A stretch of DNA of 64,000 bases from a virus. Lineage: Duplodnaviria > Heunggongvirae > Uroviricota > Caudoviricetes. Every line of letters begins with the position of its first letter. Positions within the stretch are counted from its first letter, which is position 1. Shown here piece after piece: positions 1 through 64,000 of the stretch. Position numbers and translations under genes: made by a program. The notes below the pieces were generated by a model. That model worked only from the letters and a program-made list of their open reading frames with translations. It made no database searches and had not been told where the DNA came from. The stretch spans positions 10,722 through 74,721 of the IMG/VR virus record IMGVR_UViG_3300044451_000174; one strand, given 5' to 3'.

Positions 1-70
1 GCAGCATCGACCGGATCGAGGTCACGTCGTTCCCGAAGCCGAAGGCCGGTCCCGACGAGAGAGAGAAGAA

Positions 71-358
71 ATGATCACCGAAGAACAAGTGGAGCGGCTC
101 AATCTGGCGACCCTCGAAGGCGACCTCCCGTTGTGGGACGTGGTGATCGAGGGGAAGGAATGGACCGCTCTCTCGTTCGAGGGTGCGTGGTATCTGGCCC
201 CGGTCAACTTCAAGTTCGGCAACGAAACACATCCCGGCCAGCCGTACCTCGAAATGGACCCTGAGAAAATCACGGTCGTCGGCGAAGATTACTTGAAGTC
301 CCTCCCCAAGTGGGACTTCGATCACGTCAGCGGAAAGATCACACATGAACAATCTTGA
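71..358 (+). CDS. hypothetical protein (95 aa)
   Basis: Complete ORF. The next gene start overlaps its end. Confidence 0.45.
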   Translation: MITEEQVERLNLATLEGDLPLWDVVIEGKEWTALSFEGAWYLAPVNFKFGNETHPGQPYLEMDPEKITVVGEDYLKSLPKWDFDHVSGKITHEQS

Positions 359-1475
359 TAGGAAACGGGGCTGTCTGTACGGCCTCGCAATCGGTGACGC
401 TCTGGGGGCTGCGGTCGAGTTCCGTTCCCCCGGAACGTTTGCGTTGGTGACCACCTACCGTTCGGGCGGGCCGCACAGCCTCGCCAAAGGCCAGTGGACC
501 GACGACACGTCGATGGCTCTGGCGTTGGCGCACAGCATCGGCGAGAAGGGTTGGGATTTGAAGGACCAGATGAGCCGTTACTTGGACTGGTTCCAGAACG
601 GCCGCTACAGCGTGAACGGGTTCTGTTTCGACATCGGGTGTACGACCCGTGACGCCTTGATGAACTTCGAGCGCGACGGAGATCCCTGGAAGTCGGGCGA
701 CCCGGCACCCGGATCTTCGGGCAACGGCAGCATCATGCGATTGGCACCCGTTGCGATTCACACCGCCGATCTACTAGCCGAAGGCCACGTCAGCCCTCTC
801 ACCGAGAAAGCCTCAGACTCCAGTCAGGTGACGCACGCGAGCGACCAGTGTCGGTCGGCGTGTCGTTATATGAACTTGGTGCTGGCTGGCCTTATTAACG
901 GCGAGTCTAGGGAAACGGTGTTGGACCCGGAGTGGGAGCCGGTTCAGATTGCCAGGAAGTCCGAGCAATTCGACCCGTTGATCGAGAACGTGATTCAGGG
1001 GAGTTACCGGAACAAGACGCCGAACATGGTTCGTGGGTCGGGTTGGGTGGTGGCGTCTCTGGAAGCGGCTCTGTGGGCGTTCCACGACGCGGACAGTTTC
1101 GATGAGGCGGTACTTCGCGCCGTCAATCTGGGTGAGGACGCGGATACGACGGGTGCGGTGTGTGGGCAGTTTGCGGGGGCGTATTGGGGGTTGGGCGGGA
1201 TTCCGGCGAAGTTCGTGGACGGTTTGGACCGGAAGGACATGATCGAGTCGGCGTTGAAGGCGTTGGGTTGTCCGGCCCCGGCGCGGGAGTTGAAGGACTA
1301 CATTGATTTTGGTCCGAAGGAAGACGACGGGACGCGGGTGTGTCTGCACGAGAACGGCGGCAGCTATTATGGCGACACGAACCCGGCGACGTACAAGTGT
1401 ACACGAACCCGGCGACGTACAAGTGTAAGGATTGTGGGGGCTTCTTTTTGCAAGACGAGGCGGCGTGGCGGCTAG
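345..1475 (+). pseudogene. ADP-ribosylglycohydrolase (ARH/DraG family), frame broken near the C-terminus by a 26-bp tandem duplication
   Basis: N-terminal CLYGLAIGDALGAAVEF and DDTSMALALA motifs are typical of the ADP-ribosylglycohydrolase family. The frame shifts at 1375-1426. Removing one 26-bp copy joins this ORF in frame to ORF 1340..1729. Confidence 0.7.
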
Positions 1476-1729
1476 ATACCGTCATGAACTTCAAAGAATG
1501 GCTGACGATAGTCGAGGACACGAAGCGTTCGGGTGCCAAACTGGGTTTGTACCCGGACATTGTGAATTTGATGGGTCAGCACCCGCCGCTTTACGGAATG
1601 CCCCATGCGGCCGATTACATTACTTACTTGTACATCAAGTACGGTAAAGACGGCCCGCCGTCAGAGAACGGCATCATCAAAGTGAAACCCGGTCGGAACG
1701 TTACCGACCGCTACTTACCACCGGAGTGA
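1340..1729 (+). CDS. C-terminal continuation of the ARH fusion protein (translated alone only if the frameshift is real)
   Basis: Contains the same NPATYKC peptide as the end of 345..1475. A KDCGG Cys motif follows. Confidence 0.5.
   Translation: MSARERRQLLWRHEPGDVQVYTNPATYKCKDCGGFFLQDEAAWRLDTVMNFKEWLTIVEDTKRSGAKLGLYPDIVNLMGQHPPLYGMPHAADYITYLYIKYGKDGPPSENGIIKVKPGRNVTDRYLPPE
1375..1426 (+). repeat. perfect 26-bp tandem duplication acacgaacccggcgacgtacaagtgt, two copies
   Basis: Read directly in the sequence. Copy 1 is 1375-1400 and copy 2 is 1401-1426. Confidence 0.9.
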
Positions 1730-1730
1730 C

Positions 1731-2063
1731 ATGCACGACTTGGTTGCAGAGTGTCTGGCAAAAGGCATCCCCGTCATCAACTCGACCAGAACCGAGGAAG
1801 ATTACCGTGCCGAGCGGTTCAAGCAAGAAGAAGAAAACCTTGCGAACCACGTCTTCATCAGCGGCGTCAAGGATGAGGGCTGCCGGATCGATCCCGAAAC
1901 CAATCAGGTGATTCGCCGGATCTCGTTCGACTACAATTTCTTCCAGTCGTGTTTGCACTTAGGGGAGATGCACGATTTCGCTGGTGCGTTCGACGCCGAA
2001 CACAAGCAGCGGCTGGCGGATCAACTGTTCGCGGCACTGGAAAGGGCAGAGATCAGGCTATGA
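1731..2063 (+). CDS. hypothetical protein (110 aa)
   Basis: ORF. The next gene start overlaps its stop as ATGA. Confidence 0.5.
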   Translation: MHDLVAECLAKGIPVINSTRTEEDYRAERFKQEEENLANHVFISGVKDEGCRIDPETNQVIRRISFDYNFFQSCLHLGEMHDFAGAFDAEHKQRLADQLFAALERAEIRL

Positions 2064-2311
2064 AAACGATCTATACAGAAGACGAGATCCGGTCGATGAT
2101 TTCTAAGGTGACGGGTGTGTTCCCGAACATGATCAAGTTCGTGGTTCGCCGGGACGACGGTGCCAGACTGAACCGTTCGGATTTCGAGATCGAAGCGGAA
2201 TGTGAGATGCCCGCGCCGCCTCCGAGGACGGGCGACAAGTTGGAAGACGCACTGAACAAGTGTCGGCAGTGGGAAATGTCCGACGCGGAACTCGCAGAAC
2301 TGGAGAAATGA
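2061..2311 (+). CDS. hypothetical protein (83 aa)
   Basis: ATG at 2061 overlaps the upstream stop. Begins MKTIYTEDEIRS. Confidence 0.5.
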
Positions 2312-2577
2312 CCATGAACGAGATCAACTGGATCGAGGGGACGCCGGAAAAAGAGGGTCTGTACTGGGTACACGACATGCTCAACGGCGTGCTGTTCGCG
2401 ATGGTGGTCGCCATTGACGAGGAAGAGAACGGCAACAACCTGTACTACTACATCATGGGTTGCGACATGGGGTTCCCCGTGAGCCAACTCAGCCACTACT
2501 CCCCGGTGACGCCGCCGACGCCACCAGTAGGCACCAGCCACATCGTAGACCTCGGCGGCTACGAGGAGGAAGAATGA
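2308..2577 (+). CDS. hypothetical protein (89 aa)
   Basis: ATGA overlap with the upstream stop. Begins MTMNEINWIEG. Confidence 0.5.
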   Translation: MTMNEINWIEGTPEKEGLYWVHDMLNGVLFAMVVAIDEEENGNNLYYYIMGCDMGFPVSQLSHYSPVTPPTPPVGTSHIVDLGGYEEEE

Positions 2578-2813
2578 GACTGTTCGAGTTGAAGGAACTG
2601 GTTGACAAGCTATACGAGGACGAGGCCAACCACAACCTGAAGATCATCGCGTCCTGCGGATTCGATGATCTGAGTTATAGCGGCGTGGCGACGAGTTGTG
2701 AGATAGCGTTCCAACAGGACGACGGCTCGTGTTTCACGGAAGACCTCTACGAAGAGGGCGAAGAGATCGAGGGCGAGAAGGTTATCGTGATCGCCGGCTG
2801 GCAGGGCGATTAG
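2574..2813 (+). CDS. hypothetical acidic protein (79 aa)
   Basis: ATGA overlap. Begins MRLFELKELVDKLYEDE. Confidence 0.5.
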   Translation: MRLFELKELVDKLYEDEANHNLKIIASCGFDDLSYSGVATSCEIAFQQDDGSCFTEDLYEEGEEIEGEKVIVIAGWQGD

Positions 2814-3298
2814 TCCTTGAACATGTTGTCGTAGGCCGACCGGATCTTCTGCCGCAGGCCGACCAGTTCTTTGTACATGTCTTGCAGGTGATTGTTCCCG
2901 GCTGTTCCGGCCGTGCGGACGGTTTGACTGTAGCCATTTCCGCCGAGCCTTGAGACGGCGGAAGTCGCCATGTCGCCGTACCGCTCCGGGTTGTCTTTCA
3001 TGTCCGACACGATCATGTCGATGTCCTTCATGGCGTAGTAGACGCGGTTCGAGAGGGCGTCGGTGTGTTGCCCGGTTTCGATTTCGCCGCGTGTCGTGCT
3101 GTCCATGTTGATGATGGCGGAATAGAGCTTCTGGGCGGCGTCGGCGATGCCGTACACGTCCTGTTGCGGCACTTGCTGTTTGCCCTTGAGGTTGTTCATG
3201 AACTTGCGGATGGCGACAGCGGCCTCGAAGACGCTGTTGAAAGCGACCTGTGCGGGGTGAGAAAGGGACGATTCGATCCACTGACGGAAAGTTTGCAT
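2810..3298 (-). CDS. hypothetical protein (162 aa)
   Basis: Complete minus-strand ORF. It is divergent from the gene starting at 3333. Confidence 0.55.
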   Translation of the reverse strand: MQTFRQWIESSLSHPAQVAFNSVFEAAVAIRKFMNNLKGKQQVPQQDVYGIADAAQKLYSAIINMDSTTRGEIETGQHTDALSNRVYYAMKDIDMIVSDMKDNPERYGDMATSAVSRLGGNGYSQTVRTAGTAGNNHLQDMYKELVGLRQKIRSAYDNMFKD

Positions 3299-3332
3299 GC
3301 CTTAGTTATTGTCGGGAGCGGCTAAATAAGGC

Positions 3333-4610
3333 ATGGAATTCAGTATGTCATTCCGCTCGTTTATTGAGCTTGGGCCGCTGGACGTTACGGTCGAAGAGAT
3401 CGGCGGTCTTAGCGAACACGCGATCCTCGGCAACTACGAGGACGGCTACAAAAAGTTTCGCGTGACGTTCCACGCGCCGAAGAACCAGCGGAAGTGGAAG
3501 ACCGGCGACTTCGCCGAGGACGTGGTCTACGTCATCGCCGACAGCCCGCACACGGCCAAGAAGATGGCCCAGGAGTGGTTGGGCAACAAACTCGACCCCA
3601 GAGAGAACGACGAGAAGCCCCGCCGCGTCCCCAAAACCAACTACATGCGCAGCACGGAACGCCGGCACTTCGACATGCGGAGCCGCATCGTCGGAAGCTG
3701 GCGTCAGGTCGTTGAAATGTTGGGATACGCCGCCGAACGCCGCCACAACACCGTGGACTTCGTAGACGAACCGGAGCTTGAAATTCTGGTTGACGCACTG
3801 AAGGGCCGGGTCAAGCAGAAACTGATCGACGGGTTGAGCGAACCGGAGCGGAAGGGTCTGCGGCAGTTGTTGAAGGCGTCGAAGACGAATCCGGGGCAGT
3901 GGGGCGGGAAGCACGGGAAGGGTGCGGCGGATCTGGCCCGTGAACTGACGGTGATATTGTGGCCGCGCCGGGACAAGGAAGAGGGGATCGAGTCGGGTCC
4001 GGCGGCGAAGCCGGTCGAGGGCGGGTACGGCTACAAGAACAGCGTTTACCGCCGGAAGCTGACGAAGCGTGACGTGGACGCGATCATGAGCCGGGTGAAC
4101 ACTTACGGGGACGCCGTTCGCGAAGCGAATCGGCTCGGTATCCCGAAGTCCGAACTGGACGGCGTCGTTCAGTCGCGCTACGAACACAGCGACAGAGAGT
4201 ACGCCGAGAAGCGGATGATTTACGCCGACCTGTACAAGCGGCTGCACATCCCTTCGACCCACGACGCTTTCGGCGACGACCACGTCGCCAAATACTGGAG
4301 CAAGCGGAAGTTCGACTGGGAAGCGTATGCGACCGAGGTGTTGCCGACGTTCGGACTGGAGACTATTAGGAACAAGCCGGGGATGGAAGCCGGCTACCAA
4401 GACGACGACGAGTATTCGACGTGGGCGATAGACTGGTTGTGGAACCTGTACCGTTCCGGTCCTCCGCGTAGAGAGGGGACTGCGGCGACGAGGTACAAGG
4501 AGGCGTTGCACGAGATCCTGTCGGGTACGCTGGAGGACAAGAAGAACAAACGCGAGCCGGTGAAATACGTTCCCGGCGACATCTTCGGCGACGAGGAGAT
4601 TCCTTTCTGA
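3333..4610 (+). CDS. hypothetical protein (425 aa)
   Basis: Long ORF with non-repetitive composition. A TAAGG ribosome-binding site lies upstream. Confidence 0.6.
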   Translation: MEFSMSFRSFIELGPLDVTVEEIGGLSEHAILGNYEDGYKKFRVTFHAPKNQRKWKTGDFAEDVVYVIADSPHTAKKMAQEWLGNKLDPRENDEKPRRVPKTNYMRSTERRHFDMRSRIVGSWRQVVEMLGYAAERRHNTVDFVDEPELEILVDALKGRVKQKLIDGLSEPERKGLRQLLKASKTNPGQWGGKHGKGAADLARELTVILWPRRDKEEGIESGPAAKPVEGGYGYKNSVYRRKLTKRDVDAIMSRVNTYGDAVREANRLGIPKSELDGVVQSRYEHSDREYAEKRMIYADLYKRLHIPSTHDAFGDDHVAKYWSKRKFDWEAYATEVLPTFGLETIRNKPGMEAGYQDDDEYSTWAIDWLWNLYRSGPPRREGTAATRYKEALHEILSGTLEDKKNKREPVKYVPGDIFGDEEIPF

Positions 4611-5389
4611 TGAAACAGTTCACACGCTGGTTGTTGGAGAGCGTCGGCCGATTTTTGACCGACGACTTGGACGCGAAGCTGCAAGACATGGCGCAGAAGA
4701 TCGCCGACGCGGTGCCGCAGGTTTACCAGACCAGAGAGCCGGTGTCCCTCGGCCAGTTGATGTCGAAGCGGATGAACTCCGAGACGGGCAAGACGCAGCG
4801 ATTTCTCCGCACGTTCGAGGTAGTTTACGACGACCAGAGGATCGGTGCGGCGTGGGACGACGAGCGTAGCAACAAGGTGGTGGCGAACGCTTTCAAGTTG
4901 AAGGGGCGTTCGGCCGACGCGATCTACAGCATTCTGGTTCACGAATTGATCCACTCGACCGATCCGAGGGCCGGCGAACTGACGGGCAGTAGTGCGGACA
5001 TGAAGCTCGACAACGATGCCGACTACAAGAACTATTACAGTCTGCGGCACGAGTTCGACGCCTTCAGCGGAATGATCACCAACTGGATCGTGCGGAAGAT
5101 GAAGACGGCCGAGGAAGCGAAGGCGTTCCTTCAGAACGCGGCGCGGGGCAGGAGCGAGGGTTTGCCCCCGGATCTGGCTCCGAGGTTCGACAGGTTCATG
5201 AAGCTCGACCCGAAGTTGAGGAACAAATTCTTGAGAAGGGTGTACGAGGCCGTCAAATTGAAGATGTCCGGTCAAAAACCCCGGACCAGCGTTCCCCTCA
5301 ACAGAGGCGTTCACCAGCAACCGGGGTATACGGGCGAAGACGTACCGCAGACACAACAGCCGGCATACGTTCCGAAGACGACTCAGTGA
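4610..5389 (+). CDS. hypothetical protein with HExxH motif (putative zincin-like metallopeptidase)
   Basis: Contains ILVHELIHSTDP. Its start overlaps the upstream stop. Confidence 0.45.
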   Translation: MKQFTRWLLESVGRFLTDDLDAKLQDMAQKIADAVPQVYQTREPVSLGQLMSKRMNSETGKTQRFLRTFEVVYDDQRIGAAWDDERSNKVVANAFKLKGRSADAIYSILVHELIHSTDPRAGELTGSSADMKLDNDADYKNYYSLRHEFDAFSGMITNWIVRKMKTAEEAKAFLQNAARGRSEGLPPDLAPRFDRFMKLDPKLRNKFLRRVYEAVKLKMSGQKPRTSVPLNRGVHQQPGYTGEDVPQTQQPAYVPKTTQ

Positions 5390-5691
5390 CCGAGGCACTT
5401 GGCGACGATTTCCTCTGCGGTCATGGTCGCACGGATCTGTGACGGGATCTTGTTCTCTTTCTTGAGCAGGTGATCAAGGTACTTGTCAACTTCGCCGACA
5501 ATGTACACCTTCAGGTCGGCCACCTTTTTGTCGTACTCGGCGAACAGGTCGGCTTCGACGTTCGCCAGCTTTAAGTTGAGTTTGTTGTACTCGTCCGTCC
5601 TTTGAAGGAACGCCGCCCGGACGTTTTCCAGTGCCAGTTCCAGCGTGGCGATCTTCTCTTCTAGTTTCTTGTCCAACCACTGATTGCTCAT
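5383..5691 (-). CDS. hypothetical coiled-coil protein (102 aa)
   Basis: ORF with heptad-like composition. A GGAG ribosome-binding site and a TATAAT element sit upstream on the minus strand. Confidence 0.5.
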   Translation of the reverse strand: MSNQWLDKKLEEKIATLELALENVRAAFLQRTDEYNKLNLKLANVEADLFAEYDKKVADLKVYIVGEVDKYLDHLLKKENKIPSQIRATMTAEEIVAKCLGH

Positions 5692-5714
5692 TGTTTCTCC
5701 CGGTTGTGAGTTGA

Positions 5715-5720
5715 ATTATA
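5715..5720 (-). promoter_or_regulatory. candidate -10 element TATAAT for the minus-strand gene 5383..5691
   Basis: The plus-strand sequence attata reads TATAAT on the minus strand, about 22 nt upstream of the start codon. Confidence 0.3.
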
Positions 5721-5798
5721 ACCGGGCGGGACTCTGTTAAGAAACAAGAATGGCAATTCTCACAGGCTTCACTCCATACGGGAGAAGAAAGGGTTCAA

Positions 5799-6446
5799 AT
5801 GGCAATTCTCAAGGGGTTCCCGCCGAGCAACTGCATCAGTCCGACGATCCACATCACGGAGTACGATCTGAGTCAGATGGCGGGGTGTTACAACGTGACG
5901 GTTTCGGAGAAGGACTTGGAGCCGTACAAGGCCAAACCGCTGTCGAAAGCGGATCAGCAGAAGAAGTACCTTCTGGGCAACGTCTGGCTCCAGAAGAAGG
6001 AGTACGGCAAGTGTTTCCGGCTTGAGATCGAAGCGATGTTGGATCGGTTCAAGCCGCTCGGCATGAGTCTGGGCGTGGGCGAGAACATGATGAAGGATCT
6101 GATGCGGGTGGCGTCGGACGCGCAGGAAGTGTTCTGCCGGGACAACATGTCTTTCCAGAAGGGTCCGACGTGGTTCCTGTGGATGGAGTACCACGTCATT
6201 CACGCCCTGAGTGGGTTCCTCCAGACGGATCTGCGGCCGGCGTGGGTGAAGACGTGGGAGGGGTATGCCGGCGACGGCGTGTCGTGGGTGAAGTGGCGGA
6301 TGAGCGAGAAGCTGGACTACCCGACGCCGCTGGCGACCAGAATGAAGGAGGTCGATCCAGAGAGGTGCAAGGTGCGGGAGACGAAGACGAAGCCCCGCAA
6401 CGTGATTGCCACCAGAAAGCTGTCAACGTTGCAATACTGGTTCTAA
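5799..6446 (+). CDS. hypothetical protein (215 aa)
   Basis: Complete ORF followed by a terminator hairpin. Confidence 0.55.
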   Translation: MAILKGFPPSNCISPTIHITEYDLSQMAGCYNVTVSEKDLEPYKAKPLSKADQQKKYLLGNVWLQKKEYGKCFRLEIEAMLDRFKPLGMSLGVGENMMKDLMRVASDAQEVFCRDNMSFQKGPTWFLWMEYHVIHALSGFLQTDLRPAWVKTWEGYAGDGVSWVKWRMSEKLDYPTPLATRMKEVDPERCKVRETKTKPRNVIATRKLSTLQYWF

Positions 6447-6450
6447 ATCA

Positions 6451-6480
6451 AACAAGCCCGGCCAGAAGCCGGGCTTGTTC
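6451..6480. terminator. bidirectional rho-independent terminator hairpin between convergent genes
   Basis: Stem aacaagcccggc with loop cagaa and stem gccgggcttgtt. T-rich sequence follows. Confidence 0.6.
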
Positions 6481-6484
6481 GTTG

Positions 6485-6769
6485 TTAGCGGTTGACGGTC
6501 GGACAGCGACCGTTGGGGCAGGTTGACGGCCAGTTGACGGTTTGCCAGACGGTTGTCGGCTGGAAGTGGACCGTTGTCGGCGCGGCGTAAACGACGGTCG
6601 GCGGGTTCGCGTGTACGGTCACGACGGTTTGGCACGAGGTGGGAGCGGGTTGACAGGTTGAGACGGTCTGGCAGGTGTTGCACTTCCGTTTGCCGAAGGC
6701 TTGTGCGTCCTGTGCGAGCAGGAAGACGGCTGCGGCGACGGCGAGTGCGGTGATGCACTTCTTCATGGG
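6485..6769 (-). CDS. small secreted Cys- and Thr/Val-rich protein (94 aa)
   Basis: Signal-peptide-like N-terminus MKKCITALAVAAAVFLLAQDAQA. An AGGAG ribosome-binding site lies upstream. Repeated TCQTV and PTTV peptide motifs. Confidence 0.5.
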   Translation of the reverse strand, partial: PMKKCITALAVAAAVFLLAQDAQAFGKRKCNTCQTVSTCQPAPTSCQTVVTVHANPPTVVYAAPTTVHFQPTTVWQTVNWPSTCPNGRCPTVNR

Positions 6770-6987
6770 AAACTCCTGATGATCGACCTTCCGGTCGAGT
6801 TCCTTGCTGGTAGTGGGAAGTCCACTCCGCGTCCGGCGGTCCAGCGGGGTTACTTTAGGCATGATCGTCACCTTTGTCAACTTGATAATTTCCGGGCGTG
6901 TGGTTTACAAGGTGTGTGAGGCGGTCGATAATGCCAGTTGCGGGTTGATAATTCGCACCCGTAGTACCCCACAGTTCGGAGAGTCAA

Positions 6988-8289
6988 ATGGGAAGTTTCA
7001 ACGAAAACTGTGCCTTGAGCAACCTCGCCATCGGCTACGGGGACAAAGTCAAGTTCCTCTTCCTGACGCAAAACCCTTACGTCCAATCCGATCAACGGAT
7101 TTTTCAACGGGGCTGCTACCTCTACGACCAATGGTTCGTGCGGACGCCGCCGATGTCGGGCAAGTACGACGACTACGGCCGGGCCGAGATCAAGCCGTCG
7201 CCGCTGCTCGATCTGGTGGTGAAGAAGTTCCAAGACGACGTGGTCGTCAAGCCCTACGGGTTCAACCAGTGCCACGCCGTCCCGGTGATGTTGGGGAAGC
7301 CCTTCGATCACTACGTCGAGGCGGCGTGGGAGGGTCGCCTAGAGGTACAAGACCACTGCACACGGCCGCGTTCTGACGGCCCCGCCCACTGGCCGACGTG
7401 GGAGAAAGTGCATCACCTGCTGAAGAAAGCCGGTCTGCTCATTCACATGGAGATCGACCGTTCGACGGTGCCGAATGAGGACAGCGAAGACGAAGACAAG
7501 ATGGAGAAGTTGGACGAACAGCGGGACGGGTTCAACGCACAGCCGGTCAAGCCGGGCGTGGTGTGCCTGACGTTCGTGAGTTACAACCACACGCTCGAAC
7601 TGAAGAAACTGCGAGCGGCCGAGAAGGTGCTGTCACAGACCTACGACTGCAAGCTCGCGTACCACATCCCCGACCGCAAGTACGAGCCGGCACTGATCGT
7701 CTCGCCGAAGGGGGCGTTGAAAGACCCGTCCCTGCTTTTCGACGCGGCCGAGGCGAAGCGAGCGGTGAAAGAGTACCCCGAAAAGCACGGCAACTACAGG
7801 AAACTGCCGGTCGCGATGGTGGTGGTGCGTGACGACGTGTGGAAGGCGTACACGTCGATGAAGATCAAGTCGTGGCGGGACAAGGAGCCGCTGACGGTCG
7901 GCGCGTTCTACGAGAAGTTGAAGAAGATCACCACGAAGGAACGCCGGATGCAGGACAGTCTGGGCGGGAAGAAGGATCTGCCGGAAGACATTCTGGACGA
8001 TCTCCCGTACCTTTCCGACCTGTCGTTCCGCGAGGTACTGAACTCGATTCCGTACCAGACGATGCCTCATTCGCACATCATGAGTGCGGCGGAAGACAAA
8101 GAGTTCCCGCTCGATCAAGTTCTGCAACCGTGTGCGGAACTGGCGATTGTGGAACACGTCATGGCTCACCGTCACCAGTCGCGGTCGTTGCCGTCGCTCG
8201 GCAGTCAGGACGACAACTGGGACATCCAGAAGAAGATCCTGAAGAAACTGGTGGCAATCGCCGAGAAAGAAGACAAGAGGGAATACTAA
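6988..8289 (+). CDS. hypothetical protein (433 aa)
   Basis: Long ORF. Confidence 0.55.
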   Translation: MGSFNENCALSNLAIGYGDKVKFLFLTQNPYVQSDQRIFQRGCYLYDQWFVRTPPMSGKYDDYGRAEIKPSPLLDLVVKKFQDDVVVKPYGFNQCHAVPVMLGKPFDHYVEAAWEGRLEVQDHCTRPRSDGPAHWPTWEKVHHLLKKAGLLIHMEIDRSTVPNEDSEDEDKMEKLDEQRDGFNAQPVKPGVVCLTFVSYNHTLELKKLRAAEKVLSQTYDCKLAYHIPDRKYEPALIVSPKGALKDPSLLFDAAEAKRAVKEYPEKHGNYRKLPVAMVVVRDDVWKAYTSMKIKSWRDKEPLTVGAFYEKLKKITTKERRMQDSLGGKKDLPEDILDDLPYLSDLSFREVLNSIPYQTMPHSHIMSAAEDKEFPLDQVLQPCAELAIVEHVMAHRHQSRSLPSLGSQDDNWDIQKKILKKLVAIAEKEDKREY

Positions 8290-8750
8290 TGGCACGCAAC
8301 ACCGACATCCGGGGTCGTCTCAAGAAGGAACTGAGCGACGACATCGACCGGATCGATGAGAAGCTGGACCGCGAGACGAAGCCGTCCAGCTACCCGATTT
8401 ACATCCTCGAACTCGGTGACGCCGAACCGGAAATCGTGTTCCCGGCCGGCAAGAAAGACCTGATGCACGTCACCTTCTGGCACAATACGGTGGCGCGACG
8501 TGTCGCACGGAAGCTCAAAATCCCTCTGGAAGAGATCCTGAACCTGCCGTACTGCCAGCGTCGGGCGCGGATCTGTGGCAAGAGAATCTACTACGGCGAA
8601 ATCACACAGCATTCGTGGACCGGGCTGTTGAAGCTCAAGCGGCAGATCCAGAATGCGGTAGGCGAGAGGGGCTTGGGATTCGTCTACGAGGAACACGAAT
8701 CCCGTTCGGAGTTCGACGTGGCCGAGTTCAAAGCCCTAAGTCGATCATGA
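8289..8750 (+). CDS. hypothetical protein (153 aa)
   Basis: The ATG at 8289 overlaps the upstream TAA as TAATG. Begins MARNTDIRGRLKKE. Confidence 0.5.
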   Translation: MARNTDIRGRLKKELSDDIDRIDEKLDRETKPSSYPIYILELGDAEPEIVFPAGKKDLMHVTFWHNTVARRVARKLKIPLEEILNLPYCQRRARICGKRIYYGEITQHSWTGLLKLKRQIQNAVGERGLGFVYEEHESRSEFDVAEFKALSRS

Positions 8751-9423
8751 CGTAGTGGTCGCCCGCGTCGTGAATGTTGTCGCCAAAGTCGTCAATTTCG
8801 ATCCCCAGTCCTTCAAGTTTGGCGAGCGTAGCAAAAAGCTCGCTCAACTTGGTCAGTTCCTGGGGAGTGTTCTTCTTGAAGTGATTGAGAGTTTCCACTC
8901 TGGTGCGGTCGGGTTTCAGAATGCCCCTGACGGCTTCTTTCGCATCTTGCCACCTATCACCGCTGATCAACGACAACAAACCATCACTGCCGTAAACCAT
9001 CGGCGGGCCTTTGATGAAATCCACGATCAACGCGAAAGCGTGTTCACGGACCTTAGCAACCTTGTGAACCCTGACGATGCAGCGGCTTTTCAAGCTCTGG
9101 GCCTTTTCGAGATTGGCCGCGTCTTTGGCGTCGGCCGTCAGTTTGATGAGCAGGTTCTTGTCGGTCGGGTGCTTGTAGACGAGGGCGAAAGTGCCTTTGT
9201 CGTGGTATTCGAGCTTGTCGCCGGGCAAACCCAGAGCCTTGAGGATCTCACTCGGCTCGATTTTGGCGTTCTCGTCGCGCCGGCCGAATACGACATCGGG
9301 GTTGCCGTCGTCCATGCCCATTTCTTGATCAAAATCGTCATCCTCGAAGTCGTCGTCATCGACTCCGTGATCGTCGCCGCCGGTTTTCTTGATTTCGGTA
9401 AGCCAGTGTTTGAAGCTCAACAT
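8728..9423 (-). CDS. hypothetical protein with a strongly acidic N-terminal region (231 aa)
   Basis: ORF with the run DDHGVDDDDFEDDDFDQEMGMDD. Confidence 0.5.
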   Translation of the reverse strand: MLSFKHWLTEIKKTGGDDHGVDDDDFEDDDFDQEMGMDDGNPDVVFGRRDENAKIEPSEILKALGLPGDKLEYHDKGTFALVYKHPTDKNLLIKLTADAKDAANLEKAQSLKSRCIVRVHKVAKVREHAFALIVDFIKGPPMVYGSDGLLSLISGDRWQDAKEAVRGILKPDRTRVETLNHFKKNTPQELTKLSELFATLAKLEGLGIEIDDFGDNIHDAGDHYVMIDLGL

Positions 9424-9455
9424 GCGGGTATTTAGCTTCGGAGCATGGCGTTTGG

Positions 9456-9914
9456 ATGCTAAATACCGACATGAGAGACTTCAAGTTGTGGATCGAAGCG
9501 ATTGAATACCGCCCCGTCAGGAGCATTGCCGAGGCAAAGGTGTTGTCGCGGTCGAGCAGTCTAGACACTGCGGGGATGGATTTCGGCACTATTCAGAAGG
9601 CTCTCGCAGCACGCCGAGAAGTGACGTATCAGGAAATGTTTCCGTTGGCGAGCTTGGCGAACGTACCGGCCGGCGACAAGAAGAAGACTCTGGAAATGAT
9701 GGGAGCTTTCGCCCAGATGTTGGGCCGCGAGGCTCCAGACACGCTGGAACAGTCTCAAGCTCTGGCGGTGCGTGGTCCCGATTTCAGGAAGATGACGCCG
9801 CCAATCATCGTTTACAGCGACGACAGCGGCATTCGGGTTATGGACGGGGTGAGCCGCGTCAATGCGGCGCGGCTGCTAAAAGTGTCGGAACTGCGTGCGT
9901 TCGTGATCAAGTAA
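9456..9914 (+). CDS. hypothetical protein (152 aa), weak ParB-like C-terminus
   Basis: ORF. The DGVSRVNAARLL segment loosely resembles a ParB N-terminal domain. Confidence 0.4.
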   Translation: MLNTDMRDFKLWIEAIEYRPVRSIAEAKVLSRSSSLDTAGMDFGTIQKALAARREVTYQEMFPLASLANVPAGDKKKTLEMMGAFAQMLGREAPDTLEQSQALAVRGPDFRKMTPPIIVYSDDSGIRVMDGVSRVNAARLLKVSELRAFVIK

Positions 9915-10012
9915 ACTCTCGACCGGCGTGGGCAATTACATCTTGTTGGGGGCCGGCTGGATTCTATCCACGAGTGTCATCTCCCCATCTTGGACTCGAC
10001 CGTAATGGTCGA

Positions 10013-10540
10013 TTACGCTTTCATCTTCTCGCCGTACTTGTCGCGGAGTTCGTTGAACAGTTTCGCGACTTTTTCCACGGCCTCTTTATCTTCGGGATCG
10101 ACCACCTTGAGGATGTCCCTCATCCGCAGCGACTGCTCGAAGAAGTAGTTGCGGAGCAGCATGGTTCGTTCGGCGTTCTCGGCCTTAGCGATCTCTTCCG
10201 GGGTAAGCCCGCGTTCGTAAGCTTCTCGCCAGTTCTGGCTGTCGAACTCCATCAGATCCGCGCACATGTCGAGCTTGCTGGCGATGTAGTCCGGGGCGGT
10301 ATAAACCTCTCGCCCCTCGTAGACTTGCCAGCCTTTGCAGGGGAAGCCGGCCCTCTCGAACAGGCCGAGAGCCTGTTCGAGAGTCAGCGAAGGATTGCGC
10401 CAGTTGCGTTCGACGCCGGCCACGGTGATCGGCGGGAAGTCGTGATCGACCGCCCGGAACGCTTGGTTCAGACGAACGAGTTGATCTTCGTTCGGGATCG
10501 GCCCGGTGAAGAAGATCTCGGTGTAGTACCACTGGCCCAT
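10013..10540 (-). CDS. hypothetical protein (175 aa)
   Basis: Start chosen at the internal Met MGQWYY, which has an AAGAGG-like ribosome-binding site. The N-terminal part of the longer ORF overlaps the neighbouring gene. Confidence 0.45.
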   Translation of the reverse strand: MGQWYYTEIFFTGPIPNEDQLVRLNQAFRAVDHDFPPITVAGVERNWRNPSLTLEQALGLFERAGFPCKGWQVYEGREVYTAPDYIASKLDMCADLMEFDSQNWREAYERGLTPEEIAKAENAERTMLLRNYFFEQSLRMRDILKVVDPEDKEAVEKVAKLFNELRDKYGEKMKA

Positions 10541-10545
10541 AACAG

Positions 10546-10926
10546 CTACCTCTTTTTGGCGACCTTCTTGACTGAGTTGGTCGGCTTCTTCCTCGCCTTC
10601 GCGTTCTTGGGCGAGCCGTCCAGTTCGTTGATTGTAGGCCCGACGAGCCGCTTCTTGATCTCTTCTCGCCACCAATTGGCGATTTGTTCGTCGTGTTCGC
10701 TGCCGTCTCCCTCGAACCCGAACCGCACGAGGGAATCGTTGCCGATACCGTACTCGGCCGCGAGGACGCGACAGGTTTTCTTTTTGGTGCGGGCGAGTTG
10801 GCCCATGATGCAGTTCTGGTTCGAGAACATCTTGATCTCGTCCGGCTTGATCTTCCCGGCCCAACCGGGCCAGTGATCGTCCAACAGGTTCGCGCCGGCT
10901 TGAACGTGCTTTTGTGTCGTCTTCAT
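10546..10926 (-). CDS. hypothetical protein with a basic C-terminus (126 aa)
   Basis: Start at MKTTQK, which has an AAGGTG ribosome-binding site. A promoter-motif hairpin lies upstream. Confidence 0.45.
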   Translation of the reverse strand: MKTTQKHVQAGANLLDDHWPGWAGKIKPDEIKMFSNQNCIMGQLARTKKKTCRVLAAEYGIGNDSLVRFGFEGDGSEHDEQIANWWREEIKKRLVGPTINELDGSPKNAKARKKPTNSVKKVAKKR

Positions 10927-10943
10927 GAGGCACCTTTGAGTTA

Positions 10944-10974
10944 GGGACACCGGCAGTATAGACGCCGGTGTCCC
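10944..10974. promoter_or_regulatory. hairpin with an 11-bp stem whose loop carries the recurring motif cagtatagac
   Basis: gggacaccggc, loop agtatagac, gccggtgtccc. It lies between two minus-strand genes. Confidence 0.5.
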
Positions 10975-10982
10975 TTCGGGAT

Positions 10983-11483
10983 TCAAGAACCACTTTCCGG
11001 TTGGGCTTCGGCCGCTTGTTTGGCCTTAAAGATCTCTTCATCGGACTTGTTGAACTGACCGAGCCAGTCTTCCAGAACGTGCTTCCAGTCAACGTCCCTG
11101 TTGCAGACGACGCGGATACCGAGGAGCAGCTTTTCGAGAATCTCGATGGTGTCTTTGACTGCCGCCATCTCCGAGTTCTCGTTCATGGCCCCTTCAGCCA
11201 TTACCCCGGAATTTTCGAGTTTGGCGACGTGGTGCTTGGCGGCGTTGAGTTCGGTCTGGAGATAGGCTTCGGCCTTGCCGAGCATGAACTCCATACGCAT
11301 TCCGGCCCATCGGAAGCGGCGCGACTCCCGCTTGGCTTCGGAAAGTGCGAATTCGAGTTCCCCTTTCTTGTGGCCGAGTTCGGTTTGCCAGCGGCGGAAC
11401 TCATCGACGTTTGCGAAGCCGAGTCCCTTCGCGACTTCTTCTTCGCTGACGATCTCGCCGTGCATTTTGCCTGCTTTGGACAT
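10983..11483 (-). CDS. hypothetical protein (166 aa)
   Basis: Start chosen at MSKAGK, immediately downstream of a 17-bp hairpin. Confidence 0.45.
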   Translation of the reverse strand: MSKAGKMHGEIVSEEEVAKGLGFANVDEFRRWQTELGHKKGELEFALSEAKRESRRFRWAGMRMEFMLGKAEAYLQTELNAAKHHVAKLENSGVMAEGAMNENSEMAAVKDTIEILEKLLLGIRVVCNRDVDWKHVLEDWLGQFNKSDEEIFKAKQAAEAQPESGS

Positions 11484-11488
11484 GACGA

Positions 11489-11530
11489 TCCCCCGTAAGT
11501 TGGCTCCATTGTAAGCCAACTTACGGGGGA
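11489..11530. promoter_or_regulatory. perfect 17-bp stem hairpin between two minus-strand genes
   Basis: Stem tcccccgtaagttggct, loop ccattgta, stem agccaacttacggggga. The G-rich arm overlaps the likely ribosome-binding site of the downstream gene. Confidence 0.5.
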
Positions 11531-11538
11531 TGTGAAGA

Positions 11539-11868
11539 TTACTTTTGTGTTGCTTTGACGTATTCGTTCCAAGATTCGGCGTCGGCCTCGCTCCAATCCG
11601 GCTCGTCCAACGTCCATTCCACCGGCTTGAGCAGGAAGACTTGGAAGTCGGACGGCTGAGTCTTCTCCAAGTCACAGGGGTCGTCGTAGCACGGCCTGAG
11701 ATAGTAGGCGGGCCAGCCGGTGTCGTTGTACTCCTTGTTTCGCTCGTCCACGTTGTAGACGCGGCTGCCACGGTACTTGACGACGAAGAACCTGTTGGCC
11801 TCGACGTACTTCTTCAGCCGCGCGACCAGTTCATCGGTCCACATGATTCGCCTCATTGGGGAAACCAC
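11539..11868 (-). CDS. hypothetical protein (109 aa)
   Basis: ORF. Confidence 0.45.
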   Translation of the reverse strand: MVSPMRRIMWTDELVARLKKYVEANRFFVVKYRGSRVYNVDERNKEYNDTGWPAYYLRPCYDDPCDLEKTQPSDFQVFLLKPVEWTLDEPDWSEADAESWNEYVKATQK

Positions 11869-11885
11869 ATGCCCCCAATATAGAC

Positions 11886-12062
11886 CTATTCCTCGTCCTT
11901 CAGCACTTCTTCGGCGAGTTTTTGGAGGCTTTTGTCGATGTCAACCGCGTGCGAGCTACAGTCGTACTTGCACTCGGAACACTCGCACCAGTGAAAATTG
12001 CCGAAGTTGAGGATGCGGTCTTTGAGTTCTTCGATTTGTTCGGGCGTCAGATTGAGTTTCAT
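11886..12062 (-). CDS. small Cys-rich putative zinc-ribbon protein (58 aa)
   Basis: Begins MKLNLTPEQ and contains HWCECSECKYDC. ATGA overlap with the upstream gene. Confidence 0.45.
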   Translation of the reverse strand: MKLNLTPEQIEELKDRILNFGNFHWCECSECKYDCSSHAVDIDKSLQKLAEEVLKDEE

Positions 12063-12524
12063 TGTTGTTTCCAGAGTGAGAACCAGTCTTTGTCTTCGTC
12101 CGTGTTGGTATCGTACAGACACAGTTCGACCACTTGTCCGAGCCACTTCTGGCGGAAGGGCAGGTAAAGGGCGTGGTCGTAGACCCGTTCGGTTCCCATC
12201 AGTTCCGTCTTCTTCTGATTGCGGCTGATGGGGTAAGTGTTGGTCTTCGTCTCGAAGTGGCTCTCCATGTAGAGGCTTTGCTCGACGTAGTGTTCGTAGG
12301 TCGGGCATTCGATTTTTGTGCGAACGACGCCGGGCAGAGTCGCGGCCAGTTCGAGTGTCTTGGCGAGACACTCTTGGTAGCCGCTACACTTAATGACTTG
12401 CGAAGTCATGTGTTCGATGCGGAGCAGCGTGAAGTCCGGCTTGAGCAACTCGACGGTAATGGTTTTAAGGCCCAAGTTGTGAATGCGTTCGTCCCCGGCG
12501 ATGTGGACCTCGAAGATTTCCATG
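12059..12524 (-). CDS. hypothetical protein (155 aa)
   Basis: Start chosen at MEIFEVHIAGDE. Confidence 0.45.
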
Positions 12525-12731
12525 TTAGCCTCGGCGATACTTGTTCTTGTTGTTGGGGCTGTTACGGCCGACATGGTAAGTACCGCACCAGCCGCAGAAA
12601 TAGACGTGGCCCTTGTAAGAAGGATCGAGTCGAAGGAGGCTGCGGAGTTGTGCTTCCGCAGCCCCTTCCGAGTGACAGTGTTTGCCGGTGTGACGACACC
12701 GTTTCACAGCCTCTCTCCCGTTCCGTTGCAT
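12525..12731 (-). CDS. small zinc-finger protein, paralog A (68 aa)
   Basis: CRHTGKHC, then FCGWCGTYHVGR. Paralogous to 13164..13538. Confidence 0.5.
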   Translation of the reverse strand: MQRNGREAVKRCRHTGKHCHSEGAAEAQLRSLLRLDPSYKGHVYFCGWCGTYHVGRNSPNNKNKYRRG

Positions 12732-13333
12732 TCACCGCACTTCGGGGAACCCCACGGGTGCGCGGGCGAGCCGACGCCGCTGCCGTCGCACGCCGAACAC
12801 ACGGTCAGTTGGAACTTGCCGACGAGGTTGGCGAACACTTGGAGGTGATCGACCAGTTCGTCTTCTGGCATCTTGTCGAGGTCTTTACCGCCGGTCCTGC
12901 GAATGCTCGTGTGCGCCACGTCGGGCGGGAACGGGGCGGCGTTGAGCATGACCGTGTACGTCGTGGTGAGCGGGACCACCGAGTGCCACGTCAGCGGGTT
13001 GACGATCTCGTAGGCCGAGTGTTCCCGCAGAATGAACTCGGCGACCTGTCCGGGCGATTCGTCGGTGCGATCCTTGCTGAAACCCACCTTCATCCGGTAG
13101 GCACCCTGAAGGATGATGAAGGCACCGGGCCACGGGTGCGGGTGTGCGAACGCTTCGTGCGTGTCACACGGGTTGAACTTGTGGAGACAGATCCGATCCC
13201 CATTCTCCAGAGTCGTGAAGACCCGGTAAGTGTGGGGTTTCCGGCGGTTGACAATCAAGCTGTCCCACTTGCTCCGGTCCTTCAGTAAGGCCGGTAATGT
13301 AGATCGTAATGCGTGATCGAGTGAGTCTAACAC
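12704..13333 (-). CDS. cupin-like domain protein with C-terminal DnaJ-type CxxCxGxG zinc finger (209 aa)
   Basis: HPHPWPGAFIILQG and NPLTWHSV are cupin-like motifs. CSACDGSG and CGECNGTG are DnaJ-type repeats. The true start is uncertain because of the overlap with 13164..13538. Confidence 0.5.
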   Translation of the reverse strand: MLDSLDHALRSTLPALLKDRSKWDSLIVNRRKPHTYRVFTTLENGDRICLHKFNPCDTHEAFAHPHPWPGAFIILQGAYRMKVGFSKDRTDESPGQVAEFILREHSAYEIVNPLTWHSVVPLTTTYTVMLNAAPFPPDVAHTSIRRTGGKDLDKMPEDELVDHLQVFANLVGKFQLTVCSACDGSGVGSPAHPWGSPKCGECNGTGERL

Positions 13334-13538
13334 GTTTCTTCCTCTCCTTCTTCTTCATGAGTTTGTTGCGAACGGTACGCCGGCCCAGTCGTCCGACGTG
13401 AAAGAATCCGCAGAATGCACAGACGCAAACGTGTCCGTTATACCCCTTAGCGCGTTTCAGAGAACTCAGTGCTTGCCGTGCTTGGTTTTCAGAGGTATGA
13501 GACACTTTCCCGTTTTCGGTACAGTATCTCTCCTGCAT
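13164..13538 (-). CDS. small zinc-finger protein, paralog B (C-terminal extent uncertain)
   Basis: MQERYCTENGKVSH, then GHVCVCAFCGFFHVGR, aligns with 12525..12731. It overlaps the next gene by about 170 nt. Confidence 0.4.
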   Translation of the reverse strand: MQERYCTENGKVSHTSENQARQALSSLKRAKGYNGHVCVCAFCGFFHVGRLGRRTVRNKLMKKKERKKRVRLTRSRITIYITGLTEGPEQVGQLDCQPPETPHLPGLHDSGEWGSDLSPQVQPV

Positions 13539-13567
13539 GTGGCACCTCGGTCAAATTGACTCCTCGG

Positions 13568-14755
13568 TTAAGTGACACCCAGTATCCTTTTGGCTTCGTA
13601 CCAGTCGCCCTCGTTATCCCCGGCCAGACCTTCGCGAACCCGCTTCTCGTAAAGCTGGTGTGCCATCTTCGCGATTTCTGCGGTCCTGTCGGCTTGGCCA
13701 AGATTCGATTTGGCTTCGTCCAGAGACAGTCCTTGTTCGTGGAACTCTTTGAGCCGGAAGATCTGGTCGAGGTTCAACCCCTCACTGCTCTCGGCCCATT
13801 GCTTCGGCAACAATTTCATCCGCGTTTGCAGATCGGGACACTTGAACTCACGGACGAACTTGAAGCGGCTCGGACGGTTTTTGAGCGCGTGATCGACTTT
13901 CGTTATGTCGTTAACGGTCATCACGAAAAAACAGTTCTCGTAGGTATTGTAGACCCCGTCCAGCCCATTGAGAATCTGATCAAACGTGAACTTGATGCTG
14001 TGGTTCTCGGTTCCGAGGATGCACCGCCGGCCGTCGAAGTAGTTGTCGAAGTCCTCGAACAGTACGATGCACCGGCTGCTGATCTGGCTAAAAATCCCCA
14101 TCACATCGAAGTTACTGAAGTCCGGTGTGAACGTGATAATCTTGATCGGCACCCGGTACTTGGTCGCCAGATACTTGATGAAGAACGTCTTGTTGTTACC
14201 GGGCGGGCCGTAGATCAACGCGCCACTCTTCTGCTTCTTCCCAGAGAACACTTCGGCCGCATCCTTCTCGATGTCTTCCCACAGTTGCGGGTCCAGAGCG
14301 GGCTGCGGGGGCGTCCCTTTGATGAGGCCGATCATGTCCGTGTAGTTGGGCATGATGACTTCGGCCGGGACGCCCAGACTGTTCATCTGGATCTCTTTGA
14401 TCTTGAAGTCGAGGTACTGTTTGACGCGGGCGGCACGCCAACGTAAACAGGTCAGATGCGTCACGCTGTCCTTGCCGTGCCACCCCGCCGTCAGCAACCG
14501 TTCGCCGTGGTTGAGGTAGAACCACGGGCAGCCCTCGAAGAAGCAGAGGGCGCGGAACTCGACGGGGTACTTAGCTTCGGTGATGAACTCTTCGCTGATG
14601 ATGAACTTCCGGTGGCCCGGTCGTTTGGAGATCTCGTACAGCGTCTTGAACGTGCGGGCGTCGAGACGGATCGTTATTGATCCGGCGTAGCGGAACAGCA
14701 CCCACACGCTCGCGAGGACGCCGAGGATTGCACCGAGCCAGCCGAGCCAGTTCAT
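13568..14755 (-). CDS. AAA+ ATPase with N-terminal transmembrane anchor (BCS1-like organisation)
   Basis: Walker A motif LIYGPPGNNKT. Hydrophobic N-terminus MNWLGWLGAILGVLASVWVLF. Confidence 0.7.
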   Translation of the reverse strand: MNWLGWLGAILGVLASVWVLFRYAGSITIRLDARTFKTLYEISKRPGHRKFIISEEFITEAKYPVEFRALCFFEGCPWFYLNHGERLLTAGWHGKDSVTHLTCLRWRAARVKQYLDFKIKEIQMNSLGVPAEVIMPNYTDMIGLIKGTPPQPALDPQLWEDIEKDAAEVFSGKKQKSGALIYGPPGNNKTFFIKYLATKYRVPIKIITFTPDFSNFDVMGIFSQISSRCIVLFEDFDNYFDGRRCILGTENHSIKFTFDQILNGLDGVYNTYENCFFVMTVNDITKVDHALKNRPSRFKFVREFKCPDLQTRMKLLPKQWAESSEGLNLDQIFRLKEFHEQGLSLDEAKSNLGQADRTAEIAKMAHQLYEKRVREGLAGDNEGDWYEAKRILGVT

Positions 14756-15270
14756 TTCTTGTCTCCGTCAAAGGCTTTGAGGGCGGCTTCGTCCAGACAG
14801 TAGACGACGGTCGGATTCGGGTTGATCTCGACCTTCCAATTCGTCAGCTTCGGCGCACCTTCACAACGGTGGTTGTGGCTGATGATTACCATGCCGCCTT
14901 CGTGCCGGGTGTACTTGGTCTTCCCGCACTGAATCTCGCGAGCGATCTGGAGGCGTTGCGGAGTCGGCAGGAGTTCGACCGGGCAGCAGACCGTACAGAA
15001 ATCCTTGCGATATTTGCCGTGCGGCAGTCGCGGATCGTTGAAAGCGACGGTCTTCGGGCCGAGGACCGCGACTTGGATCGGCCAAGTGATTTCCTTCTTT
15101 TCGAGAAGGTCTTCGATGTCTTCGTGGTAGAAGTTCACGACATCGGCGTAGCTGCCGTCCGCGAGCCTGACCGAGAAGCAGTTGTTGAAGCCGAGGAGGG
15201 TGCAGCTTTCGATGTTGACGGCTTCGGCCGTTTGGAAGTCGCAGCCTTCGGGGACGAACTCTGTTCCCAT
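14752..15270 (-). CDS. hypothetical Cys-containing protein (172 aa)
   Basis: ORF. ATGA overlap with the ATPase gene. Confidence 0.5.
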   Translation of the reverse strand: MGTEFVPEGCDFQTAEAVNIESCTLLGFNNCFSVRLADGSYADVVNFYHEDIEDLLEKKEITWPIQVAVLGPKTVAFNDPRLPHGKYRKDFCTVCCPVELLPTPQRLQIAREIQCGKTKYTRHEGGMVIISHNHRCEGAPKLTNWKVEINPNPTVVYCLDEAALKAFDGDKK

Positions 15271-15461
15271 TTGTGTCTCCGGTTAAAGAAAATGCCAGCA
15301 GGCCAACCGAAGTCGCCTGCTGGCATTACGGACGGGTGCGCACCCGCTACGGCACCGCCTGCCGCCCGCTGACTTCCCCAAAGTGCCAACGATGCCCTAC
15401 TTCGTCGGTTAAACCGCTTTTCGGGACAACATCCCACGCCAGCGAAATGGGACTAGGGGCT

Positions 15462-15836
15462 TCACTTGTCTTTCTTGTTCACCTTGATCGTGTCTTCCGG
15501 CGGCGAACCCGTCTTCATGTCTTTGGCCTGATCCAACCCACGGTAGTACCCGGCATGCCAGAGTTGGTTGCCCTCGTACTCGTTCGGCTTCTGGCCGGTG
15601 ATCACCGCGAGCATGCCTTCGATCTTGCCGTTCTGCCGCGCGAGTTCGAGAGTGTTCTCGGTCTGCCGCTGGTACATCGTCATGGTGAAGTCGTTCATCT
15701 GCTGCTGTTGCAGCTTGTCCTTCTGGTCGATCAGCAGGACCGCCTGTTGCAGCCGGTCGTTCTGGTGCCGCTGGTACAGGTTGTAGCCGACCGAACACAG
15801 AAGGATCGCGACCACTGCCCACGTCGTCTTGTTCAT
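15462..15836 (-). CDS. membrane-anchored hypothetical protein (124 aa)
   Basis: Start at MNKTTWAVVAILLCSVGY, which has an AAGGAAAA ribosome-binding site. One N-terminal transmembrane segment. Confidence 0.5.
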   Translation of the reverse strand: MNKTTWAVVAILLCSVGYNLYQRHQNDRLQQAVLLIDQKDKLQQQQMNDFTMTMYQRQTENTLELARQNGKIEGMLAVITGQKPNEYEGNQLWHAGYYRGLDQAKDMKTGSPPEDTIKVNKKDK

Positions 15837-15895
15837 GGCTTTTCCTTGAAAGGGGTGTATCGACAGCAAGATACTACCGCTTTTCTTTATCTGCG

Positions 15896-16492
15896 TCAAG
15901 CCTTCTTGGGCTGGCCGGTCTTCGGGTCGTAAACCGTCATCGCGTCCAGAACTTCGAGACGGTCTTCGGCCCGGAGCCGTTCGATCCATTCGATGGCGAA
16001 CTGTGCGGGGGTCATGTCGTTCGCGCCGTGCATGTGGAGCATGTCGCGGTTCTCGTGCCAGTACCCCGCCATAAGCTGCGACGACGGTTCGGGGACGTAC
16101 AGGTTGGTCTTCGCGACGTGGACGCCCGCGTGGATGTGTTCGATCCACAGGTTGAGGTCGCTGGCGTCTTCCGGCGCGATGATCTCGAAGTACAGCACCT
16201 TCAGTTTGTCGTAGCATCGTGGAATCTGTTGAATGACTTCAGCGATGGACGGCTTGAAGAAGCCCTGATAGCCGAAGGTGTGAACCGTCCACAGTCGGTC
16301 GAGAACGTAAAGGTCGCCCTTGTACGGTTTCTCTTTGGCGTCCCATGTGTACGACTGGTTGAACAGGTCGGCCTTGTGTTCCAACAGGAACGCTTTGTTC
16401 CCCTTGAGTCTGATCGGTAGGAACTTCTTGGCTAGTTCCGTTACCTGTTCATCCGTAGTGGTGTGGGGAACCTTGAAGGGGGGCATTGACAT
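15896..16492 (-). CDS. hypothetical protein (about 198 aa)
   Basis: Start chosen at MSMPPFK, which has a GGAG ribosome-binding site. The longer ORF would begin at 16537. Confidence 0.45.
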   Translation of the reverse strand: MSMPPFKVPHTTTDEQVTELAKKFLPIRLKGNKAFLLEHKADLFNQSYTWDAKEKPYKGDLYVLDRLWTVHTFGYQGFFKPSIAEVIQQIPRCYDKLKVLYFEIIAPEDASDLNLWIEHIHAGVHVAKTNLYVPEPSSQLMAGYWHENRDMLHMHGANDMTPAQFAIEWIERLRAEDRLEVLDAMTVYDPKTGQPKKA

Positions 16493-16784
16493 TGGAAACT
16501 CCGTCTTGGGGTTTGGGTTCTTCGGGCTTCTGACCACGGGGCCGGAACGGGGTCTTGCCGTCGTTATAGGCGTCGGCTTGGGCGAACGAACTCAATCCGG
16601 GCTGGAATTCGCACCGGAAGTTGAACAAGTGCGTTGTGCCTTGTGGAGCTTCTTTCTTGAGAAGCTCCATCATGTCTTTGACGGCGCGGATGGTAGCCGC
16701 CGTTGTCTCGAAGTCGTGCGAGATGACGACCATGCCGAGCGGTTTGAAGTCCGGGTTAACGCAGTTCTGGGTGACGACGATCAT
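16449..16784 (-). CDS. hypothetical protein (111 aa)
   Basis: ORF. Confidence 0.45.
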   Translation of the reverse strand: MIVVTQNCVNPDFKPLGMVVISHDFETTAATIRAVKDMMELLKKEAPQGTTHLFNFRCEFQPGLSSFAQADAYNDGKTPFRPRGQKPEEPKPQDGVSNVNAPLQGSPHHYG

Positions 16785-17311
16785 TTTGACGTTTCCTTTT
16801 TGAGTAGCCGCCGAACGCGGCTGATTTCTTTGTCCGAGTGTACCACGCCGCCCGCGTTGAAGTCAATGTACCACTGGAGAACGTCGGCCCGCGTCCGCAG
16901 ATCGTTGACGTTGATCTTCATCGTGTTGACGAGGCGGATGCTGTCGGTGTACTCGCGGTAGTAGGAGCCGAACGCCTTGATCTCATTGTTGATGAACTTG
17001 CGGAACGCTTCGACCCGTTGCTTGCCGTCAACGATGACGAAATCGTTGTAGCCCTTCTCGTTGTTGAAGTGCCAGTTCGGGTTGTTGAGGTAAATGACGC
17101 GGCCGGTCTTGCCGCCGCGCAAGAAGAACTCAACGAACGCGACCCGCTGCTTGTCGGACCAGACGTGTCCCCTCTGGAAGTCGGGGTCCAAATCCAGACC
17201 TTGTTCAACGAAGTCGTTGATGGTGCTGATCAGGCTTTCCGGCGAGACATCGACCTCGTAAGAGCCGTGCCGCACGAACTGCGGGATGTCGCGGAACTTC
17301 GTGATCTTCAT
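16781..17311 (-). CDS. DUF262 / ParB-like nuclease domain protein (GmrSD N-terminal type)
   Basis: DPDFQRGHVW and FVIVDGKQRVEAF match the DUF262 signature pair, a QR motif followed by a DGQQR-like motif. Confidence 0.55.
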   Translation of the reverse strand: MKITKFRDIPQFVRHGSYEVDVSPESLISTINDFVEQGLDLDPDFQRGHVWSDKQRVAFVEFFLRGGKTGRVIYLNNPNWHFNNEKGYNDFVIVDGKQRVEAFRKFINNEIKAFGSYYREYTDSIRLVNTMKINVNDLRTRADVLQWYIDFNAGGVVHSDKEISRVRRLLKKETSK

Positions 17312-18324
17312 TTCACTTTACCTTCGGTGAACTGAATCGACTTTGCGACACTCCCGAACAGGACTTGGAGCGTCTTCTCGATTTCGTACTTGGAGTCCGT
17401 TTTGTCCAGCACAATACCAACAAACCCGGTTGCGGACAAGATGGGTTTGACCTCGGACTCTCTCATTGTAGACGCGAACGCCTCGGCCGCGAGGTGACCG
17501 TTTTTAGTCATGTGGGCAGCACATGACCAGATCTGATCGACCTCCTGCATGTTGCCGCTGAGAATGAAGACCGGACACGGACCCTTCCCCAATGTTTTAT
17601 TCGCGTCACGTTTCACGAGCAAAAACTTGACGTGATTCGTCTGGGACGGCTTTCTTTCGTGGTCCTTGAGCTTCGGGAGCTTATCGAAGACGGAAACATC
17701 GGGAAGCTTCCCCGGCTCGTGGATGAAGTGGGCGAAGTCGCCGTAACTGAGTTCCCACTGGCCTTGTGTCGCCACCTCCCAGTTTTCGTAGGCGGCGCGA
17801 ATCAGTTCCCCGACTTCTTGTTTCTTAATGCCGCGAACGGTGCCGATGTGGTGAACGACCTCTTGGAAGTAATCGCTCTCTTCGGACTCGGCGATGTTGA
17901 CGGCGCGGTAGCACCACTTGCAGACGACCACGACCTCTTTCAGCACAACGGTACGGGTCGCGTAGTCGAGGTGCCAGATGTCGAGGCCGACTTCGGGGTT
18001 GGCGGTGCAGTAGAAGCACTCGTTGCCGTGACGGACGAGTGCTTCGTCCGTCAGGTTGGGCCAATACTTGCAGCAGCCCCTCTTGTTGAGGTGGTCGAGT
18101 CCTTTGCCGGCAGCGACGGAAGGAAGCACCAGAGGCGTCAGTGTGGGCTTGGACATGGCACGCTGGTCTTTCTCGAATTCACAGATCGGACAACCACAGA
18201 CGTTCTTCTTGGTCGGGTTGAACATCGCGGAGCCGTTCTTCCGGGCGACGAAGAACGGTCCTTGCTTCGCTGGTGTGGCGAGCGGCGGCAGAATGAACAT
18301 CTTGCCGTCCGGCACCTTGAACAT
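17308..18324 (-). CDS. Cys-rich hypothetical protein (339 aa)
   Basis: Start chosen at MFKVPDGK. Contains CGCPIC, CCKYW, CFYC and CKWC clusters. Confidence 0.45.
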   Translation of the reverse strand: MFKVPDGKMFILPPLATPAKQGPFFVARKNGSAMFNPTKKNVCGCPICEFEKDQRAMSKPTLTPLVLPSVAAGKGLDHLNKRGCCKYWPNLTDEALVRHGNECFYCTANPEVGLDIWHLDYATRTVVLKEVVVVCKWCYRAVNIAESEESDYFQEVVHHIGTVRGIKKQEVGELIRAAYENWEVATQGQWELSYGDFAHFIHEPGKLPDVSVFDKLPKLKDHERKPSQTNHVKFLLVKRDANKTLGKGPCPVFILSGNMQEVDQIWSCAAHMTKNGHLAAEAFASTMRESEVKPILSATGFVGIVLDKTDSKYEIEKTLQVLFGSVAKSIQFTEGKVK

Positions 18325-18326
18325 GC

Positions 18327-18605
18327 TCACTTGTGGATGCCCTGAGTGGCCGAGATAACTTCGAGGCCGAGGCCGATGAAGATGGTAAACACCCCGGCGC
18401 GTTCGATCACGGTGCCGACCAGATCGTGATGGCCGAGGTGTACGAAGTGTCTGAGGATCGGTTTCTGAGCTTTGTGGACGCTCTGTAGCTCGTTGCAAAC
18501 CTTGAGGGCTTCTTCCAGTAGTTGCGGGGGTTCGAGCTTCTGCGCCACTCCGATGCCGATCACTTCAACGTTGGGGGCATCTGGCTTGAACGGGAACGCG
18601 GTCAT
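18327..18605 (-). CDS. hypothetical protein (92 aa)
   Basis: ORF. A variant promoter motif, ctataactg, lies upstream. Confidence 0.45.
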   Translation of the reverse strand: MTAFPFKPDAPNVEVIGIGVAQKLEPPQLLEEALKVCNELQSVHKAQKPILRHFVHLGHHDLVGTVIERAGVFTIFIGLGLEVISATQGIHK

Positions 18606-18682
18606 TGGTTGTACCTTTGTGTTTGGTGTCAGGGACAGTTATAGATCGGCCAGAGCCACTTGTAAAGCAAGGCAAAACAAAA

Positions 18683-18710
18683 AGGCCCAGGTCGAATTCG
18701 ACCTGGGCCT
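18683..18710 (-). terminator. rho-independent terminator for the minus-strand gene 18729..19514
   Basis: Palindrome aggcccaggtcgaattcgacctgggcct, followed on the minus strand by a T-run. Confidence 0.65.
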
Positions 18711-18728
18711 TCCGGCTGAGGAGAGGGA

Positions 18729-19514
18729 TCAGCCTTGTGGGGCGGTGTCGGCCGGCTTGGTGGTGCCGATGCCGAGGTTCGCGAGGGTGGCCTTCGCCGA
18801 CTGCTTGGCCTTCCACTCGGCGGTCGCGGCCGACGACGCACTGGTCTGGTTCAGTTGCTTCGCCACTTCGACCGCACCGTTGTTGGTGTCGATCTGCTTC
18901 TGGATCTCTTCCGCGTACCCCGATGCCGCCGCGAGGCTACTGTGAGCCGAGGACTTCTGGAAGTTGATGCCGACGCTCGCCAGTTCCGCGCGGGTCGCCG
19001 AAAGGTCCAGCTTCACGCCGAGGCGGTCGGCTTCCTTCTCCAGATCGTCCGCACGCTTGACCGCTTCCTTGACCTGCGTCAGCACGCTGTTGTGCAGGGT
19101 CGTTTGTTCGCCAAGTTCCTTCGTCGCGTCGGCGGCGCGGGCCTGAGCGGTACTCAACTGCTCGGCGAGATCGAGCAGTACCGGGTCGTCGGTGTTGCCG
19201 TTCACCTCACGCGCCCGCTCGTTCACCTGCGCGGTCAGCACGTTCACTTCGCTGTTCGCCTCGTTGCTCTCGCGGGTCAGGCTGTTGATCTGGCCCTGAC
19301 TCTCGTTGAGCTTCGAGACGTACCCGGAGATCTCGCCCTTCGCGTCATCGACCGCTTGCTTCATGTTGTTGACCGCGTTGGCCTTGTCGATGTTCTTGAC
19401 GCCGGCCGACGCCGACGATCTGGCGTTGAACCAGAGCTTCTTGACGTTCTTCGCGCCCAAGACGAGCAGAACCGCACCGCCGAGGATCGCGAGGATGATG
19501 AGGAACGTGTTCAT
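18729..19514 (-). CDS. PspA/IM30-like coiled-coil protein with N-terminal membrane anchor
   Basis: N-terminal transmembrane segment, then LWFNARSSASAGVKNIDKANAVNNMKQAVDDAKGE. The coiled-coil pattern resembles the PspA/Vipp1 family. Confidence 0.45.
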   Translation of the reverse strand: MNTFLIILAILGGAVLLVLGAKNVKKLWFNARSSASAGVKNIDKANAVNNMKQAVDDAKGEISGYVSKLNESQGQINSLTRESNEANSEVNVLTAQVNERAREVNGNTDDPVLLDLAEQLSTAQARAADATKELGEQTTLHNSVLTQVKEAVKRADDLEKEADRLGVKLDLSATRAELASVGINFQKSSAHSSLAAASGYAEEIQKQIDTNNGAVEVAKQLNQTSASSAATAEWKAKQSAKATLANLGIGTTKPADTAPQG

Positions 19515-19573
19515 GGTCAGAATCCTTGTTTGTGTTTTGCGAAACAGTTAGGGGTTAAGGGACCGCAGCGGAA

Positions 19574-20254
19574 TCAGACGTTGATCCTTTCGGGCGGAAT
19601 CTCCCGCCCGACGAACACCTCAAGCCAGCCGCTGGCGCTGTCCTTCTGGACGTAGAGGTATTCGTTGACTTCCTGTTTGGCTTCATCCTGCGTGGTCCGC
19701 GAGAAGCCCCAGAGATCGATTCGTTTCAGGCCCACGTCGCTTTCGGAATCCTTGACGACGGTCACGTTGACGTGTTCGGCGGTCTTCAAACCCTGAAGAC
19801 GCCAGTATTTCTTCTCGTCTTCCGTCCCGGCATTGATCGCGAAGATGCCGCCCGGATCGTTGACGCCTTCCATCAGCCCCGGACGCGATTCGTCGTCCCA
19901 CGCGCACTCGAAATACTTGGTGAGTGCCACGATGCGGAAGTCGATCTTGTTCTTGCCGGTGTCGCCGTCACGCGGCACAGCCCGAAGGATCAGCGACTTG
20001 TTCTCGTCGGGGATCGCCTTGCCAGCCGTCGAGACGCCCGCCTCGACAACGTAGTCGGCCATCAGCACGCCGGTCCCGCGATCCAGAACGTGCAGTTCTT
20101 TCAGGTTGTAGAACACGCCTCGGAACTTCAGTGTATCCAGATGGAAGTTGGCACCGATCTTCACCTTGAACGGGTTGTGGACCTTCTCTTCGTTCGGAAC
20201 GAACTGGTTCCGACCCAAGATCCGATCCGCCAGTGTTCGCTTCTTATCGGCCAT
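19574..20254 (-). CDS. hypothetical protein (226 aa)
   Basis: ORF. Confidence 0.5.
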   Translation of the reverse strand: MADKKRTLADRILGRNQFVPNEEKVHNPFKVKIGANFHLDTLKFRGVFYNLKELHVLDRGTGVLMADYVVEAGVSTAGKAIPDENKSLILRAVPRDGDTGKNKIDFRIVALTKYFECAWDDESRPGLMEGVNDPGGIFAINAGTEDEKKYWRLQGLKTAEHVNVTVVKDSESDVGLKRIDLWGFSRTTQDEAKQEVNEYLYVQKDSASGWLEVFVGREIPPERINV

Positions 20255-20347
20255 TGTAGACCCTCCGAAAGTGTTTCGTCTGCACCGTTTGAGAATTTTG
20301 GCAATTCGTGCCGGGCGGTTAAGTCTCGCCCGGCACAGGGGTTGCGT

Positions 20348-20659
20348 TTACCGTACCGCCGCCGCGATCACTTGGAAGAAGCCGAGTACGAGGGCGGCGA
20401 CGACGATGGCGAGCGCGACGTTGGGTTGCTTGCCGTGGGTGACGATGTTGTTGTTGGCGTCACGCACGTCGGCGGTGCCGAGTAGTTCCTTGTTGAGATC
20501 GCCGGGCGTGAGCTTGTCGATCCACCGCCAGAACGGGTAGAACAGGGCGGCGGCGAAGACGACGGCGATCAGTGCCATCACGACGTGCGGCCAGAAGTCC
20601 GGCGGAAAGAAGCTCGCGTTTTCGGCGACGGTTTCGGCGGTAGCGAGAAGCGGGGTCAT
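20348..20659 (-). CDS. small membrane protein (103 aa, two transmembrane segments)
   Basis: Hydrophobic segments HVVMALIAVVFAAALFY and VALAIVVAALVLGFFQVIAAAV. Confidence 0.5.
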   Translation of the reverse strand: MTPLLATAETVAENASFFPPDFWPHVVMALIAVVFAAALFYPFWRWIDKLTPGDLNKELLGTADVRDANNNIVTHGKQPNVALAIVVAALVLGFFQVIAAAVR

Positions 20660-20705
20660 GGTCAGGCTCCAGTCTTTGGGTTCGACACAGGGTTAGGGGT
20701 TTCGG

Positions 20706-21812
20706 TTACCAGCGGTAGTGGAACACGAGCCAGTATAGACCAACCAGCCCGATAATGATCAGCGGAATGTAGACGAAAATCCAGAGCAAGGCTTTTCCTA
20801 CATTTCCGCCGCCCGACGAATGGTGCGTCGGCGGATCGTCGTACTCGTAGTAGTCAACCTGTTTCGGCCGGGGGTTCCAGCAGGCGTTGACGTACCCGTC
20901 ATCGTACATCATGTCGGCGTCAACCCCTCGCGGGGTGTACGTCACGTCTCTCGGAATCCCTTGCCGTTCGAGGGCGGCTACCCTTGCGCGAAGGTCGGCG
21001 TTCTGGGCGTACATGGCGTTGAGTCGAGCTTGGTCCATCGACATCTGGTGGTGGTACACCCAGAGGGACATCACGTCGATGGTTTGACTCGCCAACCAGT
21101 AATTCCAGTACGGGTGGTAGGAGTCGTTGTAGTGGACGATCACCGTTGACGGGTAGCGGCTGTAGTACGACCCGTAGAAGGTATCCGTCCGCTGCGAGCG
21201 GTTCTGCCATCGCGACTCGTCCAGCCGGCCGCGCAGATAGTCGGCAGACTTATCGTTTTTGGCAATCGGCACGTCTTTACCGGCAGGCGTTTTGTACGAC
21301 GCCGCAGGTGCTTCGGACTTCTCGTAGGACTTTCGGCTCTCGGTCTTTCGGGCTTCGGTTCCCGACAACTTGTCGAACGTTTCAGCCGCCGGTTTCTTGC
21401 TCACGGTGGTCGGCTGACGACCTTGAATCGGTGTCGTCGTCACCGTCTTGTTTGGAGGTGAGGTAGACCCGCCTCCAAAAACCGGCTTGTCTGTCGCACT
21501 GCCCTTTGCGACACCTGTCGGCGGATTCGACCCGCCGCTGAAACTCGGACGACTCGTTGCCGGCGGTTTCGCCGTACTGGTGGGAGGGTTGCTCCCGCCA
21601 CTGAACTTCGGGGTGCTGGAGGGAGCGGCACTGCTTCCTCCGCTAAACTTCGGAGCGCTACTGCTGCCGCCCGAAAACGCGGGCTTACTACTCCCGCCAC
21701 TGAAACTGGGGCGACTCGAACTGCCACTGCTGGACTTGGGCGGGCCGGCATAAGCGTTGCTGGCGAACAGCAAAGTAAAGGCCAGCGCCAGCCCGCACAT
21801 CTTTCTGATCAT
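20706..21812 (-). CDS. secreted low-complexity repeat protein with C-terminal membrane anchor (368 aa)
   Basis: Signal peptide MIRKMCGLALAFTLLFASNAYA. At least five P-x-FSGGS repeats. C-terminal hydrophobic LLWIFVYIPLIIIGLVGLYWLVF. Confidence 0.55.
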   Translation of the reverse strand: MIRKMCGLALAFTLLFASNAYAGPPKSSSGSSSRPSFSGGSSKPAFSGGSSSAPKFSGGSSAAPSSTPKFSGGSNPPTSTAKPPATSRPSFSGGSNPPTGVAKGSATDKPVFGGGSTSPPNKTVTTTPIQGRQPTTVSKKPAAETFDKLSGTEARKTESRKSYEKSEAPAASYKTPAGKDVPIAKNDKSADYLRGRLDESRWQNRSQRTDTFYGSYYSRYPSTVIVHYNDSYHPYWNYWLASQTIDVMSLWVYHHQMSMDQARLNAMYAQNADLRARVAALERQGIPRDVTYTPRGVDADMMYDDGYVNACWNPRPKQVDYYEYDDPPTHHSSGGGNVGKALLWIFVYIPLIIIGLVGLYWLVFHYRW

Positions 21813-21846
21813 TGAATCCTCCGTTACGGGCCGTTCATTGCCGGGT

Positions 21847-21856
21847 CAGTATAGAC
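21847..21856 (-). promoter_or_regulatory. recurring motif cagtatagac (minus-strand GTCTATACTG), candidate -10 region for gene 20706..21812
   Basis: About 37 nt upstream of the ATG. A GGAGG ribosome-binding site lies between the motif and the start codon. Confidence 0.45.
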
Positions 21857-21893
21857 AAACTTCCCAGGATTGTCGGCATTCGGGAAGTTTTTG

Positions 21894-22439
21894 TCAAGCG
21901 ATCTCTTCCGCAGCGTTCGCCAACAGGCGGATCACGGCCATGTTGGGAACCGAGGACGGGAACTTCCCGGTCGCTTTGCCAACGGCGAGGCAAAGGAAAT
22001 CGGCGGGAACAATCAACATAGCATAATCAGGCAACTCGTCCAGAGCCGCCGACACGTTCTCGTCAGTAGCTGGTTCGCGGATCGAGTCGTTCGCTTTAGC
22101 CGAAAGCGAAAAATGAGTCGCGAGCGCCCACGCCGTGTGTTCGCATCTCTCGAACGGGGCAGAGATTATCTCCAAATTACTGCGGTACAAAGAATTCAGT
22201 CGGGGCAGGCTACTTTGGATCTGGGCGATGCCTTTGCCGGTGAGTTTGTCGCCCTCGGCGTCGGCGTGACGGATCAGGACGATGTCCTTCATGTAGAACT
22301 GGCGGTCTTCCGATACGAACCGTTTGTGATCGTGGTGGTAGAAACCGCTCACGGCGTCGGCATCCGTCATACAGGCGGCGAGGCTTTCGCGAGTGGGTCC
22401 ACAGAGAACTTGACCGTGAATGAAAATGGCTGCTTGCAT
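21894..22439 (-). CDS. histidine phosphatase superfamily protein (SixA / phosphoglycerate-mutase-like)
   Basis: DIVLIRHADAEGDKLTGKG carries an RHA/RHG catalytic motif. An AAGGGG ribosome-binding site precedes the start at 22439. Confidence 0.45.
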   Translation of the reverse strand: MQAAIFIHGQVLCGPTRESLAACMTDADAVSGFYHHDHKRFVSEDRQFYMKDIVLIRHADAEGDKLTGKGIAQIQSSLPRLNSLYRSNLEIISAPFERCEHTAWALATHFSLSAKANDSIREPATDENVSAALDELPDYAMLIVPADFLCLAVGKATGKFPSSVPNMAVIRLLANAAEEIA

Positions 22440-22484
22440 GTGATCCCCTTTTTTGAAGTATAGCCGGTCTGGGGACTAGATAGG

Positions 22485-23069
22485 ATGAACCGATTTGCAA
22501 AGGAAACAATGTCGTTCGCAAACTACGTCAGACTTCGTAATCCACAACTCTTCGAGGCCATCGTCGGTGATCTGGGCATTGACCTGAGCGATCCAGGGAC
22601 GAGAGACGCCTTCGTTGCACAACTCCAACAGTCCGGCGCGGACCTCGAAAAAGTCGTCGCCAACGTACAGGCCAACCCGAACGCCAAACCCGACAAAGCG
22701 AAAATGGTCGCAGACCAAGAGTTCCAGAAGCAACAGAACATGCTCAACGGCAAAACCGTTCCGAAGGGCATCAACAAGAAAGACTGGGAGAGGGTTGTCG
22801 GCCTCATGACACCGACCGGCAAGCCAATTCCCAACCAGATCGGTAAGGGCAAAGGAGTCGATGTCGCCGGTGTATTGGAAAAGGGCGCGAAACAGGGCGC
22901 GGTGCCGGCGAACATCGACAAGCTGACCCCGCCGTGGTTGAAGATGAACAAGGTGACGCCGCCGGTCGCGTCTAAGACGCCGACAGTAGACCCGAAGCAC
23001 CCGATGACACCGAGCGAAGTAGCTGCGAGTAAAGCCAAGCCGAATCAGGTTATGGGCGGGGGAGCATAG
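22485..23069 (+). CDS. hypothetical Lys-rich protein (194 aa)
   Basis: A lone plus-strand ORF inside the minus-strand block. Confidence 0.45.
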   Translation: MNRFAKETMSFANYVRLRNPQLFEAIVGDLGIDLSDPGTRDAFVAQLQQSGADLEKVVANVQANPNAKPDKAKMVADQEFQKQQNMLNGKTVPKGINKKDWERVVGLMTPTGKPIPNQIGKGKGVDVAGVLEKGAKQGAVPANIDKLTPPWLKMNKVTPPVASKTPTVDPKHPMTPSEVAASKAKPNQVMGGGA

Positions 23070-23904
23070 TCGAAACGACCTTCTTCATGAAGTCGGTCGC
23101 GGGCGAAGTGTCGGCCCGCATGATCGCCGCGAACGGCGAATCCGAAAACCCGAACTTGTTGCCGTCGAGTTGATAGTAGATCTTGTTGAAATCCGGCGGC
23201 GAACCGTAGCAGTAGTTGATGAAGTTCGCGGTGAAGTTGGTATCCGTCATCTGACACTCCAGATTCATCGAAGTGTCGATGCTGTAGCGGTCGAAGTGTT
23301 CAAGCAACGACAAAGACATGCCCGCCCTAAAAAGACCCTTCACCTTCTTGTCTGACCCCGCCCTCAACAGTTGCCGGTAAGAATCGAATCCAATCAGTCT
23401 GGCACGCTCCACAACCCTGTAGAAGAACTCGGTGTGGACGTTTTTGAACCCGAAGATCTCACCGACCGGGAACCATTGCTTCCTCCCGCCCGACCTACGA
23501 GCAATCTCGTCTCCCGAAATCCCATAACTGGTAAGGTGGGAGAAAGTGAAATCAGATCGGCAGGCGAACGAAATGTTGGCGTCGAGTTTCTTCGGCGGGT
23601 GCCACAAAACGCAGTGCGGCGGCAAACTGATAAACGTCTGGGAAATCAAACTGCGGGCAGACGCCAACGCCAACGCATCGAGTCTCGCAACATCCGGGTC
23701 GGGATCGGTCGCCAATTTGATGGCGTGCAGACGAGGGAGATCGGCGAAGTGCTTGTGATACAAGTTGATCGTCGGCGTATCTTCGTTTACGACGAGAATG
23801 ACGCACAGATTCTCTTGCAGACCGTGGAGTTTGAAGCTCTGCGCGAGAATGGCGATCTGCCACTGGTAGTGAGGCGTGTTGGGTGCAACGACTAGGTAGT
23901 CCAT
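23050..23904 (-). CDS. hypothetical protein (284 aa)
   Basis: ORF. Confidence 0.5.
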   Translation of the reverse strand: MDYLVVAPNTPHYQWQIAILAQSFKLHGLQENLCVILVVNEDTPTINLYHKHFADLPRLHAIKLATDPDPDVARLDALALASARSLISQTFISLPPHCVLWHPPKKLDANISFACRSDFTFSHLTSYGISGDEIARRSGGRKQWFPVGEIFGFKNVHTEFFYRVVERARLIGFDSYRQLLRAGSDKKVKGLFRAGMSLSLLEHFDRYSIDTSMNLECQMTDTNFTANFINYCYGSPPDFNKIYYQLDGNKFGFSDSPFAAIMRADTSPATDFMKKVVSTMLPRP

Positions 23905-23917
23905 GCACTAAAGAGAG

Positions 23918-24226
23918 TCAGTTGGCGAGGAAGCCGTCGTAATACTCGCGAAAAAGTCGGCTGTAACACTTCCCCCACACCGAACCGTGTGCGTCCCGCT
24001 GTTTACCCCATGCTTCGACGTGAGCAAATTCGTGGATCATCACGTCGATGGCGTGGCTCATGGTCAATTCATTGGAAACCTTGATCAAGAAGTGATCGGA
24101 CTTCTCGATACAAAGACCCTCAACGTCGTCCGTCAGCTTCATCCGTCGAACTTTGACCGGCTTGTTGCTGCGGACGACCTTCTTCAAGAAACGCATCGAG
24201 TCGTAGAAGAGGGTGTAGGCCATCAA
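23918..24226 (-). CDS. SprT-like / zincin HExxH metalloprotease-domain protein (102 aa)
   Basis: AIDVMIHEFAHVEAW. Confidence 0.5.
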   Translation of the reverse strand: MMAYTLFYDSMRFLKKVVRSNKPVKVRRMKLTDDVEGLCIEKSDHFLIKVSNELTMSHAIDVMIHEFAHVEAWGKQRDAHGSVWGKCYSRLFREYYDGFLAN

Positions 24227-24232
24227 GCCTAT

Positions 24233-24748
24233 TTACGACACCACCCGGTTCAGAACGAACTCCACCTCTGGACGCTCTGCGCGAAACGTCCTGAACAACT
24301 CCTCGAACAGAACGAAGTGATCTTCCCGGTCCTCCCACAACCTAAGTCGTTGTGGATTAAGGGTTAAGAGTTGTCGCAGCCCCGAAGTTTTGCACTCGAA
24401 AGTGTTGATTCCGGGGCAGTCCTTCTGGCCCTGAAAATAGGTCAGGCCGAAGGCGAGGCCGTAGTGGGTGCAGATTTCGAGGACGCGATTGCGTAGTTTG
24501 TACGGTCGCCCCGTCATCAGCACGCGGAGATCGCATTCTTTGGCGCGGCAGATCTCGGCGACTTCTTGAATCAAGAACTCGTCACCCGGCTTCTCTGGGA
24601 AGACAGGAGGGATCAGAGATTCCAGTCGGCCGTAGAAACCGATGTGCGGCCACGGGTTCCCGGTCGCCGCGAGGAAGTCTTTCTCGGCTTGCTCGCGTCC
24701 GGGCGTCTTGACGAGTGTCCCGTCAAAATCGAAAACGTCGATATTCAC
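24233..24748 (-). CDS. HAD-superfamily phosphatase
   Basis: DVFDFDGTLV is HAD motif I. The start is uncertain. A GTG with a GGAG ribosome-binding site sits at 24748, and the longer ORF begins at 24910. Confidence 0.55.
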   Translation of the reverse strand: MNIDVFDFDGTLVKTPGREQAEKDFLAATGNPWPHIGFYGRLESLIPPVFPEKPGDEFLIQEVAEICRAKECDLRVLMTGRPYKLRNRVLEICTHYGLAFGLTYFQGQKDCPGINTFECKTSGLRQLLTLNPQRLRLWEDREDHFVLFEELFRTFRAERPEVEFVLNRVVS

Positions 24749-25026
24749 TTGTACTTCTCCTGAAACTTGCCGGTTTTGAGCCATCTGAGCCGCCAGCCCC
24801 CGCGAGCGGCAGCTTCTCTGCGTGTAGAACACTGATTGGGCATGCCCGCGAACTGATGGCAAACGCCGTTGTGCCAGACGCGGAACATCCACGGGTAGGG
24901 GTGGTTCCACCCGTGTTCAACTTTGTAGGTTTCGACGCGGTCTGTCACGGCTTCTCTCGGTTGTCCCAGACTCGGTTCTGCCCATCGGGTACGCAGAATG
25001 AATCGTAGAGAGTTTCTTCGACCCAT
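24745..25026 (-). CDS. hypothetical protein (93 aa or shorter)
   Basis: ORF. It overlaps its neighbours and the start is uncertain. Confidence 0.3.
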   Translation of the reverse strand: MGRRNSLRFILRTRWAEPSLGQPREAVTDRVETYKVEHGWNHPYPWMFRVWHNGVCHQFAGMPNQCSTRREAAARGGWRLRWLKTGKFQEKYK

Positions 25027-25286
25027 TTGAAGTAAAGCACCTTGATGCCTTCTTCGTCGCGGTACGGCGCGATCATGACCGCCCGATCTTCGATCTGTGC
25101 AAAGATCACTTTGATTTTATCGGGGTCCACGGTGTCGAGAACCTGTGTGCCTTGCGACCCGAAGACCAAACGGCGGAACTGCCCGTCCTCGAAAAGAGGG
25201 TACGCCTGAGCCGCAAGTTCCTTGATGAACTTCCACCCCAGATCGCGGATGATGAACGGCGTGGCTTGGACGCTGTATTCCAGCAC
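24945..25286 (-). CDS. hypothetical protein (113 aa), GTG start
   Basis: ORF. The start codon reads as GTG. Confidence 0.45.
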   Translation of the reverse strand: MLEYSVQATPFIIRDLGWKFIKELAAQAYPLFEDGQFRRLVFGSQGTQVLDTVDPDKIKVIFAQIEDRAVMIAPYRDEEGIKVLYFKWVEETLYDSFCVPDGQNRVWDNREKP

Positions 25287-25303
25287 GACATTACCCTCGG
25301 CGC

Positions 25304-25338
25304 AAAAAGAAGCCCTCCCTTGTTATAGGGAGGGCTTC
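25304..25338 (-). terminator. rho-independent terminator for 25355..26905
   Basis: gaagccctccc, loop ttgttata, gggagggcttc. On the minus strand a TTTTT run follows it. Confidence 0.65.
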
Positions 25339-25354
25339 GCTGTTTGTAAACCGA

Positions 25355-33888: not shown

Positions 33889-33973
33889 GTCCGTCTCCGA
33901 CTTGGGTTTGGTTTAGTTGGTGCGTCTGACCAACAGGACCAAACTTACAAAATCGTCGGAGCGGTGTCAATAC

Positions 33974-34282
33974 TCATTCGCTGGAATACATCCCGGCCGC
34001 GTTGAGTGCCACGTCTTCCGCCAACTTGAACGCGGGGCTACAAATTTCTTCGCCGCAGCAATCGCAGGTGAAGAGGTAGAAGTTCGCGTCCCGAACGCCC
34101 TTCTTCCAGCCGCACTCAGGGCAGGTGGCGATTTTCTCGAACGCGGCGTTGCACCAGTCACATTCGAGTCGATGCCGGGGGCCGTCAAAGCCCTCGGCAG
34201 CAGTTGTCCGGCGGCTGCAATAGAAACAGCCGACAAGACCGTCAGGTGCGGGATACCCGAAAAGACTACGCAGAATGCACAT
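33974..34282 (-). CDS. Cys-rich zinc-ribbon protein (102 aa)
   Basis: Several CxxC pairs: CFYC, CDWC, CPEC and CDCC. Confidence 0.45.
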   Translation of the reverse strand: MCILRSLFGYPAPDGLVGCFYCSRRTTAAEGFDGPRHRLECDWCNAAFEKIATCPECGWKKGVRDANFYLFTCDCCGEEICSPAFKLAEDVALNAAGMYSSE

Positions 34283-34508
34283 AATTGGACCTGAGTTTCA
34301 TCAACCGTTCTCGCGCCGACTGAGAAAGACGGGCGGCTGCGAGAAGTTCTTCGATGGAAACGTCAACCTCCTTCAAGATAGAAGCACGAGGAGGACGGCC
34401 CTCTGGAATTGCGCTCATGTTTTCCACGCCTTTCCGCAACTCTTTGGCGTGCAACACGATCTGTTCGAGAAGGCTGTCTGCCGCATCCCATCCTTCTTGG
34501 AGTTCCAT
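34266..34508 (-). CDS. hypothetical protein (80 aa)
   Basis: ORF. This is the first gene of the minus-strand block. Confidence 0.4.
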   Translation of the reverse strand: MELQEGWDAADSLLEQIVLHAKELRKGVENMSAIPEGRPPRASILKEVDVSIEELLAAARLSQSARERLMKLRSNYVHSA

Positions 34509-34626
34509 GACGATTCTCCGGTTTCAGGAAACCTTATCAGTCAAATTAGGCTAAAACGGCCACGGAATCAAGACGAGCTTCAGAAAACGTGGGATCGGGA
34601 GTCATTTAAGGCGGGCTATATACCGC

Positions 34627-35121
34627 ATGGACTTGGGAATGATAGACCAGATGCTGCAAGACCTGAACAAGCAGCCGGCGGTAGTAAAACCTGTGGGCAA
34701 GGGGAGTTTGATCAACTTCACCTACCTGTACGCCAAGACGGGCCACCCGGTTTCACCGATGGTTCTGGTCACGGACGTGATGCCCGGATACATCCGGGGG
34801 GTCAACCTTCAGTACCTGACGCCCGGATACATCCAGCGGTTGCTCGACAAGAGATTTTCCAACGGGTGTGGCAATCCGAGGTTCTCGTACTTCAACATCA
34901 AGGGCGATGCGTTCATAACGTCCGCGTTTCGGCAGTACAAGAGGACCGGAGTCGCCAACCTGAGACAGTTAGACTGTTCCTTCTTGGCGAGCTTGATTCA
35001 GACGATGCGCGGAATCGACATCGGTCAGATTTATGCGTTCCAGAAGCAAGTGAGCGAACAGATCGCGAGAGCGACCAACCCGGTGGCACAAGCTACAGCA
35101 CCGGATGCACCGGGTAGTTAA
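34627..35121 (+). CDS. hypothetical protein immediately upstream of the tape measure gene, possible tail assembly protein (164 aa)
   Basis: ORF. The functional guess rests on position only. Confidence 0.45.
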   Translation: MDLGMIDQMLQDLNKQPAVVKPVGKGSLINFTYLYAKTGHPVSPMVLVTDVMPGYIRGVNLQYLTPGYIQRLLDKRFSNGCGNPRFSYFNIKGDAFITSAFRQYKRTGVANLRQLDCSFLASLIQTMRGIDIGQIYAFQKQVSEQIARATNPVAQATAPDAPGS

Positions 35122-35131
35122 TAGAGGATAA

Positions 35132-38100
35132 ATGGCTGATCCGCAACTTCACGTCGTAGTCGATGCAATCGGCCGCAACGTAAACATGAACATCGACCCA
35201 AACCAGTGGGACGAACTGAAAAGTTCGATCACCGCCGGTATGAAGTCAGTTGTCGGGGAAGTCGCGTCGGTCATCAGCCAGAAAACGTCGTCCCAGTGCA
35301 AGTCAATCGAAGCAGCTTTGAACGAAATGAGTTCGAGTTTCGCTGAAGAAATATCGGGCCTGAAGCGGGTGATGAACGAACTCGGCCAGAAGATCGACAA
35401 CATCGGCAAGGGAACGGGAACCCCAACTCTCGGCGGCGACGTAAGCGGTTCCTTGGGCGTGATTCAAACGAACACTCAGGCCGTTTCCGACTACGTCACA
35501 GGAGAGTTCAAAACCGCGTTCGCTGGTCAGGCGTCCGACATTCGCGCAATGAAAGACATGGCGTCAACGCCGGGCAAGTTCTTCACACACGACCAAGAAA
35601 CACACAGACTACTAGGCGACTTGAAAGCCGCCATCGAAGCGTGCTGTCCGGGTTCTTCGATTGTTGACAAGACCCCATCCGTAGCTCCTTCGCCGACAGA
35701 AAGGGCGGCTCCGAGTGCGGCACCATCGGGTGGCGGTGGTGGCGGGGGTGGTGGCGGGGGCGGTGGCGGGCCGAGTCCGATGGACCGTGCCAGAGCATTT
35801 GAAGCGGCCATGAATGCCGCGACCACGTCAAACGAGGGCATGAACGACTCGCTCACGCGGGGTCGAAGGGCTTATCGTCAGCACCGCGAAGACATGATGG
35901 CGACGGATGACGCACTTGAAGGTTTCATCGGCCACGTCGCCGATCTTCAAGAGGCGTTTTTCGTCTTCTCGAAGGACATGAGTTTCTTGAAGGATACGTT
36001 CCTCGGCACCTTCAAGTCCATGTTCAAGGAAGCCGTACACGAAGAAGTCAAGTTCATCAAAGAGACGCGGGCCGCGATCAACGAGACGCAAGGTCTGACA
36101 GCCGAGACACGAGGTCTTCAAGACGCGATGACGGACATCGGCAAGACCGCCAAGACAACCGGCGTCGGCCGCTCCGAGTTCCAGGCGTCTTACCTGAAGG
36201 CTCTGAAGTCGGGCATCAAGGACCAGAAGATCGCGATGGCGGTTACGACGGCCCAGTTGAACACCGAGAAGCAGTTGGGTCTTGAGGCCGGCGAACTGAC
36301 CGAAGAGTTCATCAAGTGGAACAACCAGTACAACATGTCCACCATGCAGATCGCCGAAATGGGGCGGGGCATGCGGGACATCGCACGCTACACAGGCTTG
36401 ACGGGCAAGGAACTCGCCAACGCCGTCAAACAGGGTGACAACTTCGTTGAGGTTCTCCGCAACGCCGCCATGTTGAGTGCGAGCGCAGCCAAGAACGTCA
36501 TGGAGATCGCCGCCAACGCCCAAAAGATGGGTGTGACTAAGCAGATCGAACCGCTGATCAAGGCGATGGCATCGACCAACAACTTGTTCCGCGAAGCGTC
36601 GAGCGAGACTCGCGCCTTCCTGTTCCAAGCCGCCGCCCAGGTCGGTCGCACGGGCGACTTGATGAAGGGTACGATCCTCAAGACGAAGGGCGGCATCAAG
36701 GACATGGAGAAGGGCATGGAGATGATGCTGAAGAAATTCGGCGTCCAATCCGTTGAGGCCATCGACAACCTGTCCGACGAAGCCAAGATGAAGCTCAACC
36801 TCCAGTTGAAGGCCGCATACGGTCTTGAACTCGGCGAGTTGCAGCAGTCGCTGAAGGCGTTGAAAGAGTCCAGCAAAACCCTGGCCGACCGCCTCGATGA
36901 CATCCGCAAGAAACAACAAGGCAACCTCACGCTGGAAGAAAAACTGGCGTTGAAGGAAGAGGAGCGTCGTCTCAAAACGAGCAAGAGCTTCGAGATGTTG
37001 ACGAGTTTGGACGAGGCGGCTAAGGGCGCTAAGGACATGAACGCCGCGTTGTCCAAGTTCGGAGAAAGAAGGAAGGACTTCGAGGGCGACCTGAAGGCGA
37101 TGGGTAAGTCGTGGGGCAGCAACGCCGGTGCAGCCCGTGACGCCATCAACGAAGCTTTGAAGGGTGTCAACGAGTCGCTGAAGGCGTCCGGCAAGTCGGA
37201 ACTGAGTATCGACTCTTCTGAGATCGAGAAGGCGTTGAAAGACCCTGCGGCGTTCCGCGAACTGTCGGCCAAGTTGACTAAGGCCGAACAAGAAGCCGCG
37301 ACCGCACAGAAGGCCGCTCTGGACCCGATGAGCAAGATCGAGCAGGGCGTCCGCGAACTGAACGACACGATGAGGAACTTCACCAGCAGTTTCCTTTCAA
37401 GTTACATGAACTTGACGGGAGTGTTGGGCGTATTGGCTCCGCTCTTGGGCATGATGGCGGCACAACAGGCGTTGTCCATCGCACGGTGGCGGGCCGACAA
37501 GGACTTCGGTGTGATGGGTGTGCTTAAAAAAGGCTTGGGCAAGATCTTCGGTTACGGCGGCAAGAAGAAGGGCGGGGCGGGGGACGTTGCACCCGGTGCG
37601 GCGGCTGGTTCAGGAGTTGATGCGGGCAAGGGCGTCGAGGCTTTGGCAAAAGACGGTTTGGGCGGCGTGTCTCACGTCGAAGACGACACGGTAGCAGGGT
37701 TGCTGCGTCAGTTGCTTCACTGCCTGTGCAGTCCGAAGGCCAACGGGATCGAGAACGACGAGTTCAAAAACATCGGCAAGAAGAATAAGGCCAATGCCGC
37801 CCAGATCGAACAAGGAGCGGTCGCCAAAGCGGAGAAGAAGGCGGGCGGGGCAGCGGCCAAAGAAAAAAGCAAGGCGTCGGCTGGTGGCGACGACACCAAA
37901 TCGATCCTAGACAAGATCGAGAAACTGAAGGGGGACGGACCAAGAATCGCTAAAGCGGCCGGCATCATCGCGGCACTGACAATCGGAATCGTGCTGTTGG
38001 GCGCGGTGTTGATCAAGTTGGCTAACATGTTGTTCAGCAAATTGAAGCTGGACATCAAGACGGTCATCGAGACGGCCGCGATCATCGGCGTGATCATGGG

Positions 38101-41100
38101 AGCGGCTGGACTGATCGGCACCGCCTTGTACTACGCCAAGCCACACCTCGACAAACTCGCGGATGCCGAAAAGGACATCAACGCGATGGTCAAGAACATG
38201 TGGAAGGGCGCTAAGGCGTTGGCGAAGTTGTCGGGTCCGCTGCTCGTGTTTGCGGCGGAACTCGCGATCTTCGGCAAGATCGTTCTGGGTGCGTTGGGGC
38301 TGAGTCCGGGCAGGTTGCTCCTGATCGCCGGAACGTGGATCGCGTTGGCTCTCGGTATCGCCGGAATCGCGGAAGCGATTGTCCGGTCTGGGCCGATGTA
38401 CGCACAACTCCCGGTCGCCACGAAGATGATGCACACGCTCCACAAAGAACTGTGGGCCGCTGTAGGTGCGTTCGGACTCGTGACTCTGCCGCTGATCGCG
38501 TTCGCCGCAATCATGGCGTTGTTCGGTTACGTCGTGATCGACAAGTTCGGGTTGACTCCGGGCCGCATGTTCGCCATTGCAGCGACGTGGTTGATCCTCG
38601 CCGTCGCGGTCGGAGCCATCGGGTACGCTCTCACGGCTTCGTTGCCGGGATGGGCGACAATGGGTGCCGGTCTGAGTGCCGTGTGGTCGATCTATCCGAT
38701 GCTGTGGAGTGCGGTGGCGGCGTTCGCGCTAGTCAGCTTGCCGCTCATCGCGTTCGCGGGCCTTCTCGCACTGTTCGGATACGTTGTCATCGACAAGTTC
38801 GGCCTGAGTCCGGGCCGCATGTTCGCCATTGCAGCGACGTGGTTGATCCTCGCCGTCGCGGTCGGAGCCATCGGGTACGCTCTTGCCGCCTCGTTGCCCG
38901 GATGGGTAACGATGGGTGCCGGTCTGTCGGTGATCTGGGCGTTGATGCCGGTGTTGCTAAACGCAGTGGCCGCATTCGCCTTAGTGAGTCTGCCGATCAT
39001 CGCGTTCGCGGCACTTCTTGCAGGGTTCGGGTACATCGTAATTGATCAACTCGGATTGACTCCGGGCCGTATGTTCCAGATTGCAGCGACATGGTTGATC
39101 CTCGCCGTCGCGGTCGGGGCCATCGGTTACGCTCTAACGGCATCGTTGCCCGGATGGGTAACGATGGGTGTCGGTCTGGGTGTGATCTGGTCGCTGCTCC
39201 CCCTGTTGTTCATGGCGGTTGCGGCCTTCGCGCTAGTGAGTTTGCCAATCGTGGCGTTCGCTGCGATTCTGGCCGCGTTCGGGACAATCGTAATTGACGA
39301 GCTTGGGTTGACGCCGAGTCGGATGTTCGACATCGCGGCGACGTGGCTGGTACTGGCAATCGGTATTGGGGCAATCTCCTACGCACTGATTGAGGCGACT
39401 CCGGGCTGGAGCATGTTGGGTATCGCCTACCCGTTCCTGCTTTACGCATACGGCTTGATGTGGTTGGGCGTGGGAGCATTCGCACTGGTAAGCTTGCCGA
39501 TTCTCGCTCTGGCCGAGATCATCGCCGAGTTCGGCGACACGCTTGACGAACTGGGTCTGACCCCGGAACGGATGAAGCAGATCGGCGAGACGTTCGTGAC
39601 GCTGTCTGAGACGATTGGCGAATTGTGCATGTCGATGTTGGGAGCCACCGCGAAATTGGCGGTCCTCGGCGTTCTGAGCATCTTCTCCGTTCTGATGATG
39701 AGCCTCGCGATGTTGGGCGTCGGTGCCTTCGCGGTGCTGGCGATCCCGATTTTGGCTCTTGGCAGTGCGATCTCCAACTTCGGCCGGACGATCATTGACG
39801 ACATGGGCCTGACCCCAGAACGAATGCAAGCCATTCAAGATTCGTTCACCTCGTTGACCGACACGATTAGGAGCCTGTCTTGGAAAATGATTTCGGCAAC
39901 GGCGTCACTATCGTTATTGGGCGTGCTTTTGATATTCTCAACTTTGGCTTCCACGTTTATATGGATGGGCGCGTTGGCATTCCTCGTGATGATGGGGCCG
40001 TTCCAGTTCTTGGCATACATGCTTTCCAAGTTCGCCGAATCAGTTGACATTGAAGGGGTGAAAAAAGCTGGTGAAATTTGCGAGGCGATTGCCAAGACGA
40101 TTAGTACGATTCCGCCAGTCATCAAGTCACTAACCGACGAATTATTACCGTTGATGGAACCGCGTTGGTGGGGTCTTGTTGGGCCAAGCAAGATGGAAAA
40201 AGCTCTTAAGGTAACAACAGGTTTCTTCAGTAAGAACTTTGCAGCAATCTTGAGTTTTATTTCTTACGGCATTATTGATCCAATCTTTGGCATTGGTCCC
40301 GGTGCCGCAGGTGTTAAACTCAATCCTCGCGACATTCAGACGGCCGCGAACGTGATGAAGGGGCTGGCTGATATGCTACCCGCTATTCCACCTGTGATTG
40401 ACGCACTGAATGGCCCAATTGCCGATCTGTCTAAAAAAAGTTGGTTTGGATACGGCAGTAACAAATTAGAAAAAACTCTGAATAAACTAAAAGACGGTTT
40501 CCATTCAAGTTTTGCGGCAATTTTGAATTTCATTTCTTACGGTATTATTGATCCGATATTTGGTATCGGTGCCGGTGCTTTTGGCACTAAACTAAATCCA
40601 CGAGATGTTCAAACCGCCGGTAAGATTATGAGTGGGTTGGCAGAAATGCTACCTGCTATTCCACCTGTGATTGACGCACTGAATGGCCCAATTGCCGATC
40701 TGTCTAAAAAAAGTTGGTTTGGATACGGCAGTAACAAATTAGAAAAAACTCTGAATAAACTAAAAGACGGTTTCCATTCAAGTTTTGCGGCAATTTTGAA
40801 TTTCATTTCTTACGGTATTATTGATCCGATATTTGGTATCGGTGCCGGTGCTTTTGGCACTAAACTAAATCCACGAGATGTTCAAACCGCCGGTAAGATT
40901 ATGAAGGGGCTGGCAGAAATGCTACCTGCTATTCCACCTGTGATTGACGCACTGAATGGCCCAATTGCCGATCTGAGCAGCAAAGGCTGGTTCAGCGGCA
41001 AGAATAAGTTGCAGAAAACGTTAGCCAAGTTGCAACAAGGTTTCCAGCAGAACTTCACGGCGATTTTAAGTTTCATATCACATGGTATTATTGGCCCTAT

Positions 41101-43204
41101 ATTCGGTGCCGGCCAAGCCGAGGGCGAGGGCATTATGTTAAACCCACGCTACATTCAAATGGCTGCAAATGTGATGAAAGGTCTGGCCGATATGCTTCCG
41201 GCCATCGGAACCATGATTGACACTCTCGGCAGTGGAATTCAGAAAATCCTGAAAAGCAGCAAAATGCGGATGAAGATGGACGCAATCGAAACGTTCGCGA
41301 CATGGTTCGCGAACGTAGCCCGCTTGCTGACCGAAGGTATGGTGATTCCGATCAAGACGCAGTTCCCGACCGTGGACGAAGTTCAGGACATGGGCGGAAG
41401 ACTTGAAGGAATGACGCAGATCGTTGCCAAATTGCCGAAGTTCATGGAGGATCTGTACTCCAAGATTAAAGAAGGTTTGGCACTGTTAGATCAAAACAAG
41501 ATCGAGGGCAACGAGGTAACACGATTTACGATATGGTTCTATAACGTTGCCTCGATGTTGAACTTCGGTATTGTGATGCCGATCACGACCGGATTCCCGC
41601 CACAGAAAGAAGCGGACGACGCTATCGCCAAGCTCGACAAGATGACAGAGATCGTATCAAAGTTGCCGTCAATCGTTCAGAGCTTGAGCGAGGCGACGGC
41701 CGGCGCTCGCGAGATGATGAAGAGTTCGGGCATTTGGGGCGCGTACCGCGACATGGACATGTTCATGTGGGAAGCGGGCTTCATCATCCGTCGCGGCGTG
41801 ATGGAGCCGATGCAGACATGGCCGAAAGACAGCGAGATGACCGACGCCGTTGCCCGCATCACCAAGATGGACGAAATGTTCAAGACGATGGCTCAGGCTA
41901 TGGAAAGCATGGCCGCGTCAGCTAAAGCTATGGCTTCTGTTGATCTAAGTCAGTCTATGAACATGGGGAGTTTGGGCAACCCTGAAAATGGCAACTTAGC
42001 CGAGTTCGTGAGTGCGTTCGCGGAACAGAACGCCGAGTCGATGGGCATGAACGATACTAATTCTTTGGTTGATGTGATGGGTCAACAATCTCCACAAATC
42101 ACATCGATGCAAAGTGCTTTGCGAATTGTCGAGAACTACACCCACGACATCAAGGATCTGTTCGAGCGGTCGTCCAGTGTCATCGGTGACATCCAGAAGA
42201 CCAGCGAGTACATGTCGATGTTCGGTGATTTGGACTTCTACGAGAACCAGATCTCCGAGAAGATCGCGCAGAGCAAGCAGTTCGTGCCGACCGTCCAGAG
42301 GATTGCAGAGAACATCGGTAAAGGCTTCGACTTTGCCGGCGGCAAGGCGTTGCTCGAAACCATCGCCGGACAGAAAGTCCGCATGGATGAAATGGCGGCG
42401 GGTCTGAAGGAAACAGAAGACTACACCAAGAAATTGGCGGAAATCTTCACGATGGCGAACAACGCCGTCAACATGATCAAGCAGACCACCAACAACCTGA
42501 CGCAACTCAATGCCATCAAAGACGTTGAGAAAGAAATTACGGCCAAGATCGCGTCGGGCAACAGCTTCATGGTGTCGGTGTTGAAGACGGTCGAGGCGGT
42601 CGCCACCAACTTCGGAACCAACGAAGAGGTCAAGACGACTCTGATGGGTGTGCAGGCCAAGATCAAGGCGGCGGGCGACACGAATCAGGCGTTGACCGAC
42701 TCTTTAAAGTTCATCGAGACGGTTAAACAGTTGCAGAGCAACGTGTTGTCAATCGGCCAAATGGCCAAAGACAAGCCGCTTGGCGGTGGCGTGCCGGGTG
42801 CCGGCGCTCCTGTCAGCATCCCGGCCGCTAAGACCGGATTGAGTACGCCTGAGCCGGTACAGACCGCTTCGACAACGGGCGCGGCCAACTTGGACGTTGA
42901 GAAGACGATCATGAGAGATCAGGCGACTTCTCAGCCGCCGGCCGGTGGCAACAAGAACGCGGTCGATTTCAGCAACTTGCAGAAGGCGATTGAAGAGAAC
43001 AAGATGACCAACGACGAGATCCTCAGCGTGCTTCAGGCCATGTTGCGGCTGATGACGCCGCGTTCTGGAAGCAACACGGCACCGGGCGGGGACACGAATA
43101 CATATTCGCGTCCCGACAAGCCGGCTGCTTACTACCGCGCACCCGTTGGCGACTTCAACAGTTCCGCAGGTAAGGGTGCCACCAACATGGTAAGGACCAG
43201 ATAA
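35132..43204 (+). CDS. tail tape measure protein (TMP), 2690 aa, with internal tandem repeats and multiple transmembrane hairpins
   Basis: Giant ORF directly upstream of the baseplate genes. It has alpha-helical low-complexity regions, a Gly14 run, 252-bp repeats that encode paired transmembrane helices, and 273-bp repeats. Confidence 0.7.
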   Translation: MADPQLHVVVDAIGRNVNMNIDPNQWDELKSSITAGMKSVVGEVASVISQKTSSQCKSIEAALNEMSSSFAEEISGLKRVMNELGQKIDNIGKGTGTPTLGGDVSGSLGVIQTNTQAVSDYVTGEFKTAFAGQASDIRAMKDMASTPGKFFTHDQETHRLLGDLKAAIEACCPGSSIVDKTPSVAPSPTERAAPSAAPSGGGGGGGGGGGGGGPSPMDRARAFEAAMNAATTSNEGMNDSLTRGRRAYRQHREDMMATDDALEGFIGHVADLQEAFFVFSKDMSFLKDTFLGTFKSMFKEAVHEEVKFIKETRAAINETQGLTAETRGLQDAMTDIGKTAKTTGVGRSEFQASYLKALKSGIKDQKIAMAVTTAQLNTEKQLGLEAGELTEEFIKWNNQYNMSTMQIAEMGRGMRDIARYTGLTGKELANAVKQGDNFVEVLRNAAMLSASAAKNVMEIAANAQKMGVTKQIEPLIKAMASTNNLFREASSETRAFLFQAAAQVGRTGDLMKGTILKTKGGIKDMEKGMEMMLKKFGVQSVEAIDNLSDEAKMKLNLQLKAAYGLELGELQQSLKALKESSKTLADRLDDIRKKQQGNLTLEEKLALKEEERRLKTSKSFEMLTSLDEAAKGAKDMNAALSKFGERRKDFEGDLKAMGKSWGSNAGAARDAINEALKGVNESLKASGKSELSIDSSEIEKALKDPAAFRELSAKLTKAEQEAATAQKAALDPMSKIEQGVRELNDTMRNFTSSFLSSYMNLTGVLGVLAPLLGMMAAQQALSIARWRADKDFGVMGVLKKGLGKIFGYGGKKKGGAGDVAPGAAAGSGVDAGKGVEALAKDGLGGVSHVEDDTVAGLLRQLLHCLCSPKANGIENDEFKNIGKKNKANAAQIEQGAVAKAEKKAGGAAAKEKSKASAGGDDTKSILDKIEKLKGDGPRIAKAAGIIAALTIGIVLLGAVLIKLANMLFSKLKLDIKTVIETAAIIGVIMGAAGLIGTALYYAKPHLDKLADAEKDINAMVKNMWKGAKALAKLSGPLLVFAAELAIFGKIVLGALGLSPGRLLLIAGTWIALALGIAGIAEAIVRSGPMYAQLPVATKMMHTLHKELWAAVGAFGLVTLPLIAFAAIMALFGYVVIDKFGLTPGRMFAIAATWLILAVAVGAIGYALTASLPGWATMGAGLSAVWSIYPMLWSAVAAFALVSLPLIAFAGLLALFGYVVIDKFGLSPGRMFAIAATWLILAVAVGAIGYALAASLPGWVTMGAGLSVIWALMPVLLNAVAAFALVSLPIIAFAALLAGFGYIVIDQLGLTPGRMFQIAATWLILAVAVGAIGYALTASLPGWVTMGVGLGVIWSLLPLLFMAVAAFALVSLPIVAFAAILAAFGTIVIDELGLTPSRMFDIAATWLVLAIGIGAISYALIEATPGWSMLGIAYPFLLYAYGLMWLGVGAFALVSLPILALAEIIAEFGDTLDELGLTPERMKQIGETFVTLSETIGELCMSMLGATAKLAVLGVLSIFSVLMMSLAMLGVGAFAVLAIPILALGSAISNFGRTIIDDMGLTPERMQAIQDSFTSLTDTIRSLSWKMISATASLSLLGVLLIFSTLASTFIWMGALAFLVMMGPFQFLAYMLSKFAESVDIEGVKKAGEICEAIAKTISTIPPVIKSLTDELLPLMEPRWWGLVGPSKMEKALKVTTGFFSKNFAAILSFISYGIIDPIFGIGPGAAGVKLNPRDIQTAANVMKGLADMLPAIPPVIDALNGPIADLSKKSWFGYGSNKLEKTLNKLKDGFHSSFAAILNFISYGIIDPIFGIGAGAFGTKLNPRDVQTAGKIMSGLAEMLPAIPPVIDALNGPIADLSKKSWFGYGSNKLEKTLNKLKDGFHSSFAAILNFISYGIIDPIFGIGAGAFGTKLNPRDVQTAGKIMKGLAEMLPAIPPVIDALNGPIADLSSKGWFSGKNKLQKTLAKLQQGFQQNFTAILSFISHGIIGPIFGAGQAEGEGIMLNPRYIQMAANVMKGLADMLPAIGTMIDTLGSGIQKILKSSKMRMKMDAIETFATWFANVARLLTEGMVIPIKTQFPTVDEVQDMGGRLEGMTQIVAKLPKFMEDLYSKIKEGLALLDQNKIEGNEVTRFTIWFYNVASMLNFGIVMPITTGFPPQKEADDAIAKLDKMTEIVSKLPSIVQSLSEATAGAREMMKSSGIWGAYRDMDMFMWEAGFIIRRGVMEPMQTWPKDSEMTDAVARITKMDEMFKTMAQAMESMAASAKAMASVDLSQSMNMGSLGNPENGNLAEFVSAFAEQNAESMGMNDTNSLVDVMGQQSPQITSMQSALRIVENYTHDIKDLFERSSSVIGDIQKTSEYMSMFGDLDFYENQISEKIAQSKQFVPTVQRIAENIGKGFDFAGGKALLETIAGQKVRMDEMAAGLKETEDYTKKLAEIFTMANNAVNMIKQTTNNLTQLNAIKDVEKEITAKIASGNSFMVSVLKTVEAVATNFGTNEEVKTTLMGVQAKIKAAGDTNQALTDSLKFIETVKQLQSNVLSIGQMAKDKPLGGGVPGAGAPVSIPAAKTGLSTPEPVQTASTTGAANLDVEKTIMRDQATSQPPAGGNKNAVDFSNLQKAIEENKMTNDEILSVLQAMLRLMTPRSGSNTAPGGDTNTYSRPDKPAAYYRAPVGDFNSSAGKGATNMVRTR
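38450..39960 (+). repeat. about six tandem 252-bp (84-aa) repeats inside the TMP gene encoding paired transmembrane helices
   Basis: Near-identical stretches such as ccgggccgcatgttcgccattgcagcgacgtggttgatcctcgccgtcgcggtcggagccatcgggtacgct recur at 252-bp spacing. The peptide repeat is FALVSLPLIAFA...GLTPGRMF..IAATWLILAVAVGAIGYAL. Confidence 0.7.
40230..41050 (+). repeat. three tandem 273-bp (91-aa) near-identical repeats inside the TMP gene, AT-richer than their surroundings
   Basis: Antisense ORFs at 40336, 40609 and 40882 are spaced exactly 273 bp apart. The peptide repeat ILNFISYGIIDPIFGIGAGAFGTKLNPRDVQTAGKIM..LPAIPPVIDALNGPIADLSKKSWFGYGSNKLEKTLNKLKDGFHSSFAA occurs three times. Confidence 0.75.
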
Positions 43205-43743
43205 TGGCTAGAGCTACGGAAAAAGGCTCGTGCAGACTGAAACCTATCAGGAATTGTTACATCACAATTCCCGGCTACGGCCCGATCTTCATGAACAACT
43301 TGCCCGAACTGAGCGACGGCAAGAGCGCCAGTTATCCTGACACGACGATCATTGGTCGTTCGTTCCCGATCAAGGCGTTCAGCCACTCGGAAAACAGGTC
43401 GATCAGTTGGGCGATGCACTTGTTCGTCGTGTCGAAGCAGGACATCAACGACAACTTGATCTTGATGAGGAAGCTGGAGTCCTGTGTCTATCCGAGGAAC
43501 ACGGGACCGGGTCCGTATGCGCCGCCGCTGATCTGTCAGTTGAAGTGCGGGGAGCTTCTGAGTGTGGGGAACCAGCCTTTGAACGCGGTTCTGAAAAGTT
43601 ACAGTGTGAAATTCCCGACCGACGTGGCGTGGGATGAAGACAAGCTTACTCCATTTAAGATGGACATCGATCTCAGCTTCGAGGTCGTTTATAGCAGCAA
43701 CAATTTGCCTGGGGCCGAAAGAATTGTCAACCTGGGCATGTAA
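43204..43743 (+). CDS. putative tail protein in the gpU or tube-initiator position (179 aa)
   Basis: Sits between the TMP gene and the LysM protein gene. ATGA-type overlap with the TMP gene. No diagnostic motif. Confidence 0.35.
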   Translation: MARATEKGSCRLKPIRNCYITIPGYGPIFMNNLPELSDGKSASYPDTTIIGRSFPIKAFSHSENRSISWAMHLFVVSKQDINDNLILMRKLESCVYPRNTGPGPYAPPLICQLKCGELLSVGNQPLNAVLKSYSVKFPTDVAWDEDKLTPFKMDIDLSFEVVYSSNNLPGAERIVNLGM

Positions 43744-43749
43744 ACCGAG

Positions 43750-44076
43750 GTGACAGTGGCCAACTTCTTTGAAGAAACGAACATAAACCCCAGAACTTAC
43801 TTCACTGCCGCGAGTCGGTATTCCGACTCGACCATCTGCTATTACACGGACATGAAACGCCTGTCACTTACGACGTACAAGCGTGGCGTTTCTGCCGTGA
43901 CCCCCAACGACAAATTCATGGTAATCGGGAAGGGCCAAGAGTACCGTCCCGATCTGGTCAGTAGTCGCGTCTACGGTCTGCCCGATTTCTGGTGGCGGAT
44001 CATGGAGGCTAACGGGATCTACGACATTTACGACTTCAAGGCCGGCGTCAACATCCGAATCCCCTCAATGATCTAA
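43750..44076 (+). CDS. LysM-like tail protein (P2 gpX / T4 gp53-like)
   Basis: PDLVSSRVYGLPDFWWRIMEANGIYDIYDFKAGVNIRIP fits a LysM pattern. Confidence 0.55.
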   Translation: MTVANFFEETNINPRTYFTAASRYSDSTICYYTDMKRLSLTTYKRGVSAVTPNDKFMVIGKGQEYRPDLVSSRVYGLPDFWWRIMEANGIYDIYDFKAGVNIRIPSMI

Positions 44077-44085
44077 GGAAAACGT

Positions 44086-45519
44086 ATGTCTTGTAACGCA
44101 ATTTGTTTGCCAGAATATCAATGTGGTGATCTACAAAAAATAAAGCCCAACACTGGCGCGGTTTACGCACCATTTGTGACAATGACATTGGGTGGAACTA
44201 TCACCGTTGGTAACAAATCATTCCCAGGAGAACCCAACACAGCCTGCATCAAATCTTTTGAATTTGGCGGCTCGACTGGTGCTGGCTGTACTGTAGAAAT
44301 AATTGATGAATCTGGTGGTAGTTTTGTGAGATATTTCAATGCAGTTAACAAAAATTTATGTCAAGCCGCCGATGATCACAATATGGAAATTAACTTTGGA
44401 TGGATCTCCAGATCGACAGATGGAAATTTAACCAAAATCGGAATTCCTGAAGGGCCGATATTTTTCATACCCGGAAAAATAGAAAGCGTGTACGAAGGAG
44501 GTGTTATAAAATACACGTTGAATGGAACCGATATGTTAACCCACATGGCAGAAAGTCGCGTGCAAGTACCTGTTGGAACAGAATCAAATAAAGTTAGATT
44601 GATGCCGGCGGTAAGAAAAATGGCGTCAAGAAATTGTCCACCACTCAATAACATCAGATATTTAAGACGAAATGGACCAAATCTAACTGAATGGAGATTC
44701 AAAAATAGTGATGGCGGGCCAGAGGGTCCAATGGGAGTTTGGCAGGGAGATCAACAAAATCCTATTTCGGCCATGAGAAAATTTTTCAATTCCTTGACGA
44801 CAGACCGTAATAAAGGATTTTATGCTATTTGGAACTCTGGGTCATCAGTTCCAGAACTTTGGTTCATGGAAGATTCGCGACCATATTGTGACGAAACGTC
44901 TAATGGATTTTTTTGTGCTGGAACTTACATTGTAAACGGAGGAGATTGCAGCCCTGTAATTAGCTTTAACCCAAAAGCAGAATGGCAATATACTGCTGAT
45001 CTTAATTCGGGTGGTAACTTGGGAGGTGCCACATCTGCTAAGAATATAGAACAACGACCGCCAATAGAACAAAGACGAAGCGGGAATTGTAAGGACATAA
45101 CCACTACTCAACGTGGTGCTGGTACTACAACACAATTCGCCGCACCACAAAACGACATCAATTGGCGGTCGCCAGATCAAATTACTCCAAAAATGCAAAA
45201 AGCTATGGCGGAACACGAAACGGCGGCACACTACAAAGAGCTGCAAGCGCCTATGGAAGCCGAGTTAAAAATACATGGCGACACAAGCTTTGTCCATCAA
45301 TCGCGATGGGCCGATGCTGTTGTTTCGATAATCGTAATAAATCCATTTCAAATTTTTTCAGGTGGTTCATACCACGAATGGCTCGCCGGGCCAATGTGTA
45401 ACCCAATTTTTTCAGACAAAGAATGGATGATAAAAGGTGTTAACCATCAAATTTCTGATGGAGCTTATACTACGACCTTAAAAGTACAATGTATGAATGT
45501 AAACAAGACTGAACAATAA
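44086..45519 (+). CDS. putative baseplate hub protein (gpD/gp27-like position), encoded in an AT-rich segment
   Basis: 477-aa ORF between the LysM protein and the gpV-like spike. GC content is visibly lower than in its neighbours. Confidence 0.4.
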   Translation: MSCNAICLPEYQCGDLQKIKPNTGAVYAPFVTMTLGGTITVGNKSFPGEPNTACIKSFEFGGSTGAGCTVEIIDESGGSFVRYFNAVNKNLCQAADDHNMEINFGWISRSTDGNLTKIGIPEGPIFFIPGKIESVYEGGVIKYTLNGTDMLTHMAESRVQVPVGTESNKVRLMPAVRKMASRNCPPLNNIRYLRRNGPNLTEWRFKNSDGGPEGPMGVWQGDQQNPISAMRKFFNSLTTDRNKGFYAIWNSGSSVPELWFMEDSRPYCDETSNGFFCAGTYIVNGGDCSPVISFNPKAEWQYTADLNSGGNLGGATSAKNIEQRPPIEQRRSGNCKDITTTQRGAGTTTQFAAPQNDINWRSPDQITPKMQKAMAEHETAAHYKELQAPMEAELKIHGDTSFVHQSRWADAVVSIIVINPFQIFSGGSYHEWLAGPMCNPIFSDKEWMIKGVNHQISDGAYTTTLKVQCMNVNKTEQ

Positions 45520-47633
45520 TGACAAATTTATCAGACCAAATACGACAACTAGAAACAGAACTAAAAAAAGTTAAAGCTGTTCTTTCTTCAAGTCAATACG
45601 AAATGGCTAAAGTCGCAACTACGACTTTGAACGACCGTACCCACATTGTTTCTCAATCAGAACAAATGTTTGGCATGTACACTGCCCTGTGTGTTGAAAC
45701 CAAAGATGTTTGGAAACAGAACCGCATCCGTTTTTATTGCCCCTTGTTCCAGTCTCCCGACAGCCCGATGAAAAGTCTGCCGTGGGCGTGGCCGATCTCG
45801 CCTATGGGCGGGTTTGATGATTCCGGCTGTTCGTGGGTGCCACCAGCCGGCTCGACCGTCTGTTTGATTTTCGAGGGCGGCGCGAGAAACGCACCTTTCT
45901 ACATTGGCACAACGTGGCATCGTAACCGAGGACCAGAAGGGGCCAATGTATGGACCATTGACATCGCGGAGTACCAGAAGGTGTGGTCGGGTCACCGCAA
46001 GGGCTACCTGTGTGGACCCAACGACGAGAGCCAGTGTTTGCCGCCGTGGAACACCGAATCTTCAAACGGGTTCGACCTTAATAGCATCGTTGACTTCGAT
46101 GCGAACCCGGAAGCCCAAAAGATGTTGACCTACCCGCACATTTACGGGTTCAAGACGCCAGAAAAACACATGCTCAAAATGGTTGACGGCGATGCGTCGT
46201 GTGACCGCCGGTGGAAAAGACTTGAGATACTCTCGTCTTGCGGCAACTGGCTGATCTTCAAAGACGATCACCTGCACTACGCCGGCCAATACGCACACCC
46301 GACCACGGGCGGCGTTGTCAAAACGGGTGACGTGACGTGCATCGAAGGTGCCGCACCCGGCATCGACATTACCAGGGCAATCGGCCTCGGCGATTTCTTG
46401 CCGGACTTAAACCCCGTTGACTCCGGGGCCGATTTCGGCAGTGCGGACGAAGGGTCAGTGGAAGACGACACGCCGAAAGAGGGAGCTAAAATTTCAAACC
46501 CCGCTTGCAGTGCAAAAATTGTTGGCGGTCATCCCGACACACCTTACTTCCCGTCGTGGAAACCGACCAAATATCAAAAACAACAGATAGGCGCGAACCC
46601 TTTTTTCAAACACGAAAACGAGTGCCGACCGTATCGCGGGCCGGGCAACAACCGTAACAACACCGCCATGTTGCCCCAGAGCGGCATCCAGATGATGTCT
46701 ATCAGCGGCCACACATGGGTCATGGACGACTCGGTCGAAGAACCGACTGGCGATTGCGTGTGGGAACGATCACTACGACCGTTCGACTATGGGTGCAACA
46801 ACATTTTCAACGGTTACATGGGACTGTTCAGCAGTTCGGGTCACAAATTCATCATGAGTGACATCGAGCAAGACGAGCCGAACAAAAGGGGCGAAGACAA
46901 TTACATCCGTCTAGAGTCGCAGGCAGGCAACATCATCGAACTCAACGATATGGAGAAGGAGATCGGGATCGCCGGTTTCCGTCGCGGCATCAGCATGCGT
47001 TCGACCAGCAAACACTTGTTCATGATGATCGATGAGGACAACGAGCAAGACTTGATCCCGCGAAGCGATGGTAACCAACCGGTCAACAAGGCGAAGAAAG
47101 CGTTCATCAAGATCCGGTCGGGTTACGGTATCGAGTTCAAGATCGAGGACACCAACTCGCAGGAGAATACGGTTGCCCAGTCCCTGCAAATGTTCTGTCC
47201 GCAGAAGGACAATACCGAGCGTGGCCCGCACATCATGAGGTTCCAAGAGGCTCCGAGTGGTCCGGGTCAAATCATGCTTCGTGCCGGCGGCGACTACATT
47301 ACAATAAGTTACGACGATCACGTCGAGATGGTGGGCGACAAGGAAAAGAATCCAAGTAACAAGATCGGCATCATTTCCAAGAACAAGGTCGTGTCAACGG
47401 AACAGGTTTACATCAACCTCGCCCGCATGCACGTCTTCTTGGCTAAGGAACAGATCCTGTTGTTGGCCGGTCAGGATTGTCCGTCCGAGAACGGCGAGAT
47501 GGCTCCGTGTCCGGCACAGATCCTCGTGTACCACGAGGGCAAGATCAAGATCAGTGACCGCGTCATCGGAAGCTGTTCCCCGAAGGCTCCGTGTGCGTCG
47601 ATCTTCATGATGTCGCCGTTCGTTTCGTGCTAA
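45519..47633 (+). CDS. baseplate central spike protein (P2 gpV / T4 gp5 / VgrG-like), 704 aa
   Basis: WAWPISPMGGFDDSGCSWVPPAGSTVCLIFEGGARNAPFYIGTTW matches the gpV OB-fold signature WA.v..p.aG...G....P..G..V.v.F..GD...P...G. Confidence 0.7.
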   Translation: MTNLSDQIRQLETELKKVKAVLSSSQYEMAKVATTTLNDRTHIVSQSEQMFGMYTALCVETKDVWKQNRIRFYCPLFQSPDSPMKSLPWAWPISPMGGFDDSGCSWVPPAGSTVCLIFEGGARNAPFYIGTTWHRNRGPEGANVWTIDIAEYQKVWSGHRKGYLCGPNDESQCLPPWNTESSNGFDLNSIVDFDANPEAQKMLTYPHIYGFKTPEKHMLKMVDGDASCDRRWKRLEILSSCGNWLIFKDDHLHYAGQYAHPTTGGVVKTGDVTCIEGAAPGIDITRAIGLGDFLPDLNPVDSGADFGSADEGSVEDDTPKEGAKISNPACSAKIVGGHPDTPYFPSWKPTKYQKQQIGANPFFKHENECRPYRGPGNNRNNTAMLPQSGIQMMSISGHTWVMDDSVEEPTGDCVWERSLRPFDYGCNNIFNGYMGLFSSSGHKFIMSDIEQDEPNKRGEDNYIRLESQAGNIIELNDMEKEIGIAGFRRGISMRSTSKHLFMMIDEDNEQDLIPRSDGNQPVNKAKKAFIKIRSGYGIEFKIEDTNSQENTVAQSLQMFCPQKDNTERGPHIMRFQEAPSGPGQIMLRAGGDYITISYDDHVEMVGDKEKNPSNKIGIISKNKVVSTEQVYINLARMHVFLAKEQILLLAGQDCPSENGEMAPCPAQILVYHEGKIKISDRVIGSCSPKAPCASIFMMSPFVSC

Positions 47634-47647
47634 TTCAAAGAGGATAA

Positions 47648-48079
47648 ATGCCGGCAATGAAGTTTTTGGGTGTTCCTTATCCCATTACACCGCACCCGCG
47701 AGGATACTTGAGATCGAGCGGGGGCATCAGTCAGATCAAGTCCGATCTTTTGCAGTTGCTGCTCACCAACCCCGGCGAGAGGGTGATGCTGCCGACTTAC
47801 GGCACGCCCCTCAAGAAGTTCATCTTCGAGCAGAACGACGCGATCTCGGCCGAGAGCGTGCGACAGGCGATCATCAATTCGATCAACCTGTGGGAGCCGA
47901 GAATAACGGTTCAAGAAATCACCGTTAAAAACAGTGCGGACGAAAGTCAATTAAACCCTCAAGATCCCAAAGAAGACTTGGAGAACGTGATGTCTATTAC
48001 GATCAGGTTCTTCGATCCTGAGAACATTCAAGAGGTCGATGCCGTGGTAATCGAACTACCAGTAGGTGGAGTACAATGA
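47648..48079 (+). CDS. baseplate wedge protein gpW / gp25-like
   Basis: LLLTNPGERVMLPTYGTPLKKFIFEQNDAISAESVRQAIINSINLWEPRI aligns with P2 gpW TAPGERVMRPDFGCGL...FEPND.......V..AL..WEPRI. Confidence 0.8.
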   Translation: MPAMKFLGVPYPITPHPRGYLRSSGGISQIKSDLLQLLLTNPGERVMLPTYGTPLKKFIFEQNDAISAESVRQAIINSINLWEPRITVQEITVKNSADESQLNPQDPKEDLENVMSITIRFFDPENIQEVDAVVIELPVGGVQ

Positions 48080-49638
48080 GTGAATGCCCTTTCAACGTAG
48101 AACCGTTCTCACAGTCCGGCCCGCTGGCGGCTCCGAACGTCGTCAACCTGAACTACACGAACCAAGACTTTTGGTCGATGAAGTCGCGGCTGATCGACTT
48201 CATCAAATCGAATTTCCCCAACGACTTCAACGACTTTGTCGAGTCGTCGCTGGCGATCATGTTGATCGAGAACTGGGCGTTCATTGCCGACACCTTGTCC
48301 TTCAAGATCGACCAAATCGCCAACGAAGTTTTCATCGACACCGTCACCGAGGTCGAAAACGCATTCAGACTTGCCAAATTGGTCGGCTTCAATCCGCAAC
48401 CGCCGATTGCGGCGCGGTCGATGTGGTCGGCAACACTGAACAACCCGGTGCTGGCAGACGTTACCATCCCGGCCCCGTTCGACGTGACGGTGACGGCCGG
48501 AAACGAGTCCATCAGCATCGAGCTTTTCCCCGCCGACGCTGACGGGAACCCGATCTACGACCAAGACATTCTGATCCCCGCCGGTACGGTCGTGAACAAC
48601 AGCGTGGTGGGTCTTGAGGGGTTCACTTACACCGACACGTTCCCCGGAACCGGCTTGGTCGGGCAGACCTATACCCTCAGCTACTTCCCGGTGATTTTCG
48701 ACAGCATTCGCGTGGACGTGGACGGCGTCAGGTGGACCCAGGTGGAACAGTTCACCGACTCTCAACCCCGGCGCGAGTACAGGGTCGAGTTCAACAGCCT
48801 CTGGCACGCTTTCATCATCTTCGGCAACAACCGGGCGGGCCTGATTCCGTCGCAGGGATCACAGATTGTTGTCACATACCGGAAGGGCGGCGGGACGGTA
48901 GGTAACATCGTCACACAGTCGATCACGTCGGAAACCGTCGTGCCGCTACCCGGTTTTGAATACTCCGTCCCGGTCGGCCTCAGCAACTACACGCAGGGCC
49001 AGTTCGGGTACGACGGCGACACGGTTGATGACGTTCGCAGCAAGCTGCCGGCTTGGTTGGCGCTTCAGAACAGGTGCGTGACGGGTTCGGACTACAAGAC
49101 GTTCGCGGACCAATTCGCCTCCCCGTACCAGGGGCAGACGGGCAAATCGACGGCGGTTCTGAGGAACCAGGGGTGCGCGGCCAACGTCATCGACCTTTAT
49201 GTTCTGGTTCGGGGGACCACGCCGTCGTCCGCGAACGATCTGCAACTCGCTTCGAGTCAGTTCAAAGCCGAACTCGGTGACGCGATCTCACAGGTCCAGA
49301 TGTTCACGGACTTCGTCTGCATCAAAGACGGGTCGATATTGCTGGTCGATGTGTCAATCGACGTGGTCATGAACAAGTTCTACAAGAAGTTCGAGGACCA
49401 GTACCGGACGATGGTGACGCAGAAAGTCGCGTCCTTCTTCTCGCTGCCGAACTGGGAATACGGCAAGTCGCTCAGGCAAGAAGACCTCGGCAAACAGTTG
49501 TCAACGATCCGCGAGGTCAACAGGTTTGAAATGAACTTCATGACCAACGACCCCGAAAACAGCGGCGTTCTGGTGACCGCCAACTACAAGCAGATCATCC
49601 GCCCGGACACGATCACAGTAACATTTGTATACGAGTGA
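48076..49638 (+). CDS. baseplate J-like protein (gpJ/gp6 family)
   Basis: About 520 aa, immediately after the gpW-like gene as in P2 and Mu. Overlapping start. Confidence 0.55.
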   Translation: MSECPFNVEPFSQSGPLAAPNVVNLNYTNQDFWSMKSRLIDFIKSNFPNDFNDFVESSLAIMLIENWAFIADTLSFKIDQIANEVFIDTVTEVENAFRLAKLVGFNPQPPIAARSMWSATLNNPVLADVTIPAPFDVTVTAGNESISIELFPADADGNPIYDQDILIPAGTVVNNSVVGLEGFTYTDTFPGTGLVGQTYTLSYFPVIFDSIRVDVDGVRWTQVEQFTDSQPRREYRVEFNSLWHAFIIFGNNRAGLIPSQGSQIVVTYRKGGGTVGNIVTQSITSETVVPLPGFEYSVPVGLSNYTQGQFGYDGDTVDDVRSKLPAWLALQNRCVTGSDYKTFADQFASPYQGQTGKSTAVLRNQGCAANVIDLYVLVRGTTPSSANDLQLASSQFKAELGDAISQVQMFTDFVCIKDGSILLVDVSIDVVMNKFYKKFEDQYRTMVTQKVASFFSLPNWEYGKSLRQEDLGKQLSTIREVNRFEMNFMTNDPENSGVLVTANYKQIIRPDTITVTFVYE

Positions 49639-49641
49639 GGC

Positions 49642-52600
49642 ATGGCAGAGAAAACAATCTATGAGGTGCCGAGTGTTACGGATACGGTGGTCATTCCTTT
49701 CTTGACCCCCGACGCCGACCAATGCTTGCTCCAGAACCCCTACATGGTCAACAACCTGACCATTTACTACATCGAACGCGACTTCTCAGGCGGCAACGTC
49801 ACGCAATTTGACGTTGAAACCCGGAACCAAGACGCGGAGCGGGCGGCGACCGAAGCACAGAACGCGGCGTGCCTTGACCCGACTCAGGAGAACATTCTTG
49901 AGGCGCGAAAACTACGCGCCCAGGCCGACTCCATGAGGGTTTCGCGACCCGTGTATTACAACGACGCCGTCCCCGTTGCGGTGATCGGCAACTCGTCTTA
50001 TCCCGCTTGGCTCTCGACCGACACACCCAACGCTCTCATCGAAAACGTACCGCTTGACGAGGAAGGTAACACCGTATACGGCCACTTCCAATACGTTTGG
50101 AACCCGGTGGGTATGCGAGAGGGCAACTACATCGCGTGCTGGACGTGGACGCCCCTCGCGGCCGGGGAAACGCTTTCGCAAAACCTTTCCTTCTCGTTGA
50201 TGGGCAACAACGCCATCACCACGAGCATCCCGACCCACGCCACGCCGCCGGAAAAGTACCAAACTCTGCTGGACACATACCTCCCAGAGATGTACAAATC
50301 CACGCTCTCCGAAGACGACGTGACCCCGTCCGTTCTGACCAGATTCAACAAATCGGTCGGCCAGGGGTTCACGGTGTTGGAGAATCTCGCCAACCAGATC
50401 TTGGACATCATGGACGCCAACTCGACTGACGAGGCGTTCTTGGGCCTTCTGGGGCGGATGTTCGGGCTGAAGCTGAGGAGCGAAGACCCGACCCGTTGGC
50501 GGAAGCAGATCAAGTTGGCGGTGCCGCTTTACAAGATGAAGGGAACTCGCGCCGGGCTGGAGATGGCGTTCGATTTGGCCGGCATGAGGATGACGAGCTT
50601 GGTTCGCGGCTGGCAGATCATTTCGCCGTACACATGGGTGGAAACCTTCAAAGCGGCCGGCGGCGAAATGGAGTTCGTGCTGTCCCGTGTCGCACAACCA
50701 ATTGATTCAGACAACTTTGAAGTGTCCGTCAGAAAGGCGGGCAACTCGTACTACACGGACTACCTGCCATCAGACGTGTCGATCAACACATCGGACGGCG
50801 TCAGCACACTAACGATTGAGAACAACATCTCGCTCGAAAACGGCGACATCCTTCGAGTGCTGTACCAGTACGCGGCGATCCCGAACCCGACGCAACAGGA
50901 CATCGAGGACTACATTCGTTTGTTGCCGTTGACCGATCAGCGGGACGAAACGGTTCAGGACTACCCGCCGAAAAACTGGAACGTTCGACTGCTCGAAGAG
51001 AACGACCCGTTGTTTTCGATCTTGATTCCCAACAAGCACCCGTACCACGACTTCTTGGTGTTCGGTAAGATCAGGACCGAGTTCCCGTACAGCGAAAACG
51101 TCTATAACATGGACGAATACAACGGCTCGATTAGGGACAGTCTCGAACCGTGCGACATGGACAAGGACTTCGTTGACCCGTGCAGCCAGTGCTTGGGCAG
51201 CAAGTACATCATCGACATTGAAGTTGACCGCCTTTGCGACGACCGGGTGAACGAGGCCAAAGACATCCTGAAGGAGTTCGTCCCGTTTCACGCCCTGCCC
51301 CAGACCATCAACTTCAGCGGCTCGATGGAGGACTTCGTTCAGCCGCCCGTCGAGACGATTGAGTGCCTGATTTACTATCGCGGGAGCGAGACAGTAATCG
51401 CCGGCAGCGATCAAATGGTCTTCAACCGCGCGATGATTCCGAGCGGCATGCCGCTCGACCAAATTCTGAGAAACACCCTCGCTACGAGTACGCTCGTAGC
51501 GAGCGGAACCGCCACAGCCTACAACAGACAGATCATGTTGTTCTCGCCGGACGTTCCGATCAGCAACACCGGCCTGAGTACCGACCCGACCGAAACGGTG
51601 CTAGAAATCTACGGCCCGCACCCGCACGCCGGTAACTACCAAGTCACCAACGCGGTCGGACACGCGGTCGAAGTTTACGGCCCAATCTCGCCGACATCGC
51701 CATTGACGGAGCCGATCAATCAGTCGGCCTTCTCGTTCAGCCTGTCGAACATCATTTACGAAAACTCCGACACCTCCATTGTGACCGACAATTTCTACAA
51801 GTTGAAGGACGCGACTTGGGACTTGGCAGAACTGGGCGTCAAGAGCCAGTGGGACGTTGACAACGGGTACGCTACGACGGCCTGGACGATCAAGATGACG
51901 GCGTACAGTGCCACGCCGTACACGATCCAAGACATAAAGCCCGAAGGCGAGATCGTGATCGCTCAAGACCCTTCCCTGCCAAACGTGAACGCGACGGGTG
52001 TGGCCTATTCGATCATCCGCCCGGACGCGAGCGTGGCACACACAGGCACCTTGAATTTGTCGGTTGAGCTTCGCGGACTGGTAACTGTCACGGACGGGGT
52101 GCTGACCGACGTTCGCGGGGTAATGATCCAGCCGCTCGCGGGGCAATACTTTTTGTACTACAACGATACCGGCGACCAGTACGTCGTCAGTGAATTGGTG
52201 GACGGCGAGACACACCAGTTTTACATCAACGGCTGGTCGGGCGGTTCGGTGGGCGGAAAGAGTATCGCTTTGTATGATCGGCTGATCGATACGCGGTACG
52301 GCTTACTTACTTATCAGGGTATCGGCCTGAACACGGTGATCAACTACGAATCGTCGTTGGGCATCTCGAACGGCCAAAACCCGGTACTGGTTCCGCTGGA
52401 AGACAGCAAGTTCAAAGAGAACTTCATCGTCGTGATCAATGACCCAGTCAACGGGGCGGATGAAGAGACTTTTGCGATTGCCGACATCGACGGGACTACG
52501 ATCACCCTGGACGGTGACATTCACTACTGGACGACTTTGGGTAACGGGGGGACGAGCGTGCCGTTCGAGATTTACAACTACGAAACTCTTCCGGTGACTG

Positions 52601-52797
52601 TGGCGGGCGTGCCGTTCCAGCGGCTCGACCGGCGGAACTCGGAAGTGATCACCTCCGTCACGGAGACGATGTCGCCGATGGCGATGAGCATGGCAGCCGC
52701 CCCAGAGCCGGGGTTCTCTGACTTTGTGAAACAAGAAGAGAAAATCAACTTCCGCATTGATTACGCGGACGGAACAGTCGAAGAGGGGAGCCTATGA
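49642..52797 (+). CDS. tail protein I-like baseplate protein with long C-terminal extension (1051 aa)
   Basis: LGLLGRMFGLKLRSEDPTRWRKQIKLAVPLYKMKGTRAGLEMAFDLAG matches the gpI family motif around RRGTraGLe. Follows the J gene. Confidence 0.55.
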   Translation: MAEKTIYEVPSVTDTVVIPFLTPDADQCLLQNPYMVNNLTIYYIERDFSGGNVTQFDVETRNQDAERAATEAQNAACLDPTQENILEARKLRAQADSMRVSRPVYYNDAVPVAVIGNSSYPAWLSTDTPNALIENVPLDEEGNTVYGHFQYVWNPVGMREGNYIACWTWTPLAAGETLSQNLSFSLMGNNAITTSIPTHATPPEKYQTLLDTYLPEMYKSTLSEDDVTPSVLTRFNKSVGQGFTVLENLANQILDIMDANSTDEAFLGLLGRMFGLKLRSEDPTRWRKQIKLAVPLYKMKGTRAGLEMAFDLAGMRMTSLVRGWQIISPYTWVETFKAAGGEMEFVLSRVAQPIDSDNFEVSVRKAGNSYYTDYLPSDVSINTSDGVSTLTIENNISLENGDILRVLYQYAAIPNPTQQDIEDYIRLLPLTDQRDETVQDYPPKNWNVRLLEENDPLFSILIPNKHPYHDFLVFGKIRTEFPYSENVYNMDEYNGSIRDSLEPCDMDKDFVDPCSQCLGSKYIIDIEVDRLCDDRVNEAKDILKEFVPFHALPQTINFSGSMEDFVQPPVETIECLIYYRGSETVIAGSDQMVFNRAMIPSGMPLDQILRNTLATSTLVASGTATAYNRQIMLFSPDVPISNTGLSTDPTETVLEIYGPHPHAGNYQVTNAVGHAVEVYGPISPTSPLTEPINQSAFSFSLSNIIYENSDTSIVTDNFYKLKDATWDLAELGVKSQWDVDNGYATTAWTIKMTAYSATPYTIQDIKPEGEIVIAQDPSLPNVNATGVAYSIIRPDASVAHTGTLNLSVELRGLVTVTDGVLTDVRGVMIQPLAGQYFLYYNDTGDQYVVSELVDGETHQFYINGWSGGSVGGKSIALYDRLIDTRYGLLTYQGIGLNTVINYESSLGISNGQNPVLVPLEDSKFKENFIVVINDPVNGADEETFAIADIDGTTITLDGDIHYWTTLGNGGTSVPFEIYNYETLPVTVAGVPFQRLDRRNSEVITSVTETMSPMAMSMAAAPEPGFSDFVKQEEKINFRIDYADGTVEEGSL

Positions 52798-53270
52798 AAA
52801 CCGAAGACCAAGTGCAATGTATCGGTTGGGTCGAAGCCGTCATCGAATACAAAGACGGCCGCAAAGACACTTTGCGGTTCAACAACAGCGTCATGAGGCG
52901 GGGACGGGCGGCTCTGGCCGCAGCCCTGAGCAACTCCCTTAGTGACGGGTTCAATTTCTACGTCAGCCGAATGATTTTCGGCGACGGCGGCACGTCCGGG
53001 GGCGTTCCGAAGTTCGTTGACACGAACAGGAACGGCCTTTACGGTTTGACGCGGGCGAGTAAGCCCGTCGTGGCGAGCGTGGACCCGACGACCCCTAGCA
53101 AAGCCGTGTTTACCAGCGTGTTGACGTTTAACGACGCCAACGGGTACGCCCTGAACGAAATGGCGTTGGTAATGAACAGCGGCGACTTGTACAGTCTGGC
53201 GACGTTCCCAGACCTCAACAAGACTGACGCCATGCAGATCACATGGTCTTGGTCGGTTAATTTTGTCTAA
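52794..53270 (+). CDS. hypothetical tail-associated protein (158 aa)
   Basis: ORF that overlaps the upstream stop. Confidence 0.45.
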   Translation: MKTEDQVQCIGWVEAVIEYKDGRKDTLRFNNSVMRRGRAALAAALSNSLSDGFNFYVSRMIFGDGGTSGGVPKFVDTNRNGLYGLTRASKPVVASVDPTTPSKAVFTSVLTFNDANGYALNEMALVMNSGDLYSLATFPDLNKTDAMQITWSWSVNFV

Positions 53271-53300
53271 AATAGCTTTTGAAAATACTATAATACCTGC

Positions 53301-54320
53301 ATGAAGAATTTATACCCGCAATTGACTACCCGTCAGCATGAGATATTCATAGGAAGTATGCTTGGCGATGGCTGTCTTAGCCGTCAACCTGTTAACTGGA
53401 ATTGGCTGATTCAGCAGAGCTTTGCCGATCATAAAAACTTTCCAAAAGAAAGCTACATGCAGTTTTTTTTAGATGAGCTAGGAGGCTGGTCCAGATGTGC
53501 AAAAATTGTTATGAAGTCTCATCGAGCCAAAATTATCGACGGCAAGATCGGTCGAGTGCAGTGTGAACCATATCCGACTTGGAGATATGAGTCTTGCAAT
53601 CATCTGATTTGGACGGAAATGGGCAAGAAGTGGTATGCCCCTCAGTTGGTGAACGGCAGAATCAGGAAGGTCATTCCTAACGATCTCAAACTGACTCCGC
53701 TATCGATGGCGATATGGTACATGGATGACGGGGTCAATCAAGCTAGAGACGCCCAAGCCAAACTATGCACCAATGGTTTTACCGAAGAAGAGGTTGTTTT
53801 CCTGGCGGAAGTAATGAAACGTGACTTGTCGATCAAGGCTGTCAAGTCGAGAGTCAAAAAAGACCGCAGTCAGTTTTTACTTCGTGTCAACCGTGAAGCG
53901 TATTTTGAATTCATTGACATTATAAGGCCAGAGATCAAGTGGGACTGCTTCGGTTACAAAACGGACACCTCCGGGTACGTCAAGAAAGACAACAAGGGAG
54001 CCAACCACGGAAAGTCTAAATTAAACGACGAGAAATCGCAGGAGATTTTTCGGTTGAGGCAGATAGGTCGTTCTCGTAAAGAAGTCGCGGCCATATTTGG
54101 TGTGACCGAAGCGTGTGTGACACGCATCGCTTCTGGGCAAGGATGGAAACATCTGGGAAACCCGATGGTGCGACAACACAAAAAAATGACCGCAGAAGAC
54201 AGAACGCAAGCATTAAGGCTTCTGGCAGAAGGTAAGGATCAAGAAGAGGTCGCAAGCATTATCGGCACATCACAGTCGAGCATCAGTAGATTGTTAAACA
54301 AAAAAACGTTCGCAAAATAG
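53301..54320 (+). CDS. LAGLIDADG homing endonuclease with C-terminal helix-turn-helix DNA-binding domain
   Basis: Two LAGLIDADG motifs, IFIGSMLGDGCLS and LSMAIWYMDDGVN. The C-terminal EIFRLRQIGRSRKEVAAIFGVTEACVTRIASG is helix-turn-helix-like. A TATAAT lies at 53289-53294. The region is low in GC. Confidence 0.75.
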   Translation: MKNLYPQLTTRQHEIFIGSMLGDGCLSRQPVNWNWLIQQSFADHKNFPKESYMQFFLDELGGWSRCAKIVMKSHRAKIIDGKIGRVQCEPYPTWRYESCNHLIWTEMGKKWYAPQLVNGRIRKVIPNDLKLTPLSMAIWYMDDGVNQARDAQAKLCTNGFTEEEVVFLAEVMKRDLSIKAVKSRVKKDRSQFLLRVNREAYFEFIDIIRPEIKWDCFGYKTDTSGYVKKDNKGANHGKSKLNDEKSQEIFRLRQIGRSRKEVAAIFGVTEACVTRIASGQGWKHLGNPMVRQHKKMTAEDRTQALRLLAEGKDQEEVASIIGTSQSSISRLLNKKTFAK

Positions 54321-54331
54321 GTGAACTTCGT

Positions 54332-54529
54332 ATGACATGCAAGAAAGAGAATGAAAATAATTTGCCGGTCAACGCGGATGTCATATACATCCCCAGTGTG
54401 ATCGGGCAAATAAACAAAATTACATTCCCCAGTATCATTGTCTGTGAAGTAAACGTGCCTAGTGTGATCGTAATGGACGAGCTTGACATCCCAAGTATCA
54501 TTACGGTCGATTGGGCTACAGGAGCATAA
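54332..54529 (+). CDS. small protein made of about 11-residue IPSxI repeats (65 aa)
   Basis: YIPSVIGQINKIT, FPSIIVCEVNV, PSVIVMDELDI, PSIITVDW. The same repeat type occurs at the C-terminus of the gene beginning at 63011. Confidence 0.4.
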   Translation: MTCKKENENNLPVNADVIYIPSVIGQINKITFPSIIVCEVNVPSVIVMDELDIPSIITVDWATGA

Positions 54530-54930
54530 TGAACGATTGGTTGAAGCGCAGCTATGCAAAGCAGAAAAGGCAAGCCGACAGACGTACTCTCGAAGGTATC
54601 GATGAGATCGTCAACAAATGGAAAAAAGCCGAAGACAAAAAAGAGTGGGGCGACAAGCTCGCGGTGATTTTGACGATCATGGCTCGCAACGTTATTGAGT
54701 TTGCGAAGCCGGACCTTCCTCTGGAAGAAAAGATCGCAAATCATCGCGAAATAATGAAAAGAGCGGCTAGTTCGCTCCCCTGCATAGACACGACCAGACA
54801 CCGGGCTTTCACTTACCTGATGACCAAAATGTTGTGCGTGTTGCGTCAGAACACGATGACGAGAGAAGAACTACTGGAAGCACACAAGGAGTATCGTGAG
54901 TACCTTGCAAGTAAGCACCCTAGAGCTTGA
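54529..54930 (+). CDS. hypothetical protein (133 aa)
   Basis: Start at MNDWLKRS with TAATG overlap. The longer ORF begins at 54511. Confidence 0.4.
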   Translation: MNDWLKRSYAKQKRQADRRTLEGIDEIVNKWKKAEDKKEWGDKLAVILTIMARNVIEFAKPDLPLEEKIANHREIMKRAASSLPCIDTTRHRAFTYLMTKMLCVLRQNTMTREELLEAHKEYREYLASKHPRA

Positions 54931-55174
54931 AGAAAACGGCAAACCGAAGCGGTATCTGGTCTTCGACAACGAAGCCTTCGACTACGAACTGAGTGAATCG
55001 GACCTCTCCCGCGCGATCATGTACTGTGGCGACGACCCACAGGCCAAGAAGACGCTGCACGGCGAGATCCAAAAGCACTTCCTCGACTGTCTCGAAGAGT
55101 TCCTCGGTTTCCCCGTGACACTGAGTGAGCTTGTGGCTGCGATCCGCGAAGGCAAACTGGAGAAGAAGCAATGA
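54896..55174 (+). CDS. hypothetical protein (92 aa)
   Basis: ORF. Confidence 0.4.
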   Translation: MSTLQVSTLELEENGKPKRYLVFDNEAFDYELSESDLSRAIMYCGDDPQAKKTLHGEIQKHFLDCLEEFLGFPVTLSELVAAIREGKLEKKQ

Positions 55175-55683
55175 ATTTCGTAGAAGAAACCGATCTGCGG
55201 TTCGCGTTGATGCCATCGACAATTGAGAACGCCGGCATGGGGTGTTTCGCCGCCGTGGATCTGAAGAAGGGCGACTACATCGAGGTGATCGGCGTCTACG
55301 TCAAGAAAGGCGGCATCGCCGACAAGTGTACCGCCTACGCGACCAGATACAAGTTCAACGGTCACGACAACCAAGAGGCCAACATCGTGCCGATGGGCTA
55401 CGGCGGGATGATAAATCACACCCCGGACACCGCGAAACAGAATGTCAAACTCGAATTCGCTCGCGGGCTGGCACGGAGAAGCAACGACGCGGGACAAGTG
55501 ATTTACAGGTTCACGAGGGACATCCCGGCCGGCGAAGAACTTCTTGGGTACTACGGGGATCACAAGGAGGCAGAGCTTCAGTGGATGAACAAAGGGGCGA
55601 GCTACCACGACCGCGAGGGCGGGGCGTGGAAAGAGTTCATCGAACTCGATTATTACAACCTCGGTCTGCTCGCCAAAATCTGA
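55171..55683 (+). CDS. SET-domain protein (putative lysine methyltransferase)
   Basis: ENAGMGCFAAVDLKKGDYIEVIGVYV matches the GxG N-SET motif. GMINHTPDTAKQN matches NHS..PN. FTRDIPAGEELLGYYGD matches RDI.aGEELt.dY. Confidence 0.65.
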   Translation: MNFVEETDLRFALMPSTIENAGMGCFAAVDLKKGDYIEVIGVYVKKGGIADKCTAYATRYKFNGHDNQEANIVPMGYGGMINHTPDTAKQNVKLEFARGLARRSNDAGQVIYRFTRDIPAGEELLGYYGDHKEAELQWMNKGASYHDREGGAWKEFIELDYYNLGLLAKI

Positions 55684-55720
55684 TCTGAACCGTAGATAAA
55701 GTAACCCGCCGAGGAGGACC

Positions 55721-56497
55721 GTGCCACAGATTGACCTGATTCCAGTACCGCAGTATCAAGCTCTCCAGCCGTACCACGTCGATTTCGACAACCTGCCGCT
55801 GAAGGCGTTGATCACGCGGATGCAGTTGATCAACAGTGCCGTTGACATCAACTCCGACATTCTCCGACAAGCGGTCGGAAGTCAGGGTACGGTCAGCGCA
55901 CGCCTCGGCCAGAGCTTGAACGACGACGGCAGCTTGAGGGTTTCGGCGGTTGACGGCACGCTCCACAACATCGGCGCTCACGCCGATGGGACTTACGAAT
56001 CCGTGGCATACGTCCGCATGAAGCTGGATGAGCGTGAGAAATTGGCGTTGATCGCTGACGGGGCGACCAACATGACGCTAGAATTCAACACGCCGTCCGT
56101 CATTACCAGTTTTGACACCGGGCCGGTGGAATTCATCCCGTCTGACGGGGTGACGTGGAACACGGTCGCGCCGAACAAGGTTCAGGCCAACCTGACGTTC
56201 CCGATCTCTTCGGCACACAAACATTACTACGGGATCACCCCGCAGTACGACGGAACGCCCGACTTCCAGCACTATAAGATCGGCTACCCGAACTACATCG
56301 CAGGCAGTCTGCGTGTGGCGATCAACGGTGTCAGGATTTTTGACGACGGCGATGTGTACGTCCCAGGCTCTACGGTGTCCGAAGCGTGGACACTTCAGGG
56401 GTTCACCGGGGACGAAACGACCGGCAAGTTTGTACTCATGACGCCGCTGACTCTGGACGATGTGATCCGGGTCGATTTCGACGTTGCCCTCACCTGA
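55721..56497 (+). CDS. hypothetical protein (258 aa)
   Basis: ORF. Confidence 0.5.
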   Translation: MPQIDLIPVPQYQALQPYHVDFDNLPLKALITRMQLINSAVDINSDILRQAVGSQGTVSARLGQSLNDDGSLRVSAVDGTLHNIGAHADGTYESVAYVRMKLDEREKLALIADGATNMTLEFNTPSVITSFDTGPVEFIPSDGVTWNTVAPNKVQANLTFPISSAHKHYYGITPQYDGTPDFQHYKIGYPNYIAGSLRVAINGVRIFDDGDVYVPGSTVSEAWTLQGFTGDETTGKFVLMTPLTLDDVIRVDFDVALT

Positions 56498-56510
56498 TGC
56501 GAGCTAGTGG

Positions 56511-57059
56511 ATGAAAAAAGACACGTCACCTGTAGTCGTCAACAAAATGGCTTACAGGCCGGTGCCTATGGACCTCGGATTCATTGTCCTGTGTTTTGAC
56601 GCCGACCCGTACAAGCCCCTCACTACCCTGAGCAGCATAGATCGCGCGTACCCTGGAGCCAAAACCGAAATGGTTTCCCCTCCAGATTTCAAGCACATTC
56701 ACAAGTCAGCAATTACGGGGAAGGGTTCACTGACCTCGCTGATCAACGCCGGTATGTCGAAGCCGCCGGCCGAATGGAACGTAATAGTGATGGCAGGGGT
56801 TCGAGTTAAAGAACAACTCGACAAAAAGTATTCGCCCTTCATGGAAAGCCGTCTGGACATCTTCTTCCCGCTCATCTTTGGTTTCCACAACTTCCTCGAC
56901 GCTCCGATGAACGGCCTGACCATTCACCGGGACACCTTCAAAGAGGTCGGCAAATTCGCCGACGACAACCCGCTCGAAATCTGCAAGATGATGTGGTTCT
57001 TGGAAGCCCACGGCAAGAACTGCAAGTTCAAAGCCGTCGCCGGTTGTCGGATGTGTTGA
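56511..57059 (+). CDS. hypothetical protein (182 aa)
   Basis: ORF. Confidence 0.5.
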   Translation: MKKDTSPVVVNKMAYRPVPMDLGFIVLCFDADPYKPLTTLSSIDRAYPGAKTEMVSPPDFKHIHKSAITGKGSLTSLINAGMSKPPAEWNVIVMAGVRVKEQLDKKYSPFMESRLDIFFPLIFGFHNFLDAPMNGLTIHRDTFKEVGKFADDNPLEICKMMWFLEAHGKNCKFKAVAGCRMC

Positions 57060-57072
57060 GCATAAATAGCTC

Positions 57073-57531
57073 ATGCTCACGTTCACCCAGTGGGTCGAAA
57101 CGACCCGTGTCACGATCTATACCAGCCCCCAGTCGAAAGGCGCTATGGTGGACGACACGTTCGCCGACGAGCCTGTTCAAATGCTGGACATCGACAGCAT
57201 CATAAACTACGAGCGGGCCTCCAAAATGGACCTCCCGGCCAGCCGGGAAAACATGCAGAAGATCCTTGCTGGCATCAAGGCCGGCGAGAAGATGCCGCCG
57301 GTTTACGTCCGCGAAGTGAAACTGAAGGGGAAGTCAAATCCGAGGTGGGACGGGAACAAAATGCTGTCGGTCGGAGGGGTTCCGAACTCGCGTTTCAAAT
57401 ATCAGATCATTGACGGGCATCACAGGTACTGGGCGTACAAAAAGGCGGGCGTCAAAACAATACCCGCCATCGTCGTCTCGCCAGAAGACATCCAGAAGAA
57501 GAGGCTCTGGACGCCCGAAGACGAATACTAG
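57073..57531 (+). CDS. ParB-like nuclease domain protein
   Basis: YQIIDGHHRYWAYKKAGVKTIPAIVV is the ParB/Srx DGHHR signature. Confidence 0.7.
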   Translation: MLTFTQWVETTRVTIYTSPQSKGAMVDDTFADEPVQMLDIDSIINYERASKMDLPASRENMQKILAGIKAGEKMPPVYVREVKLKGKSNPRWDGNKMLSVGGVPNSRFKYQIIDGHHRYWAYKKAGVKTIPAIVVSPEDIQKKRLWTPEDEY

Positions 57532-58148
57532 GACGCCATCCACGGCGTGTAGGCGATTTGCGCCCCGTCCCGCGTAATGCAGGGGCCGGAAGAGAACGCC
57601 AGGAAACCGCCATTCCAAGTGTACCATTCGAGCTTGTCGCCCGGCTGCACCACCGACATGAACTTGACCATTCTCTCTTCTTGCTTGAGTTGATCGACCG
57701 TCAGCGGGTTCTCACGGGGGCGTCCGCAAGTGCGTTGGCCGCTGTTGAGGTTGTCGGCCAAGATCTTCCAGAAGTCCTCGACTTTGTCACTGAGGAACTC
57801 GATGATGTTCTCGGCCTTGCCGCCGTTGTACTCGGTGTAGAAGTATTGGAACCGCCCCGTGGCGATGTTGTCTTCTTTCTTCTTCCGAGCAGCCGCCTCG
57901 ATCTTTTCCATTGCTTGTTGTTGTTCTTCGAGCAAGACCGGAATTTGATCTTCGGTGATCTGGACCGCTTTCCAGTGTTTCGTTTCGTGCGTGTAGTAGG
58001 AGCCGACCGCCATATTGTCGAACTGGCGGTGGTTGACGGTACACGTTTTCTTGTTGGAAACGTTCATCACCTCGGCCGCAACCTTCGGCGTCCCTTCGTT
58101 GACGATGCCGAGATACTGCCACACGCCGAAGTAGGGTTTGTCTGACAC
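57528..58148 (-). CDS. hypothetical protein (206 aa)
   Basis: ORF. Confidence 0.5.
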   Translation of the reverse strand: MSDKPYFGVWQYLGIVNEGTPKVAAEVMNVSNKKTCTVNHRQFDNMAVGSYYTHETKHWKAVQITEDQIPVLLEEQQQAMEKIEAAARKKKEDNIATGRFQYFYTEYNGGKAENIIEFLSDKVEDFWKILADNLNSGQRTCGRPRENPLTVDQLKQEERMVKFMSVVQPGDKLEWYTWNGGFLAFSSGPCITRDGAQIAYTPWMAS

Positions 58149-58155
58149 TGCTGCC

Positions 58156-58674
58156 TCAGAGTAAGTTGCAGATGAAGTCCCAACGGTAGTTGTACTTCAT
58201 CTCGCCGTTATGAACTTTGTCGAGGTACTGGTAGAGTTCGTCCCAACTCCCGAACATCTGATCGTCGGGGATGAACCCAAAGTACCACAGAGGATTATAC
58301 TCTTTGCCTTGCGGACAGACGAGCAGCACGGGGTTTTTGAGTAGATTGGCGAGGAAGATCTCGTGGTGGCTGCCCGTGGTCGGAACCCCGAACGGCAGGT
58401 AGGCGATGACGAGGTCAGACCGCTGGACCACTTGAAGGTCTTTGCGAACGAACTTACGCGCGATCTTCGCCATCGTCGCGTAGTCTTTTTCGGTACGGGC
58501 CTTCTTCAAGTCGTCGGCCCACTGTTGTTTGGGGTCGGCGTGAGGGTCGAAGACGTTCATCCCGTAGCGTTCGGTGAGCGTTTTGATGACTTCGGGACGC
58601 CAGTTTGCTTTGGCGGAACACTGTTCGATTGGACCACTCAAATATGCCAGTTGACCGTTAAGGAAATTAGACAT
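58156..58674 (-). CDS. nucleoside 2-deoxyribosyltransferase-like protein (dNMP N-glycosidase family)
   Basis: AYLSGPIE at the N-terminus and FGVPTTGSHHEIFLANLLKNPVLLV fit the nucleoside deoxyribosyltransferase-fold motifs, including the catalytic Glu region. Confidence 0.45.
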   Translation of the reverse strand: MSNFLNGQLAYLSGPIEQCSAKANWRPEVIKTLTERYGMNVFDPHADPKQQWADDLKKARTEKDYATMAKIARKFVRKDLQVVQRSDLVIAYLPFGVPTTGSHHEIFLANLLKNPVLLVCPQGKEYNPLWYFGFIPDDQMFGSWDELYQYLDKVHNGEMKYNYRWDFICNLL

Positions 58675-58867
58675 TTCTCACCTTGTAGTTGAAGGAGTCA
58701 AGCATCCACGGCTCGTCAAATCCAGAGAGGTAGCAAGAGGGGGCCGCTGAGGTAGCACTCTTGGCCTTTGAGAAAGTCCATGATCGTGACCCTTCTGGGA
58801 GAAGGTAACTCTACTATGTTGTAGCCGGTTTTTCGGCGCAAAGTCAAATTATCCGAACGGAGCGAGC

Positions 58868-59599
58868 ATGTCAACAGAGAACAGCATTGCGGTGGAATCA
58901 AAATCAACCTTAGAAAACCTGCAAGCCGTGGTGGAAAAACACCCTTTGACGGGCAGGCATTCGTACTTTCAGCTTAAATACTTCATCGTCGGGAAGGAGC
59001 CGACGCCGCAGGCCAAGATCTGGCAGTGCCTCCGTGAGATGAAGGCCCGCCGAGACGCACTCGAAGCCATCCAGTTGGAACGTGACGAAACCAACGACCG
59101 CATCGAACTGGCCGAGATCGACATCGAACGGCTGAAAAACCCCCGGAAGGGAGCGTTCGGCATCGACGTGCCGGAAGAAGACGAACTGACTTTGAAGCGG
59201 CGTGAAATCAAGATCCGGCAGTCCGAGCGAAAGCTCAAGTCGATGAAGAAGGCGCTGAAAGACTTGGACGCCCGCCAAAAAGACACAGAGGAAGAAGCGG
59301 CGTTCTTCTTGCAGGCGTTCGCGGACCTGACCAAGAACCAAAAAGTCATCGAGTACGACGACTTCAACGCCCAGAAGGAATACTGGACGACGCGGTTCTC
59401 CAACGAGATGAACATGAAGTTTATGCTCGACGGCCGGGTGGACGGGGAACTGGCGAAAGCGATCCTGTCGCTGCCAGACGAAACCGTCGTGAAACAAGAA
59501 ATGTTCGGCATCCTGAATCGGCAGCAAGAGATTTTGGAAGCGAAACGACTGATGGAAAAGAAACAGCTTGCTCAAATGAAGGTGGCCCTGAATGGCTGA
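58868..59599 (+). CDS. hypothetical coiled-coil protein (243 aa)
   Basis: ORF. Heptad-rich central region. Confidence 0.5.
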   Translation: MSTENSIAVESKSTLENLQAVVEKHPLTGRHSYFQLKYFIVGKEPTPQAKIWQCLREMKARRDALEAIQLERDETNDRIELAEIDIERLKNPRKGAFGIDVPEEDELTLKRREIKIRQSERKLKSMKKALKDLDARQKDTEEEAAFFLQAFADLTKNQKVIEYDDFNAQKEYWTTRFSNEMNMKFMLDGRVDGELAKAILSLPDETVVKQEMFGILNRQQEILEAKRLMEKKQLAQMKVALNG

Positions 59600-60602
59600 T
59601 CAGATTTCGACCCTCGACTCGAACTACTCGACAGGCGACCTTTCGACGTTCCCGACCACCCTCGACTCGTGGATCTCGCTTTACGAAGCCCGGAACGCGG
59701 CGATCACATCACTTCGGCAGAGCGTTACGTTCAACTCGAAGTTCATGATCGTGCAGGACACGTCCCTGTTCCCCGACACCGGCATCTTGCACATCGGCAA
59801 GAACCCCGGCGATCCGGGGCTTGGCGAGTTGGTCTGGTACGGGGCGAAAACTGCCACCTCGTTCAGCAAACTCATTCGCGGGTTCGCCAAAACGAAACAG
59901 ACCTACTGGCCGCAGGGTTCGCCGATCACCAGTGGCGTGGCGGCGGAACACCACAACGCGATCAAGGACGCGATCATGCAGATTGAACGCGACCTGGGTC
60001 TGTCTCAGTTCCCGAACGAATTCAGCTTGAACGGTATCCTCCAAGCACAAGAAAACCGATTCTTGGCCCCGAAGCCGTTGTTCCGTGGTTTTCCGATCCG
60101 TGGTGCGCCGCCGCTGAAGGTGCGGTTCCAAAACTTCACGGTCGGGAACCCGGTTCGGTTCCTGTGGGACTTCGGTGACGGCACGACATCGGTCGAACGC
60201 TCGCCGATCCACACCTATTTGGCCGAGGGCGTGTACACCGTCAAGTTGAACATCATTACCGGCACCGGCGCACAGGGGGTCGTCACCAAGAAGAACTACG
60301 TCACTGTCAACAAGGACCAGAAGACACCGTTCTTCTATGTCCTGCCGTTGCAGGGCGACAGTATAGAAACCAACCCCGGATCGCCGACGACGTTCAGCTT
60401 CGTGGACCAGACCGATGGCGAGGTGTCCGAACGGTACTGGATCTTCGGCGACGGCAACAACCTCAACGTGACCGACCCCAACGTACACACGGCGGATTAC
60501 TCATACGCCAAACCCGGAACCTATTCTCCTTCCCTGATGGTCATCTTCGCCGACCAGACTTTGAAGCGGGTGTTCCTGTCACAGAAAATCACGGTGTTTT
60601 GA
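59592..60602 (+). CDS. PKD-domain protein, fiber/receptor-binding-like, paralog 1 of 3
   Basis: WDFGDGTTSVERSPIHTYLAEGVYTVKLNI and YWIFGDGNNLNV...YSYAKPGTYSPSLMV are PKD signatures. AAEHHNAIKDAIMQIERDLG is a family motif shared with the next two genes. Confidence 0.6.
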   Translation: MADQISTLDSNYSTGDLSTFPTTLDSWISLYEARNAAITSLRQSVTFNSKFMIVQDTSLFPDTGILHIGKNPGDPGLGELVWYGAKTATSFSKLIRGFAKTKQTYWPQGSPITSGVAAEHHNAIKDAIMQIERDLGLSQFPNEFSLNGILQAQENRFLAPKPLFRGFPIRGAPPLKVRFQNFTVGNPVRFLWDFGDGTTSVERSPIHTYLAEGVYTVKLNIITGTGAQGVVTKKNYVTVNKDQKTPFFYVLPLQGDSIETNPGSPTTFSFVDQTDGEVSERYWIFGDGNNLNVTDPNVHTADYSYAKPGTYSPSLMVIFADQTLKRVFLSQKITVF

Positions 60603-62863
60603 TGGCTATCCCAACCGCAAGTTTGTTCCCCACTTCGTTCGACGGAAACAGAAACCTGTTTCTCGTTCACGACGGGTTGCGCCTCGTTTTGGCCGCTGAT
60701 TACAACCCCGGAGACACCAGCATCACCGTTCACAAGAACGACCTGATGATGAACAACTTCCCTCCGAGCGGTTTGATCACGCTTACGGAACAGTGCAGCG
60801 AGGCGGAAGAACGAGCGATCTCGTTCTTCTACAGCAGCCACACCGACACCACGTTCGACGGCATCGAAATCCTGCCAGAGTTCACTGACGGCGTGAAGCC
60901 CGCGAACATCACGAACGTCACAATGAACGTGATGGACAAGCACCACAACCATCTCAAAGATGCGTTAATCGCCATCGAAGAGTTCATCGGAGTCAAAGGG
61001 ACGGAAGACGACGAACCGTTCGGGCCAACGATGGAAGGCCGAATCAACTTCTTGAGAAGGATCGTACTCTGTCCGAAGGCGTGGTTCTCGGTCAACAAAA
61101 CTATCGGGTTGGTCCCGTTCGAGGTCGAGTTCACGAACCTGTGTTTCCGCCTGGGTACGGACGGGAACGCGGGCAACGTGGTTTTCGAGTGGAACTTCGG
61201 CGACAACACGGCGTCACAAATCTCGATCATCGAGGTTGTCAGCGAGGTGCCTGTCAACGTGGTGAACGTCTTGGTTGACAACGAGACGGGCGGTGTCATA
61301 TCGAAGACCTACACGACGCCGGGCGTGTACGACGTGTCCTTGAAAGCCACCAACGACTTCTGCTCCGACACGGTGGTGTTCCCCGGCTTGATCACGGCAC
61401 GGATCGCGGCCCCAGATCCCGCTATTGTCGAATACATCCCGGCGACGGGCCAGATTCTGACGCCGGGATACCCGGTGGGCGGGCCGTTCGTAACCACGCC
61501 GGTGATCCGCGCCGTCACGAACTCAATCATCAACATTGAAATTCAGTCGGGCGTTAACCCGTCAACCGGCCGCACCTATTCGGGCGAAGCCGTGAACGGG
61601 TCGGGGTTCCCGATTGACCCGATTGTGGAATACACATGGGACATCCCCGACGACCAGTTGCACAGCAACAGCCGGAACACGAAGGCGATCTTCGGTATCG
61701 GCGGGATGTACGACATGGTGCTGCGTGTGGACACGTCCTTCGGCGCGTACCGCATTACCAGCTACAAGAACAGCTTCGACATCATCGAGAAGACGAACCT
61801 GTGGCTGTGGACGTTCGGCACCGGCACGACGATCAAGTCATACGAGTTCGGCCTGTTGAGCGAAACGTTCAAAACCAAGAGCGGCATTTCGGTCCCCATC
61901 GGGTTGAACAACAACTTTTTGAACGGGGTGGCGAACGAAGACAAACAGAAGTTCGAGTTCCGACGCAACAACGGGTTCGCCCCGATAGGCACACAGCAGT
62001 CCGGCAGCCAGGGGCAGGGACTGCTGTACTGGGCGAGTGGCAGAAACGCATCCGACCCGGTGGGTTCGGAACAAATCAACCTGATGCAATACACGGGGTT
62101 CACCGATACATACATCGTTCAAGATTCGATTGCGAGACAGTGGAACTGGGTCGCATTCAACTCGCTGAACAACTTGTACTTCATCCTCGGCACTATGCCG
62201 TCTTACCCGCCGTTCACCTCGCCGACCAATCAATCGCGGATCTCCATGTCGTTGGCGACACTGGACTACGCGGTGGATTACCTGACGACGAGCAACTACG
62301 ACAACGGCTCGGACGAGTTGATGAACAACAAGGCCAACTACGACGGCGGCGGTGTCGCGGTGGACGGCGATTTCAGCGTTTACCGCTCAGCTTGGCACGA
62401 GGACAACGGGTTCTTTTTGAGGAACGACGGCGTCGGGGCGTTCTTCAGAATCAGGGACTTCTACAAGACCGAAGAGGTCGGCGGTATCGAGTTCAAGAAC
62501 ATCACCAAACTGCCGCCGATGGCGGGGCCGGCGAAGTTGGAAGGGCAGTTGGTGTCGTTGACGCCCGGCCTGTTCTTCTTCAACAACACCGGGCAGTTGA
62601 GCGTGTTCAACGCCGCGACGAGCGTGTGGCAAACGAACACCGGCACCAACATCTCGCAGTTCCGCGCGTTGCAAGACTCGACTGTGATCAACTTCGATTC
62701 CGACGAGAACACGCTTCTGGCGACTTCGGACGGCGACAACGTAGCTTATTTGAGTTACGACTACAGCACGAAAGCGTTCATGACGTTCAACGCAGTAACT
62801 ACCACGTTCACCTCGCTGAATCCGAGGCCGAGCGGCGAGCAATGGCAAATGAGTGTTTACTGA
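60599..62863 (+). CDS. PKD-domain protein, fiber/receptor-binding-like, paralog 2 of 3 (754 aa)
   Basis: EWNFGDNT...KTYTTPGVYDVSLKATN is a PKD signature. MDKHHNHLKDALIAIEEFIG is the shared motif. The N-terminus NLFLVHDG resembles NGTLFLVNN in paralog 3. Confidence 0.6.
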   Translation: MMAIPTASLFPTSFDGNRNLFLVHDGLRLVLAADYNPGDTSITVHKNDLMMNNFPPSGLITLTEQCSEAEERAISFFYSSHTDTTFDGIEILPEFTDGVKPANITNVTMNVMDKHHNHLKDALIAIEEFIGVKGTEDDEPFGPTMEGRINFLRRIVLCPKAWFSVNKTIGLVPFEVEFTNLCFRLGTDGNAGNVVFEWNFGDNTASQISIIEVVSEVPVNVVNVLVDNETGGVISKTYTTPGVYDVSLKATNDFCSDTVVFPGLITARIAAPDPAIVEYIPATGQILTPGYPVGGPFVTTPVIRAVTNSIINIEIQSGVNPSTGRTYSGEAVNGSGFPIDPIVEYTWDIPDDQLHSNSRNTKAIFGIGGMYDMVLRVDTSFGAYRITSYKNSFDIIEKTNLWLWTFGTGTTIKSYEFGLLSETFKTKSGISVPIGLNNNFLNGVANEDKQKFEFRRNNGFAPIGTQQSGSQGQGLLYWASGRNASDPVGSEQINLMQYTGFTDTYIVQDSIARQWNWVAFNSLNNLYFILGTMPSYPPFTSPTNQSRISMSLATLDYAVDYLTTSNYDNGSDELMNNKANYDGGGVAVDGDFSVYRSAWHEDNGFFLRNDGVGAFFRIRDFYKTEEVGGIEFKNITKLPPMAGPAKLEGQLVSLTPGLFFFNNTGQLSVFNAATSVWQTNTGTNISQFRALQDSTVINFDSDENTLLATSDGDNVAYLSYDYSTKAFMTFNAVTTTFTSLNPRPSGEQWQMSVY

Positions 62864-63010
62864 TTAAATAAGAAAATCAGGTTACAAGTTCATCACGAAG
62901 ATGGTGACTGGTTCAACAATGAGCCTTACAACTTGAAATTCATTTGCCCCAACTGCCACAGTCAAACCCCAAACTACTGTGCTGGTAATCGAAAAAAGTA
63001 AAGAGGTTCT

Positions 63011-64000
63011 GTGCCACAAGGATTTCCACCACAGCCCGTTTTCCCCTTCGCGATTGACAGCAACGGGACGCTATTCCTCGTGAACAACACGACGGAGAGC
63101 CGGCTCACCGCCGACAACCAAGCGTGGTCGGACACGGTTCCCATTGCGCCCGTCGCTGCCGACGCCGACGAGATCTGGCCGGACAACGGGTTCGCCACCA
63201 TTTCGGGGGAGATTCTTTACTACGATTCCGTCGAACTTGACGACAACGACAAAGTCAAGACGTTGAAGAATTGCGTCAGGAACTTGGGCGGCGTACACAC
63301 CCAGTTCAACTTGGCCGGGACCGACGTGCGTGGCTTCGTGATGGCCGAACACCACAACCAGTTGGTGGAAGCGACCCTTCGCATCGAACAGTTCGTCGGG
63401 ACCAACTTTACGGAAGACCAATCGACACTCGACTGGCGCATCCGAAACCTCCAGGCACAGAACGTCCTGTTTGACGACTTCTCGTGCGTTGACGTGGTGT
63501 TCACCTTTGTAACAATTTCTACCGACCCCGCGAGCGGTACGGTAGTGAACTTCACCGTCCAACTGACCGGAGACTACAACAGCTACCGACTCGACTTCGG
63601 TGACGGGAGTTTTACCGAAAGCTTGCTGTCAGGCACGCACACCTACGCTCCGAACACCATCATCGACCCTGTTGTCACAGTGAGCAACAACAGGTGTACC
63701 GTCGCACAGACGCCGCCGGTGCGTTTGACTCCGACCGAACCGGCCGAAATCAACACGATCACGGAGTTCTTCGTGCCGGTGTGCGAAGTGCCGGACATCC
63801 CGCCGTTGATCTTGCCCGAAATCAATCCGCCCACGGTACAGATCGGATTCCCGCCTCTGGTGATCCCGTGCGTCAACGTCAGTCCCATCGGGCCGATTGA
63901 CATTCCGTCAATTGTGACGTTCGAGCCGGCAATCAACATTCCGAGTCTGATCGAATTCGGGCCGATCAGCATTCCGAGCGAGATCGTAATCATCGGGGGC
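63011..64000 (+). CDS. PKD-domain fiber-like protein, paralog 3 of 3, partial (runs off the window end)
   Basis: GTG at 63011 is preceded by AAGAGG. Contains MAEHHNQLVEATLRIEQFVG, YRLDFGDGSFTESLLSGTHTY and C-terminal IPSxI repeats. No stop codon within the window. Confidence 0.5.
   Translation, partial: MPQGFPPQPVFPFAIDSNGTLFLVNNTTESRLTADNQAWSDTVPIAPVAADADEIWPDNGFATISGEILYYDSVELDDNDKVKTLKNCVRNLGGVHTQFNLAGTDVRGFVMAEHHNQLVEATLRIEQFVGTNFTEDQSTLDWRIRNLQAQNVLFDDFSCVDVVFTFVTISTDPASGTVVNFTVQLTGDYNSYRLDFGDGSFTESLLSGTHTYAPNTIIDPVVTVSNNRCTVAQTPPVRLTPTEPAEINTITEFFVPVCEVPDIPPLILPEINPPTVQIGFPPLVIPCVNVSPIGPIDIPSIVTFEPAINIPSLIEFGPISIPSEIVIIGG

Follow-up and report, generated by a model that had tools for sequence, protein, structure and literature searches.

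The nearest characterised relatives of the gene considered here, Tri1 and Lmo0067, are ARH proteins that serve as immunity factors, both reversing the ADP-ribosylation carried out by toxins (PMC8120803). Tri1 from Serratia proteamaculans (6DRE/6DRH), which provides immunity to the T6SS toxin Tre1, takes ADP-ribose off arginine, possesses an N-terminal extension of about 65 residues that plugs the active site of the toxin, and is encoded by a gene adjoining that of its cognate ADP-ribosyltransferase (ART) toxin. Lmo0067 from Listeria (8ZA7) forms part of an ART-ARH effector-immunity pair. Those DraG-like enzymes that have been characterised cut linkages to arginine or serine (PMC8120803), and reviews name E28, D60 and D97 as key residues (PMC8120803; PMC7050489), of which Asp97 is crucial in DraG and missing from ARH1 and ARH3 (PMC7050489).

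Such genes are also carried by phages, with ARG/ARH genes reported from about 5% of jumbo phages and predicted to act in the deconjugation of ADP-ribose from macromolecules (Iyer et al. 2022; PMC9503650), yet the surveys consulted cite no experimental test of a stand-alone phage ARH. Some sit beside a partner: the prophage ARH BAH of Bacteroides stercoris enzymatically undoes ADP-ribosylation by the ART Bxa, whose gene it adjoins (PMC11699363), and ART-ARG pairs are documented from an Aeromonas phage (PMC9503650). A precedent for orphan antitoxins that erase ADP-ribose imposed by host defences comes from the phage NADAR protein AdfN, which removes DarT1 marks, and from phage DarG2-like macrodomain factors (PMC11825919); their folds are unrelated to that of ARH, and they act on ADP-ribosylated DNA instead of on arginine in proteins. 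ARH genes of phages have been catalogued before (PHROG 6572), among them genes from Erwinia, Serratia (BF), Salmonella (Munch and 7t3), Bacillus (G), Aeromonas and Streptomyces phages, and the gene described below is another of this family.

The gene lies in a 64-kb stretch of DNA (hereafter the window), which makes visible about half of a parent contig of at least 125.8 kb. The phage setting proposed in a preliminary description of this DNA is borne out by families of the baseplate (gp25 and wedge), spike and tail in the window, Phage_base_V and Tail_P2_I among them, and the locus belongs to a large tailed phage or phage-like element. No near-identical DNA was found among INPHARED phages, and a scan of positions 1-6000 recovered no promoter or terminator above shuffled expectation. 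The ARH open reading frame occupies positions 345..1475 of the plus strand, from an ATG at 345 to a TAG at 1473-1475, and encodes 376 aa in which a catalytic domain is followed by part of a tail and by 24 out-of-frame residues. Its product is identical to a database protein found on 9 contigs (P0001), and its N-terminus aligns with those of homologues. The preliminary description assigned the protein to the ARH/DraG family on the strength of its GDALG (residues 17-21, positions 393-407) and DDTSMALA (residues 53-60, positions 501-524) motifs, and proposed a search with the ADP_ribosyl_GH profile as a check. That profile (PF03747) matches strongly (E=5.4e-73; 246.6 bits against a cutoff of 26.2), with residues 9-288 (369..1208, plus strand) spanning profile positions 1-286/287. 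The family assignment is further upheld by PHROG 6572 ‘ADP-ribosylglycohydrolase’ (E=5e-64) and by sequence matches in the PDB, where 2cwc (3.5e-60), Tri1 (6dre, 5.3e-57), Lmo0067 (3.5e-36) and DraG (2woc, 6.7e-27) are the nearest solved relatives.

Comparisons of structure were made with an AF2 model of a relative, P0002, which is 76% identical to the window protein and stands in for it. The model (pLDDT 88.9) is all-helical over residues 1-306, and Foldseek matches it at a probability of 1.00 to Tri1, 2CWC, Lmo0067, DraG and ARH3, so that the window protein is predicted to possess the compact all-alpha ARH fold. The best structural match of the P0002 model is Tri1, at 36-37% identity and an rmsd of 1.4-1.9 Å over 308 columns. 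In sequence Tri1 ranks second, and it shares with the window protein the E-D-D catalytic signature and the CFDIG, WTDDTS and DADxxG motifs. However, the N-terminal extension of Tri1 is missing: the alignment begins at Tri1 residue 66-68 (profile position 66), and the window protein starts only 2-3 residues earlier. The best sequence match, the ADP-ribosylglycohydrolase-related protein 2CWC from Thermus thermophilus, is of uncharacterised function and has a Gly where the window protein has D96. DraG from Rhodospirillum rubrum has the same fold, the same metal ligands and, in Asp97, the counterpart of D96, but its match is much weaker than that of Tri1, and the window gene has neither a DraT partner nor a nitrogenase context, with no DraT or nif genes among the Pfam matches of the window. 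Substrate specificity is not confidently transferable from either enzyme, because the protein scores below both NCBIfam equivalog cutoffs (139.4 bits against 337 for DraG, TIGR02662; 255 bits against 490 for Tri1, NF041672).

The residues expected of an active enzyme are all present. Alignment to DraG and Tri1 recovers the complete set of metal-binding Asp and Thr residues that the preliminary description had suggested examining, in the form of T52-D53-D54 within WTDDTS (498..506) and D265-A-D267-T268 within EDADTTG (1137..1148), both on the plus strand and both invariant across 17 homologues. The first of these clusters is the same in the Tri1, 2cwc and DraG alignments, and the second was identified from alignments to Tri1, 2cwc, Lmo0067 and DraG; both are proposed metal ligands, after those of the DraG and ARH3 structures. 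E25 (417..419, plus strand) is likewise invariant in the 17 homologues, falls in a column conserved in DraG and Tri1, and is the counterpart of the Glu-flap glutamate of DraG, Glu28. The aspartate of CFDIG, D96 (630..632, plus strand), aligns with the residue that is Asp in 2woc and is changed to Asn in 2woe, the D97N mutant, and by this alignment the gene product carries the catalytic Asp specific to the DraG class (RruDraG Asp97).

Beyond the catalytic domain the gene departs from its relatives. A lineage-specific C-terminal tail begins at position 1269 and is retained up to 1400 (plus strand), and this portion includes C333, H335 and C352, with which a zinc-knuckle-like motif, C-x-H...C-x-x-C, begins. 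The full tail, of about 45-55 aa, is the sole genuine extension of the ARH. It is shared with the phage relatives L010 (364 aa) and L006 (352 aa), both of which retain the complete CxxC, and intact relatives terminate 7-10 residues past this motif; it is not found in L007, L013, cellular homologues or Tri1. In the AF2 model of P0002 the tail forms three short strands, though confidence there is low (pLDDT 54-70), and in its un-duplicated frame the window tail has a dN/dS of 0.098 against L010. In the window gene the tail is interrupted by an exact 26-bp tandem duplication, ACACGAACCCGGCGACGTACAAGTGT, at 1375..1426 (plus strand), which shifts the downstream frame. The preliminary description had alluded to a duplication, and it is real: the copies at 1375-1400 and 1401-1426 match at 100% by both TRF and an exact string test, and no other tandem repeat in the window is both perfect and out of frame. 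In place of the CxxC half, translation yields an Arg-rich terminal peptide, TRTRRRTSVRIVGASFCKTRRRGG, followed by the TAG stop (1401..1475, plus strand), and this peptide could destabilise the ARH protein.

The duplication is present in every assembly of this genotype (L001-L005), from both JGI and Logan and in at least five samples or runs. L010 and L006 carry a single copy of the 26-mer, and the duplication is missing from relatives whose proteins are 76-92% identical. As its copies are identical, the event is recent. No un-duplicated allele of this genotype, whether of 452 or 364 aa, was found among the best 120 matches of a protein search, and an exact scan of IMG/VR and JGI metagenome contigs for the junction pattern returned no match even for the duplicated form, the samples evidently lying outside both collections. 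Programmed frameshifting past the duplication was considered and rejected: no canonical X XXY YYZ heptamer was seen on reading the sequence, and a -1 slip on a T5 run (about 1442-1446) would regain the old frame only past the CxxC codons and so would not restore the knuckle.

Downstream of the frameshifted ARH, and separated from it by 8 nt, lies a second gene of 81 aa in its own frame (1484..1729, plus strand). The preliminary description treated positions 345-1729 as a single gene encoding an ARH fused to an extra C-terminal domain, but these positions hold two open reading frames in different frames, of which the ARH ends at 1475, and the supposed domain is an independent, conserved small gene. 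Stand-alone homologues exist at 59-89% identity, and the family forms 31 clusters (at 50% identity) whose members, all of 41-165 aa, are too small to contain an ARH domain; none of ten members examined is fused to an ARH. In L011 and L012 relatives of the gene are not beside any ARH, in L006 it is missing after the ARH, and in L010, the closest relative with both genes, a 175-aa gene stands between the two. The TAG at 1473-1475 is homologous in position to the stop codon that ends that 175-aa gene, which fits a speculation that the duplication ‘rescued’ termination after the 175-aa gene was lost. The 81-aa protein itself has no Pfam, PHROG-level or PADLOC match, and its AF2 model (pLDDT 45.6) is too poor for a fold search; a possible HAD-type insertion in a 222-aa relative (P0129) was dropped when Pfam gave only a match of E=0.07 to 5'-nucleotidase. 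A possible expression signal, GCTAGATA (1471..1478, plus strand), sits 5 nt upstream of the ATG, and L010 carries GGCTAAATACCAGCATG at the equivalent site. The motif GCTARATA occurs five times against 0.47 expected; four copies precede a predicted start codon by 2-5 nt, and the fifth (9458-9465) overlaps one.

Our own searches found ARH genes in 49 isolated phage genomes and in at least 208 IMG/VR contigs, to which the window ARH is at most 44% and at most 62% identical, respectively. Syntenic genes occur in the related phage-like contigs L006, L007, L010 and L013, and dN/dS over the ARH domain is 0.065 against L010 and 0.093 against L006, values that indicate strong purifying selection on the catalytic domain. 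Compared with other phage ARHs, the window clade has its own tail and is nearer to the cellular ARHs of planctomycetes. Because its identity to the stand-alone ARHs of Planctomycetota stands at 60-64%, with named matches in Rubinisphaera, Thalassoroseus and Pirellulales, we infer from sequence that the phage clade was captured from a planctomycete-like host. A search of GTDB genomes for close relatives gave only an irrelevant 40% partial match in a Chloroflexi MAG, and one cellular homologue (P0046) lies in an ordinary chromosomal context with no toxin neighbour.

No partner for the enzyme emerged from its surroundings. ART families are absent from the 25 listed of the 28 Pfam families matched by the 72 window ORFs, and none was found in the 4.8 kb upstream of the gene (Pfam, E<=1) or about 6 kb downstream (E<=0.1), with the proviso that divergent ARTs can escape Pfam detection. 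Nor did we find a defence gene or other NAD/ADPr gene nearby, or a PADLOC match at the locus. Among 150 neighbours of 38 viral ARH genes there are two NADAR and two cytidylyltransferase-like genes, with no ART or other recurrent partner in the 25 listed of 60 matched families. On this sequence evidence the window gene, as a phage-borne homologue of Tri1 and Lmo0067 with no adjacent ART, conforms to the pattern of an orphan antitoxin, unlike Tri1, Lmo0067 and BAH, each of which is paired with an ART.

The reading that we favour, and regard as probable though well short of assured, is that the locus comprises two genes in place of one fusion, namely a DraG/Tri1-type ARH whose tail was recently frameshifted and an autonomous 81-aa gene. 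The first (345-1475) would encode a metal-dependent mono-ADP-ribosylhydrolase with a complete catalytic domain which, by analogy with its closest characterised relatives, likely cuts the N-glycosidic ADP-ribose-arginine bond on proteins of the infected cell. A binuclear Mn/Mg centre would be held by T52/D53/D54 together with D265/D267/T268, and D96 and E25 would assist. The 26-bp duplication would then have cost the protein the CxxC half of its tail in exchange for 24 Arg-rich residues; any tail-dependent targeting would presumably be lost, and catalytic activity is probably kept because homologues without the tail are common (P0003, P0004 and cellular proteins of about 307 aa). The second (1484-1729) would be an autonomous gene of 81 aa.

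It is very improbable, and largely refuted by the above, that a ‘repaired’ protein of 452 aa, combining ARH and extra domain, neutralises defences of the DarT type or those that ADP-ribosylate mRNA. Antidotes are indeed known among ARH relatives, and an uninterrupted 452-aa frame is obtained if one repeat copy is removed, yet it arises only through that manual removal, and no 452-aa protein was found in a search of 5.8 billion protein clusters, where the best match was the 376-aa form. None of the 120 best matches covers the 81-aa part, and the only one to cover more than 79% of the query (P0115, 88%) is an ARH-phosphatase fusion. The autonomy of the 81-aa family, the gene arrangements of L010 and L006, and the termination of intact ARHs shortly past CxxC all count against a fusion, and the read-through frame seems to have arisen incidentally when the intervening gene was lost along with its stop codon. 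Furthermore, DarT is an unlikely target judged by analogy, because in the literature consulted the enzymes that take off its marks are of the macrodomain or NADAR type (PMC11825919), whereas characterised DraG-like enzymes cut Arg or Ser linkages. A different outcome, which we consider unlikely, is that the duplication has inactivated an accessory gene no longer needed, leaving a decaying pseudogene with no functional product. The frameshift does remove half of a tail formerly under purifying selection, and the RB69 allele of AdfN was inactivated by a similar, single-nucleotide frameshift (PMC11825919), so the window gene may be on its way to loss. Nevertheless, its catalytic domain (residues 1 to about 308) lies wholly upstream of the lesion and is otherwise undamaged, many homologues do without any tail, and the identity of the repeat copies indicates that no decay has accumulated. 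That the duplication is an artefact of assembly or sequencing and the true gene intact is scarcely credible: all carrier contigs are 100% identical and probably derive from one project, but JGI and Logan assemblies agree over several samples or runs, an exact 26-bp tandem copy is atypical of assembler error, and there is no comparable repeat elsewhere in the 64 kb.

If the locus is read as an ARH with a frameshifted tail beside an autonomous gene, the role of the enzyme is a separate question, for which our leading guess, a tentative one, is that it erases the ADP-ribose marks of a host or competitor ADP-ribosyltransferase and so acts in counter-defence or immunity. Its plausibility comes from the analogy to Tri1 and to the anti-DarT factors of the NADAR and macrodomain types. 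A more specific version, which we hold to be doubtful, is that the tailed, planctomycete-type phage ARHs are true anti-defence enzymes directed against host ADP-ribosyltransferase immunity, in which the tail may target nucleic acid or protein and the duplication would represent, as in RB69 adfN, a loss in the wild, an attenuation or an allele reversible by slippage. Partnership with an ART encoded by the phage itself, as its immunity protein or antitoxin, or a timing function for a host-takeover enzyme akin to Alt/Mod of T4, has precedents in Bxa/BAH (PMC11699363) and the Aeromonas-phage pairs (PMC9503650), but the Pfam searches of the flanks of the gene and, among the families listed, of the window, which spans about half of the contig, disclosed no ART, divergent ones being liable to escape, and we think this rather improbable. 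We assign a similarly low probability to the alternative that the captured enzyme undoes endogenous regulatory ADP-ribosylation and thereby keeps host metabolism going, in the manner of DraG and nitrogenase. Regulation of this sort was first exemplified by DraG (PMC8120803), and the 60-64% identity to chromosomal planctomycete ARHs with no toxin neighbour is consistent with it; however, those cellular homologues are of unknown function, and Iyer et al. place the ARG systems of planctomycetes in conflict with viral ARTs, and not in housekeeping (PMC9503650).

The finding stands at the level of annotation, and the unusual-looking extra domain is an artefact of reading past a frameshift into the next gene. 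Should the enzyme be active in infection, ARH would join the macrodomain and NADAR as a third fold by which phages may undo ADP-ribosylation, and, if the anti-defence reading is true, it would be the first counter-defence factor of the ARH fold beside those of the other two. Activity would also mark protein-arginine ADP-ribosylation as a contested modification in phages whose hosts are probably Planctomycetota, a little-studied group. The intact alleles of L010 and L006 and the frameshifted allele of the window provide a natural comparison for the function of the zinc-knuckle tail.

The ADP-ribosylglycohydrolase (ARH) gene runs on the plus strand from an ATG at position 345 to a TAG at 1473-1475, and encodes 376 amino acids. 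The GDALG and DDTSMALA motifs from which the preliminary description placed the product in the ARH/DraG family are present (residues 17-21 and 53-60, respectively), and the profile search it proposed bears out this placement, with Pfam ADP_ribosyl_GH matching end to end over residues 9-288 (E=5.4e-73); PHROG 6572 ‘ADP-ribosylglycohydrolase’ is matched at 5e-64. By sequence, the nearest solved proteins are Thermus 2CWC (3.5e-60) and then the Serratia immunity protein Tri1 (6DRE, 5.3e-57), with further matches to Listeria Lmo0067 (8ZA7, 3.5e-36) and DraG (2WOC, 6.7e-27), and ARH3 more remote. The AlphaFold model of a 76% identical relative, P0002, has a mean pLDDT of 88.9 (residues 1-310 mostly >90) and superposes on Tri1 at 1.4 Å over 308 columns. 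We consider the ARH assignment solid. Strictly speaking, the protein does not qualify as DraG or as Tri1, as it scores under both NCBIfam equivalog cutoffs, and it lacks the N-terminal toxin-plugging extension of Tri1, given that alignments start at Tri1 residue 66-68.

In a residue-by-residue alignment with R. rubrum DraG, E25 corresponds to Glu28, T52-D53-D54 to the Thr-Asp-Asp motif, D265-A-D267-T268 to the second Asp-x-Asp-Thr cluster, and D96 to Asp97 (D in 2WOC, N in the D97N mutant 2WOE). According to reviews, the signature residues are E28/D60/D97 in DraG and E-D-D in Tri1, and Asp97 is crucial and specific to the DraG class (PMC7050489, PMC8120803). The aligned catalytic and metal positions are invariant, or nearly so, across 17 homologues, and dN/dS for the catalytic domain is 0.065-0.093. 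The catalytic set is thus intact, and this phage-borne catalytic domain is under purifying selection. Loss of the metal ligands or lack of a profile match had been named as grounds for abandoning the family call; because the profile matches and the proposed ligands are conserved in the alignment, the call stands.

A different picture emerges for the downstream region, where positions 345-1729 had been read as one gene in which the ARH was fused to an extra C-terminal domain. The ARH frame is not continuous to 1729, being shifted by an exact tandem duplication of 26 bp (ACACGAACCCGGCGACGTACAAGTGT; 1375-1400 and 1401-1426), and 1484-1729 (+) is a separate ORF of 81 amino acids in another frame. 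Removing one repeat copy by hand yields an open frame of 452 amino acids, evidently what was meant by a ‘repaired, duplication-free gene’. The supposed domain is an independent small gene. When the ARH tail and downstream part were used as a query, every match was confined to the last 81 residues, and 8 of 10 matches to this stretch were proteins of 81-82 amino acids with the same starting Met (59-100% identity). Searching 1.84 billion representatives exhaustively with a HMMER profile recovered 31 clusters, defined at 50% identity, all of 41-165 amino acids, lengths that cannot accommodate an ARH domain, and on two contigs (L011, L012) the gene is remote from any ARH.

In the closest relative with both genes, contig L010, the ARH (84% nucleotide identity) has 364 amino acids, ends in ...YKCNDCGDCFLKGEMV* and is separated from the 81-aa gene by a 175-aa gene, which DNA alignment shows to be missing from the window lineage. 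The stop codon of this lost gene corresponds in position to the window TAG at 1473-1475 (GGCTAGATACCGTCATG in the window, GGCTAAATACCAGCATG in L010). In another relative, L006, the 81-aa gene is missing, and the 352-aa ARH, which stops 7 residues past its CxxC, is followed directly by the homologue of window 2260-2577. Since the 81-aa gene stands alone, L010 retains a gene between the two, and the window TAG matches the stop of the gene missing from this lineage, the 452-aa read-through frame is a by-product of the loss of both that gene and the stop codon of the ARH itself, and not an evolved fusion.

The matches to the 81-aa protein share a strikingly conserved core, KLGLYPDI..LMGQHPPLYG.P.AADY.TY, which across the family (window 1484-1729 +; P0122-P0160; L010-L012) is near-invariant in a longer form continuing ..I.YG..GPP. 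No match to the protein was found in Pfam, PHROG or PADLOC, and its AF2 model is poor (pLDDT 45.6). One 222-aa relative (P0129) has an insertion of ~140 amino acids with an FDYDGVLH motif, possibly HAD-like, and an RNA ligase lies near the gene on L011. Shuffling predicts 0.47 copies of the octamer GCTARATA, whereas the window has 5 (1471-1478, 3321-3328 and 9458-9465, and on the minus strand 9429-9436 and 26908-26915); predicted start codons follow 4 of them at a distance of 2-5 nt, and 1 overlaps a start codon. L010 also has an element of this type ahead of its 81-aa gene, and looser TAAATA/TAGATA variants precede starts at 22485, 24226 (-) and 57073. The element looks like a gene-start signal, and a property of the 81-aa gene; it may represent a -10-like element of leaderless transcripts or a phage-specific promoter.

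The duplication itself is the sole perfect tandem repeat in the 64-kb window, and the sole one with a period not divisible by three. The 376-aa product is recorded on 9 contigs, from JGI samples 3300045004, 3300045005 and 3300045010 and from Logan assemblies of SRR35359074, SRR35364242 and others, and both 26-mer copies are present in all five contigs retrieved. As these share 100% identity with the window across as much as 10.4 kb, and with one another across 13.7 kb, they represent a single genotype from several samples and two assembly pipelines; this recovery is good evidence against an assembler artefact, although identical contigs do not constitute independent biological occurrences. The 26-mer is single-copy in L010 and L006, indicating that the duplication is derived, and its identical copies, together with a dN/dS of 0.098 for the tail in its old frame against L010, indicate that it is recent.

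The affected tail, a stretch of 45-55 amino acids that follows the catalytic domain, is common to the ARHs of the window, L010 and L006. It carries a C-x-H-x(16-18)-C-x-x-C motif suggestive of a zinc knuckle, and AlphaFold predicts three short strands with low confidence. The duplication interrupts the motif between putative ligands three and four: C333, H335 and C352 are kept, whereas C355 is missing and the protein instead ends in an Arg-rich, out-of-frame peptide of 24 residues. The tail is absent from the ARHs of L007 and L013 and from thousands of ~307-aa cellular homologues, and the catalytic domain therefore appears self-sufficient.

The window comes from a large tailed phage or phage-like element (contig at least 125.8 kb, window GC ~57%) and encodes a spike OB domain, a P2-I-like tail protein and baseplate wedge proteins, some of them gp25-like. 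No tRNA genes were found within the window, and none of 50,697 deposited phages is a close relative. Also encoded are a CCA-adding enzyme, a LAGLIDADG endonuclease, a repeat protein of 2690 amino acids and many short ORFs without matches. The ARH gene lies within a co-directional run of small genes, overlapping an upstream 95-aa ORF by 14 nt, and phage-like contigs L006, L007/L008, L010 and L013 share a syntenic ARH followed at similar distance by a conserved 415-425-aa gene. The nearest cellular homologues are 60-64% identical, with named ones including Rubinisphaera, Thalassoroseus and Pirellulales, which suggests capture from a planctomycete-like host. The Rubinisphaera gene stands alone on the chromosome, without a toxin gene beside it, and in some homologues the ARH is joined to a dual-specificity phosphatase domain, an architecture described for ‘ARG-centric’ bacterial systems, planctomycetes among them (Iyer et al., PMC9503650). 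The tail-less ARH most similar to the window clade (P0004, 71% identity) lies on L013 (GCA_040384205.1, JAWVGZ010000010.1, 586,525 bp) among dozens of small Pfam-less ORFs and the syntenic 415-aa gene; this region, noted together with an IMG/VR contig of 532,729 bp (L018), represents a megaphage or, alternatively, a prophage region of very large size, and is kin of the window phage.

Several further features of this genome were observed. A 679-aa protein (31526-33565, -) has a match to PF11978, the shoulder domain of Major Vault Protein (E=6.7e-21), and a weak one to an MVP repeat, which is unusual for a phage genome. The 2690-aa ORF (35132-43204, +), without a PHROG match, has in-frame internal repeats of 252 bp (38480-39346; 3.4 copies, 78% matches) and 273 bp (40238-40975; 2.7 copies, 91% matches), and GC drops to 0.47 over 40-42 kb. 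An island at ~44000-46000 (GC 0.44 vs ~0.57) contains a 477-aa ORF (44086-45519, +) with atypical codon-position GC and no Pfam match, and may be an inserted mobile element; a LAGLIDADG_2 homing-endonuclease match is found among the window ORFs (E=4.7e-21). A 516-aa CCA-adding/PolyA_pol head-domain protein (25355-26905, -) accompanies HAD_SAK_1 (‘Swiss Army Knife’ RNA repair HAD), nucleoside 2-deoxyribosyltransferase-like, GmrSD_N, SET and ParB_N matches in the RNA/nucleotide toolkit of the 72 window ORFs. Contig L015 encodes a 236-aa AstE/AspA-type (succinylglutamate desuccinylase/aspartoacylase) catalytic-domain protein (3523-4233, -; E=4e-9) in the cluster of small genes that precedes the ARH; this gene lies about 0.9 kb ahead of window position 1 and reads from the opposite strand.

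Like Tri1 and DraG, the enzyme would be expected to strip mono-ADP-ribose off protein arginine, and DarT is an unlikely target for this fold. One potential role is as the immunity partner of a phage-encoded ADP-ribosyltransferase (ART), for which Bxa/BAH (PMC11699363) and the ART-ARG pairs of Aeromonas phages (PMC9503650) offer precedent. However, with about half of the genome covered, no ART family appears among the listed Pfam matches of the 72 window ORFs, nor in 4.8 kb upstream (from other contigs) or the first 6 kb downstream of the ARH; PADLOC gave no match, and the families listed for the neighbours of 38 other viral ARH genes, four per gene, include no recurrent partner. These negative searches weaken the partner model. 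Our leading guess, itself tentative, is that the ARH is an ‘orphan antidote’, for which precedents are the phage NADAR enzyme AdfN (PMC11825919) and, reportedly, a chimallivirus DarG2-like antitoxin (PMC13309987). It fits this model that Tri1 and Lmo0067, the two best-characterised relatives, are antidotes to ART toxins.

ARH genes of phages have been catalogued before: a PHROG family exists, annotated genes occur in 49 isolate genomes, mostly of jumbo phages, two peptide patterns alone retrieve at least 208 IMG/VR contigs, and a published survey covers them (PMC9503650). What is new is modest, namely a planctomycete-type clade of phage ARHs whose tail resembles a zinc knuckle, a naturally occurring allele in which this tail is frameshifted, and, next to the ARH, a conserved family of small genes.

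Follow-up and report, generated by a model that had tools for sequence, protein, structure and literature searches.

Simple-sequence-repeat contingency loci are multi-copy tracts of 1-8 bp units whose copy number varies among siblings. The cryptic phnE allele of E. coli K-12 carries an extra 8-bp tandem unit that frameshifts the gene, and revertants lose that unit (PMC13492104). For the enzyme discussed below, the described systems are the ADP-ribosylarginine hydrolases of the DraG/Tri1 type (PF03747; PDB 2cwc, 6dre, 2woc) and, among phage proteins, AdfN of T4, a NADAR enzyme that acts against DarTG1. Here we examine a phage gene for a predicted ADP-ribosylglycohydrolase (ARH) in which a 26-bp tandem duplication shifts the reading frame near the 3' end. 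We consider it probable that this is a lineage-specific, fixed, spontaneous tandem-duplication frameshift that truncates the zinc-knuckle-like tail of a large tailed phage's ARH, and an event of this type is already well known.

The window, by which we mean the whole 64-kb stretch of DNA that was analysed, belongs to a large tailed phage whose lineage is represented by contigs reaching 126 kb, and possibly 254 kb. Among the products encoded in the window are a baseplate wedge protein (PHROG 219), a P2 gpI-like protein, a gpV-type spike and a tRNA nucleotidyltransferase, and blastn against 50,697 GenBank phages gives no match. The nucleotidyltransferase gene at 25355-26905 (-) encodes a tRNA nucleotidyltransferase / poly(A) polymerase head-domain protein (PF01743, PHROG 2244), and ARAGORN finds no tRNA genes in the 64 kb. 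Just upstream of the baseplate genes, in a tape-measure-like position, there is encoded a 2690-aa ORF (35132-43204, +) with no family match. Within it lie two long tandem arrays, both in frame and unrelated to each other, one at 38480-39346 with 3.4 copies of 252 bp, giving 84-aa units that are very hydrophobic and membrane-like at 78% identity, and one at 40238-40975 with 2.7 copies of 273 bp, whose 91-aa units are 91% identical; the same ORF has a Gly-rich 12-bp repeat in 3 copies at 35735. The GC content falls to 0.47 at 40001-42000 and to 0.44 at 44001-46000, versus a window mean of 0.56. The first of these dips coincides with the 273-bp array and the second with an unannotated 477-aa ORF (44086-45519), and they may mark modules that were acquired recently or differ in composition.

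In its present form the ARH gene occupies 345..1475 (+) and encodes 376 aa, of which the final 24 (TRTRRRTSVRIVGASFCKTRRRGG) are read out of frame. The catalytic domain, PF03747, is encoded at 369..1208 (+) and spans aa 9-288 (E = 5e-73), with a profile score of 246.6 bits versus a gathering cut-off of 26.2 and an alignment covering profile positions 1-286 of 287. It is intact and lies entirely upstream of the duplication, which begins at codon 344, 55 codons past the end of the domain. The protein also matches PHROG 6572 (E = 5e-64), and its best solved relatives are the Thermus ARH 2cwc (E = 2e-60) and the Tri1 ADP-ribosylarginine hydrolase 6dre (E = 3e-57). It reaches neither the cut-off of the Tri1 equivalog NF041672 (255.8 versus 490 bits) nor that of the DraG equivalog TIGR02662 (140.3 versus 337 bits), and PADLOC returns no defence-system match. 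By these profile matches the product is a member of the ADP-ribosylglycohydrolase family and a predicted hydrolase. The closest cellular homologues are planctomycetal at ~63% identity, and the phage gene was plausibly acquired from cellular homologues, of which the planctomycetal ones are nearest. A few genes upstream of ARH, on the opposite strand and ~870 nt upstream of the first base of the window, contig L023 carries at 1425-2135 (-) an AstE/AspA-type gene (succinylglutamate desuccinylase/aspartoacylase family, PF24827).

The residues D53, D54, T55, D265, D267 and T269 are invariant across sets of 12 and 28 aligned relatives, and all are kept in the window protein. From the known DraG/ARH3 structures we take the DDT (D53 D54 T55) and DxDT (D265 D267 T269) signatures to be the metal-site ligands. 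The core has a dN/dS of 0.07-0.11 between lineages, a range indicating that it is under strong purifying selection at that level. One reading offered in a preliminary description of this DNA was a very recent inactivating mutation. The mutation part of that reading, as an event specific to this lineage, is the option that we favour; the inactivating part is not supported, since the ARH domain and its invariant residues are untouched.

The repeat unit, ACACGAACCCGGCGACGTACAAGTGT, is present as two perfect head-to-tail copies at 1375-1426, as the preliminary description had it. Direct comparison finds 1375-1400 identical to 1401-1426, and Tandem Repeats Finder reports 1375-1427 with a period of 26, 2.0 copies, 100% matches and no indels. 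In copy 1 (1375..1400, +) the ARH frame reads (D)TNPATYKC, the last residue being Cys352 of the tail motif; copy 2 (1401..1426, +) is 100% identical and in the +2 frame reads TRTRRRTSV. The frameshift previously deduced from the 26-bp length is confirmed, with the frame moved by +2. This is the sole perfect tandem duplication of period 20-40 in the 64-kb window, and 20 shuffles of the window contain none. In ~309 kb of related phage loci, all other perfect tandems with a period of at least 15 have a period divisible by 3. The identity of the repeat continues for 1 base (A) rightward and 0 bases leftward, which limits the microhomology available when the duplication arose to 1 nt at most. Because the unit starts with ACAC and finishes with GTGT, the junction of the copies, GTGT/ACAC, is a perfect 8-bp palindrome, GTGTACAC, at 1397-1404.

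No stable structure is found at the repeat region, the DNA fold being no better than that of shuffles (z +1.1 and +1.5), and on those scores a hairpin or other secondary structure was rejected as a cause of the duplication or of recoding, which leaves the junction palindrome as the one notable feature. The same scores bear on whether the repeat might be a site of programmed recoding, at which ribosomes would shift by +1 or -2 to make a full-length product that keeps the CxxC intact and carries 9 inserted residues. The feature that such a mechanism could exploit is that two frames stay open across the repeat. With no stable structure, no recognisable slippery sequence, no such arrangement in the relatives, and a product that would be an unprecedented fusion, we regard the chance of recoding as negligible.

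Exactly two copies are present in 8 of the 8 fetched contigs that span the site (L023-L027, L030-L032), and the rest of their sequence agrees with that of the window throughout, at 0 mismatches over 1.5-4.5 kb. They come from JGI 3300045004, 3300045005, 3300045010 and 3300045421 and from Logan SRR35359074 and SRR35364242, with the SRR35359074 contig seen in 5 samples; Logan assemblies are made with a different assembler from those of JGI, and at least 6 samples or runs are represented in all. The exact 376-aa frameshifted protein is recorded on several contigs. A single project or population is probably behind all of these sources, so what we have is one clonal population seen repeatedly, not many independent ones, and by "fixed" we refer to the consensus sequences of one lineage.

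The preliminary description had also entertained an assembly artefact, in which the true genome would be single-copy and the duplication would come from assembly or sequencing. We find no positive support for this, although the lineage does seem to derive from one project. Against it, the same two-copy junction with identical flanks was recovered by two different assembly pipelines from those 6 or more samples or runs. The junction is shorter than the k-mers of both Logan and JGI, so its k-mers must by our reasoning occur in the reads, as a de Bruijn assembler should be unable to make a junction k-mer that is missing from them. Furthermore, the repeat lies in the interior of contigs as long as 126 kb, away from the contig ends. 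The agreement of the two pipelines and the position inside long contigs make an assembly artefact very unlikely, and we allow the single-copy genome only the faintest chance. Separately, we considered whether overlapping ends of a circular contig could have given rise to an artefact and rejected this, the repeat being internal to long contigs and reproduced by the second assembler. A 253,983-bp JGI contig carries P0136, a 52-aa version of the downstream 81-aa protein described below that starts from internal Met30 and corresponds to window ~1484-1573, and this contig is without the ARH gene and the upstream gene. It probably ends 60-150 nt past the repeat, which could be a coincidence, assembly-graph heterogeneity or a rearranged allele.

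What the tail of the protein looked like before the duplication can be read from the relatives. The ARH cluster at 90% identity holds three other proteins, and P0009 (76% identical) came from a homology search. P0003 (L028), P0004 (L029) and P0009 (L035) contain the motif YxGDTNPxxxKCxDCG once each and have a stop 7-12 residues past the CxxC, with C-termini of ...CGDCFLKGEMV in P0003, ...CGESFLHGEMVVA in P0004 and ...CGAIFIKG in P0009, each followed directly by the stop. The single motif and early stop indicate that the ancestral protein was not a fusion but an ARH some 352-376 aa long that ended in a short CHCC tail. That P0004 is itself 376 aa long is coincidental, as P0004 contains, ahead of the motif, an unrelated insertion. 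The gene order of L029 matches that of the window.

In the window, the Cys/His tail motif C333-x-H335 ... C352-x-x-C355 is encoded at 1341..1435 (+), the pattern in the relatives being CxH..YxGDTNPxxxKCxDCG. All four Cys/His ligands (CxH, CxxC) are conserved in P0003, P0004, P0009 and the single-copy reconstruction. The actual two-copy protein is missing the fourth, the final Cys codon (tgt, 1433-1435) having been put out of frame by the duplication. The frameshift loses only this fourth Cys and about 14 terminal residues, in place of which stand 24 residues that are rich in Arg and read out of frame. The tail resembles a small zinc knuckle or zinc ribbon, a putative identification for which the zf-Mss51 Pfam match is sub-threshold at 15 bits versus a cut-off of 27, and for which the AlphaFold model of P0009 gives three short strands with a low-confidence pLDDT of 54-67. 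Loss of the tail would appear to be tolerated by the phage.

Deleting one copy of the repeat opens a 452-aa frame that passes via ...GDTNPATYKCKDCGG... as far as the stop at 1727-1729. The in-frame joining of the two ORFs on removal of one copy, as the preliminary description stated it, is thereby reproduced as an uninterrupted frame. The second partner was given as the mechanical ORF at 1340..1729, of 129 aa with a GTG start; the real gene instead starts at 1484. It encodes an 81-aa protein (1484..1729, +), has an ATG start, is called in public assemblies and is conserved in relatives. In a collection of 5.8 billion protein clusters, 11 of 11 homologues are stand-alone proteins of 52-81 aa, 8 of them exactly 81 aa, and the dN/dS of 0.10 versus L028 indicates that the gene is under purifying selection. 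In the more distant phages L034, L035 and L036, the ARH and 81-aa genes are not neighbours. No fused homologue is found, the best hits covering at most 79% of the 452-aa fusion except for one unrelated multidomain protein, and the exact 452-aa sequence is absent from ~15 billion proteins.

The comparison with L029 accounts for the open frame. Removal of one copy joins the two ORFs only because the ancestral ARH stop, TGA in L029, reads TGG in the window (1466..1468, +). L029 has GCG TGA CGG CTA GAT ACC GTC ATG, and the single-copy frame of the window has GCG TGG CGG CTA GAT ACC GTC ATG; the codon preceding this stretch is GTC in L029 and GCG in the window, and both go on as ATG AAC TTC. That old stop lies five codons upstream of the next gene's ATG and shares its frame. 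Translation of the frameshifted ARH now ends at a TAG at 1473..1475 (+), 8 nt upstream of that ATG. The same TAG is present in the L029 spacer, where it is unused, and its equivalent in L028 is the TAA of an extra 175-aa gene; from this alignment the TAG is taken as ancestral. The extra gene (L028 6113-6640) lies between the ARH and 81-aa genes and is absent from the window and L029, where its last bases (GGCTAG/GGCTAA) are retained and supply the stop of the frameshifted ARH.

The ADP-ribosylglycohydrolase fusion gene of the preliminary description does not survive this comparison. P0003, P0004 and P0009 are single-copy with a stop of their own, and the homologues of the 81-aa protein stand alone, so that on the evidence of the aligned loci the fusion gene is an illusion, the effect of a further substitution where the stop codon used to be. 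A fused single-copy version in related genomes, which had been suggested as a check, was searched for and none was found; the relatives are single-copy, but with separate genes.

For the duplication that we favour as a spontaneous event, we infer both the order of events and the mutational mechanism as follows. A 26-bp tandem duplication would have arisen spontaneously in the 3' tail of the ARH gene, probably by replication or repair misalignment with 1 nt of microhomology and no hairpin, and would have been fixed in one clonal lineage. The frame would have moved by +2 after Cys352, exchanging the end of the protein, including the final Cys of the CHCC motif, for 24 Arg-rich residues, and frameshifted translation would have stopped at the pre-existing TAG 8 nt ahead of the 81-aa gene. 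Neither the catalytic ARH domain nor the 81-aa gene, which is translated separately, would have been affected. The former stop, being now out of frame, would then have gone from TGA to TGG, most simply by neutral drift after the frameshift. Of the residues following the CxxC, those of the window, FFLQDEAAW, are the most divergent from the FLxGEMV of the relatives, which fits relaxed constraint after a frameshift, that is, duplication before the TGA to TGG change. The nearest single-copy relative is at 86% DNA identity with a dS of 0.42, a distance at which there was plenty of time for the two events to occur, and no allele intermediate between them is seen.

The order could also be reversed, with the TGA to TGG change first fusing ARH to the 81-aa protein and the duplication then selected as a suppressor that restored termination, at the TAG just ahead of the 81-aa gene, and with it the separate production of the two proteins. 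The single-copy form of the window sequence is the 452-aa fusion, and such a fusion could be harmful, given that in every relative the 81-aa protein stands alone and is subject to purifying selection. The new stop at 8 nt ahead of the ATG also has the spacing of the upstream gene's stop in L028. However, single-base changes arise far more often than a 26-bp duplication with 1 nt of microhomology, and a one-base reversion or any new nonsense codon would have sufficed and should be far commoner. The duplication moreover costs a conserved Cys, and the TGG single-copy intermediate is found 0 times among ~15 billion proteins. Loss of the stop first is possible but less parsimonious than duplication first, and as a compensatory history we judge it unlikely.

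A further proposal of the preliminary description was that the duplication acts as an on/off switch. As a phase-variable device, the gene would alternate reversibly, by slippage within the phage population, between a truncated ARH made apart from the 81-aa protein and one longer polypeptide that fuses them. Slipped misalignment can add or remove copies in perfect tandem repeats, as in E. coli phnE (PMC13492104), the one-copy product is the open 452-aa frame, and one large contig, the 253,983-bp one, appears to break near the repeat. The predicted products by copy number are the 452-aa fusion for 1 copy, the observed 376 aa for 2, 369 aa for 3 and a 478-aa fusion for 4, and none of copy numbers 1, 3 and 4 restores the ancestral protein of roughly 364 aa. 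No copy-number variation is found among the 8 fetched lineage contigs, every one of which has exactly two copies at the consensus level, and the relatives have 1 copy and are without a repeat tract. The other state of the switch would be a fusion found in no relative, there are just two copies of a unique 26-mer, and the reversion of phnE runs at merely ~1e-7 to 1e-6 when carefully measured (PMC13492104). The catalytic domain would be expressed in both states, which leaves little to switch. The switch is left unsupported by the constant two copies of the lineage, the single copy of the relatives and an ancestral protein that cannot be restored, and we think phase variation here very unlikely.

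The more specific claim sees in the two-copy allele one of two states, separate proteins and a fused one, between which slippage would toggle the gene; we hold this to be highly improbable. If it were true, copy loss would join a DraG/Tri1-like ADP-ribose eraser, via a zinc knuckle, to the 81-aa protein, and phage subpopulations with two proteins or one fused protein would amount to a phase-variable counter-defence gene in a virus.

Pattern searches of larger collections add no further members of the lineage. A degenerate motif pattern has no match in viral, metagenome or genome contigs, and a junction pattern has none in metagenome or viral contigs. The sequences described here were the basis for both patterns, and a check showed that the motif pattern does hit the window as well as the fetched loci, which indicates that the searched collections simply lack the lineage. 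The C-terminal 138 aa of ARH find no relative in viral contigs. A large protein search with the 82-aa tail plus junction peptide produced one word-sharing candidate and no match, probably owing to a limit of the word index.

For annotation, the locus is to be described as a 3'-frameshifted ARH and a separate 81-aa gene, rather than as a broken fusion gene. It also serves as a caution, in that an in-frame join obtained on paper by removing a repeat is no proof of an ancestral fusion; the second change, TGA to TGG, that lies behind the apparent fusion is visible only by comparison with relatives. Beyond annotation the finding matters little. A small phage-specific ARH subfamily with a CHCC tail, possibly with a role in reversing host ADP-ribosylation, may merit mention.

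Among the enzymes, the DraG/Tri1-type ADP-ribosylarginine hydrolases align end to end with the N-terminal 300 residues of the window ARH. Unlike them, the window enzyme is phage-encoded, falls below both equivalog cut-offs and has an extra C-terminal CxH...CxxC tail that is found in a handful of phage relatives only. T4 AdfN is likewise a phage-carried ADP-ribose remover, but it has the NADAR fold whereas the window enzyme is an ARH of PF03747, and the likeness to counter-defence is by analogy only. With contingency loci the ARH gene shares a reading frame set by repeat copy number. Unlike those loci, it has a single duplication of a unique 26-bp sequence, with a copy number that is invariant in all assemblies. 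In phnE the whole protein is hit and loss of the unit restores the functional ancestral protein; here the C-terminal tail alone is affected, no reversion is observed, and loss of a copy would yield a novel 452-aa fusion, the old stop being TGG. What the two do have in common is a short perfect tandem with a length that is not a multiple of 3, which truncates the gene and for which reversion by slippage is possible in principle, and an allele fixed in one lineage where, as for phnE, other strains have one copy fewer (PMC13492104).

Follow-up and report, generated by a model that had tools for sequence, protein, structure and literature searches.

A giant candidate tape measure protein with two hairpin repeat arrays in an uncultured huge phage

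The window, by which we mean the whole 64,000-nucleotide stretch of DNA analyzed here, carries at 35132–43204 (+) a giant open reading frame of 2690 aa (~285 kDa) whose product is a candidate tail tape measure protein (TMP). The frame as described in an earlier note on this DNA is confirmed: it opens with ATG, runs without an internal stop and is the longest structural gene, the second longest encoding 1051 aa. An exact-sequence look-up with the full protein returned no record. The protein is built as three zones, namely an all-alpha core near the N-terminus, a C-terminal module and a middle zone that separates the two and varies in length. The variable N-terminal region is marked by 14 glycine codons in a row (GGT/GGC/GGG; aa 200–213, 35729–35770, +), and homorepeats are a typical feature of TMPs (PMC13585406).

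The core, delimited by a coverage map and an AF2 model, is a conserved stretch of ~500 aa (about aa 260–790; 35909–37501, +) that ends in the first hydrophobic helix, at aa 759–777. It is the only part common to all family members, being present (aa ~280–770) in all 66 first-round homologues and also in 444 representative clusters. The AF2 model of this region is confident (pLDDT 79.7, pTM 0.77), all alpha and takes the shape of a compact multi-bundle domain, not that of an extended coiled coil. At the other end of the protein, family comparison delineates a conserved C-terminal module of ~120–130 aa (42812–43204, +), which forms the very end of the protein in at least 138 of 197 family members and is the candidate, and probable, site of docking to the baseplate hub. 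Full-length members of the family range from 1066 to 5363 aa, and conserved ends combined with a five-fold variable middle are the signature of a ruler.

The first of two repeat families in the middle zone lies at 38183–39943 (aa 1018–1604, +), where motif recurrence and unit alignment resolve seven clear units of 84 aa (252 bp). Seven occurrences of the motif G[LM][ST]P[GSE]R[LM] lie 84, 84, 84, 84, 83 and 84 aa apart, and each unit consists of a hydrophobic helix, a turn of the form I-D-x-x-G-L-T-P-x-R-M and a second hydrophobic helix. Nucleotide identity is 74–79% for units 2–4 and 40–64% for the outer units; TRF by itself reports 3.4 copies at 78%. A family HMM adds an extra degenerate unit at aa 940–1010 and a partial one at aa 1607–1668. 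The earlier note had counted about six 252-bp units at 38450–39960; the array is real, with its count and limits now revised to the seven clear units and degenerate flanks just described. An independent assembly (L010) matches Family 1 up to 39387 with zero indels.

In each central Family 1 unit, two strong 19-aa hydrophobic windows stand on either side of the GLTPGRM turn on two hydropathy scales, which backs, for these central units, the earlier proposal of a pair of transmembrane (TM) helices per unit. By hydropathy and composition, a hydrophobic array with 15–25 TM-like segments extends over 37940–40135 (aa 937–1668, +). Residues AGILVFMW make up 72% of aa 937–1632 and charged residues 9%; across the giant protein, 633 residues fall in Kyte-Doolittle (KD) windows of at least 1.6, and 15 non-overlapping 19-aa windows have a summed dGapp of at most 1 kcal/mol. 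T5 Pb2, a membrane-inserting TMP, was taken as a comparator and has one weak (KD) segment on the same scales, while the count by the same criteria is zero in lambda gpH, phiKZ gp181 and phage G gp183. Among the 197 family members, on the other hand, 166 have at least four such segments, with a median of 13; the hydrophobic array is a hallmark of the whole family and goes far beyond known TMPs. An AF2 model of the repeat region (aa 1186–2040, from a 4-sequence alignment) is all helix and, at a pLDDT of 37.9, unusable, with helix boundaries of low confidence.

The second repeat family consists of four clear 91-aa (273-bp) units of helix-loop-helix type, placed by unit alignment at 40139–41227 (aa 1670–2032, +). 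The family HMM recognizes two or three more, degenerate units out to aa 2260, and the array with these included spans 40046–41911 (aa 1639–2260, +). To the eye, both families show a hydrophobic helix followed by G-Y-x-I-I-D and then an L-x-P-x-R turn. Shared ancestry of the two was considered, and we make no claim for it, hhalign of the unit alignments having returned E=0.57 with one aligned column.

Within Family 2, repeat analysis detects at 40382–40975 (+) a 273-bp unit that is duplicated in tandem almost perfectly (2.18 copies). Units 2 and 3 show 3 differences in 273 nt, whereas unit 1 is 66–67% identical to either of them in nucleotide sequence and unit 4 61–62% identical in protein sequence. 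Where three near-identical 273-bp units had been described, then, the repeats are real, the clear units number four and near-identity is confined to units 2 and 3; of the recent expansion suggested at the same time, one duplication is supported and an expansion to three copies is not. The AT-richness of these units is borne out, with a unit GC of 0.40–0.41 vs a window average of ~0.57. The near-identical pair sits in a low-GC3 patch at ~40170–40980 (GC3 0.23–0.47 vs ~0.75), a composition that points to import from a lower-GC relative. A second low-GC3 segment, at 44086–45670, is likewise a candidate import.

A count of the repeats in relatives, as the earlier note had proposed, recovered the same two arrays in three of them (P0001–P0003). 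The query, P0001, P0002 and P0003 have 7, 9, 8 and 6 Family 1 units and 4, 7, 4 and 5 Family 2 units, respectively, that is, 6–9 of the former and 4–7 of the latter, and the repeats thus turn over between lineages. Because these relatives carry both arrays with other unit counts, and L010 reproduces Family 1, chance does not account for either repeat family. In every lineage, it is the internal Family 2 units that are most alike (99, 85, 80 and 74% in the same order); a scan of IMG/VR with Family 2 peptides gave no match.

Short-read assembly, through collapse or an arbitrary path, could instead have produced the pair of near-identical 273-bp units along with its copy number, in which case a three-copy expansion would be uninformative on the real genome. 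Two assemblies of this phage, made independently from short reads and 99.9–100% identical, do break off within the repeat: Logan contig L006 begins at 40946 and the JGI contig behind L010 stops at ~40781, both termini falling within the duplication, and the full-length product is in none of the assemblies of the collection. A genuine tandem repeat, however, also breaks assemblies there. The three mismatches, together with the divergence of units 1 and 4 on either side, establish two or more distinct copies, and the relatives too have alike adjacent internal units, at 74–85% identity. We assign assembly artifact a substantial chance, if one short of even.

The giant gene is tightly embedded among, and oriented with, the structural genes, lying 10 nt after the preceding gene and overlapping the next by 1 nt. 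Directly upstream lies a 164-aa gene (34627–35121, +), a slot that is kept in relatives (163–172 aa; the same in L001, L005 and the P0066 contig); its product, for which there is no family match, is possibly an assembly chaperone, a putative assignment. An overlapping 280-aa ORF (34275–35117) was tried as a frameshifted chaperone and rejected as a spurious high-GC frame, being only 37% conserved against L001 vs 80% amino acid identity for the 164-aa gene. A gpG/GT-style –1 frameshift chaperone pair is likewise absent, there being a single 164-aa ORF that no alternative frame extends.

Downstream, on the plus strand throughout, a 179-aa gene (43204–43743) is always next to the giant gene and is followed by a 108-aa baseplate-type protein (43750–44076; phrog_7145), a 477-aa gene in the hub position (44086–45519; no family match, low GC3 of 0.33), a 704-aa spike of the gp5/VgrG type with a Phage_base_V OB domain (45519–47633), baseplate wedge proteins like gp25/gpW (47648–48079; PF04965 on homologues) and gp6/gpJ (48076–49638), and a 1051-aa tail protein (49642–52797) that is gpI-like in relatives (Tail_P2_I, weak). 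This order, from the 164-aa gene through the giant gene and the 179-, 108- and 477-aa products to the OB-fold spike and the gp25-like, gp6/J-like and gpI-like proteins, is the same in L001, L005 and the P0066 contig and is kept even where the core of the relatives is only ~29% identical. Judged by sequence, the downstream block is predicted to be a P2/Mu-type baseplate.

No gene for sheath or tube could be recognized within the window. Three conserved upstream genes of 163, 491 and 163 aa (27428–30132) were considered as sheath or tube and set aside: sequence and profile searches of Pfam, PHROG, NCBIfam and the PDB yielded no match, although the 491-aa product has over 925 close homologues. 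A 798-aa ORF at 31199–33595 (+) was dropped in favor of a minus-strand MVP-like gene.

On the strength of this gene order, of conserved ends around a variable middle, and of Foldseek matches of the core model, we consider it probable that the giant protein is the TMP of an uncultured huge phage and belongs to a large unannotated family with an exceptionally long series of membrane-type helical hairpins between two conserved ends. In a Foldseek search of the core model against BFVD, the named proteins in the top 50 carry, with few exceptions, a tape measure or minor tail annotation, at E-values of 7e-4 to 5e-2 and probabilities mostly of 0.85–1.0, but with low TM-scores (0.2–0.4); the enrichment is only partly independent evidence because most long phage proteins of all-alpha fold are TMPs in any case. 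Against the PDB, the core model found nothing specific. The TMP models of Pfam, PHROG and NCBIfam (including PF10145 and TIGR01760) do not match the giant protein, nor do TMP models match ten shorter family members, and 16 core sequences gave single weak matches only (PF10145, E=0.021; phrog_167, E=0.014). Comparison of the core profile with lambda gpH, phiKZ gp181 and phage G gp183 by hhalign was negative. Across 50,697 phage records, megablast and tblastn found a sole match, over aa 343–505, to LR756511, an unannotated 595-kb uncultured phage. The TMP assignment made in the earlier note is supported by position, design and fold matches, and not by any known TMP sequence model.

That the protein has no sequence-level membership of TMP families would also suit an ejected tail-lumen or baseplate membrane effector, a “pilot” that builds the entry pore and is not a ruler, with a smaller true ruler encoded elsewhere in the genome. 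So would a hydrophobic content unlike that of reference TMPs and a core that models as a compact domain, and TMP-related cargo proteins of contractile injection systems are known (PMC13277306). Yet the gene occupies the exact TMP slot in every relative examined, the tail module is without another long all-alpha ORF, the conserved ends and variable middle are those of a ruler, and TMPs dominate the fold matches of the core. Nor are the two roles exclusive, as canonical TMPs are also ejected, and we regard a pilot in place of a ruler as unlikely. The many TM-like helices might further suggest a host-membrane-anchored assembly or replication factor that is not part of the virion, linked to the baseplate genes through regulation only. 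Such a protein is, in our judgment, highly improbable here: there is no signal peptide, enzyme domain or non-structural family match, co-orientation and tight spacing with the structural genes are strict, and terminal modules conserved across the family suit a docking protein.

If the giant protein is the TMP, we infer a ruler function, ejection and a channel. During assembly, a few copies anchored at the hub would lie in the lumen of the tail tube and set the number of tube and sheath rings. In evolution, TMPs gain units by duplication and also lose them (PMC3271669), and unequal recombination could here gain or lose whole units, altering protein length and with it tail length. Upon sheath contraction, the protein would be expelled ahead of the DNA, and its 15–25 membrane-competent helices per chain would enter the host envelope and build a conduit for a several-hundred-kilobase genome. 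TMPs are ejected and have been implicated in trans-envelope channels (PMC12617516; PMC13277306); the membrane channel during DNA delivery envisaged in the earlier note is, by analogy, consistent with knowledge of lambda gpH and T5 Pb2.

A tail of ~400 nm, also suggested earlier, is plausible by analogy with phage G (2893 aa, 450 nm); because that figure assumes a fully extended helix, while ~1300 residues look hairpin-like and the core models as compact, ~200–400 nm is the range that we would defend. Rather doubtful, and offered tentatively, is the idea that the TMP of this lineage is a very large injectable membrane machine. Here, 3–6 chains, each with 15–36 membrane-spanning helices as repeated hairpins, would be held lipid-free in the lumen and would then form a trans-envelope conduit of 50–200 helices with no described counterpart, hairpin number being tuned by recombination together with tail length. 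How would a ~700-aa membrane-type hairpin block be kept soluble in the tail lumen, and which envelope structure would it build to pass such a genome?

At least 444 sequence clusters of proteins in the TMP slot of huge phages have been missed by Pfam, PHROGs and NCBIfam. At least one study, on a large-phage lineage, reports that a TMP was not identifiable (PMC12619734); profiles of the core and C-terminal module would fill the annotation gap for the present family and possibly for others. Since short-read assembly breaks the gene up at its repeats, such proteins are systematically under-recovered. Should the ruler rule hold, the lengths in the family predict tails from ~150 nm to ~800 nm, and the virion morphology of uncultured huge phages would become predictable from sequence.

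Among known systems, Bacillus phage G offers a TMP of similar scale, gp183, with 2893 aa and a contractile tail of 450 nm (PMC8570332). Both proteins are giant and mostly helical and come from huge phages; in either case the gene immediately precedes the baseplate genes of a contractile-tail module. Homology, however, is not detectable (hhalign probability 0.9%; BLASTP E of at least 0.96), and gp183 has a lysin domain and a preceding frameshifted chaperone pair, both of which the window protein lacks, and 0 hydrophobic segments on either scale vs 15–25. Pseudomonas phage phiKZ gp181 (2237 aa), from a jumbo myophage, is likewise very large and associated with the tail, but it is annotated as a tail-associated endolysin and has neither a hydrophobic array nor homology to the window protein.

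Lambda gpH (PMC12617516) and T5 Pb2 resemble the protein in proposed mechanism, as rulers expelled from the tail lumen whose hydrophobic segments are proposed or shown to aid a trans-envelope DNA channel. These TMPs (853–1219 aa) nevertheless have one or two marginal hydrophobic segments vs the ~700-aa hairpin array here, their tails are non-contractile, and gpH has no sequence similarity to the window protein. Cores of the PF10145 (PhageMin_Tail)/TIGR01760 type share a several-hundred-residue helical domain near the N-terminus and short helix-loop units, although these models score below threshold, the best being the PF10145 match above, for one of the 16 core sequences. Mycobacteriophage TMPs are built from short repeat units. 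As in the family described here, their length changes by in-frame tandem duplication and loss of units (Belcaid et al., 2011; PMC3271669); those phages are siphophages, whereas the units of the window protein are helical hairpins of 84 and 91 aa, one class of which is of the membrane type.

The uninterrupted open reading frame at 35132-43204 (+), which starts with ATG and encodes a giant protein of 2690 aa (~285 kDa), most probably functions as, and is, a tape measure protein (TMP), a reading well supported by genomic context and architecture, not by family models. The surrounding tail gene order consists of a 163-172-aa gene, the giant gene, genes of ~177 aa, ~108 aa (phrog_7145 baseplate) and ~480-500 aa, a ~700-aa Phage_base_V spike, gp25/W-like and gp6/J-like genes, and a ~1050-aa gpI-like gene. 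This order is unchanged in the window, in two relatives' loci (L001 and L005) and on the contig that carries P0066, the most distant homologue, and the giant gene stands where P2/Mu-type and phage G tail modules have their TMP. Conserved ends around a middle that varies five-fold are the design expected of a ruler. The core gives a confident AF2 model (pLDDT 79.7, pTM 0.77), and when it is compared with viral models by Foldseek, nearly every named entry in the best 50 matches is a tape measure or minor tail protein (E 7e-4 to 5e-2).

On the other side of the ledger, the TMP models of Pfam, PHROG and NCBIfam find zero matches in the giant protein, 16 core sequences give single sub-threshold matches only against TMP models, and hhalign detects no relationship to lambda gpH, phiKZ gp181 or phage G gp183. 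The earlier designation of this product as a TMP is thus upheld by gene order and by the ends-and-middle architecture and finds no backing in these family models; judged from sequence, membership in the curated TMP families is not demonstrable. A frameshifted chaperone pair is absent from the giant-gene locus, and no sheath or tube gene is recognized within the window. Upstream of the tail operon, at 27428-30132 (+), lie conserved genes of 163, 491, ~84-98 and 163 aa (window, L001, L005), whose sizes would suit a candidate sheath-and-tube pair; more than 925 homologues of the 491-aa protein were retrieved, the best 120 of them 57-100% identical, and it has no match in Pfam, PHROG, NCBIfam or PDB.

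Several other neighbors deserve mention. Directly upstream of the tail operon, on the opposite strand and in a position kept in relatives, one gene, or two ORFs of 679 and 108 aa, at 31526-33888 (-) carries a major vault protein (MVP) shoulder domain, PF11978 being on record for the product in L007 and L010, which is identical to this one, and for an 881-aa homologue in L001; viral MVP homologues have been described in a 2023 preprint (10.1101/2023.11.10.566534). A 516-aa PolyA_pol family protein (tRNA nucleotidyltransferase/CCA-adding type) at 25355-26905 (-) adjoins the tail region in relatives too, and phage G has an analogous gene. Placed between tail genes at 53301-54320 (+) is a LAGLIDADG homing endonuclease with C-terminal HTH domains and a GC of 0.46. 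Elsewhere are encoded an ADP-ribosylglycohydrolase (345-1475, +; phrog_6572, E=3e-64), an AAA-type ATPase (13568-14755, -) and an HNH endonuclease domain protein (17308-18498, -); no tRNA genes were detected across the full 64 kb.

Homologue coverage, hydropathy and repeat analysis together divide the giant protein into a variable N-terminus that contains a stretch rich in Pro and Ala and, at 35729-35770, 14 Gly codons in a row (aa 1-259), a conserved all-alpha core (aa 260-790), a linker rich in Gly, Lys and Ala (aa 791-936), a hydrophobic array (aa 937-1668), a second repeat array (aa 1639-2260), a helical region (aa 2261-2560) and a conserved C-terminal module (aa 2561-2690). A search of a 5.8-billion-sequence collection returned 66 homologues of 1614-4404 aa, some on contigs up to 670 kb and all devoid of a trusted Pfam domain, and the core profile matches 444 representative clusters (E <= 1e-3). 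Residues ~280-770 are common to every homologue, and a ~120-aa C-terminal module (...KP..YYR...G...Q..GK...N.G) ends at least 138 of the 197 family members. In 129 apparently full-length members, length spans 1066-5363 aa with a median of 2260. A long hydrophobic stretch following the core is characteristic of the family: at least 4 TM-equivalents are present in 166 of 197 members (median 13), and their number tracks length (r=0.79). Among 50,697 phage records only LR756511, from an uncultured phage of 595 kb, gives a match. The nearest full-length relative (P0003, 2707 aa), on a 586-kb contig of GCA_040384205.1, is only 40% identical to the giant protein while its flanking genes are 58-93% identical to their window counterparts, which means that the giant gene is evolving more quickly than those around it.

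Seven occurrences of the motif G[LM][ST]P[GSE]R[LM], spaced 84, 84, 84, 84, 83 and 84 residues apart, define seven clear units of the 84-aa (252-bp) F1 family at 38183-39943, where the earlier note had correctly seen a repeat family and counted about six. TRF detects just 3.4 copies because the outer units have diverged (40-64% DNA identity, as opposed to 74-79% for units 2-4). With an HMM trained on units from the query and the three homologues nearest to it, the family gains a degenerate unit (aa 940-1010) and a partial one (aa 1607-1668). Residues 937-1632 are 72% A/G/I/L/V/F/M/W and 9% charged. By Kyte-Doolittle hydropathy (19-aa window, threshold 1.6), 633 residues of the protein fall in hydrophobic segments, or ~25 TM-equivalents, and a stricter scan of summed Hessa-type apparent insertion energies leaves 15 non-overlapping windows at <=1 kcal/mol. 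Because each central unit has two insertion-competent windows, one on either side of an I-D-x-x-G-L-T-P-x-R-M turn, its description as a pair of transmembrane helices with a GLTPGRMF turn is a fair one in hydropathy terms only. L010, which comes from an independent JGI assembly of this phage, matches the array up to 39387 (99.94% identical, gap-free).

The second family, F2, comprises four clear 91-aa (273-bp) units at 40139-41227, and two or three degenerate units extend it to aa 2260. Three near-identical copies had been claimed, which overstates the case: only units 2 and 3 qualify (3 differences in 273 nt; near-perfect tandem tract 40382-40975, 2.18 copies), unit 1 sharing 66-67% DNA identity and unit 4 61-62% protein identity with them. 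The AT-richness noticed here is real and sharp, GC3 falling from 0.7-0.87 to 0.23-0.47 over ~40170-40980, a patch that contains the near-identical pair, itself <=63% identical to any unit in databases. A second low-GC3 patch at 44086-45670 (0.23-0.45 vs ~0.75) covers the entire 477-aa hub-position gene, just 60% identical to L001 where neighboring genes are 69-80% identical, and reaches ~150 nt into the spike gene. Both patches look as if a relative of lower GC had donated them through recombination; most simply, one imported F2 unit would then have been duplicated. In one relative lineage overall GC is 0.445 and GC3 stays flat along its own giant gene; a scan of IMG/VR with F2 peptides did not find the donor.

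Unit numbers do vary among relatives, the four closest proteins (query, P0001-P0003) having 7, 9, 8 and 6 F1 units and 4, 7, 4 and 5 F2 units. First units are orthologous by position across lineages (58-69% identity), and internal F2 units are closest to units of their own protein (99, 85, 80 and 74%), so that duplication or homogenization has been recurrent and lineage-specific. This agrees with a model of TMP evolution by unit duplication (PMC3271669). The phage recurs in several public short-read assemblies (99.8-100% identical; Logan SRR35359074, SRR35363250, SRR35386001; JGI 3300045005, 3300045421), all ending inside the giant gene, with none crossing it whole and no record of the full-length product anywhere in the sequence collection. 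The JGI contig behind L010 stops ~5650 nt into the ORF (~40781) and a Logan contig (L006) starts at 40946, both within the near-identical F2 duplication; further contigs break off at 35486, 35681 and 35689, in the latter two cases ~40 nt ahead of the Gly-codon repeat. Breaks inside the duplication indicate that the repeat is real, its copy number in the window being provisional.

How long a tail would such a protein specify? Phage G, with a TMP of 2893 aa and a measured tail of 450 nm, gives 1.56 A per residue (PMC8570332), a ratio that presupposes extended helix, and at this ratio 2690 aa would reasonably correspond to ~400-420 nm, in agreement with the earlier note. Some 1300 residues, however, look to be helix-turn-helix units, with two ~34-residue helices per unit in both arrays (AF2 secondary structure, low confidence), and the core is modeled as a compact domain; were the arrays to fold up as hairpins, we estimate that the tail would be ~300 nm. 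Volume alone, with 3-6 copies filling a lumen of 35-40 A, sets a bound of 82-215 nm. Taken together, the data would permit ~200-400 nm. The longest relatives, P0105 (5363 aa), P0029 (4404 aa) and P0023 (4239 aa), are up to twice as long and, if the ruler rule holds, imply tails nearing 0.6-0.8 um, a length not known for any measured phage tail.

The earlier proposal that the protein forms a membrane channel agrees with established biology, as TMPs leave the tail upon infection, with a trans-envelope channel role supported for lambda (PMC12617516) and discussed for the TMP-like cargo of contractile injection systems (PMC13277306), and by this analogy a channel may reasonably be envisaged. One large-phage study considered the TMP not identifiable (PMC12619734), and full-text searches of a paper library found no description of TMPs with such membrane-helix arrays. 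By criteria identical to those used on the giant protein, lambda gpH, phiKZ gp181 and phage G gp183 contain zero hydrophobic segments. T5 Pb2, a membrane-inserting TMP, contains one on the Kyte-Doolittle scale and zero on the strict scale. The new element is one of scale, with 15-25 predicted membrane-type helices per chain and ~36 at most in relatives. It is this widespread, unannotated family of probable huge-phage TMPs built around a repeated membrane-hairpin array, rather than sheer size, that is noteworthy, the phage G TMP being the larger protein.

Follow-up and report, generated by a model that had tools for sequence, protein, structure and literature searches.

LAGLIDADG homing endonucleases (HEs) recognise a long target of about 18-22 bp and cut it site-specifically, leaving 4-nt 3' overhangs. 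I-SceI and I-WcaI, two members of the Pfam family PF03161, are encoded in mitochondrial group I introns and lack any accessory DNA-binding domain. A LAGLIDADG protein can also serve as a regulator: WhiA, a transcription factor conserved on bacterial chromosomes, has lost the acidic residues needed for catalysis. Among phages, free-standing HEs of the Seg and Mob types are known from T4-like phages and ICP1, where homing endonuclease genes (HEGs) mark boundaries of genetic exchange (Barth et al., 2023; PMC10448857). A report on the huge gut 'Jug' phages counts 17 LAGLIDADG proteins in total, nine of them inside other genes and some stand-alone (PMC12880540). In the fungus Ophiostoma, LAGLIDADG genes are fused into the mitochondrial rps3 gene (cited as ref. 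82 in PMC5626475).

The window analysed here is a 64,000-nucleotide stretch of the IMG/VR virus record IMGVR_UViG_3300044451_000174. The phage is about 476 kb in size. In the window, a 1,068-bp segment most probably represents a free-standing LAGLIDADG homing cassette that sits in the last six codons of p158, a gene of the tail/baseplate module; we put the probability of this reading at about 0.78. The cassette consists of a recoded p158 terminus, a 30-nt spacer with a -10-like element, and the gene for an I-SceI-like enzyme with two helix-turn-helix (HTH) domains (Table 1), and the remainder of the surrounding low-GC islet is older resident DNA.

Table 1. Features of the endonuclease locus and its neighbourhood, in window coordinates.
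Feature	Position	Strand	Remark
gpI-like gene	49642-52797		followed by the 158-aa gene
158-aa tail/baseplate-module gene (p158)	52794..53270	+	host gene, interrupted near its 3' end
Inserted endonuclease cassette, 1,068 bp	53253..54320	+	absent from HE-less relatives
Recoded last five codons and stop of p158 (left end of cassette)	53253..53270	+	TCG GTT AAT TTT GTC TAA = S V N F V stop
Lone -10-like octamer CTATAATA	53288..53295	+	in the 30-nt spacer, 6 nt before the endonuclease ATG
LAGLIDADG homing endonuclease gene, free-standing, 339 aa	53301..54320	+	Pfam PF03161
LAGLIDADG motif 1	I17-G24 (nt 53349-53372)	+	IGSMLGDG, acidic residue D23
LAGLIDADG motif 2	L131-G144 (nt 53691-53732)	+	WYMDDG, acidic residue D143
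Endonuclease HTH 1	residues 237-278 (nt 54009-54134)	+	HTH_7 match at residues 238-273
Endonuclease HTH 2	residues 298-338 (nt 54192-54314)	+	HTH_23 match at residues 297-333
Vestige of the original p158 3' end (GTG AAC TTC GTA TGA)	54321..54335	+	downstream of the endonuclease stop
IPSxI-repeat ORF, 65 aa	54332..54529	+	resident gene, outside the insertion
gp55-like (region-2-only) sigma factor homologue, 133 aa	54529..54930	+	resident, low GC3

The islet (53271-54930) has a GC content of 0.455, compared to a mean of 0.558 (sd 0.034) over all 1,660-bp windows (z = -2.97); 129 of the 6,234 windows have a GC at or below this value. In 300-bp windows, GC falls from 0.57-0.60 (52800-53250) to 0.40-0.48 (53250-54900) and returns to 0.54-0.58 by 55000, which is the sharp drop that an earlier note on this DNA had described, and not a uniform composition. 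Regions of still lower GC are found at 43901-45950 (minimum 0.386) and 40001-41250. The drop resides mostly in third codon positions: GC3 is 0.515 in both the endonuclease gene and the repeat ORF and 0.582 in the 133-aa ORF, versus 0.71-0.78 in the flanking genes. The islet lies within the tail module, as the earlier note had it, but not directly after the gpI-like gene, since p158 intervenes. This protein has a weak Phage_tail_fib match at its N-terminus (E 3.4e-4) and also matches PHROG 5417; its gene adjoins the gpI-like gene in all relatives and shows a dN/dS of 0.02-0.06 against them. These relatives (lineages with L numbers) are all metagenomic assemblies. A megablast search of 51500-57000 against GenBank phages gave no match, the nearest GenBank phage record (LR756511.1) shares only about 40% protein identity, and a p158 search of metagenome_contigs found only five loci, with no new close relative among them.

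The boundaries of the insertion were defined from three independent HE-less assemblies, L034, L031 and L032, which are collinear with the window except for the cassette. In blastn, 50839-53252 corresponds to L034 3-2416 and 54321-54960 to L034 2420-3059, and the alignment with L031 and L032 breaks at the same position, 53252. Comparison with insert-less relatives, which the earlier note had put forward as a check, thus defines the insertion site to the nucleotide. HE-less alleles read TGGTCTTGG-AGCGTGAACTTCGTATGA; p158 ends there, and the ATG of the repeat ORF overlaps its stop codon (the junction in L034, 2380-2450, is CCATGCAGATCACATGGTCTTGGAGCGTGAACTTCGTATGACAAGCAAGAAAG). At the end of p158, L034, L031 and L032 all have AGC GTG AAC TTC GTA TGA, from which the terminus in the window differs at 8 of 18 nt, every change being synonymous, and the 21 nt before it are identical to L034. 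The original 3' end has been left behind the endonuclease gene: in L034, L031 and L032, p158 ends in the same 15 nt that make up the vestige, and the ATG of the repeat ORF (54332) falls in the GTATGA of the vestige. L029, with an endonuclease 68% identical to that of the window, has a related p158 terminus (TCAGTCAATTTCGTCTAA), and an equivalent vestige is kept in L029 after the endonuclease gene and in L022 after a remnant of it. A plain intergenic insertion is ruled out: the site lies inside the last six codons of p158, which the cassette re-supplies in recoded form. p158 stays intact because the cassette carries this synonymously recoded copy of the interrupted codons and the stop.

In a homing cycle, co-infection would bring together an HE-bearing and an HE-less genome, and the enzyme would cut the latter at the intact junction (...ACATGGTCTTGG|AGCGTGAACTTCGTATGA...) or close to it. 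Repair of the break from the HE-bearing genome would then copy in the cassette together with some flanking DNA. The intact empty site is present in L034, L031 and L032, and the site is occupied in the window/L017, L029 and L030. In the carrier allele, the target sequence is split by 1,068 bp, and its left half carries the eight synonymous changes in 18 nt. The carrier genome would presumably be spared cutting because the insert splits the site and the left half is recoded. That the endonuclease cleaves today, and at which position, is inferred. Instead of being naive targets, the HE-less alleles could be deletion products between the imperfect 18-bp repeats that flank the cassette (12/18 identical).

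Across about 19 lineages, the endonuclease family is either present or absent at the junction of p158 and p258. Besides the window/L017, it occupies this junction in L018, L019/20, L021, L026-28, L029 and L030, and it is absent there from L001-L010, L031/32, L034, L035, L037 and L038. L022-L024 retain only the last 56 endonuclease codons at the site; in L022, which has about 70% nucleotide identity to the window, this remnant is 59% identical (E 5e-17). L022 also has a second family member (HE2, 32% identical), which is inserted at the start of the conserved gene that comes next, within its first codons. This insertion is a mirror image of the first, with the original GTGCCACAGATTGA left upstream and a recoded TTGCCGGCCATAGA inside the 3' end of the HE gene. 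Several nuclease genes occur within the same module in relatives (an 'HEG island').

Between the window and L029, p158 is 99% identical at the amino acid level (dS 0.94), and the endonucleases are only 68% identical, with saturated dS. The endonuclease C-termini of L029 and L030 group with the L022 remnant (81-86%), not with the window (59-62%), and the p158 genes of L029 and L030 show the opposite grouping. Within this close subclade, endonuclease and flank phylogenies are discordant. On the left side of the insertion, the window and L034 have a dS of 1.17, compared to 0.13-0.26 on its right, which places a recombination breakpoint at this site. Patchy presence, decay and re-invasion in L022, tree discordance and the breakpoint together support mobility of the cassette. 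Within one phage population, the insert was present in 7/7 contigs with an identical endonuclease protein, and neither these seven contigs nor junction scans of two collections revealed a polymorphism of HE-bearing and HE-less genomes; when metagenome_contigs and viral_contigs were scanned for exact occurrences of the degenerate pattern CACATGGTCKTGGWSSGTKAAYTTYGTMTRA of the junction, there was no match.

A patchy distribution might also arise by repeated deletion only, from an old, vertically inherited endonuclease gene that is now immobile and whose low GC reflects relaxed selection and weak expression. Among the more distant lineages, HE divergence (34-53%) is roughly parallel to that of the flanks (48-65%), which would be expected from long vertical residence and repeated losses just as much as from homing. 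The same junction is occupied in lineages with a genomic GC of 0.30 to 0.56, and the GC of the endonuclease gene, which is 0.02-0.10 below its surroundings in all six lineages, tracks that of each host and therefore points to long residence; the deletion remnant in L022 agrees with this. We nevertheless regard an immobile resident as unlikely, given the discordant phylogenies in the close subclade, the sharp change in dS across the insertion point, the second family member at a different, mirror-image site in L022, and an ORF that all lineages except one have kept intact, with none of the motif residues lost.

The endonuclease itself matches PF03161 (LAGLIDADG_2) over residues 14-200 (E 4.7e-21, 75.9 bits, cut-off 25) as well as PHROG 11023 (E 2.1e-17), and its sequence aligns with I-SceI across both motifs (E 2e-6). 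Residues G18, L21, G22, D23, G24, L131, T132, P133, L134, W139, D143 and G144 are invariant or nearly so in 21 homologues, so the motifs are not degenerate after alignment and the double-motif enzyme recognised in the earlier note is borne out. An AF2 model (pLDDT 85.4) was matched by Foldseek to I-SceI (E 1.8e-12) and I-WcaI (TM 0.74), with target-normalised TM-scores to the two of 0.69-0.74. The protein is thus predicted to adopt an I-SceI-like monomeric LAGLIDADG fold, pseudo-dimeric alpha-beta-beta-alpha-beta-beta-alpha. The C-terminal HTH noted earlier is present, although not as a single domain: two were found, and in Foldseek the pair resembles the bipartite HTH domains of Pax and Tc3. 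The gene is indeed free-standing, with its own start and stop codons. It is not fused in frame to p158, whose stop at 53270 precedes the endonuclease ATG, and non-coding DNA in the insert amounts to only 30 nt upstream and 0 nt downstream of the ORF. An Rfam scan of 52500-56000 gave no match at E <= 1, which rules out that the ORF is surrounded by a group I intron.

Two C-terminal HTH domains next to a sigma-factor gene raise the question of whether the protein is a domesticated LAGLIDADG-HTH regulator (WhiA-like or maturase-like) of the neighbouring sigma and fibre genes and no longer a mobile nuclease. The model has a full-length structural match to WhiA (LAGLIDADG plus HTH, E 1.9e-6), one source annotation reads 'predicted transcriptional regulator', and the family is kept at one locus in many divergent lineages, diverging like its flanks. 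However, the 21 homologues conserve the two catalytic acidic residues as well as the glycines of the motifs, and the best structural matches are the active enzymes I-SceI and I-WcaI (E about 1e-12). A WhiA-like protein would be expected to have lost the acidic residues and to be a conserved single-copy gene; here, the residues are kept and the gene is dispensable, being absent from close relatives and decayed in L022. With a recoded terminus and a vestige, which is the architecture expected of a mobile element, a regulatory role in place of homing seems improbable.

The earlier note had placed a TATAAT in front of the gene, and this element (53289-53294) is its sole occurrence on the + strand of the window. 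The enclosing octamer CTATAATA occurs once in the 64 kb, against 0.04 expected. It also precedes the endonuclease gene in L029 and L021 and that of HE2 in L022, and L018 and L019 have CTATATAAA(C/T) at the equivalent place. A sigma-70 scan did not call an endonuclease promoter, because a -35 element is missing, and there is no Shine-Dalgarno sequence between the octamer and the ATG; both features make expression of the endonuclease uncertain. The gene may be expressed from CTATAATA, possibly as a leaderless mRNA. An RNA hairpin masking the endonuclease start codon was ruled out (fold of 53222-53330, z = -0.9), and the T4-type late promoter TATAAATA was rejected as a motif in general use by this phage (5 one-mismatch matches, 5.04 expected).

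The low-GC islet had been taken for a single unit, but it is composite. In the HE-less L031, L032 and L034, the repeat ORF and the 133-aa ORF are found in the same order and with similarly low GC3 (0.54-0.63); the repeat ORF directly follows p158 in L034 (86% amino acid identity) and in L031 and L032 (50-55%). Because both genes are present, with equally low GC3, in relatives that lack the endonuclease, the idea that the repeat ORF records fragment capture during homing is refuted. The ORF encodes four [IVF]PS[VI]I units with varying Pro codons (CCC, CCC, CCT, CCA), and its dN/dS against L034 is 0.47. A search of 5.8 billion proteins returned only two matches, the protein itself and its L034 copy, and Pfam has no family for it or for the fibre repeats. 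The fibre gene (63011 onward) ends in units of the same type, and the likeness goes beyond chance: the best alignment scores 29.6 bits versus 16.6 +/- 2.8 for shuffled sequences, with 0/200 shuffles reaching it. At 35-48% identity over 27-46 residues and with no similarity at the DNA level, the repeat ORF, which to the earlier note had looked like a copy of the fibre C-terminal repeats, is not a recent copy.

The 133-aa protein belongs to a family with 43 representatives. PHROG 234, 'late sigma transcription factor', is matched by 17/44 family representatives, and the window protein alone has no PHROG or Pfam match. The family profile aligns nearly full-length with T4 gp55 (7d7c_F, E 0.0026). 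In a Foldseek search with the AF2 model (pLDDT 93.6), sigmaE region 2 and gp55 came out on top (probability 0.99 each; target-normalised TM 0.65 and 0.53) with weak E values of 0.3-0.4. The model thus predicts a helical sigma region-2 fold. The gene has a dN/dS of 0.07-0.18. The MKNYWLDKK-type N-terminus had been considered as a separate targeting signal; it is instead the motif with which proteins of the gp55-like sigma family begin, and small ORFs nearby reuse it. The gp55-like sigma gene sits in a hypervariable gap of the tail module.

That endonuclease, IPSxI ORF and 133-aa ORF were acquired horizontally as one cassette, with the IPSxI ORF as a captured piece of the fibre, is highly improbable. 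In its favour, all three ORFs have a low GC3 (0.52-0.58 versus 0.71-0.78), the repeats do resemble those of the fibre, and DNA similarity to L022 is interrupted between 53274 and 54887, an interval that corresponds to the islet; identity to the L022 protein is just 35% for the 133-aa protein, compared to 65-78% for flanking proteins. Against it, the HE-less relatives keep both resident ORFs directly after p158, the boundary of the insertion (54320/54321) lies upstream of the repeat ORF, an IP-repeat ORF is found in the same gap of the HE-less L007, and repeat ORF and fibre gene lack DNA similarity.

A homing cassette in the end of p158 is, by itself, clear-cut yet unremarkable, an example of a mobile element whose kind is already known. 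Its value lies in an unusually complete homing cycle, reconstructed from sequence only in uncultivated huge phages, with empty site, occupied site, remnant and re-invasion by a second family member. It also shows how an element can sit in the end of an essential structural gene without harm, by bringing along a recoded set of the codons it interrupts, and it identifies the adjacent low-GC genes as residents, one of them a gp55-like sigma factor. Enzyme engineers may take an interest in the concrete target of about 30 bp that is predicted here for a natural meganuclease with an additional bipartite HTH. More tentatively, and with the odds against it, a distinct LAGLIDADG sub-family with a paired-type double HTH might home into gene ends with a recoded replacement terminus, in a 3' version (window, L029, L022 remnant) and a 5' version (HE2 of L022). 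Two such elements could bracket the repeat ORF, the gp55-like sigma gene, a 92-aa ORF and a SET-domain protein and move them between phages as a nuclease-bounded exchange module, which, if true, would drag a late-transcription sigma factor along.

Compared to known systems, the window enzyme shares with I-SceI and I-WcaI a single chain with two LAGLIDADG motifs and a catalytic Asp in each. It differs from these intron-encoded enzymes in being free-standing in a phage and in having about 100 extra C-terminal residues, which form the two HTH domains. With WhiA it has in common the order of domains, a double LAGLIDADG core first and an HTH at the C-terminus, but the window enzyme keeps its acidic residues, has two HTHs, and is dispensable and patchy. 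As in Ophiostoma rps3, the LAGLIDADG gene is located inside a protein-coding gene and not in an intron core. Sethuraman et al. in 2009 reportedly found a duplicate of the displaced C-terminal coding segment of rps3, by which the host gene remains functional. By analogy, this would be the same logic as in the recoded terminus of p158; the rps3 case is an in-frame fusion in an intron-encoded organelle gene, whereas the phage gene is a separate ORF with its own start and only 18 nt are duplicated. The 'Jug' phages resemble the window phage in their huge genomes and stand-alone LAGLIDADG genes and are rich in homing endonucleases; the available text of that report is a census, in which no insertion site, empty allele or decay series appears (PMC12880540). 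The HEGs of T4-like phages and ICP1, like the window gene, stand alone beside essential structural genes and encode a nuclease at one end and a DNA-binding domain at the other (PMC10448857), and they are sporadic among relatives and located exactly at recombination breakpoints. They are mostly of the GIY-YIG, HNH or T5orf172 type, and LAGLIDADG members there are often intein-borne (PMC10448857). Unlike these HEGs, the window cassette lies inside the terminal codons of its neighbour and re-supplies them.

On comparative evidence, the locus qualifies as a homing element for which cleavage is predicted: a gene for a LAGLIDADG homing endonuclease lies in the terminal codons of p158, the tail-module gene that follows the gpI-like gene. 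The comparison with insert-less relatives proposed in the earlier note now defines the site. A search with the 133-aa protein encoded downstream yielded three close relatives lacking the endonuclease (L034, L031, and L032; L numbers denote related loci from metagenomic assemblies), which stem from three different sequencing projects. Nucleotide identity to the window left and right of the insertion is 83% and 92% for L034, and 78% and 81% for L031. The blastn alignments with L034 break at 53252 and 54321, and the insertion therefore comprises 1,068 bp. In the relatives, p158 ends in ...W S W S V N F V, and its stop codon is overlapped by the ATG of the next ORF (GTATGA). The left end of the cassette is a synonymous recoding of the last six p158 codons, with 8 of 18 nt changed and the protein unchanged; the 21 nt before it match L034 exactly. 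Behind the endonuclease, the original terminus is left as a vestige, and the start codon of the downstream IPSxI-repeat ORF still lies within it. The same cassette layout, with a related recoded terminus (TCAGTCAATTTCGTCTAA), occurs in L029, and L022 also retains a vestige of the p158 terminus.

Table. Positions and lengths of features in the window and in related loci
Feature	Locus	Position	Details
p158	window	52794-53270	158 aa
Aligned flank, left	window / L034	50839-53252 / 3-2416	blastn
Aligned flank, right	window / L034	54321-54960 / 2420-3059	blastn
Insertion	window	53253-54320	1,068 bp
Junction without endonuclease	L034, L031, L032		...ACATGGTCTTGG AGC GTG AAC TTC GTA TGA...
Left junction	window		...ACATGGTCTTGG TCG GTT AAT TTT GTC TAA, 30 nt, endonuclease ORF ending ...AAA TAG
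Right junction	window		GTG AAC TTC GTA TGA CATGC..., directly after endonuclease TAG
TATAAT	window	53289-53294	+ strand
Endonuclease ORF	window	53301-54320	339 aa
Vestige of p158 terminus	window	54321-54335	15 nt
Repeat ORF	window	54332-54529	65 aa
133-aa ORF	window	54529-54930	
92-aa ORF	window	54896-55174	
SET gene	window	55171-55683	Pfam SET, E 3.6e-7
ParB_N region	window	57060-58155	
ParB_N-domain ORF	window	57073-57531	
206-aa ORF	window	57528-58148	minus strand
Fibre-like gene	window	63011 onward	
WAWWTAGCT	window	9429, 26908, 44957, 53269, 57063	+ strand
Low-GC stretch	window	43901-45950	minimum 0.386
477-aa ORF	window	44086-45519	
Low-GC stretch	window	40001-41250	minimum 0.396
2,690-aa ORF	window	35132-43204	
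IP(S/T) array	L003	16942-18851	
IP(S/T) array	L010	17689-19177	
IP(S/T) array	L017	19711-21020	
Sigma-type N-terminus	L007	10444-11549	
Sigma-type N-terminus	L002	7758	
Sigma-type N-terminus	L031	9774	
Sigma-type N-terminus	window	54529	
Endonuclease_7 gene	L022	106-474	before gp25
LAGLIDADG gene	L022	10674-11444 (-)	beside nucleoside deoxyribosyltransferase-like gene
GIY-YIG gene	L022	13327-13965	between two PKD-domain genes
258-aa gene, two copies	L009	10499-11374, 17340-18173	~6 kb other DNA between
p158-p258 gap	L006, L008, L009		about 20 bp
p158-p258 gap	L002-L005, L010		0.4-0.5 kb
p158-p258 gap	L007		1.1 kb
p158-p258 gap	window		2.45 kb

The protein was correctly recognized as a double-motif LAGLIDADG enzyme (Pfam LAGLIDADG_2, E 4.7e-21). 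Both motifs, IGSMLGDG with D23 and LTPLSMAIWYMDDG with D143, are intact and align to the two I-SceI motifs, and their residues are invariant or nearly so in an alignment of 21 homologues. In an AlphaFold model built on this alignment (pLDDT 85.4), a double alpha-beta-beta core (residues 10-221) is predicted to be followed by a short linker and two three-helix bundles. The previously described C-terminal helix-turn-helix (HTH) is present, but as two domains (residues 238-273 and 297-333) rather than one; in Foldseek comparisons, the pair resembles the bipartite HTH domains of Pax and Tc3. The core is nearest to I-SceI (E 1.8e-12) and I-WcaI (TM 0.74), and the match to WhiA, a transcription factor that likewise joins LAGLIDADG and HTH, is weaker (E 1.9e-6). 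The gene is free-standing, since it has its own start and stop codons, and an RNA-family search of 52500-56000 gave no match, hence no group I intron was detected. By every sequence and fold criterion, the protein corresponds to an I-SceI-like LAGLIDADG enzyme with predicted cleavage activity.

The family is patchily distributed, which speaks for its mobility. Homologues with 34-39% identity sit between p158 and p258, the downstream 258-aa gene, in L018, L019/20, L021, and L026-28; the family is absent from L001-L010, L031/32, L034, L035, L037, and L038. In L022-L024 (~70% nucleotide identity to the window), just the last 56 endonuclease codons remain at the same site, joined to the CTATAATA region. 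With 59% identity to residues 284-339 of the window protein (E 5e-17), they are the decayed remainder of a family member at the window's insertion site. Between the SET gene and p258, L022-L025 carry a second member of the family (one HTH, 270 aa, 32% identity), at a site for which the window represents the empty allele. In layout, it mirrors the window's cassette: the original p258 start GTGCCACAGATTGA and its Shine-Dalgarno sequence are left upstream as a vestige, and p258 now starts at a recoded TTGCCGGCCATAGA within the 3' end of the second endonuclease. This arrangement shows re-invasion.

Judging from sequence divergence, the histories of endonuclease and flanks disagree. Between the window and L029, the last 76 p158 codons show 99% protein identity with a dS of 0.94, and the endonucleases are 68% identical with saturated dS. 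The endonuclease C-termini of L029 and L030 group with the L022 remnant (81-86%), that of the window standing at 59-62% to each of them; in p158, the window clusters with L029, L031, and L034, and L022 falls outside. Between the window and L034, dS is 1.17 left of the insertion (p158) and 0.13-0.26 right of it (repeat ORF and 133-aa ORF), which marks a recombination breakpoint at the insertion site and agrees with reports that phage nuclease genes tend to lie at genetic-exchange boundaries (PMC10448857). The endonuclease could instead be an old, immobile resident that was lost repeatedly, or, given its likeness to WhiA, a domesticated regulator. The evidence weighs against both: the catalytic residues are conserved, the gene is dispensable, the endonuclease and flank trees are discordant, and the breakpoint coincides with the insertion. 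Apart from this locus, the module of L022, the closest endonuclease-bearing relative, contains three further nuclease genes; these are missing from the window, which therefore provides empty alleles for their sites.

The repeat ORF and the 133-aa ORF are resident genes. In L034, L031, and L032 they directly follow p158, with a GC3 of 0.54-0.63 compared to 0.72-0.85 in p158; because these endonuclease-less relatives carry both ORFs with equally low GC3, the proposed fragment capture during homing is refuted. The idea that the repeat ORF copies fibre repeats holds in part: it contains four [IVF]PS[VI]I units, and the fibre-like gene ends in the same kind, with a protein score above chance (29.6 bits, shuffles 16.6 +/- 2.8), but there is no similarity at the DNA level. 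Its ending ITVDWATGA recalls EVDWGTPP, which follows IP repeats in the L018 and L021 fibres. The ORF evolves fast (amino acid identity 86% to L034 and about 50-55% to L031; dN/dS 0.47), and a database search found essentially no other relatives. Its ancestor may be an old fibre-gene fragment, with an origin older than this endonuclease insertion. The fibre-like gene itself extends into tandem arrays of great length, made up of 10-12-residue IP(S/T) units, with >30 near-identical FGPVNIPTLIN units in L003 and L010; a Pfam search of the repeats found no covering family, the sole match being a weak PKD upstream.

The 133-aa ORF is under purifying selection (dN/dS 0.07-0.18), and its family of small proteins numbers about 43 representatives. 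Among the family representatives, 17/44 match PHROG 234 ("late sigma transcription factor"), a match between the family profile and T4 gp55 (7d7c_F, E 0.0026) extends over almost the full length, and the folds nearest to an AF2 model (pLDDT 93.6) are sigmaE region 2 and gp55. Together, profile and model argue with moderate strength for a gp55-like sigma factor consisting of region 2 only, moderate because the window protein alone matches no curated family. The gene sits in the tail module's hypervariable gap and is 35% identical to its L022 copy, compared to 65-78% for flanking proteins. The family's N-terminal motif (MKNYWLDKK, MKNFWLERK, MNDWLKR) also opens several otherwise unrelated small gap ORFs, among them the gap ORF of L002-L005 and L010 and the L031 repeat ORF (MSNIWIERKQ); L007 has four such ORFs in a row, one of which runs on into IP repeats ending IMIDWGTPP. 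This pattern suggests that the 5' end of the sigma gene underwent repeated partial duplication or recombination, giving rise to chimeric ORFs.

The sharp drop in GC content reported for the islet is confirmed: in 300-bp windows, values are 0.57-0.60 up to 53250, 0.40-0.48 at 53250-54900, and 0.54-0.58 by 55000. At 0.455, the interval 53271-54930 is within the lowest 2% when every 1,660-bp window across the 64 kb is considered (mean 0.558, sd 0.034; z = -2.97). Third codon positions bear most of the deficit (GC3 0.515 in the endonuclease, 0.515 in the repeat ORF, 0.582 in the 133-aa ORF, and 0.71-0.78 in neighbouring genes). In 6/6 lineages examined, the endonuclease gene lies 0.02-0.10 below its surroundings and follows each host's GC. 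Two other stretches are lower in GC than the islet: one spans the 477-aa ORF, which is kept in relatives at just 25-41% identity and gave no match in a family search, and the other lies within the 2,690-aa ORF.

The TATAAT described ahead of the endonuclease is indeed present, and the window's + strand has no other copy. A single CTATAATA is found across the window, with 0.04 expected, and the element is kept ahead of the endonuclease gene in L029, L021, and the second L022 member; L018 and L019 have CTATATAAA(C/T) in its place. The distant lineages have a GGAGG Shine-Dalgarno sequence between the CTATAATA-type motif and the ATG. Since the ATG follows the element by 6 nt in the window and L029, a transcript from it would start at or beside the AUG and thus be leaderless. 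A -35 sought at this site is absent, and a sigma-70 scan makes no call there; the T4-like TATAAATA motif shows no enrichment across the window, and no significant RNA structure was found around the start codon.

The surrounding module comprises contractile-tail baseplate and fibre genes (gp25-like, baseplate wedge, gpI-like, and PKD-domain proteins). An identical endonuclease protein is present on contigs of up to 475,914 bp, and L017 is an independent assembly of the same phage, differing at 1/20,700 nt; this single difference over 20.7 kb, A/G at 54447, is non-synonymous (E39G in the repeat ORF), with L034 sharing the G. The endonuclease region has no nucleotide match among GenBank phages, the nearest GenBank record being a 595-kb uncultured phage with ~40% protein identity. 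About 19 distinct related lineages were gathered via IMG/VR and assembly look-ups, and all share the order gpI-like gene, p158, variable gap, p258, 182-aa gene, and onward. The tail module also encodes a SET-domain protein, whose gene is kept, along with the 92-aa ORF, in L022 (SET 69%) and L031 (SET 88%). The ParB_N-domain ORF and the 206-aa ORF are present in the window and L031 and missing from L022, L002-L010, and L001. In these last loci, the 182-aa gene has the nucleoside deoxyribosyltransferase-like gene as its direct neighbour; the region is a second variable spot in the module. L009 has two copies of the 258-aa gene. WAWWTAGCT occurs five times (0.77 expected; 1/100 shuffles reaches 5), and one copy directly follows the stop codon of p158, at the left margin of the cassette spacer, another being 2 nt upstream of the ParB_N ORF.

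For huge phages, counts of stand-alone LAGLIDADG genes exist already (PMC12880540), and there is good precedent for free-standing nuclease genes at exchange boundaries (PMC10448857); the window's element therefore belongs to an already known kind. Less common are the joining of a LAGLIDADG core to a paired-type double HTH, the placement of the insert in a structural gene's terminal codons, for which it brings a recoded replacement, and the occurrence of this architecture twice, in mirror image, within one gene neighbourhood.

Follow-up and report, generated by a model that had tools for sequence, protein, structure and literature searches.

A predicted SET-domain protein-lysine methyltransferase gene and its tightly linked small partner gene in very large bacteriophages

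Protein-lysine methylation by SET domains is central to eukaryotic chromatin biology, yet hardly any role for it is known in phages. Does a tailed phage encode such an enzyme, and if so, with what does it work? An initial annotation of the locus studied here had read one open reading frame as a phage-encoded SET-domain methyltransferase, and we followed up this reading by computation in a window of 64,000 nucleotides, the whole stretch of DNA that was analysed. The window consists of phage DNA of about 56% G+C with a baseplate and tail module. Neighbours of the candidate gene encode a protein of 2690 aa, a Phage_base_V hub protein, gp25-like and gp6-like baseplate wedge proteins, a P2 gpI-like protein of 1051 aa, a tail-collar-like protein of 158 aa and PKD-domain proteins. 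Its baseplate and tail genes make the element a tailed phage, whose host is a prokaryote. The window contains no tRNA genes that could give a clue to that host, and a scan for promoters and terminators gave nothing above shuffled expectation. An identical SET protein is present on a JGI contig of 475,914 bp, and homologues are found on contigs of 586, 436, 343, 341 and 281 kb and in a 595-kb record labelled 'uncultured phage' (LR756511). Judged from these sequence records, the SET gene is that of a very large bacteriophage.

The gene lies on the + strand at 55171–55683, with an ATG at 55171 and a TGA at 55681–55683, and encodes 170 aa. A profile search matched residues 22–129 of the protein to the Pfam SET family (PF00856) of class V SAM-dependent methyltransferases with 31 bits and an E value of 3.6e-7, covering profile positions 1–105 of 105 and exceeding the curated gathering cut-off of 22.4 bits. 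A single-sequence search of the PDB gave only weak matches to SETD8, in which RDIPAGEELLGYYGD was aligned to RDIAAGEELLYDYGD. A profile built from an alignment of 21 SET homologues reached the minimal SET protein PFL0690c of Plasmodium (E 4.8e-5) and the chlorella virus enzyme vSET (E 4.4e-4, residues 13–130 against 8–107), as well as the solved structures of EZH2 and SETD8. An AlphaFold model built on the same alignment has a mean pLDDT of 72.5, with core blocks at 79–94 and the C-terminal 40 residues at 43–58 in the monomer. In a Foldseek comparison of this model with the PDB, the top rows consist of SET lysine methyltransferases only (MLL4, MLL1/3, SETD8, NSD1, SET7/9 and EZH2), with E values of about 3e-7 to 2e-6, a probability of 1.00 and TM scores of 0.5–0.58, and more than 300 solved SET chains match at E <= 1e-3. 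The model is only moderately confident and its C-terminal extension is poorly modelled, both of which are caveats on the predicted structure. The search against the SET profile that the initial annotation had proposed came out in its favour, as did the structure prediction that it had asked for. With the profile score, the fold match, the cofactor and catalytic motifs described below and the baseplate and tail neighbours, the ORF is confirmed, on sequence and model evidence, as a genuine phage gene for a SET-domain protein of the protein-lysine methyltransferase type, the enzyme activity being a prediction.

We sampled the family at several depths. A word-indexed search yielded 21 close SET homologues of 166–177 aa and 48–100% identity, 20 of which carry a precomputed PF00856 match, and a further 63 SET loci with 34–55% identity came from IMG/VR. 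When 1.84 billion cluster representatives were searched exhaustively with a profile, 34 matched at E <= 1e-30, a number that rose to 711 with a limit of E <= 1e-3. After de-duplication the set comprised 50 distinct SET sequences, which fall into 45, 32 and 9 clusters at 90%, 70% and 50% identity, respectively; these distinct sequences are the basis of the conservation counts that follow. When 50,697 GenBank phage records were searched by tblastn with the SET protein, only LR756511 matched, a record that carries no annotation. A 4-kb region of the locus had no megablast match among GenBank phages, and neither the SET protein nor its partner matched a family in PHROGs, PADLOC or NCBIfam.

The motifs that the initial annotation had named were located in the protein. 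Its GxG motif is G22-M23-G24 within NAGMGCFA; the corresponding SAM-binding stretch N20-A21-G22-M23-G24 (codons at 55228–55242, +) aligns to GGYG of vSET, and A21 and G24 are found in 50/50 distinct homologues and G22 in 48/50. The NH(S/T)..PN-like motif, whose NH(S/T/C) part belongs to the pseudoknot of SET proteins, is there too: N82-H83-T84 lies within GMINHTPDTAKQN (codons at 55414–55422, +) and aligns to NHS of vSET and PFL0690c, with N82 in 50/50 and H83 in 49/50 homologues and T or S as the next residue. The second half departs from the canonical NHSCxPN, as the window reads TPDTAKQN. The third motif that it had quoted, RDIPAGEELLGYYG, was found at residues 116–129, and the C-terminal motif stretch of the SET protein reads R116-DIPAGEELLGYYG-129. 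This stretch ends in the C-terminal SET motif E122-E-L-L-G126-Y-Y128-G129 with the catalytic Tyr (codons at 55534–55557, +), which is conserved in the 50 homologues, E123, G126 and Y128 each being invariant. In the alignments, the counterpart of Y128 is the Tyr of EELLYDYGD for SETD8 and that of ISYGD for vSET (chain residue 105). Ten other positions (D8, R10, S16, G41, C53, K61, F62, P74, G76 and Y112) are likewise found in 50/50 sequences, and the GxG, NH and EELLGYYG motifs stay invariant or nearly so in homologues down to 33% identity. Conservation of these motif columns across 50 sequences implies strong purifying selection on the SAM-binding and catalytic residue classes. The initial annotation had named two findings that would speak against a SET enzyme, the lack of a SET profile match and the absence of the catalytic Tyr and Asn; the profile does match, and N82 and Y128 are kept throughout.

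One position is atypical. The Phe/Tyr switch, two residues before Y128, is an invariant Gly (G126), and the same position is Phe in bacterial relatives (EELFFxY). In SETD8, DIM-5 and G9a, the Phe or Tyr at this switch sets product multiplicity. A Gly here would leave the lysine pocket open, which is compatible with multiple methylation. Such an invariant Gly is unusual, and its effect on activity is, from the sequence, a caveat on reading the protein as an active enzyme. Beyond the SET core lies a phage-specific C-terminal extension, residues 133–170 (55567–55680, +), which is predicted to be helical and contains the conserved residues F156 (47/50) and Y162 (49/50).

What the initial annotation missed while calling the SET gene correctly is the most informative feature of the locus, a coupled gene directly upstream. 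This partner gene (54896–55174, +) begins with GTG and encodes an acidic protein of 92 aa, also called by JGI in an 89-aa version, with no family assignment. Its stop codon overlaps the SET start codon in an ATGA junction at 55171–55174 (+), which implies translational coupling. The small ORFs that precede SET on four distant contigs proved to be homologous (29–71% identity in their alignment), and a profile search returned 53 partner homologues of 67–140 aa, many of them on contigs shared with SET matches. In the family as defined here the proteins have 82–126 aa and a median pI of 4.8. Among the distinct sequences F28 and D29 are invariant and G86 nearly so, and two motifs recur, (V/I)xxNE(A/V)FD(W/Y) and a C-terminal GxIE. 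The partner evolves faster than SET, with a mean identity of 34% against 47%. Its AlphaFold model (pLDDT 89.1) consists of three strands followed by three helices and has no fold match in the PDB, and searches of the partner against Pfam, PHROGs, PADLOC, NCBIfam and a PDB sequence profile returned nothing significant, so that in the databases searched the family fits no described protein family or fold.

The two genes are strictly linked. Scanning 71 SET loci in six-frame translation with HMMs of both families placed the partner upstream on the same strand in 70 of them, and none of the 50 distinct SET sequences (32 clusters at 70% identity) is without it. The distance from partner stop to SET start is −4 nt in 35 of these 70 loci and lies between −17 and +8 nt in 66. 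In the remaining four (three distinct sequences), a third coupled gene of 167–207 aa stands between the two. The sole locus without a partner, L070, encodes a SET protein of 133 aa that also has no C-terminal extension. Neighbour-joining trees of the SET and partner proteins recover the same major clades and are broadly congruent.

The surroundings of the pair show a fixed syntenic site in 37 of the 50 distinct loci, co-oriented with a baseplate and tail-fibre block. The order of this block is P2 gpI-like gene, collar-like gene, partner, SET, 258-aa gene, 182-aa gene, nucleoside 2-deoxyribosyltransferase-like gene (on the opposite strand), 243-aa gene and PKD-protein genes. In the window the site is bounded on the left by the collar-like 158-aa gene (52794–53270, +; a weak match to Pfam Phage_tail_fib, E 3.4e-4) and on the right by the conserved 258-aa gene (55721–56497, +), to which no function is assigned. 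They are the conserved upstream neighbour in 37/50 loci and the downstream neighbour in 34/50, respectively. An impression gained from the first three contigs, that the neighbourhood is not conserved beyond the pair, was dropped in view of this site. In one clade, made up of about ten loci, the pair is surrounded by genes for DNA polymerase A, a carbamoyltransferase, a DEAD helicase and AstE/AspA-like proteins. An additional ORF of 133–139 aa, at 54511–54930 (+) in the window and with no Pfam or PHROG match, sometimes accompanies the pair: a homologue adjoins the partner on its 5' side in the window and in L001, L004, L006 and L011, that is, in only 5 of the 50 distinct loci, which span both genomic contexts.

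Scanning IMG/VR for the collar-like gene showed that the pair behaves as one unit. Among the 68 loci with enough downstream DNA, counted without de-replication, 43 have both genes, 25 have neither and none has only one. The order is collar-partner-SET-258-182 with the pair and collar-258-182 without it. The tail site of LR756511 is empty: the 182-aa homologue comes right after the collar-like gene at about 560 kb, and the pair is found at about 401 kb, some 160 kb away, in a replication-type neighbourhood. Joint presence or absence at the tail site and joint relocation mark the pair as an accessory cassette that is inherited or moved as a whole. The 25 related loci that lack it also imply that the cassette is dispensable for building the tail, and on their account we rejected the candidate role of an essential tail-assembly factor.

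Occasional fusion adds to strict linkage, co-loss and co-relocation. Three of the best 150 SET representatives also match the partner HMM. In P0091 the partner occupies residues 8–88 and SET residues 90–240; in P0098 the order is reversed, with SET at 1–142 and the partner at 169–228; and in P0201 a partner at residues 1–90 is joined to a degenerate SET-like domain in which NH has become RV and the catalytic Tyr is missing. An intact SET gene follows P0201 in both L032 and L033. The fusion P0201 occurs on two contigs, and P0091 and P0098 are single metagenomic observations, one of them on a contig of only 842 bp. A partner-SET fusion could stem from a 1-nt assembly error at the ATGA junction.

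The cellular relatives of the phage protein were sought in one genome per species from 185,579 species, which gave 19 bacterial SET loci (L072–L090). Most are in metagenome-assembled genomes of Planctomycetota (Gemmataceae, Limnoglobus, Kuenenia, Singulisphaera), with a few in Chloroflexota and others. They encode minimal SET proteins of 121–139 aa that are 32–46% identical to the phage protein over residues ~4–133 only. No partner was detected within 4 kb at E <= 1 and no conserved neighbour was found at the 19 loci. The C-terminal extension is absent from all 19 bacterial proteins and from L070, which are likewise partnerless. This co-occurrence of extension and partner suggests that the extension may be the docking site of the partner. 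From its sequences the phage family seems to descend from a bacterial minimal SET protein that would have acquired extension and partner together.

How might the pair act? We consider it rather probable that SET and its partner form an accessory two-subunit SAM-dependent protein-lysine methyltransferase, a self-contained module of a lineage of very large phages. The SET protein would be the active catalytic subunit and would work in a complex with the acidic partner of about 90 aa, translational coupling providing roughly matched amounts of the two. The partner would most likely dock on the C-terminal extension and serve as a specificity, activating or otherwise regulatory subunit rather than as a substrate, and the methyl acceptor would be some other protein, from either the bacterial host or the phage. 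Of the acceptors that the initial annotation had suggested, namely host nucleoid, ribosomal or virion proteins, none is favoured by the present data. The four loci with a third gene between partner and SET count against this reading. A more specific version, in which the two-subunit enzyme of huge phages, with a partner of hitherto undescribed fold, methylates a host protein such as a nucleoid-associated, translation or defence protein in the service of takeover or anti-defence, perhaps after delivery with the virion, is rather unlikely though conceivable. Late co-orientation with tail genes would be compatible with virion modification or with packaging for injection; T4 Alt provides an analogy for an enzyme that is packaged and injected.

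Adjacency and co-inheritance are also expected for an inhibitor or an antitoxin. The pair might thus be a toxin-antitoxin-like or effector-immunity system, in which SET methylates an essential host protein and the acidic partner inhibits it until release, degradation or separation, for example during packaging or injection. Its layout is that of a classic type II system, a small gene followed by an enzyme of about 170 aa with a 4-nt overlap; the small protein is acidic and the faster-evolving of the two, and the cassette is accessory and relocatable. Against these points, the pair matches no defence or toxin-antitoxin model, is not spread in bacterial genomes and is sometimes fused. The partner has no recognisable antitoxin domain and the pair lacks the wide, patchy chromosomal and plasmid distribution of type II toxin-antitoxin systems, and we regard this explanation as unlikely. 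Somewhat less likely still is an enzyme that modifies the virion, with the pair methylating lysines of tail, baseplate or fibre proteins for protease resistance or adhesion and the partner acting as adaptor or chaperone. The fixed, co-oriented position in the baseplate and tail-fibre block would suit such a role, but the same tail genes occur without the pair in 25 of the 68 related loci, an entire clade has it in the company of genes for DNA polymerase, helicase and metabolism, and the downstream block itself holds non-structural enzymes such as the deoxyribosyltransferase-like protein. Virion modification is in any case a sub-case of the two-subunit methyltransferase with a specific target and not a true alternative to it.

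Two further readings concern the division of labour within the pair. SET might act alone, as the dimeric vSET does, beside an unrelated co-transcribed neighbour, or might be a non-catalytic binding module. In its favour, vSET and the bacterial relatives are minimal SET proteins that function, or at least occur, with no partner. That the two genes come, go and relocate together, give congruent trees and are sometimes fused is hard to reconcile with an unrelated neighbour, and invariant SAM-binding and catalytic residues argue against a pseudo-enzyme, as does the intact SET gene that accompanies the one clearly degenerate copy in P0201. We think either form of this reading very improbable. Scarcely credible is the partner as the methylation substrate of the SET enzyme. 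Strict adjacency and coupling would fit, but an enzyme is seldom fused to its substrate, and the partner alignment, in which F28 and D29 alone are invariant, contains no conserved lysine column, its sole Lys-rich columns (residues 2–3) being missing in the clade of the window. The absence of a conserved lysine led us to reject this candidate.

SET domains in tailed phages are already known as automatic annotations, and the domain call is in itself ordinary. Several entries in BFVD and UniProt bear the name 'SET domain containing protein [uncultured Caudovirales phage]'. The literature searched yielded nothing on a phage SET enzyme, nor on an operon that joins SET with a small partner, and SET is absent from the jumbo-phage survey of Iyer et al.; phage SET proteins came up only as database names and in a single line on ORF62 of phage Ps15. 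Three features set the present family apart, as far as sequence can tell: a Gly at the Phe/Tyr switch, the extension at the C terminus and an obligate partner whose fold is unrecognised. The two-gene system occurs widely in phages whose genomes measure 200–600 kb; its genes span about 0.8 kb, which makes it clonable and directly testable, and sister phages with the same tail module and no cassette are natural controls. If the enzyme is active, it would reveal a bacterial or phage protein under the control of lysine methylation during infection, show how a small partner confers specificity on a minimal SET domain, and show how viruses adapted a minimal SET protein of bacteria, the nearest ones being those of Planctomycetota. 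Should the pair turn out to be inactive or toxic, there is still a new family of small proteins of unrecognised fold tied to SET enzymes. If the host-targeting version is true, the pair would be the first SET-based lysine-methylation mechanism in phage-host conflict and a prokaryotic parallel to the partner-dependent SET complexes of eukaryotes.

Among known systems, vSET is also a minimal SET protein encoded by a virus, and the initial annotation had drawn this parallel. It is a homodimer that acts on histone H3K27 of its eukaryotic host. Like the phage protein, vSET (A612L of Paramecium bursaria chlorella virus 1; PDB 1N3J, 2G46 and 3KMT) has no pre-SET or post-SET zinc clusters, and the GxG, NH and catalytic-Tyr motifs of the two align. 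The analogy stands at the level of the superfamily, as the profile match to vSET indicates, and goes no further: vSET has 119 aa and no partner gene, whereas the phage protein has 170 aa with a partner and differs further by the extension of about 38 aa, by an insertion that precedes the last strands and by its Gly at the Phe/Tyr switch. A vSET-like protein is a minimal SET of about 120 aa that ends after the catalytic motif and meets histone H3 in its host; the phage protein runs on beyond that motif, and the bacterial host of a tailed phage has no H3.

The closest cellular relatives are the bacterial minimal SET proteins, which share the family motifs D-x-RF, AD-x-CT-x-YA-x-x-YKF and GFGGMVNHS with the phage protein. 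They differ in being chromosomal, in having the canonical NHS..PN and EELFFxY, and in having neither extension nor partner. Other SET-fold proteins of tailed phages, all uncharacterised, include the UniProt entries A0A6J5L8Y2, A0A6J5P3I3 and A0A6J5PTS6 (uncultured Caudovirales) and ORF62 of Stenotrophomonas phage vB_SmaM_Ps15, which is listed as a SET domain protein (PMC9025141); these annotated proteins are too divergent to be reached by tblastn with the present one. Precedents for prokaryotic SET proteins acting on nucleoid proteins or host chromatin are Go1-SET of Methanosarcina mazei, cpnSET/NUE of Chlamydia and RomA of Legionella (e.g. PMC3980110, PMC2904774). Their owners also have no canonical chromatin, and they set a precedent for non-histone or host-directed targets; they differ in being cellular proteins, some of them secreted effectors of pathogens of eukaryotes, and are likened here by description. 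We know of no coupled small partner for any of the three.

The best structural matches of the phage protein are SETD8/KMT5A and SET domains of the MLL family (1ZKK, 4IJ8, 4Z4P and 7W6L; probability 1.0, TM 0.53–0.58). Its C-terminal motif, RDI.AGEELL..YGD, is nearly identical to that of SETD8, although SETD8 and the MLL proteins are eukaryotic histone methyltransferases with only 19–27% identity to it. MLL SET domains need the partners RbBP5-ASH2L for full activity. With a phage partner that is unrelated to WDR5, RbBP5 and ASH2L, the MLL enzymes serve as a functional analogy for the need of a SET domain for a partner.

A gene for a LAGLIDADG_2 homing endonuclease (53301-54320, + strand; E 4.7e-21), the product of which carries two HTH domains at its C-terminus, separates the cassette formed by the partner gene and the SET gene from the collar-like tail gene. 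L001, the homologous SET locus on the syntenic 586-kb contig, lacks this gene, which therefore probably inserted recently as a mobile element. On the other side of the cassette, a small protein with a ParB N-terminal-like domain is encoded at 57073-57531 (+ strand; E 2.3e-6), flanked by the gene of the 182-aa protein and a nucleoside 2-deoxyribosyltransferase-like gene. The equivalent position in L001 is empty of any gene. The deoxyribosyltransferase-like gene itself (58156-58674) is located inside the tail-fibre region on the opposite (-) strand, and 30 of 50 related loci keep it at the same position; its neighbours, the 182-aa and 243-aa proteins, are likewise conserved. On the 281-kb contig of locus L002, a TnpB gene of the OrfB_IS605/Cas12f-like type (9439-10602) was observed about 1 kb 3' of the SET pair.

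Upstream of the baseplate hub, a single ORF of 2690 aa occupies 35132-43204 on the + strand. A search of this ORF for Pfam domains found none that was convincing, and its product may be a tape-measure protein of giant size or an internal protein of the virion. The end of this ORF and the baseplate hub region are spanned by a stretch of low G+C (0.49-0.51 across 40001-48000, compared with about 0.56-0.58 elsewhere in the window).

The nearest cellular relatives of the SET family are minimal SET proteins of 121-139 aa, encoded on bacterial MAG contigs (L072-L090) and concentrated in Planctomycetota, a distribution that may hint at where the SET gene came from or which hosts these phages infect. 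Searching cluster representatives with the family profile also recovered four proteins of 750-889 aa (P0103, P0117, P0120 and P0124) with tandem matches, five or six in each; the NH and YYG motifs are repeated and intact in P0103. These long proteins may be of eukaryotic or giant-virus origin.

The architecture of the pair varies among the homologous loci. An extra gene of 167-207 aa, coupled to both the partner gene and the SET gene, is found between them in L009 (2377-3000), L014 (2474-3004) and L017 (2501-3004). The intervening genes are of two types, unrelated to each other, and the partner ORF of L014 encodes only 67 aa and is apparently truncated. In L032 and L033 (on IMG/VR contigs 436 kb and 55 kb long; about 2372-3522), a protein of 210 aa (P0201) joins the partner to a degenerate SET-like domain, and an intact SET gene follows directly. 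Judged from its sequence, the fused SET-like domain is apparently inactive. The succession of this fusion and an intact SET protein hints at a SET-SET pairing as in vSET, the dimeric minimal SET protein of chlorella virus.
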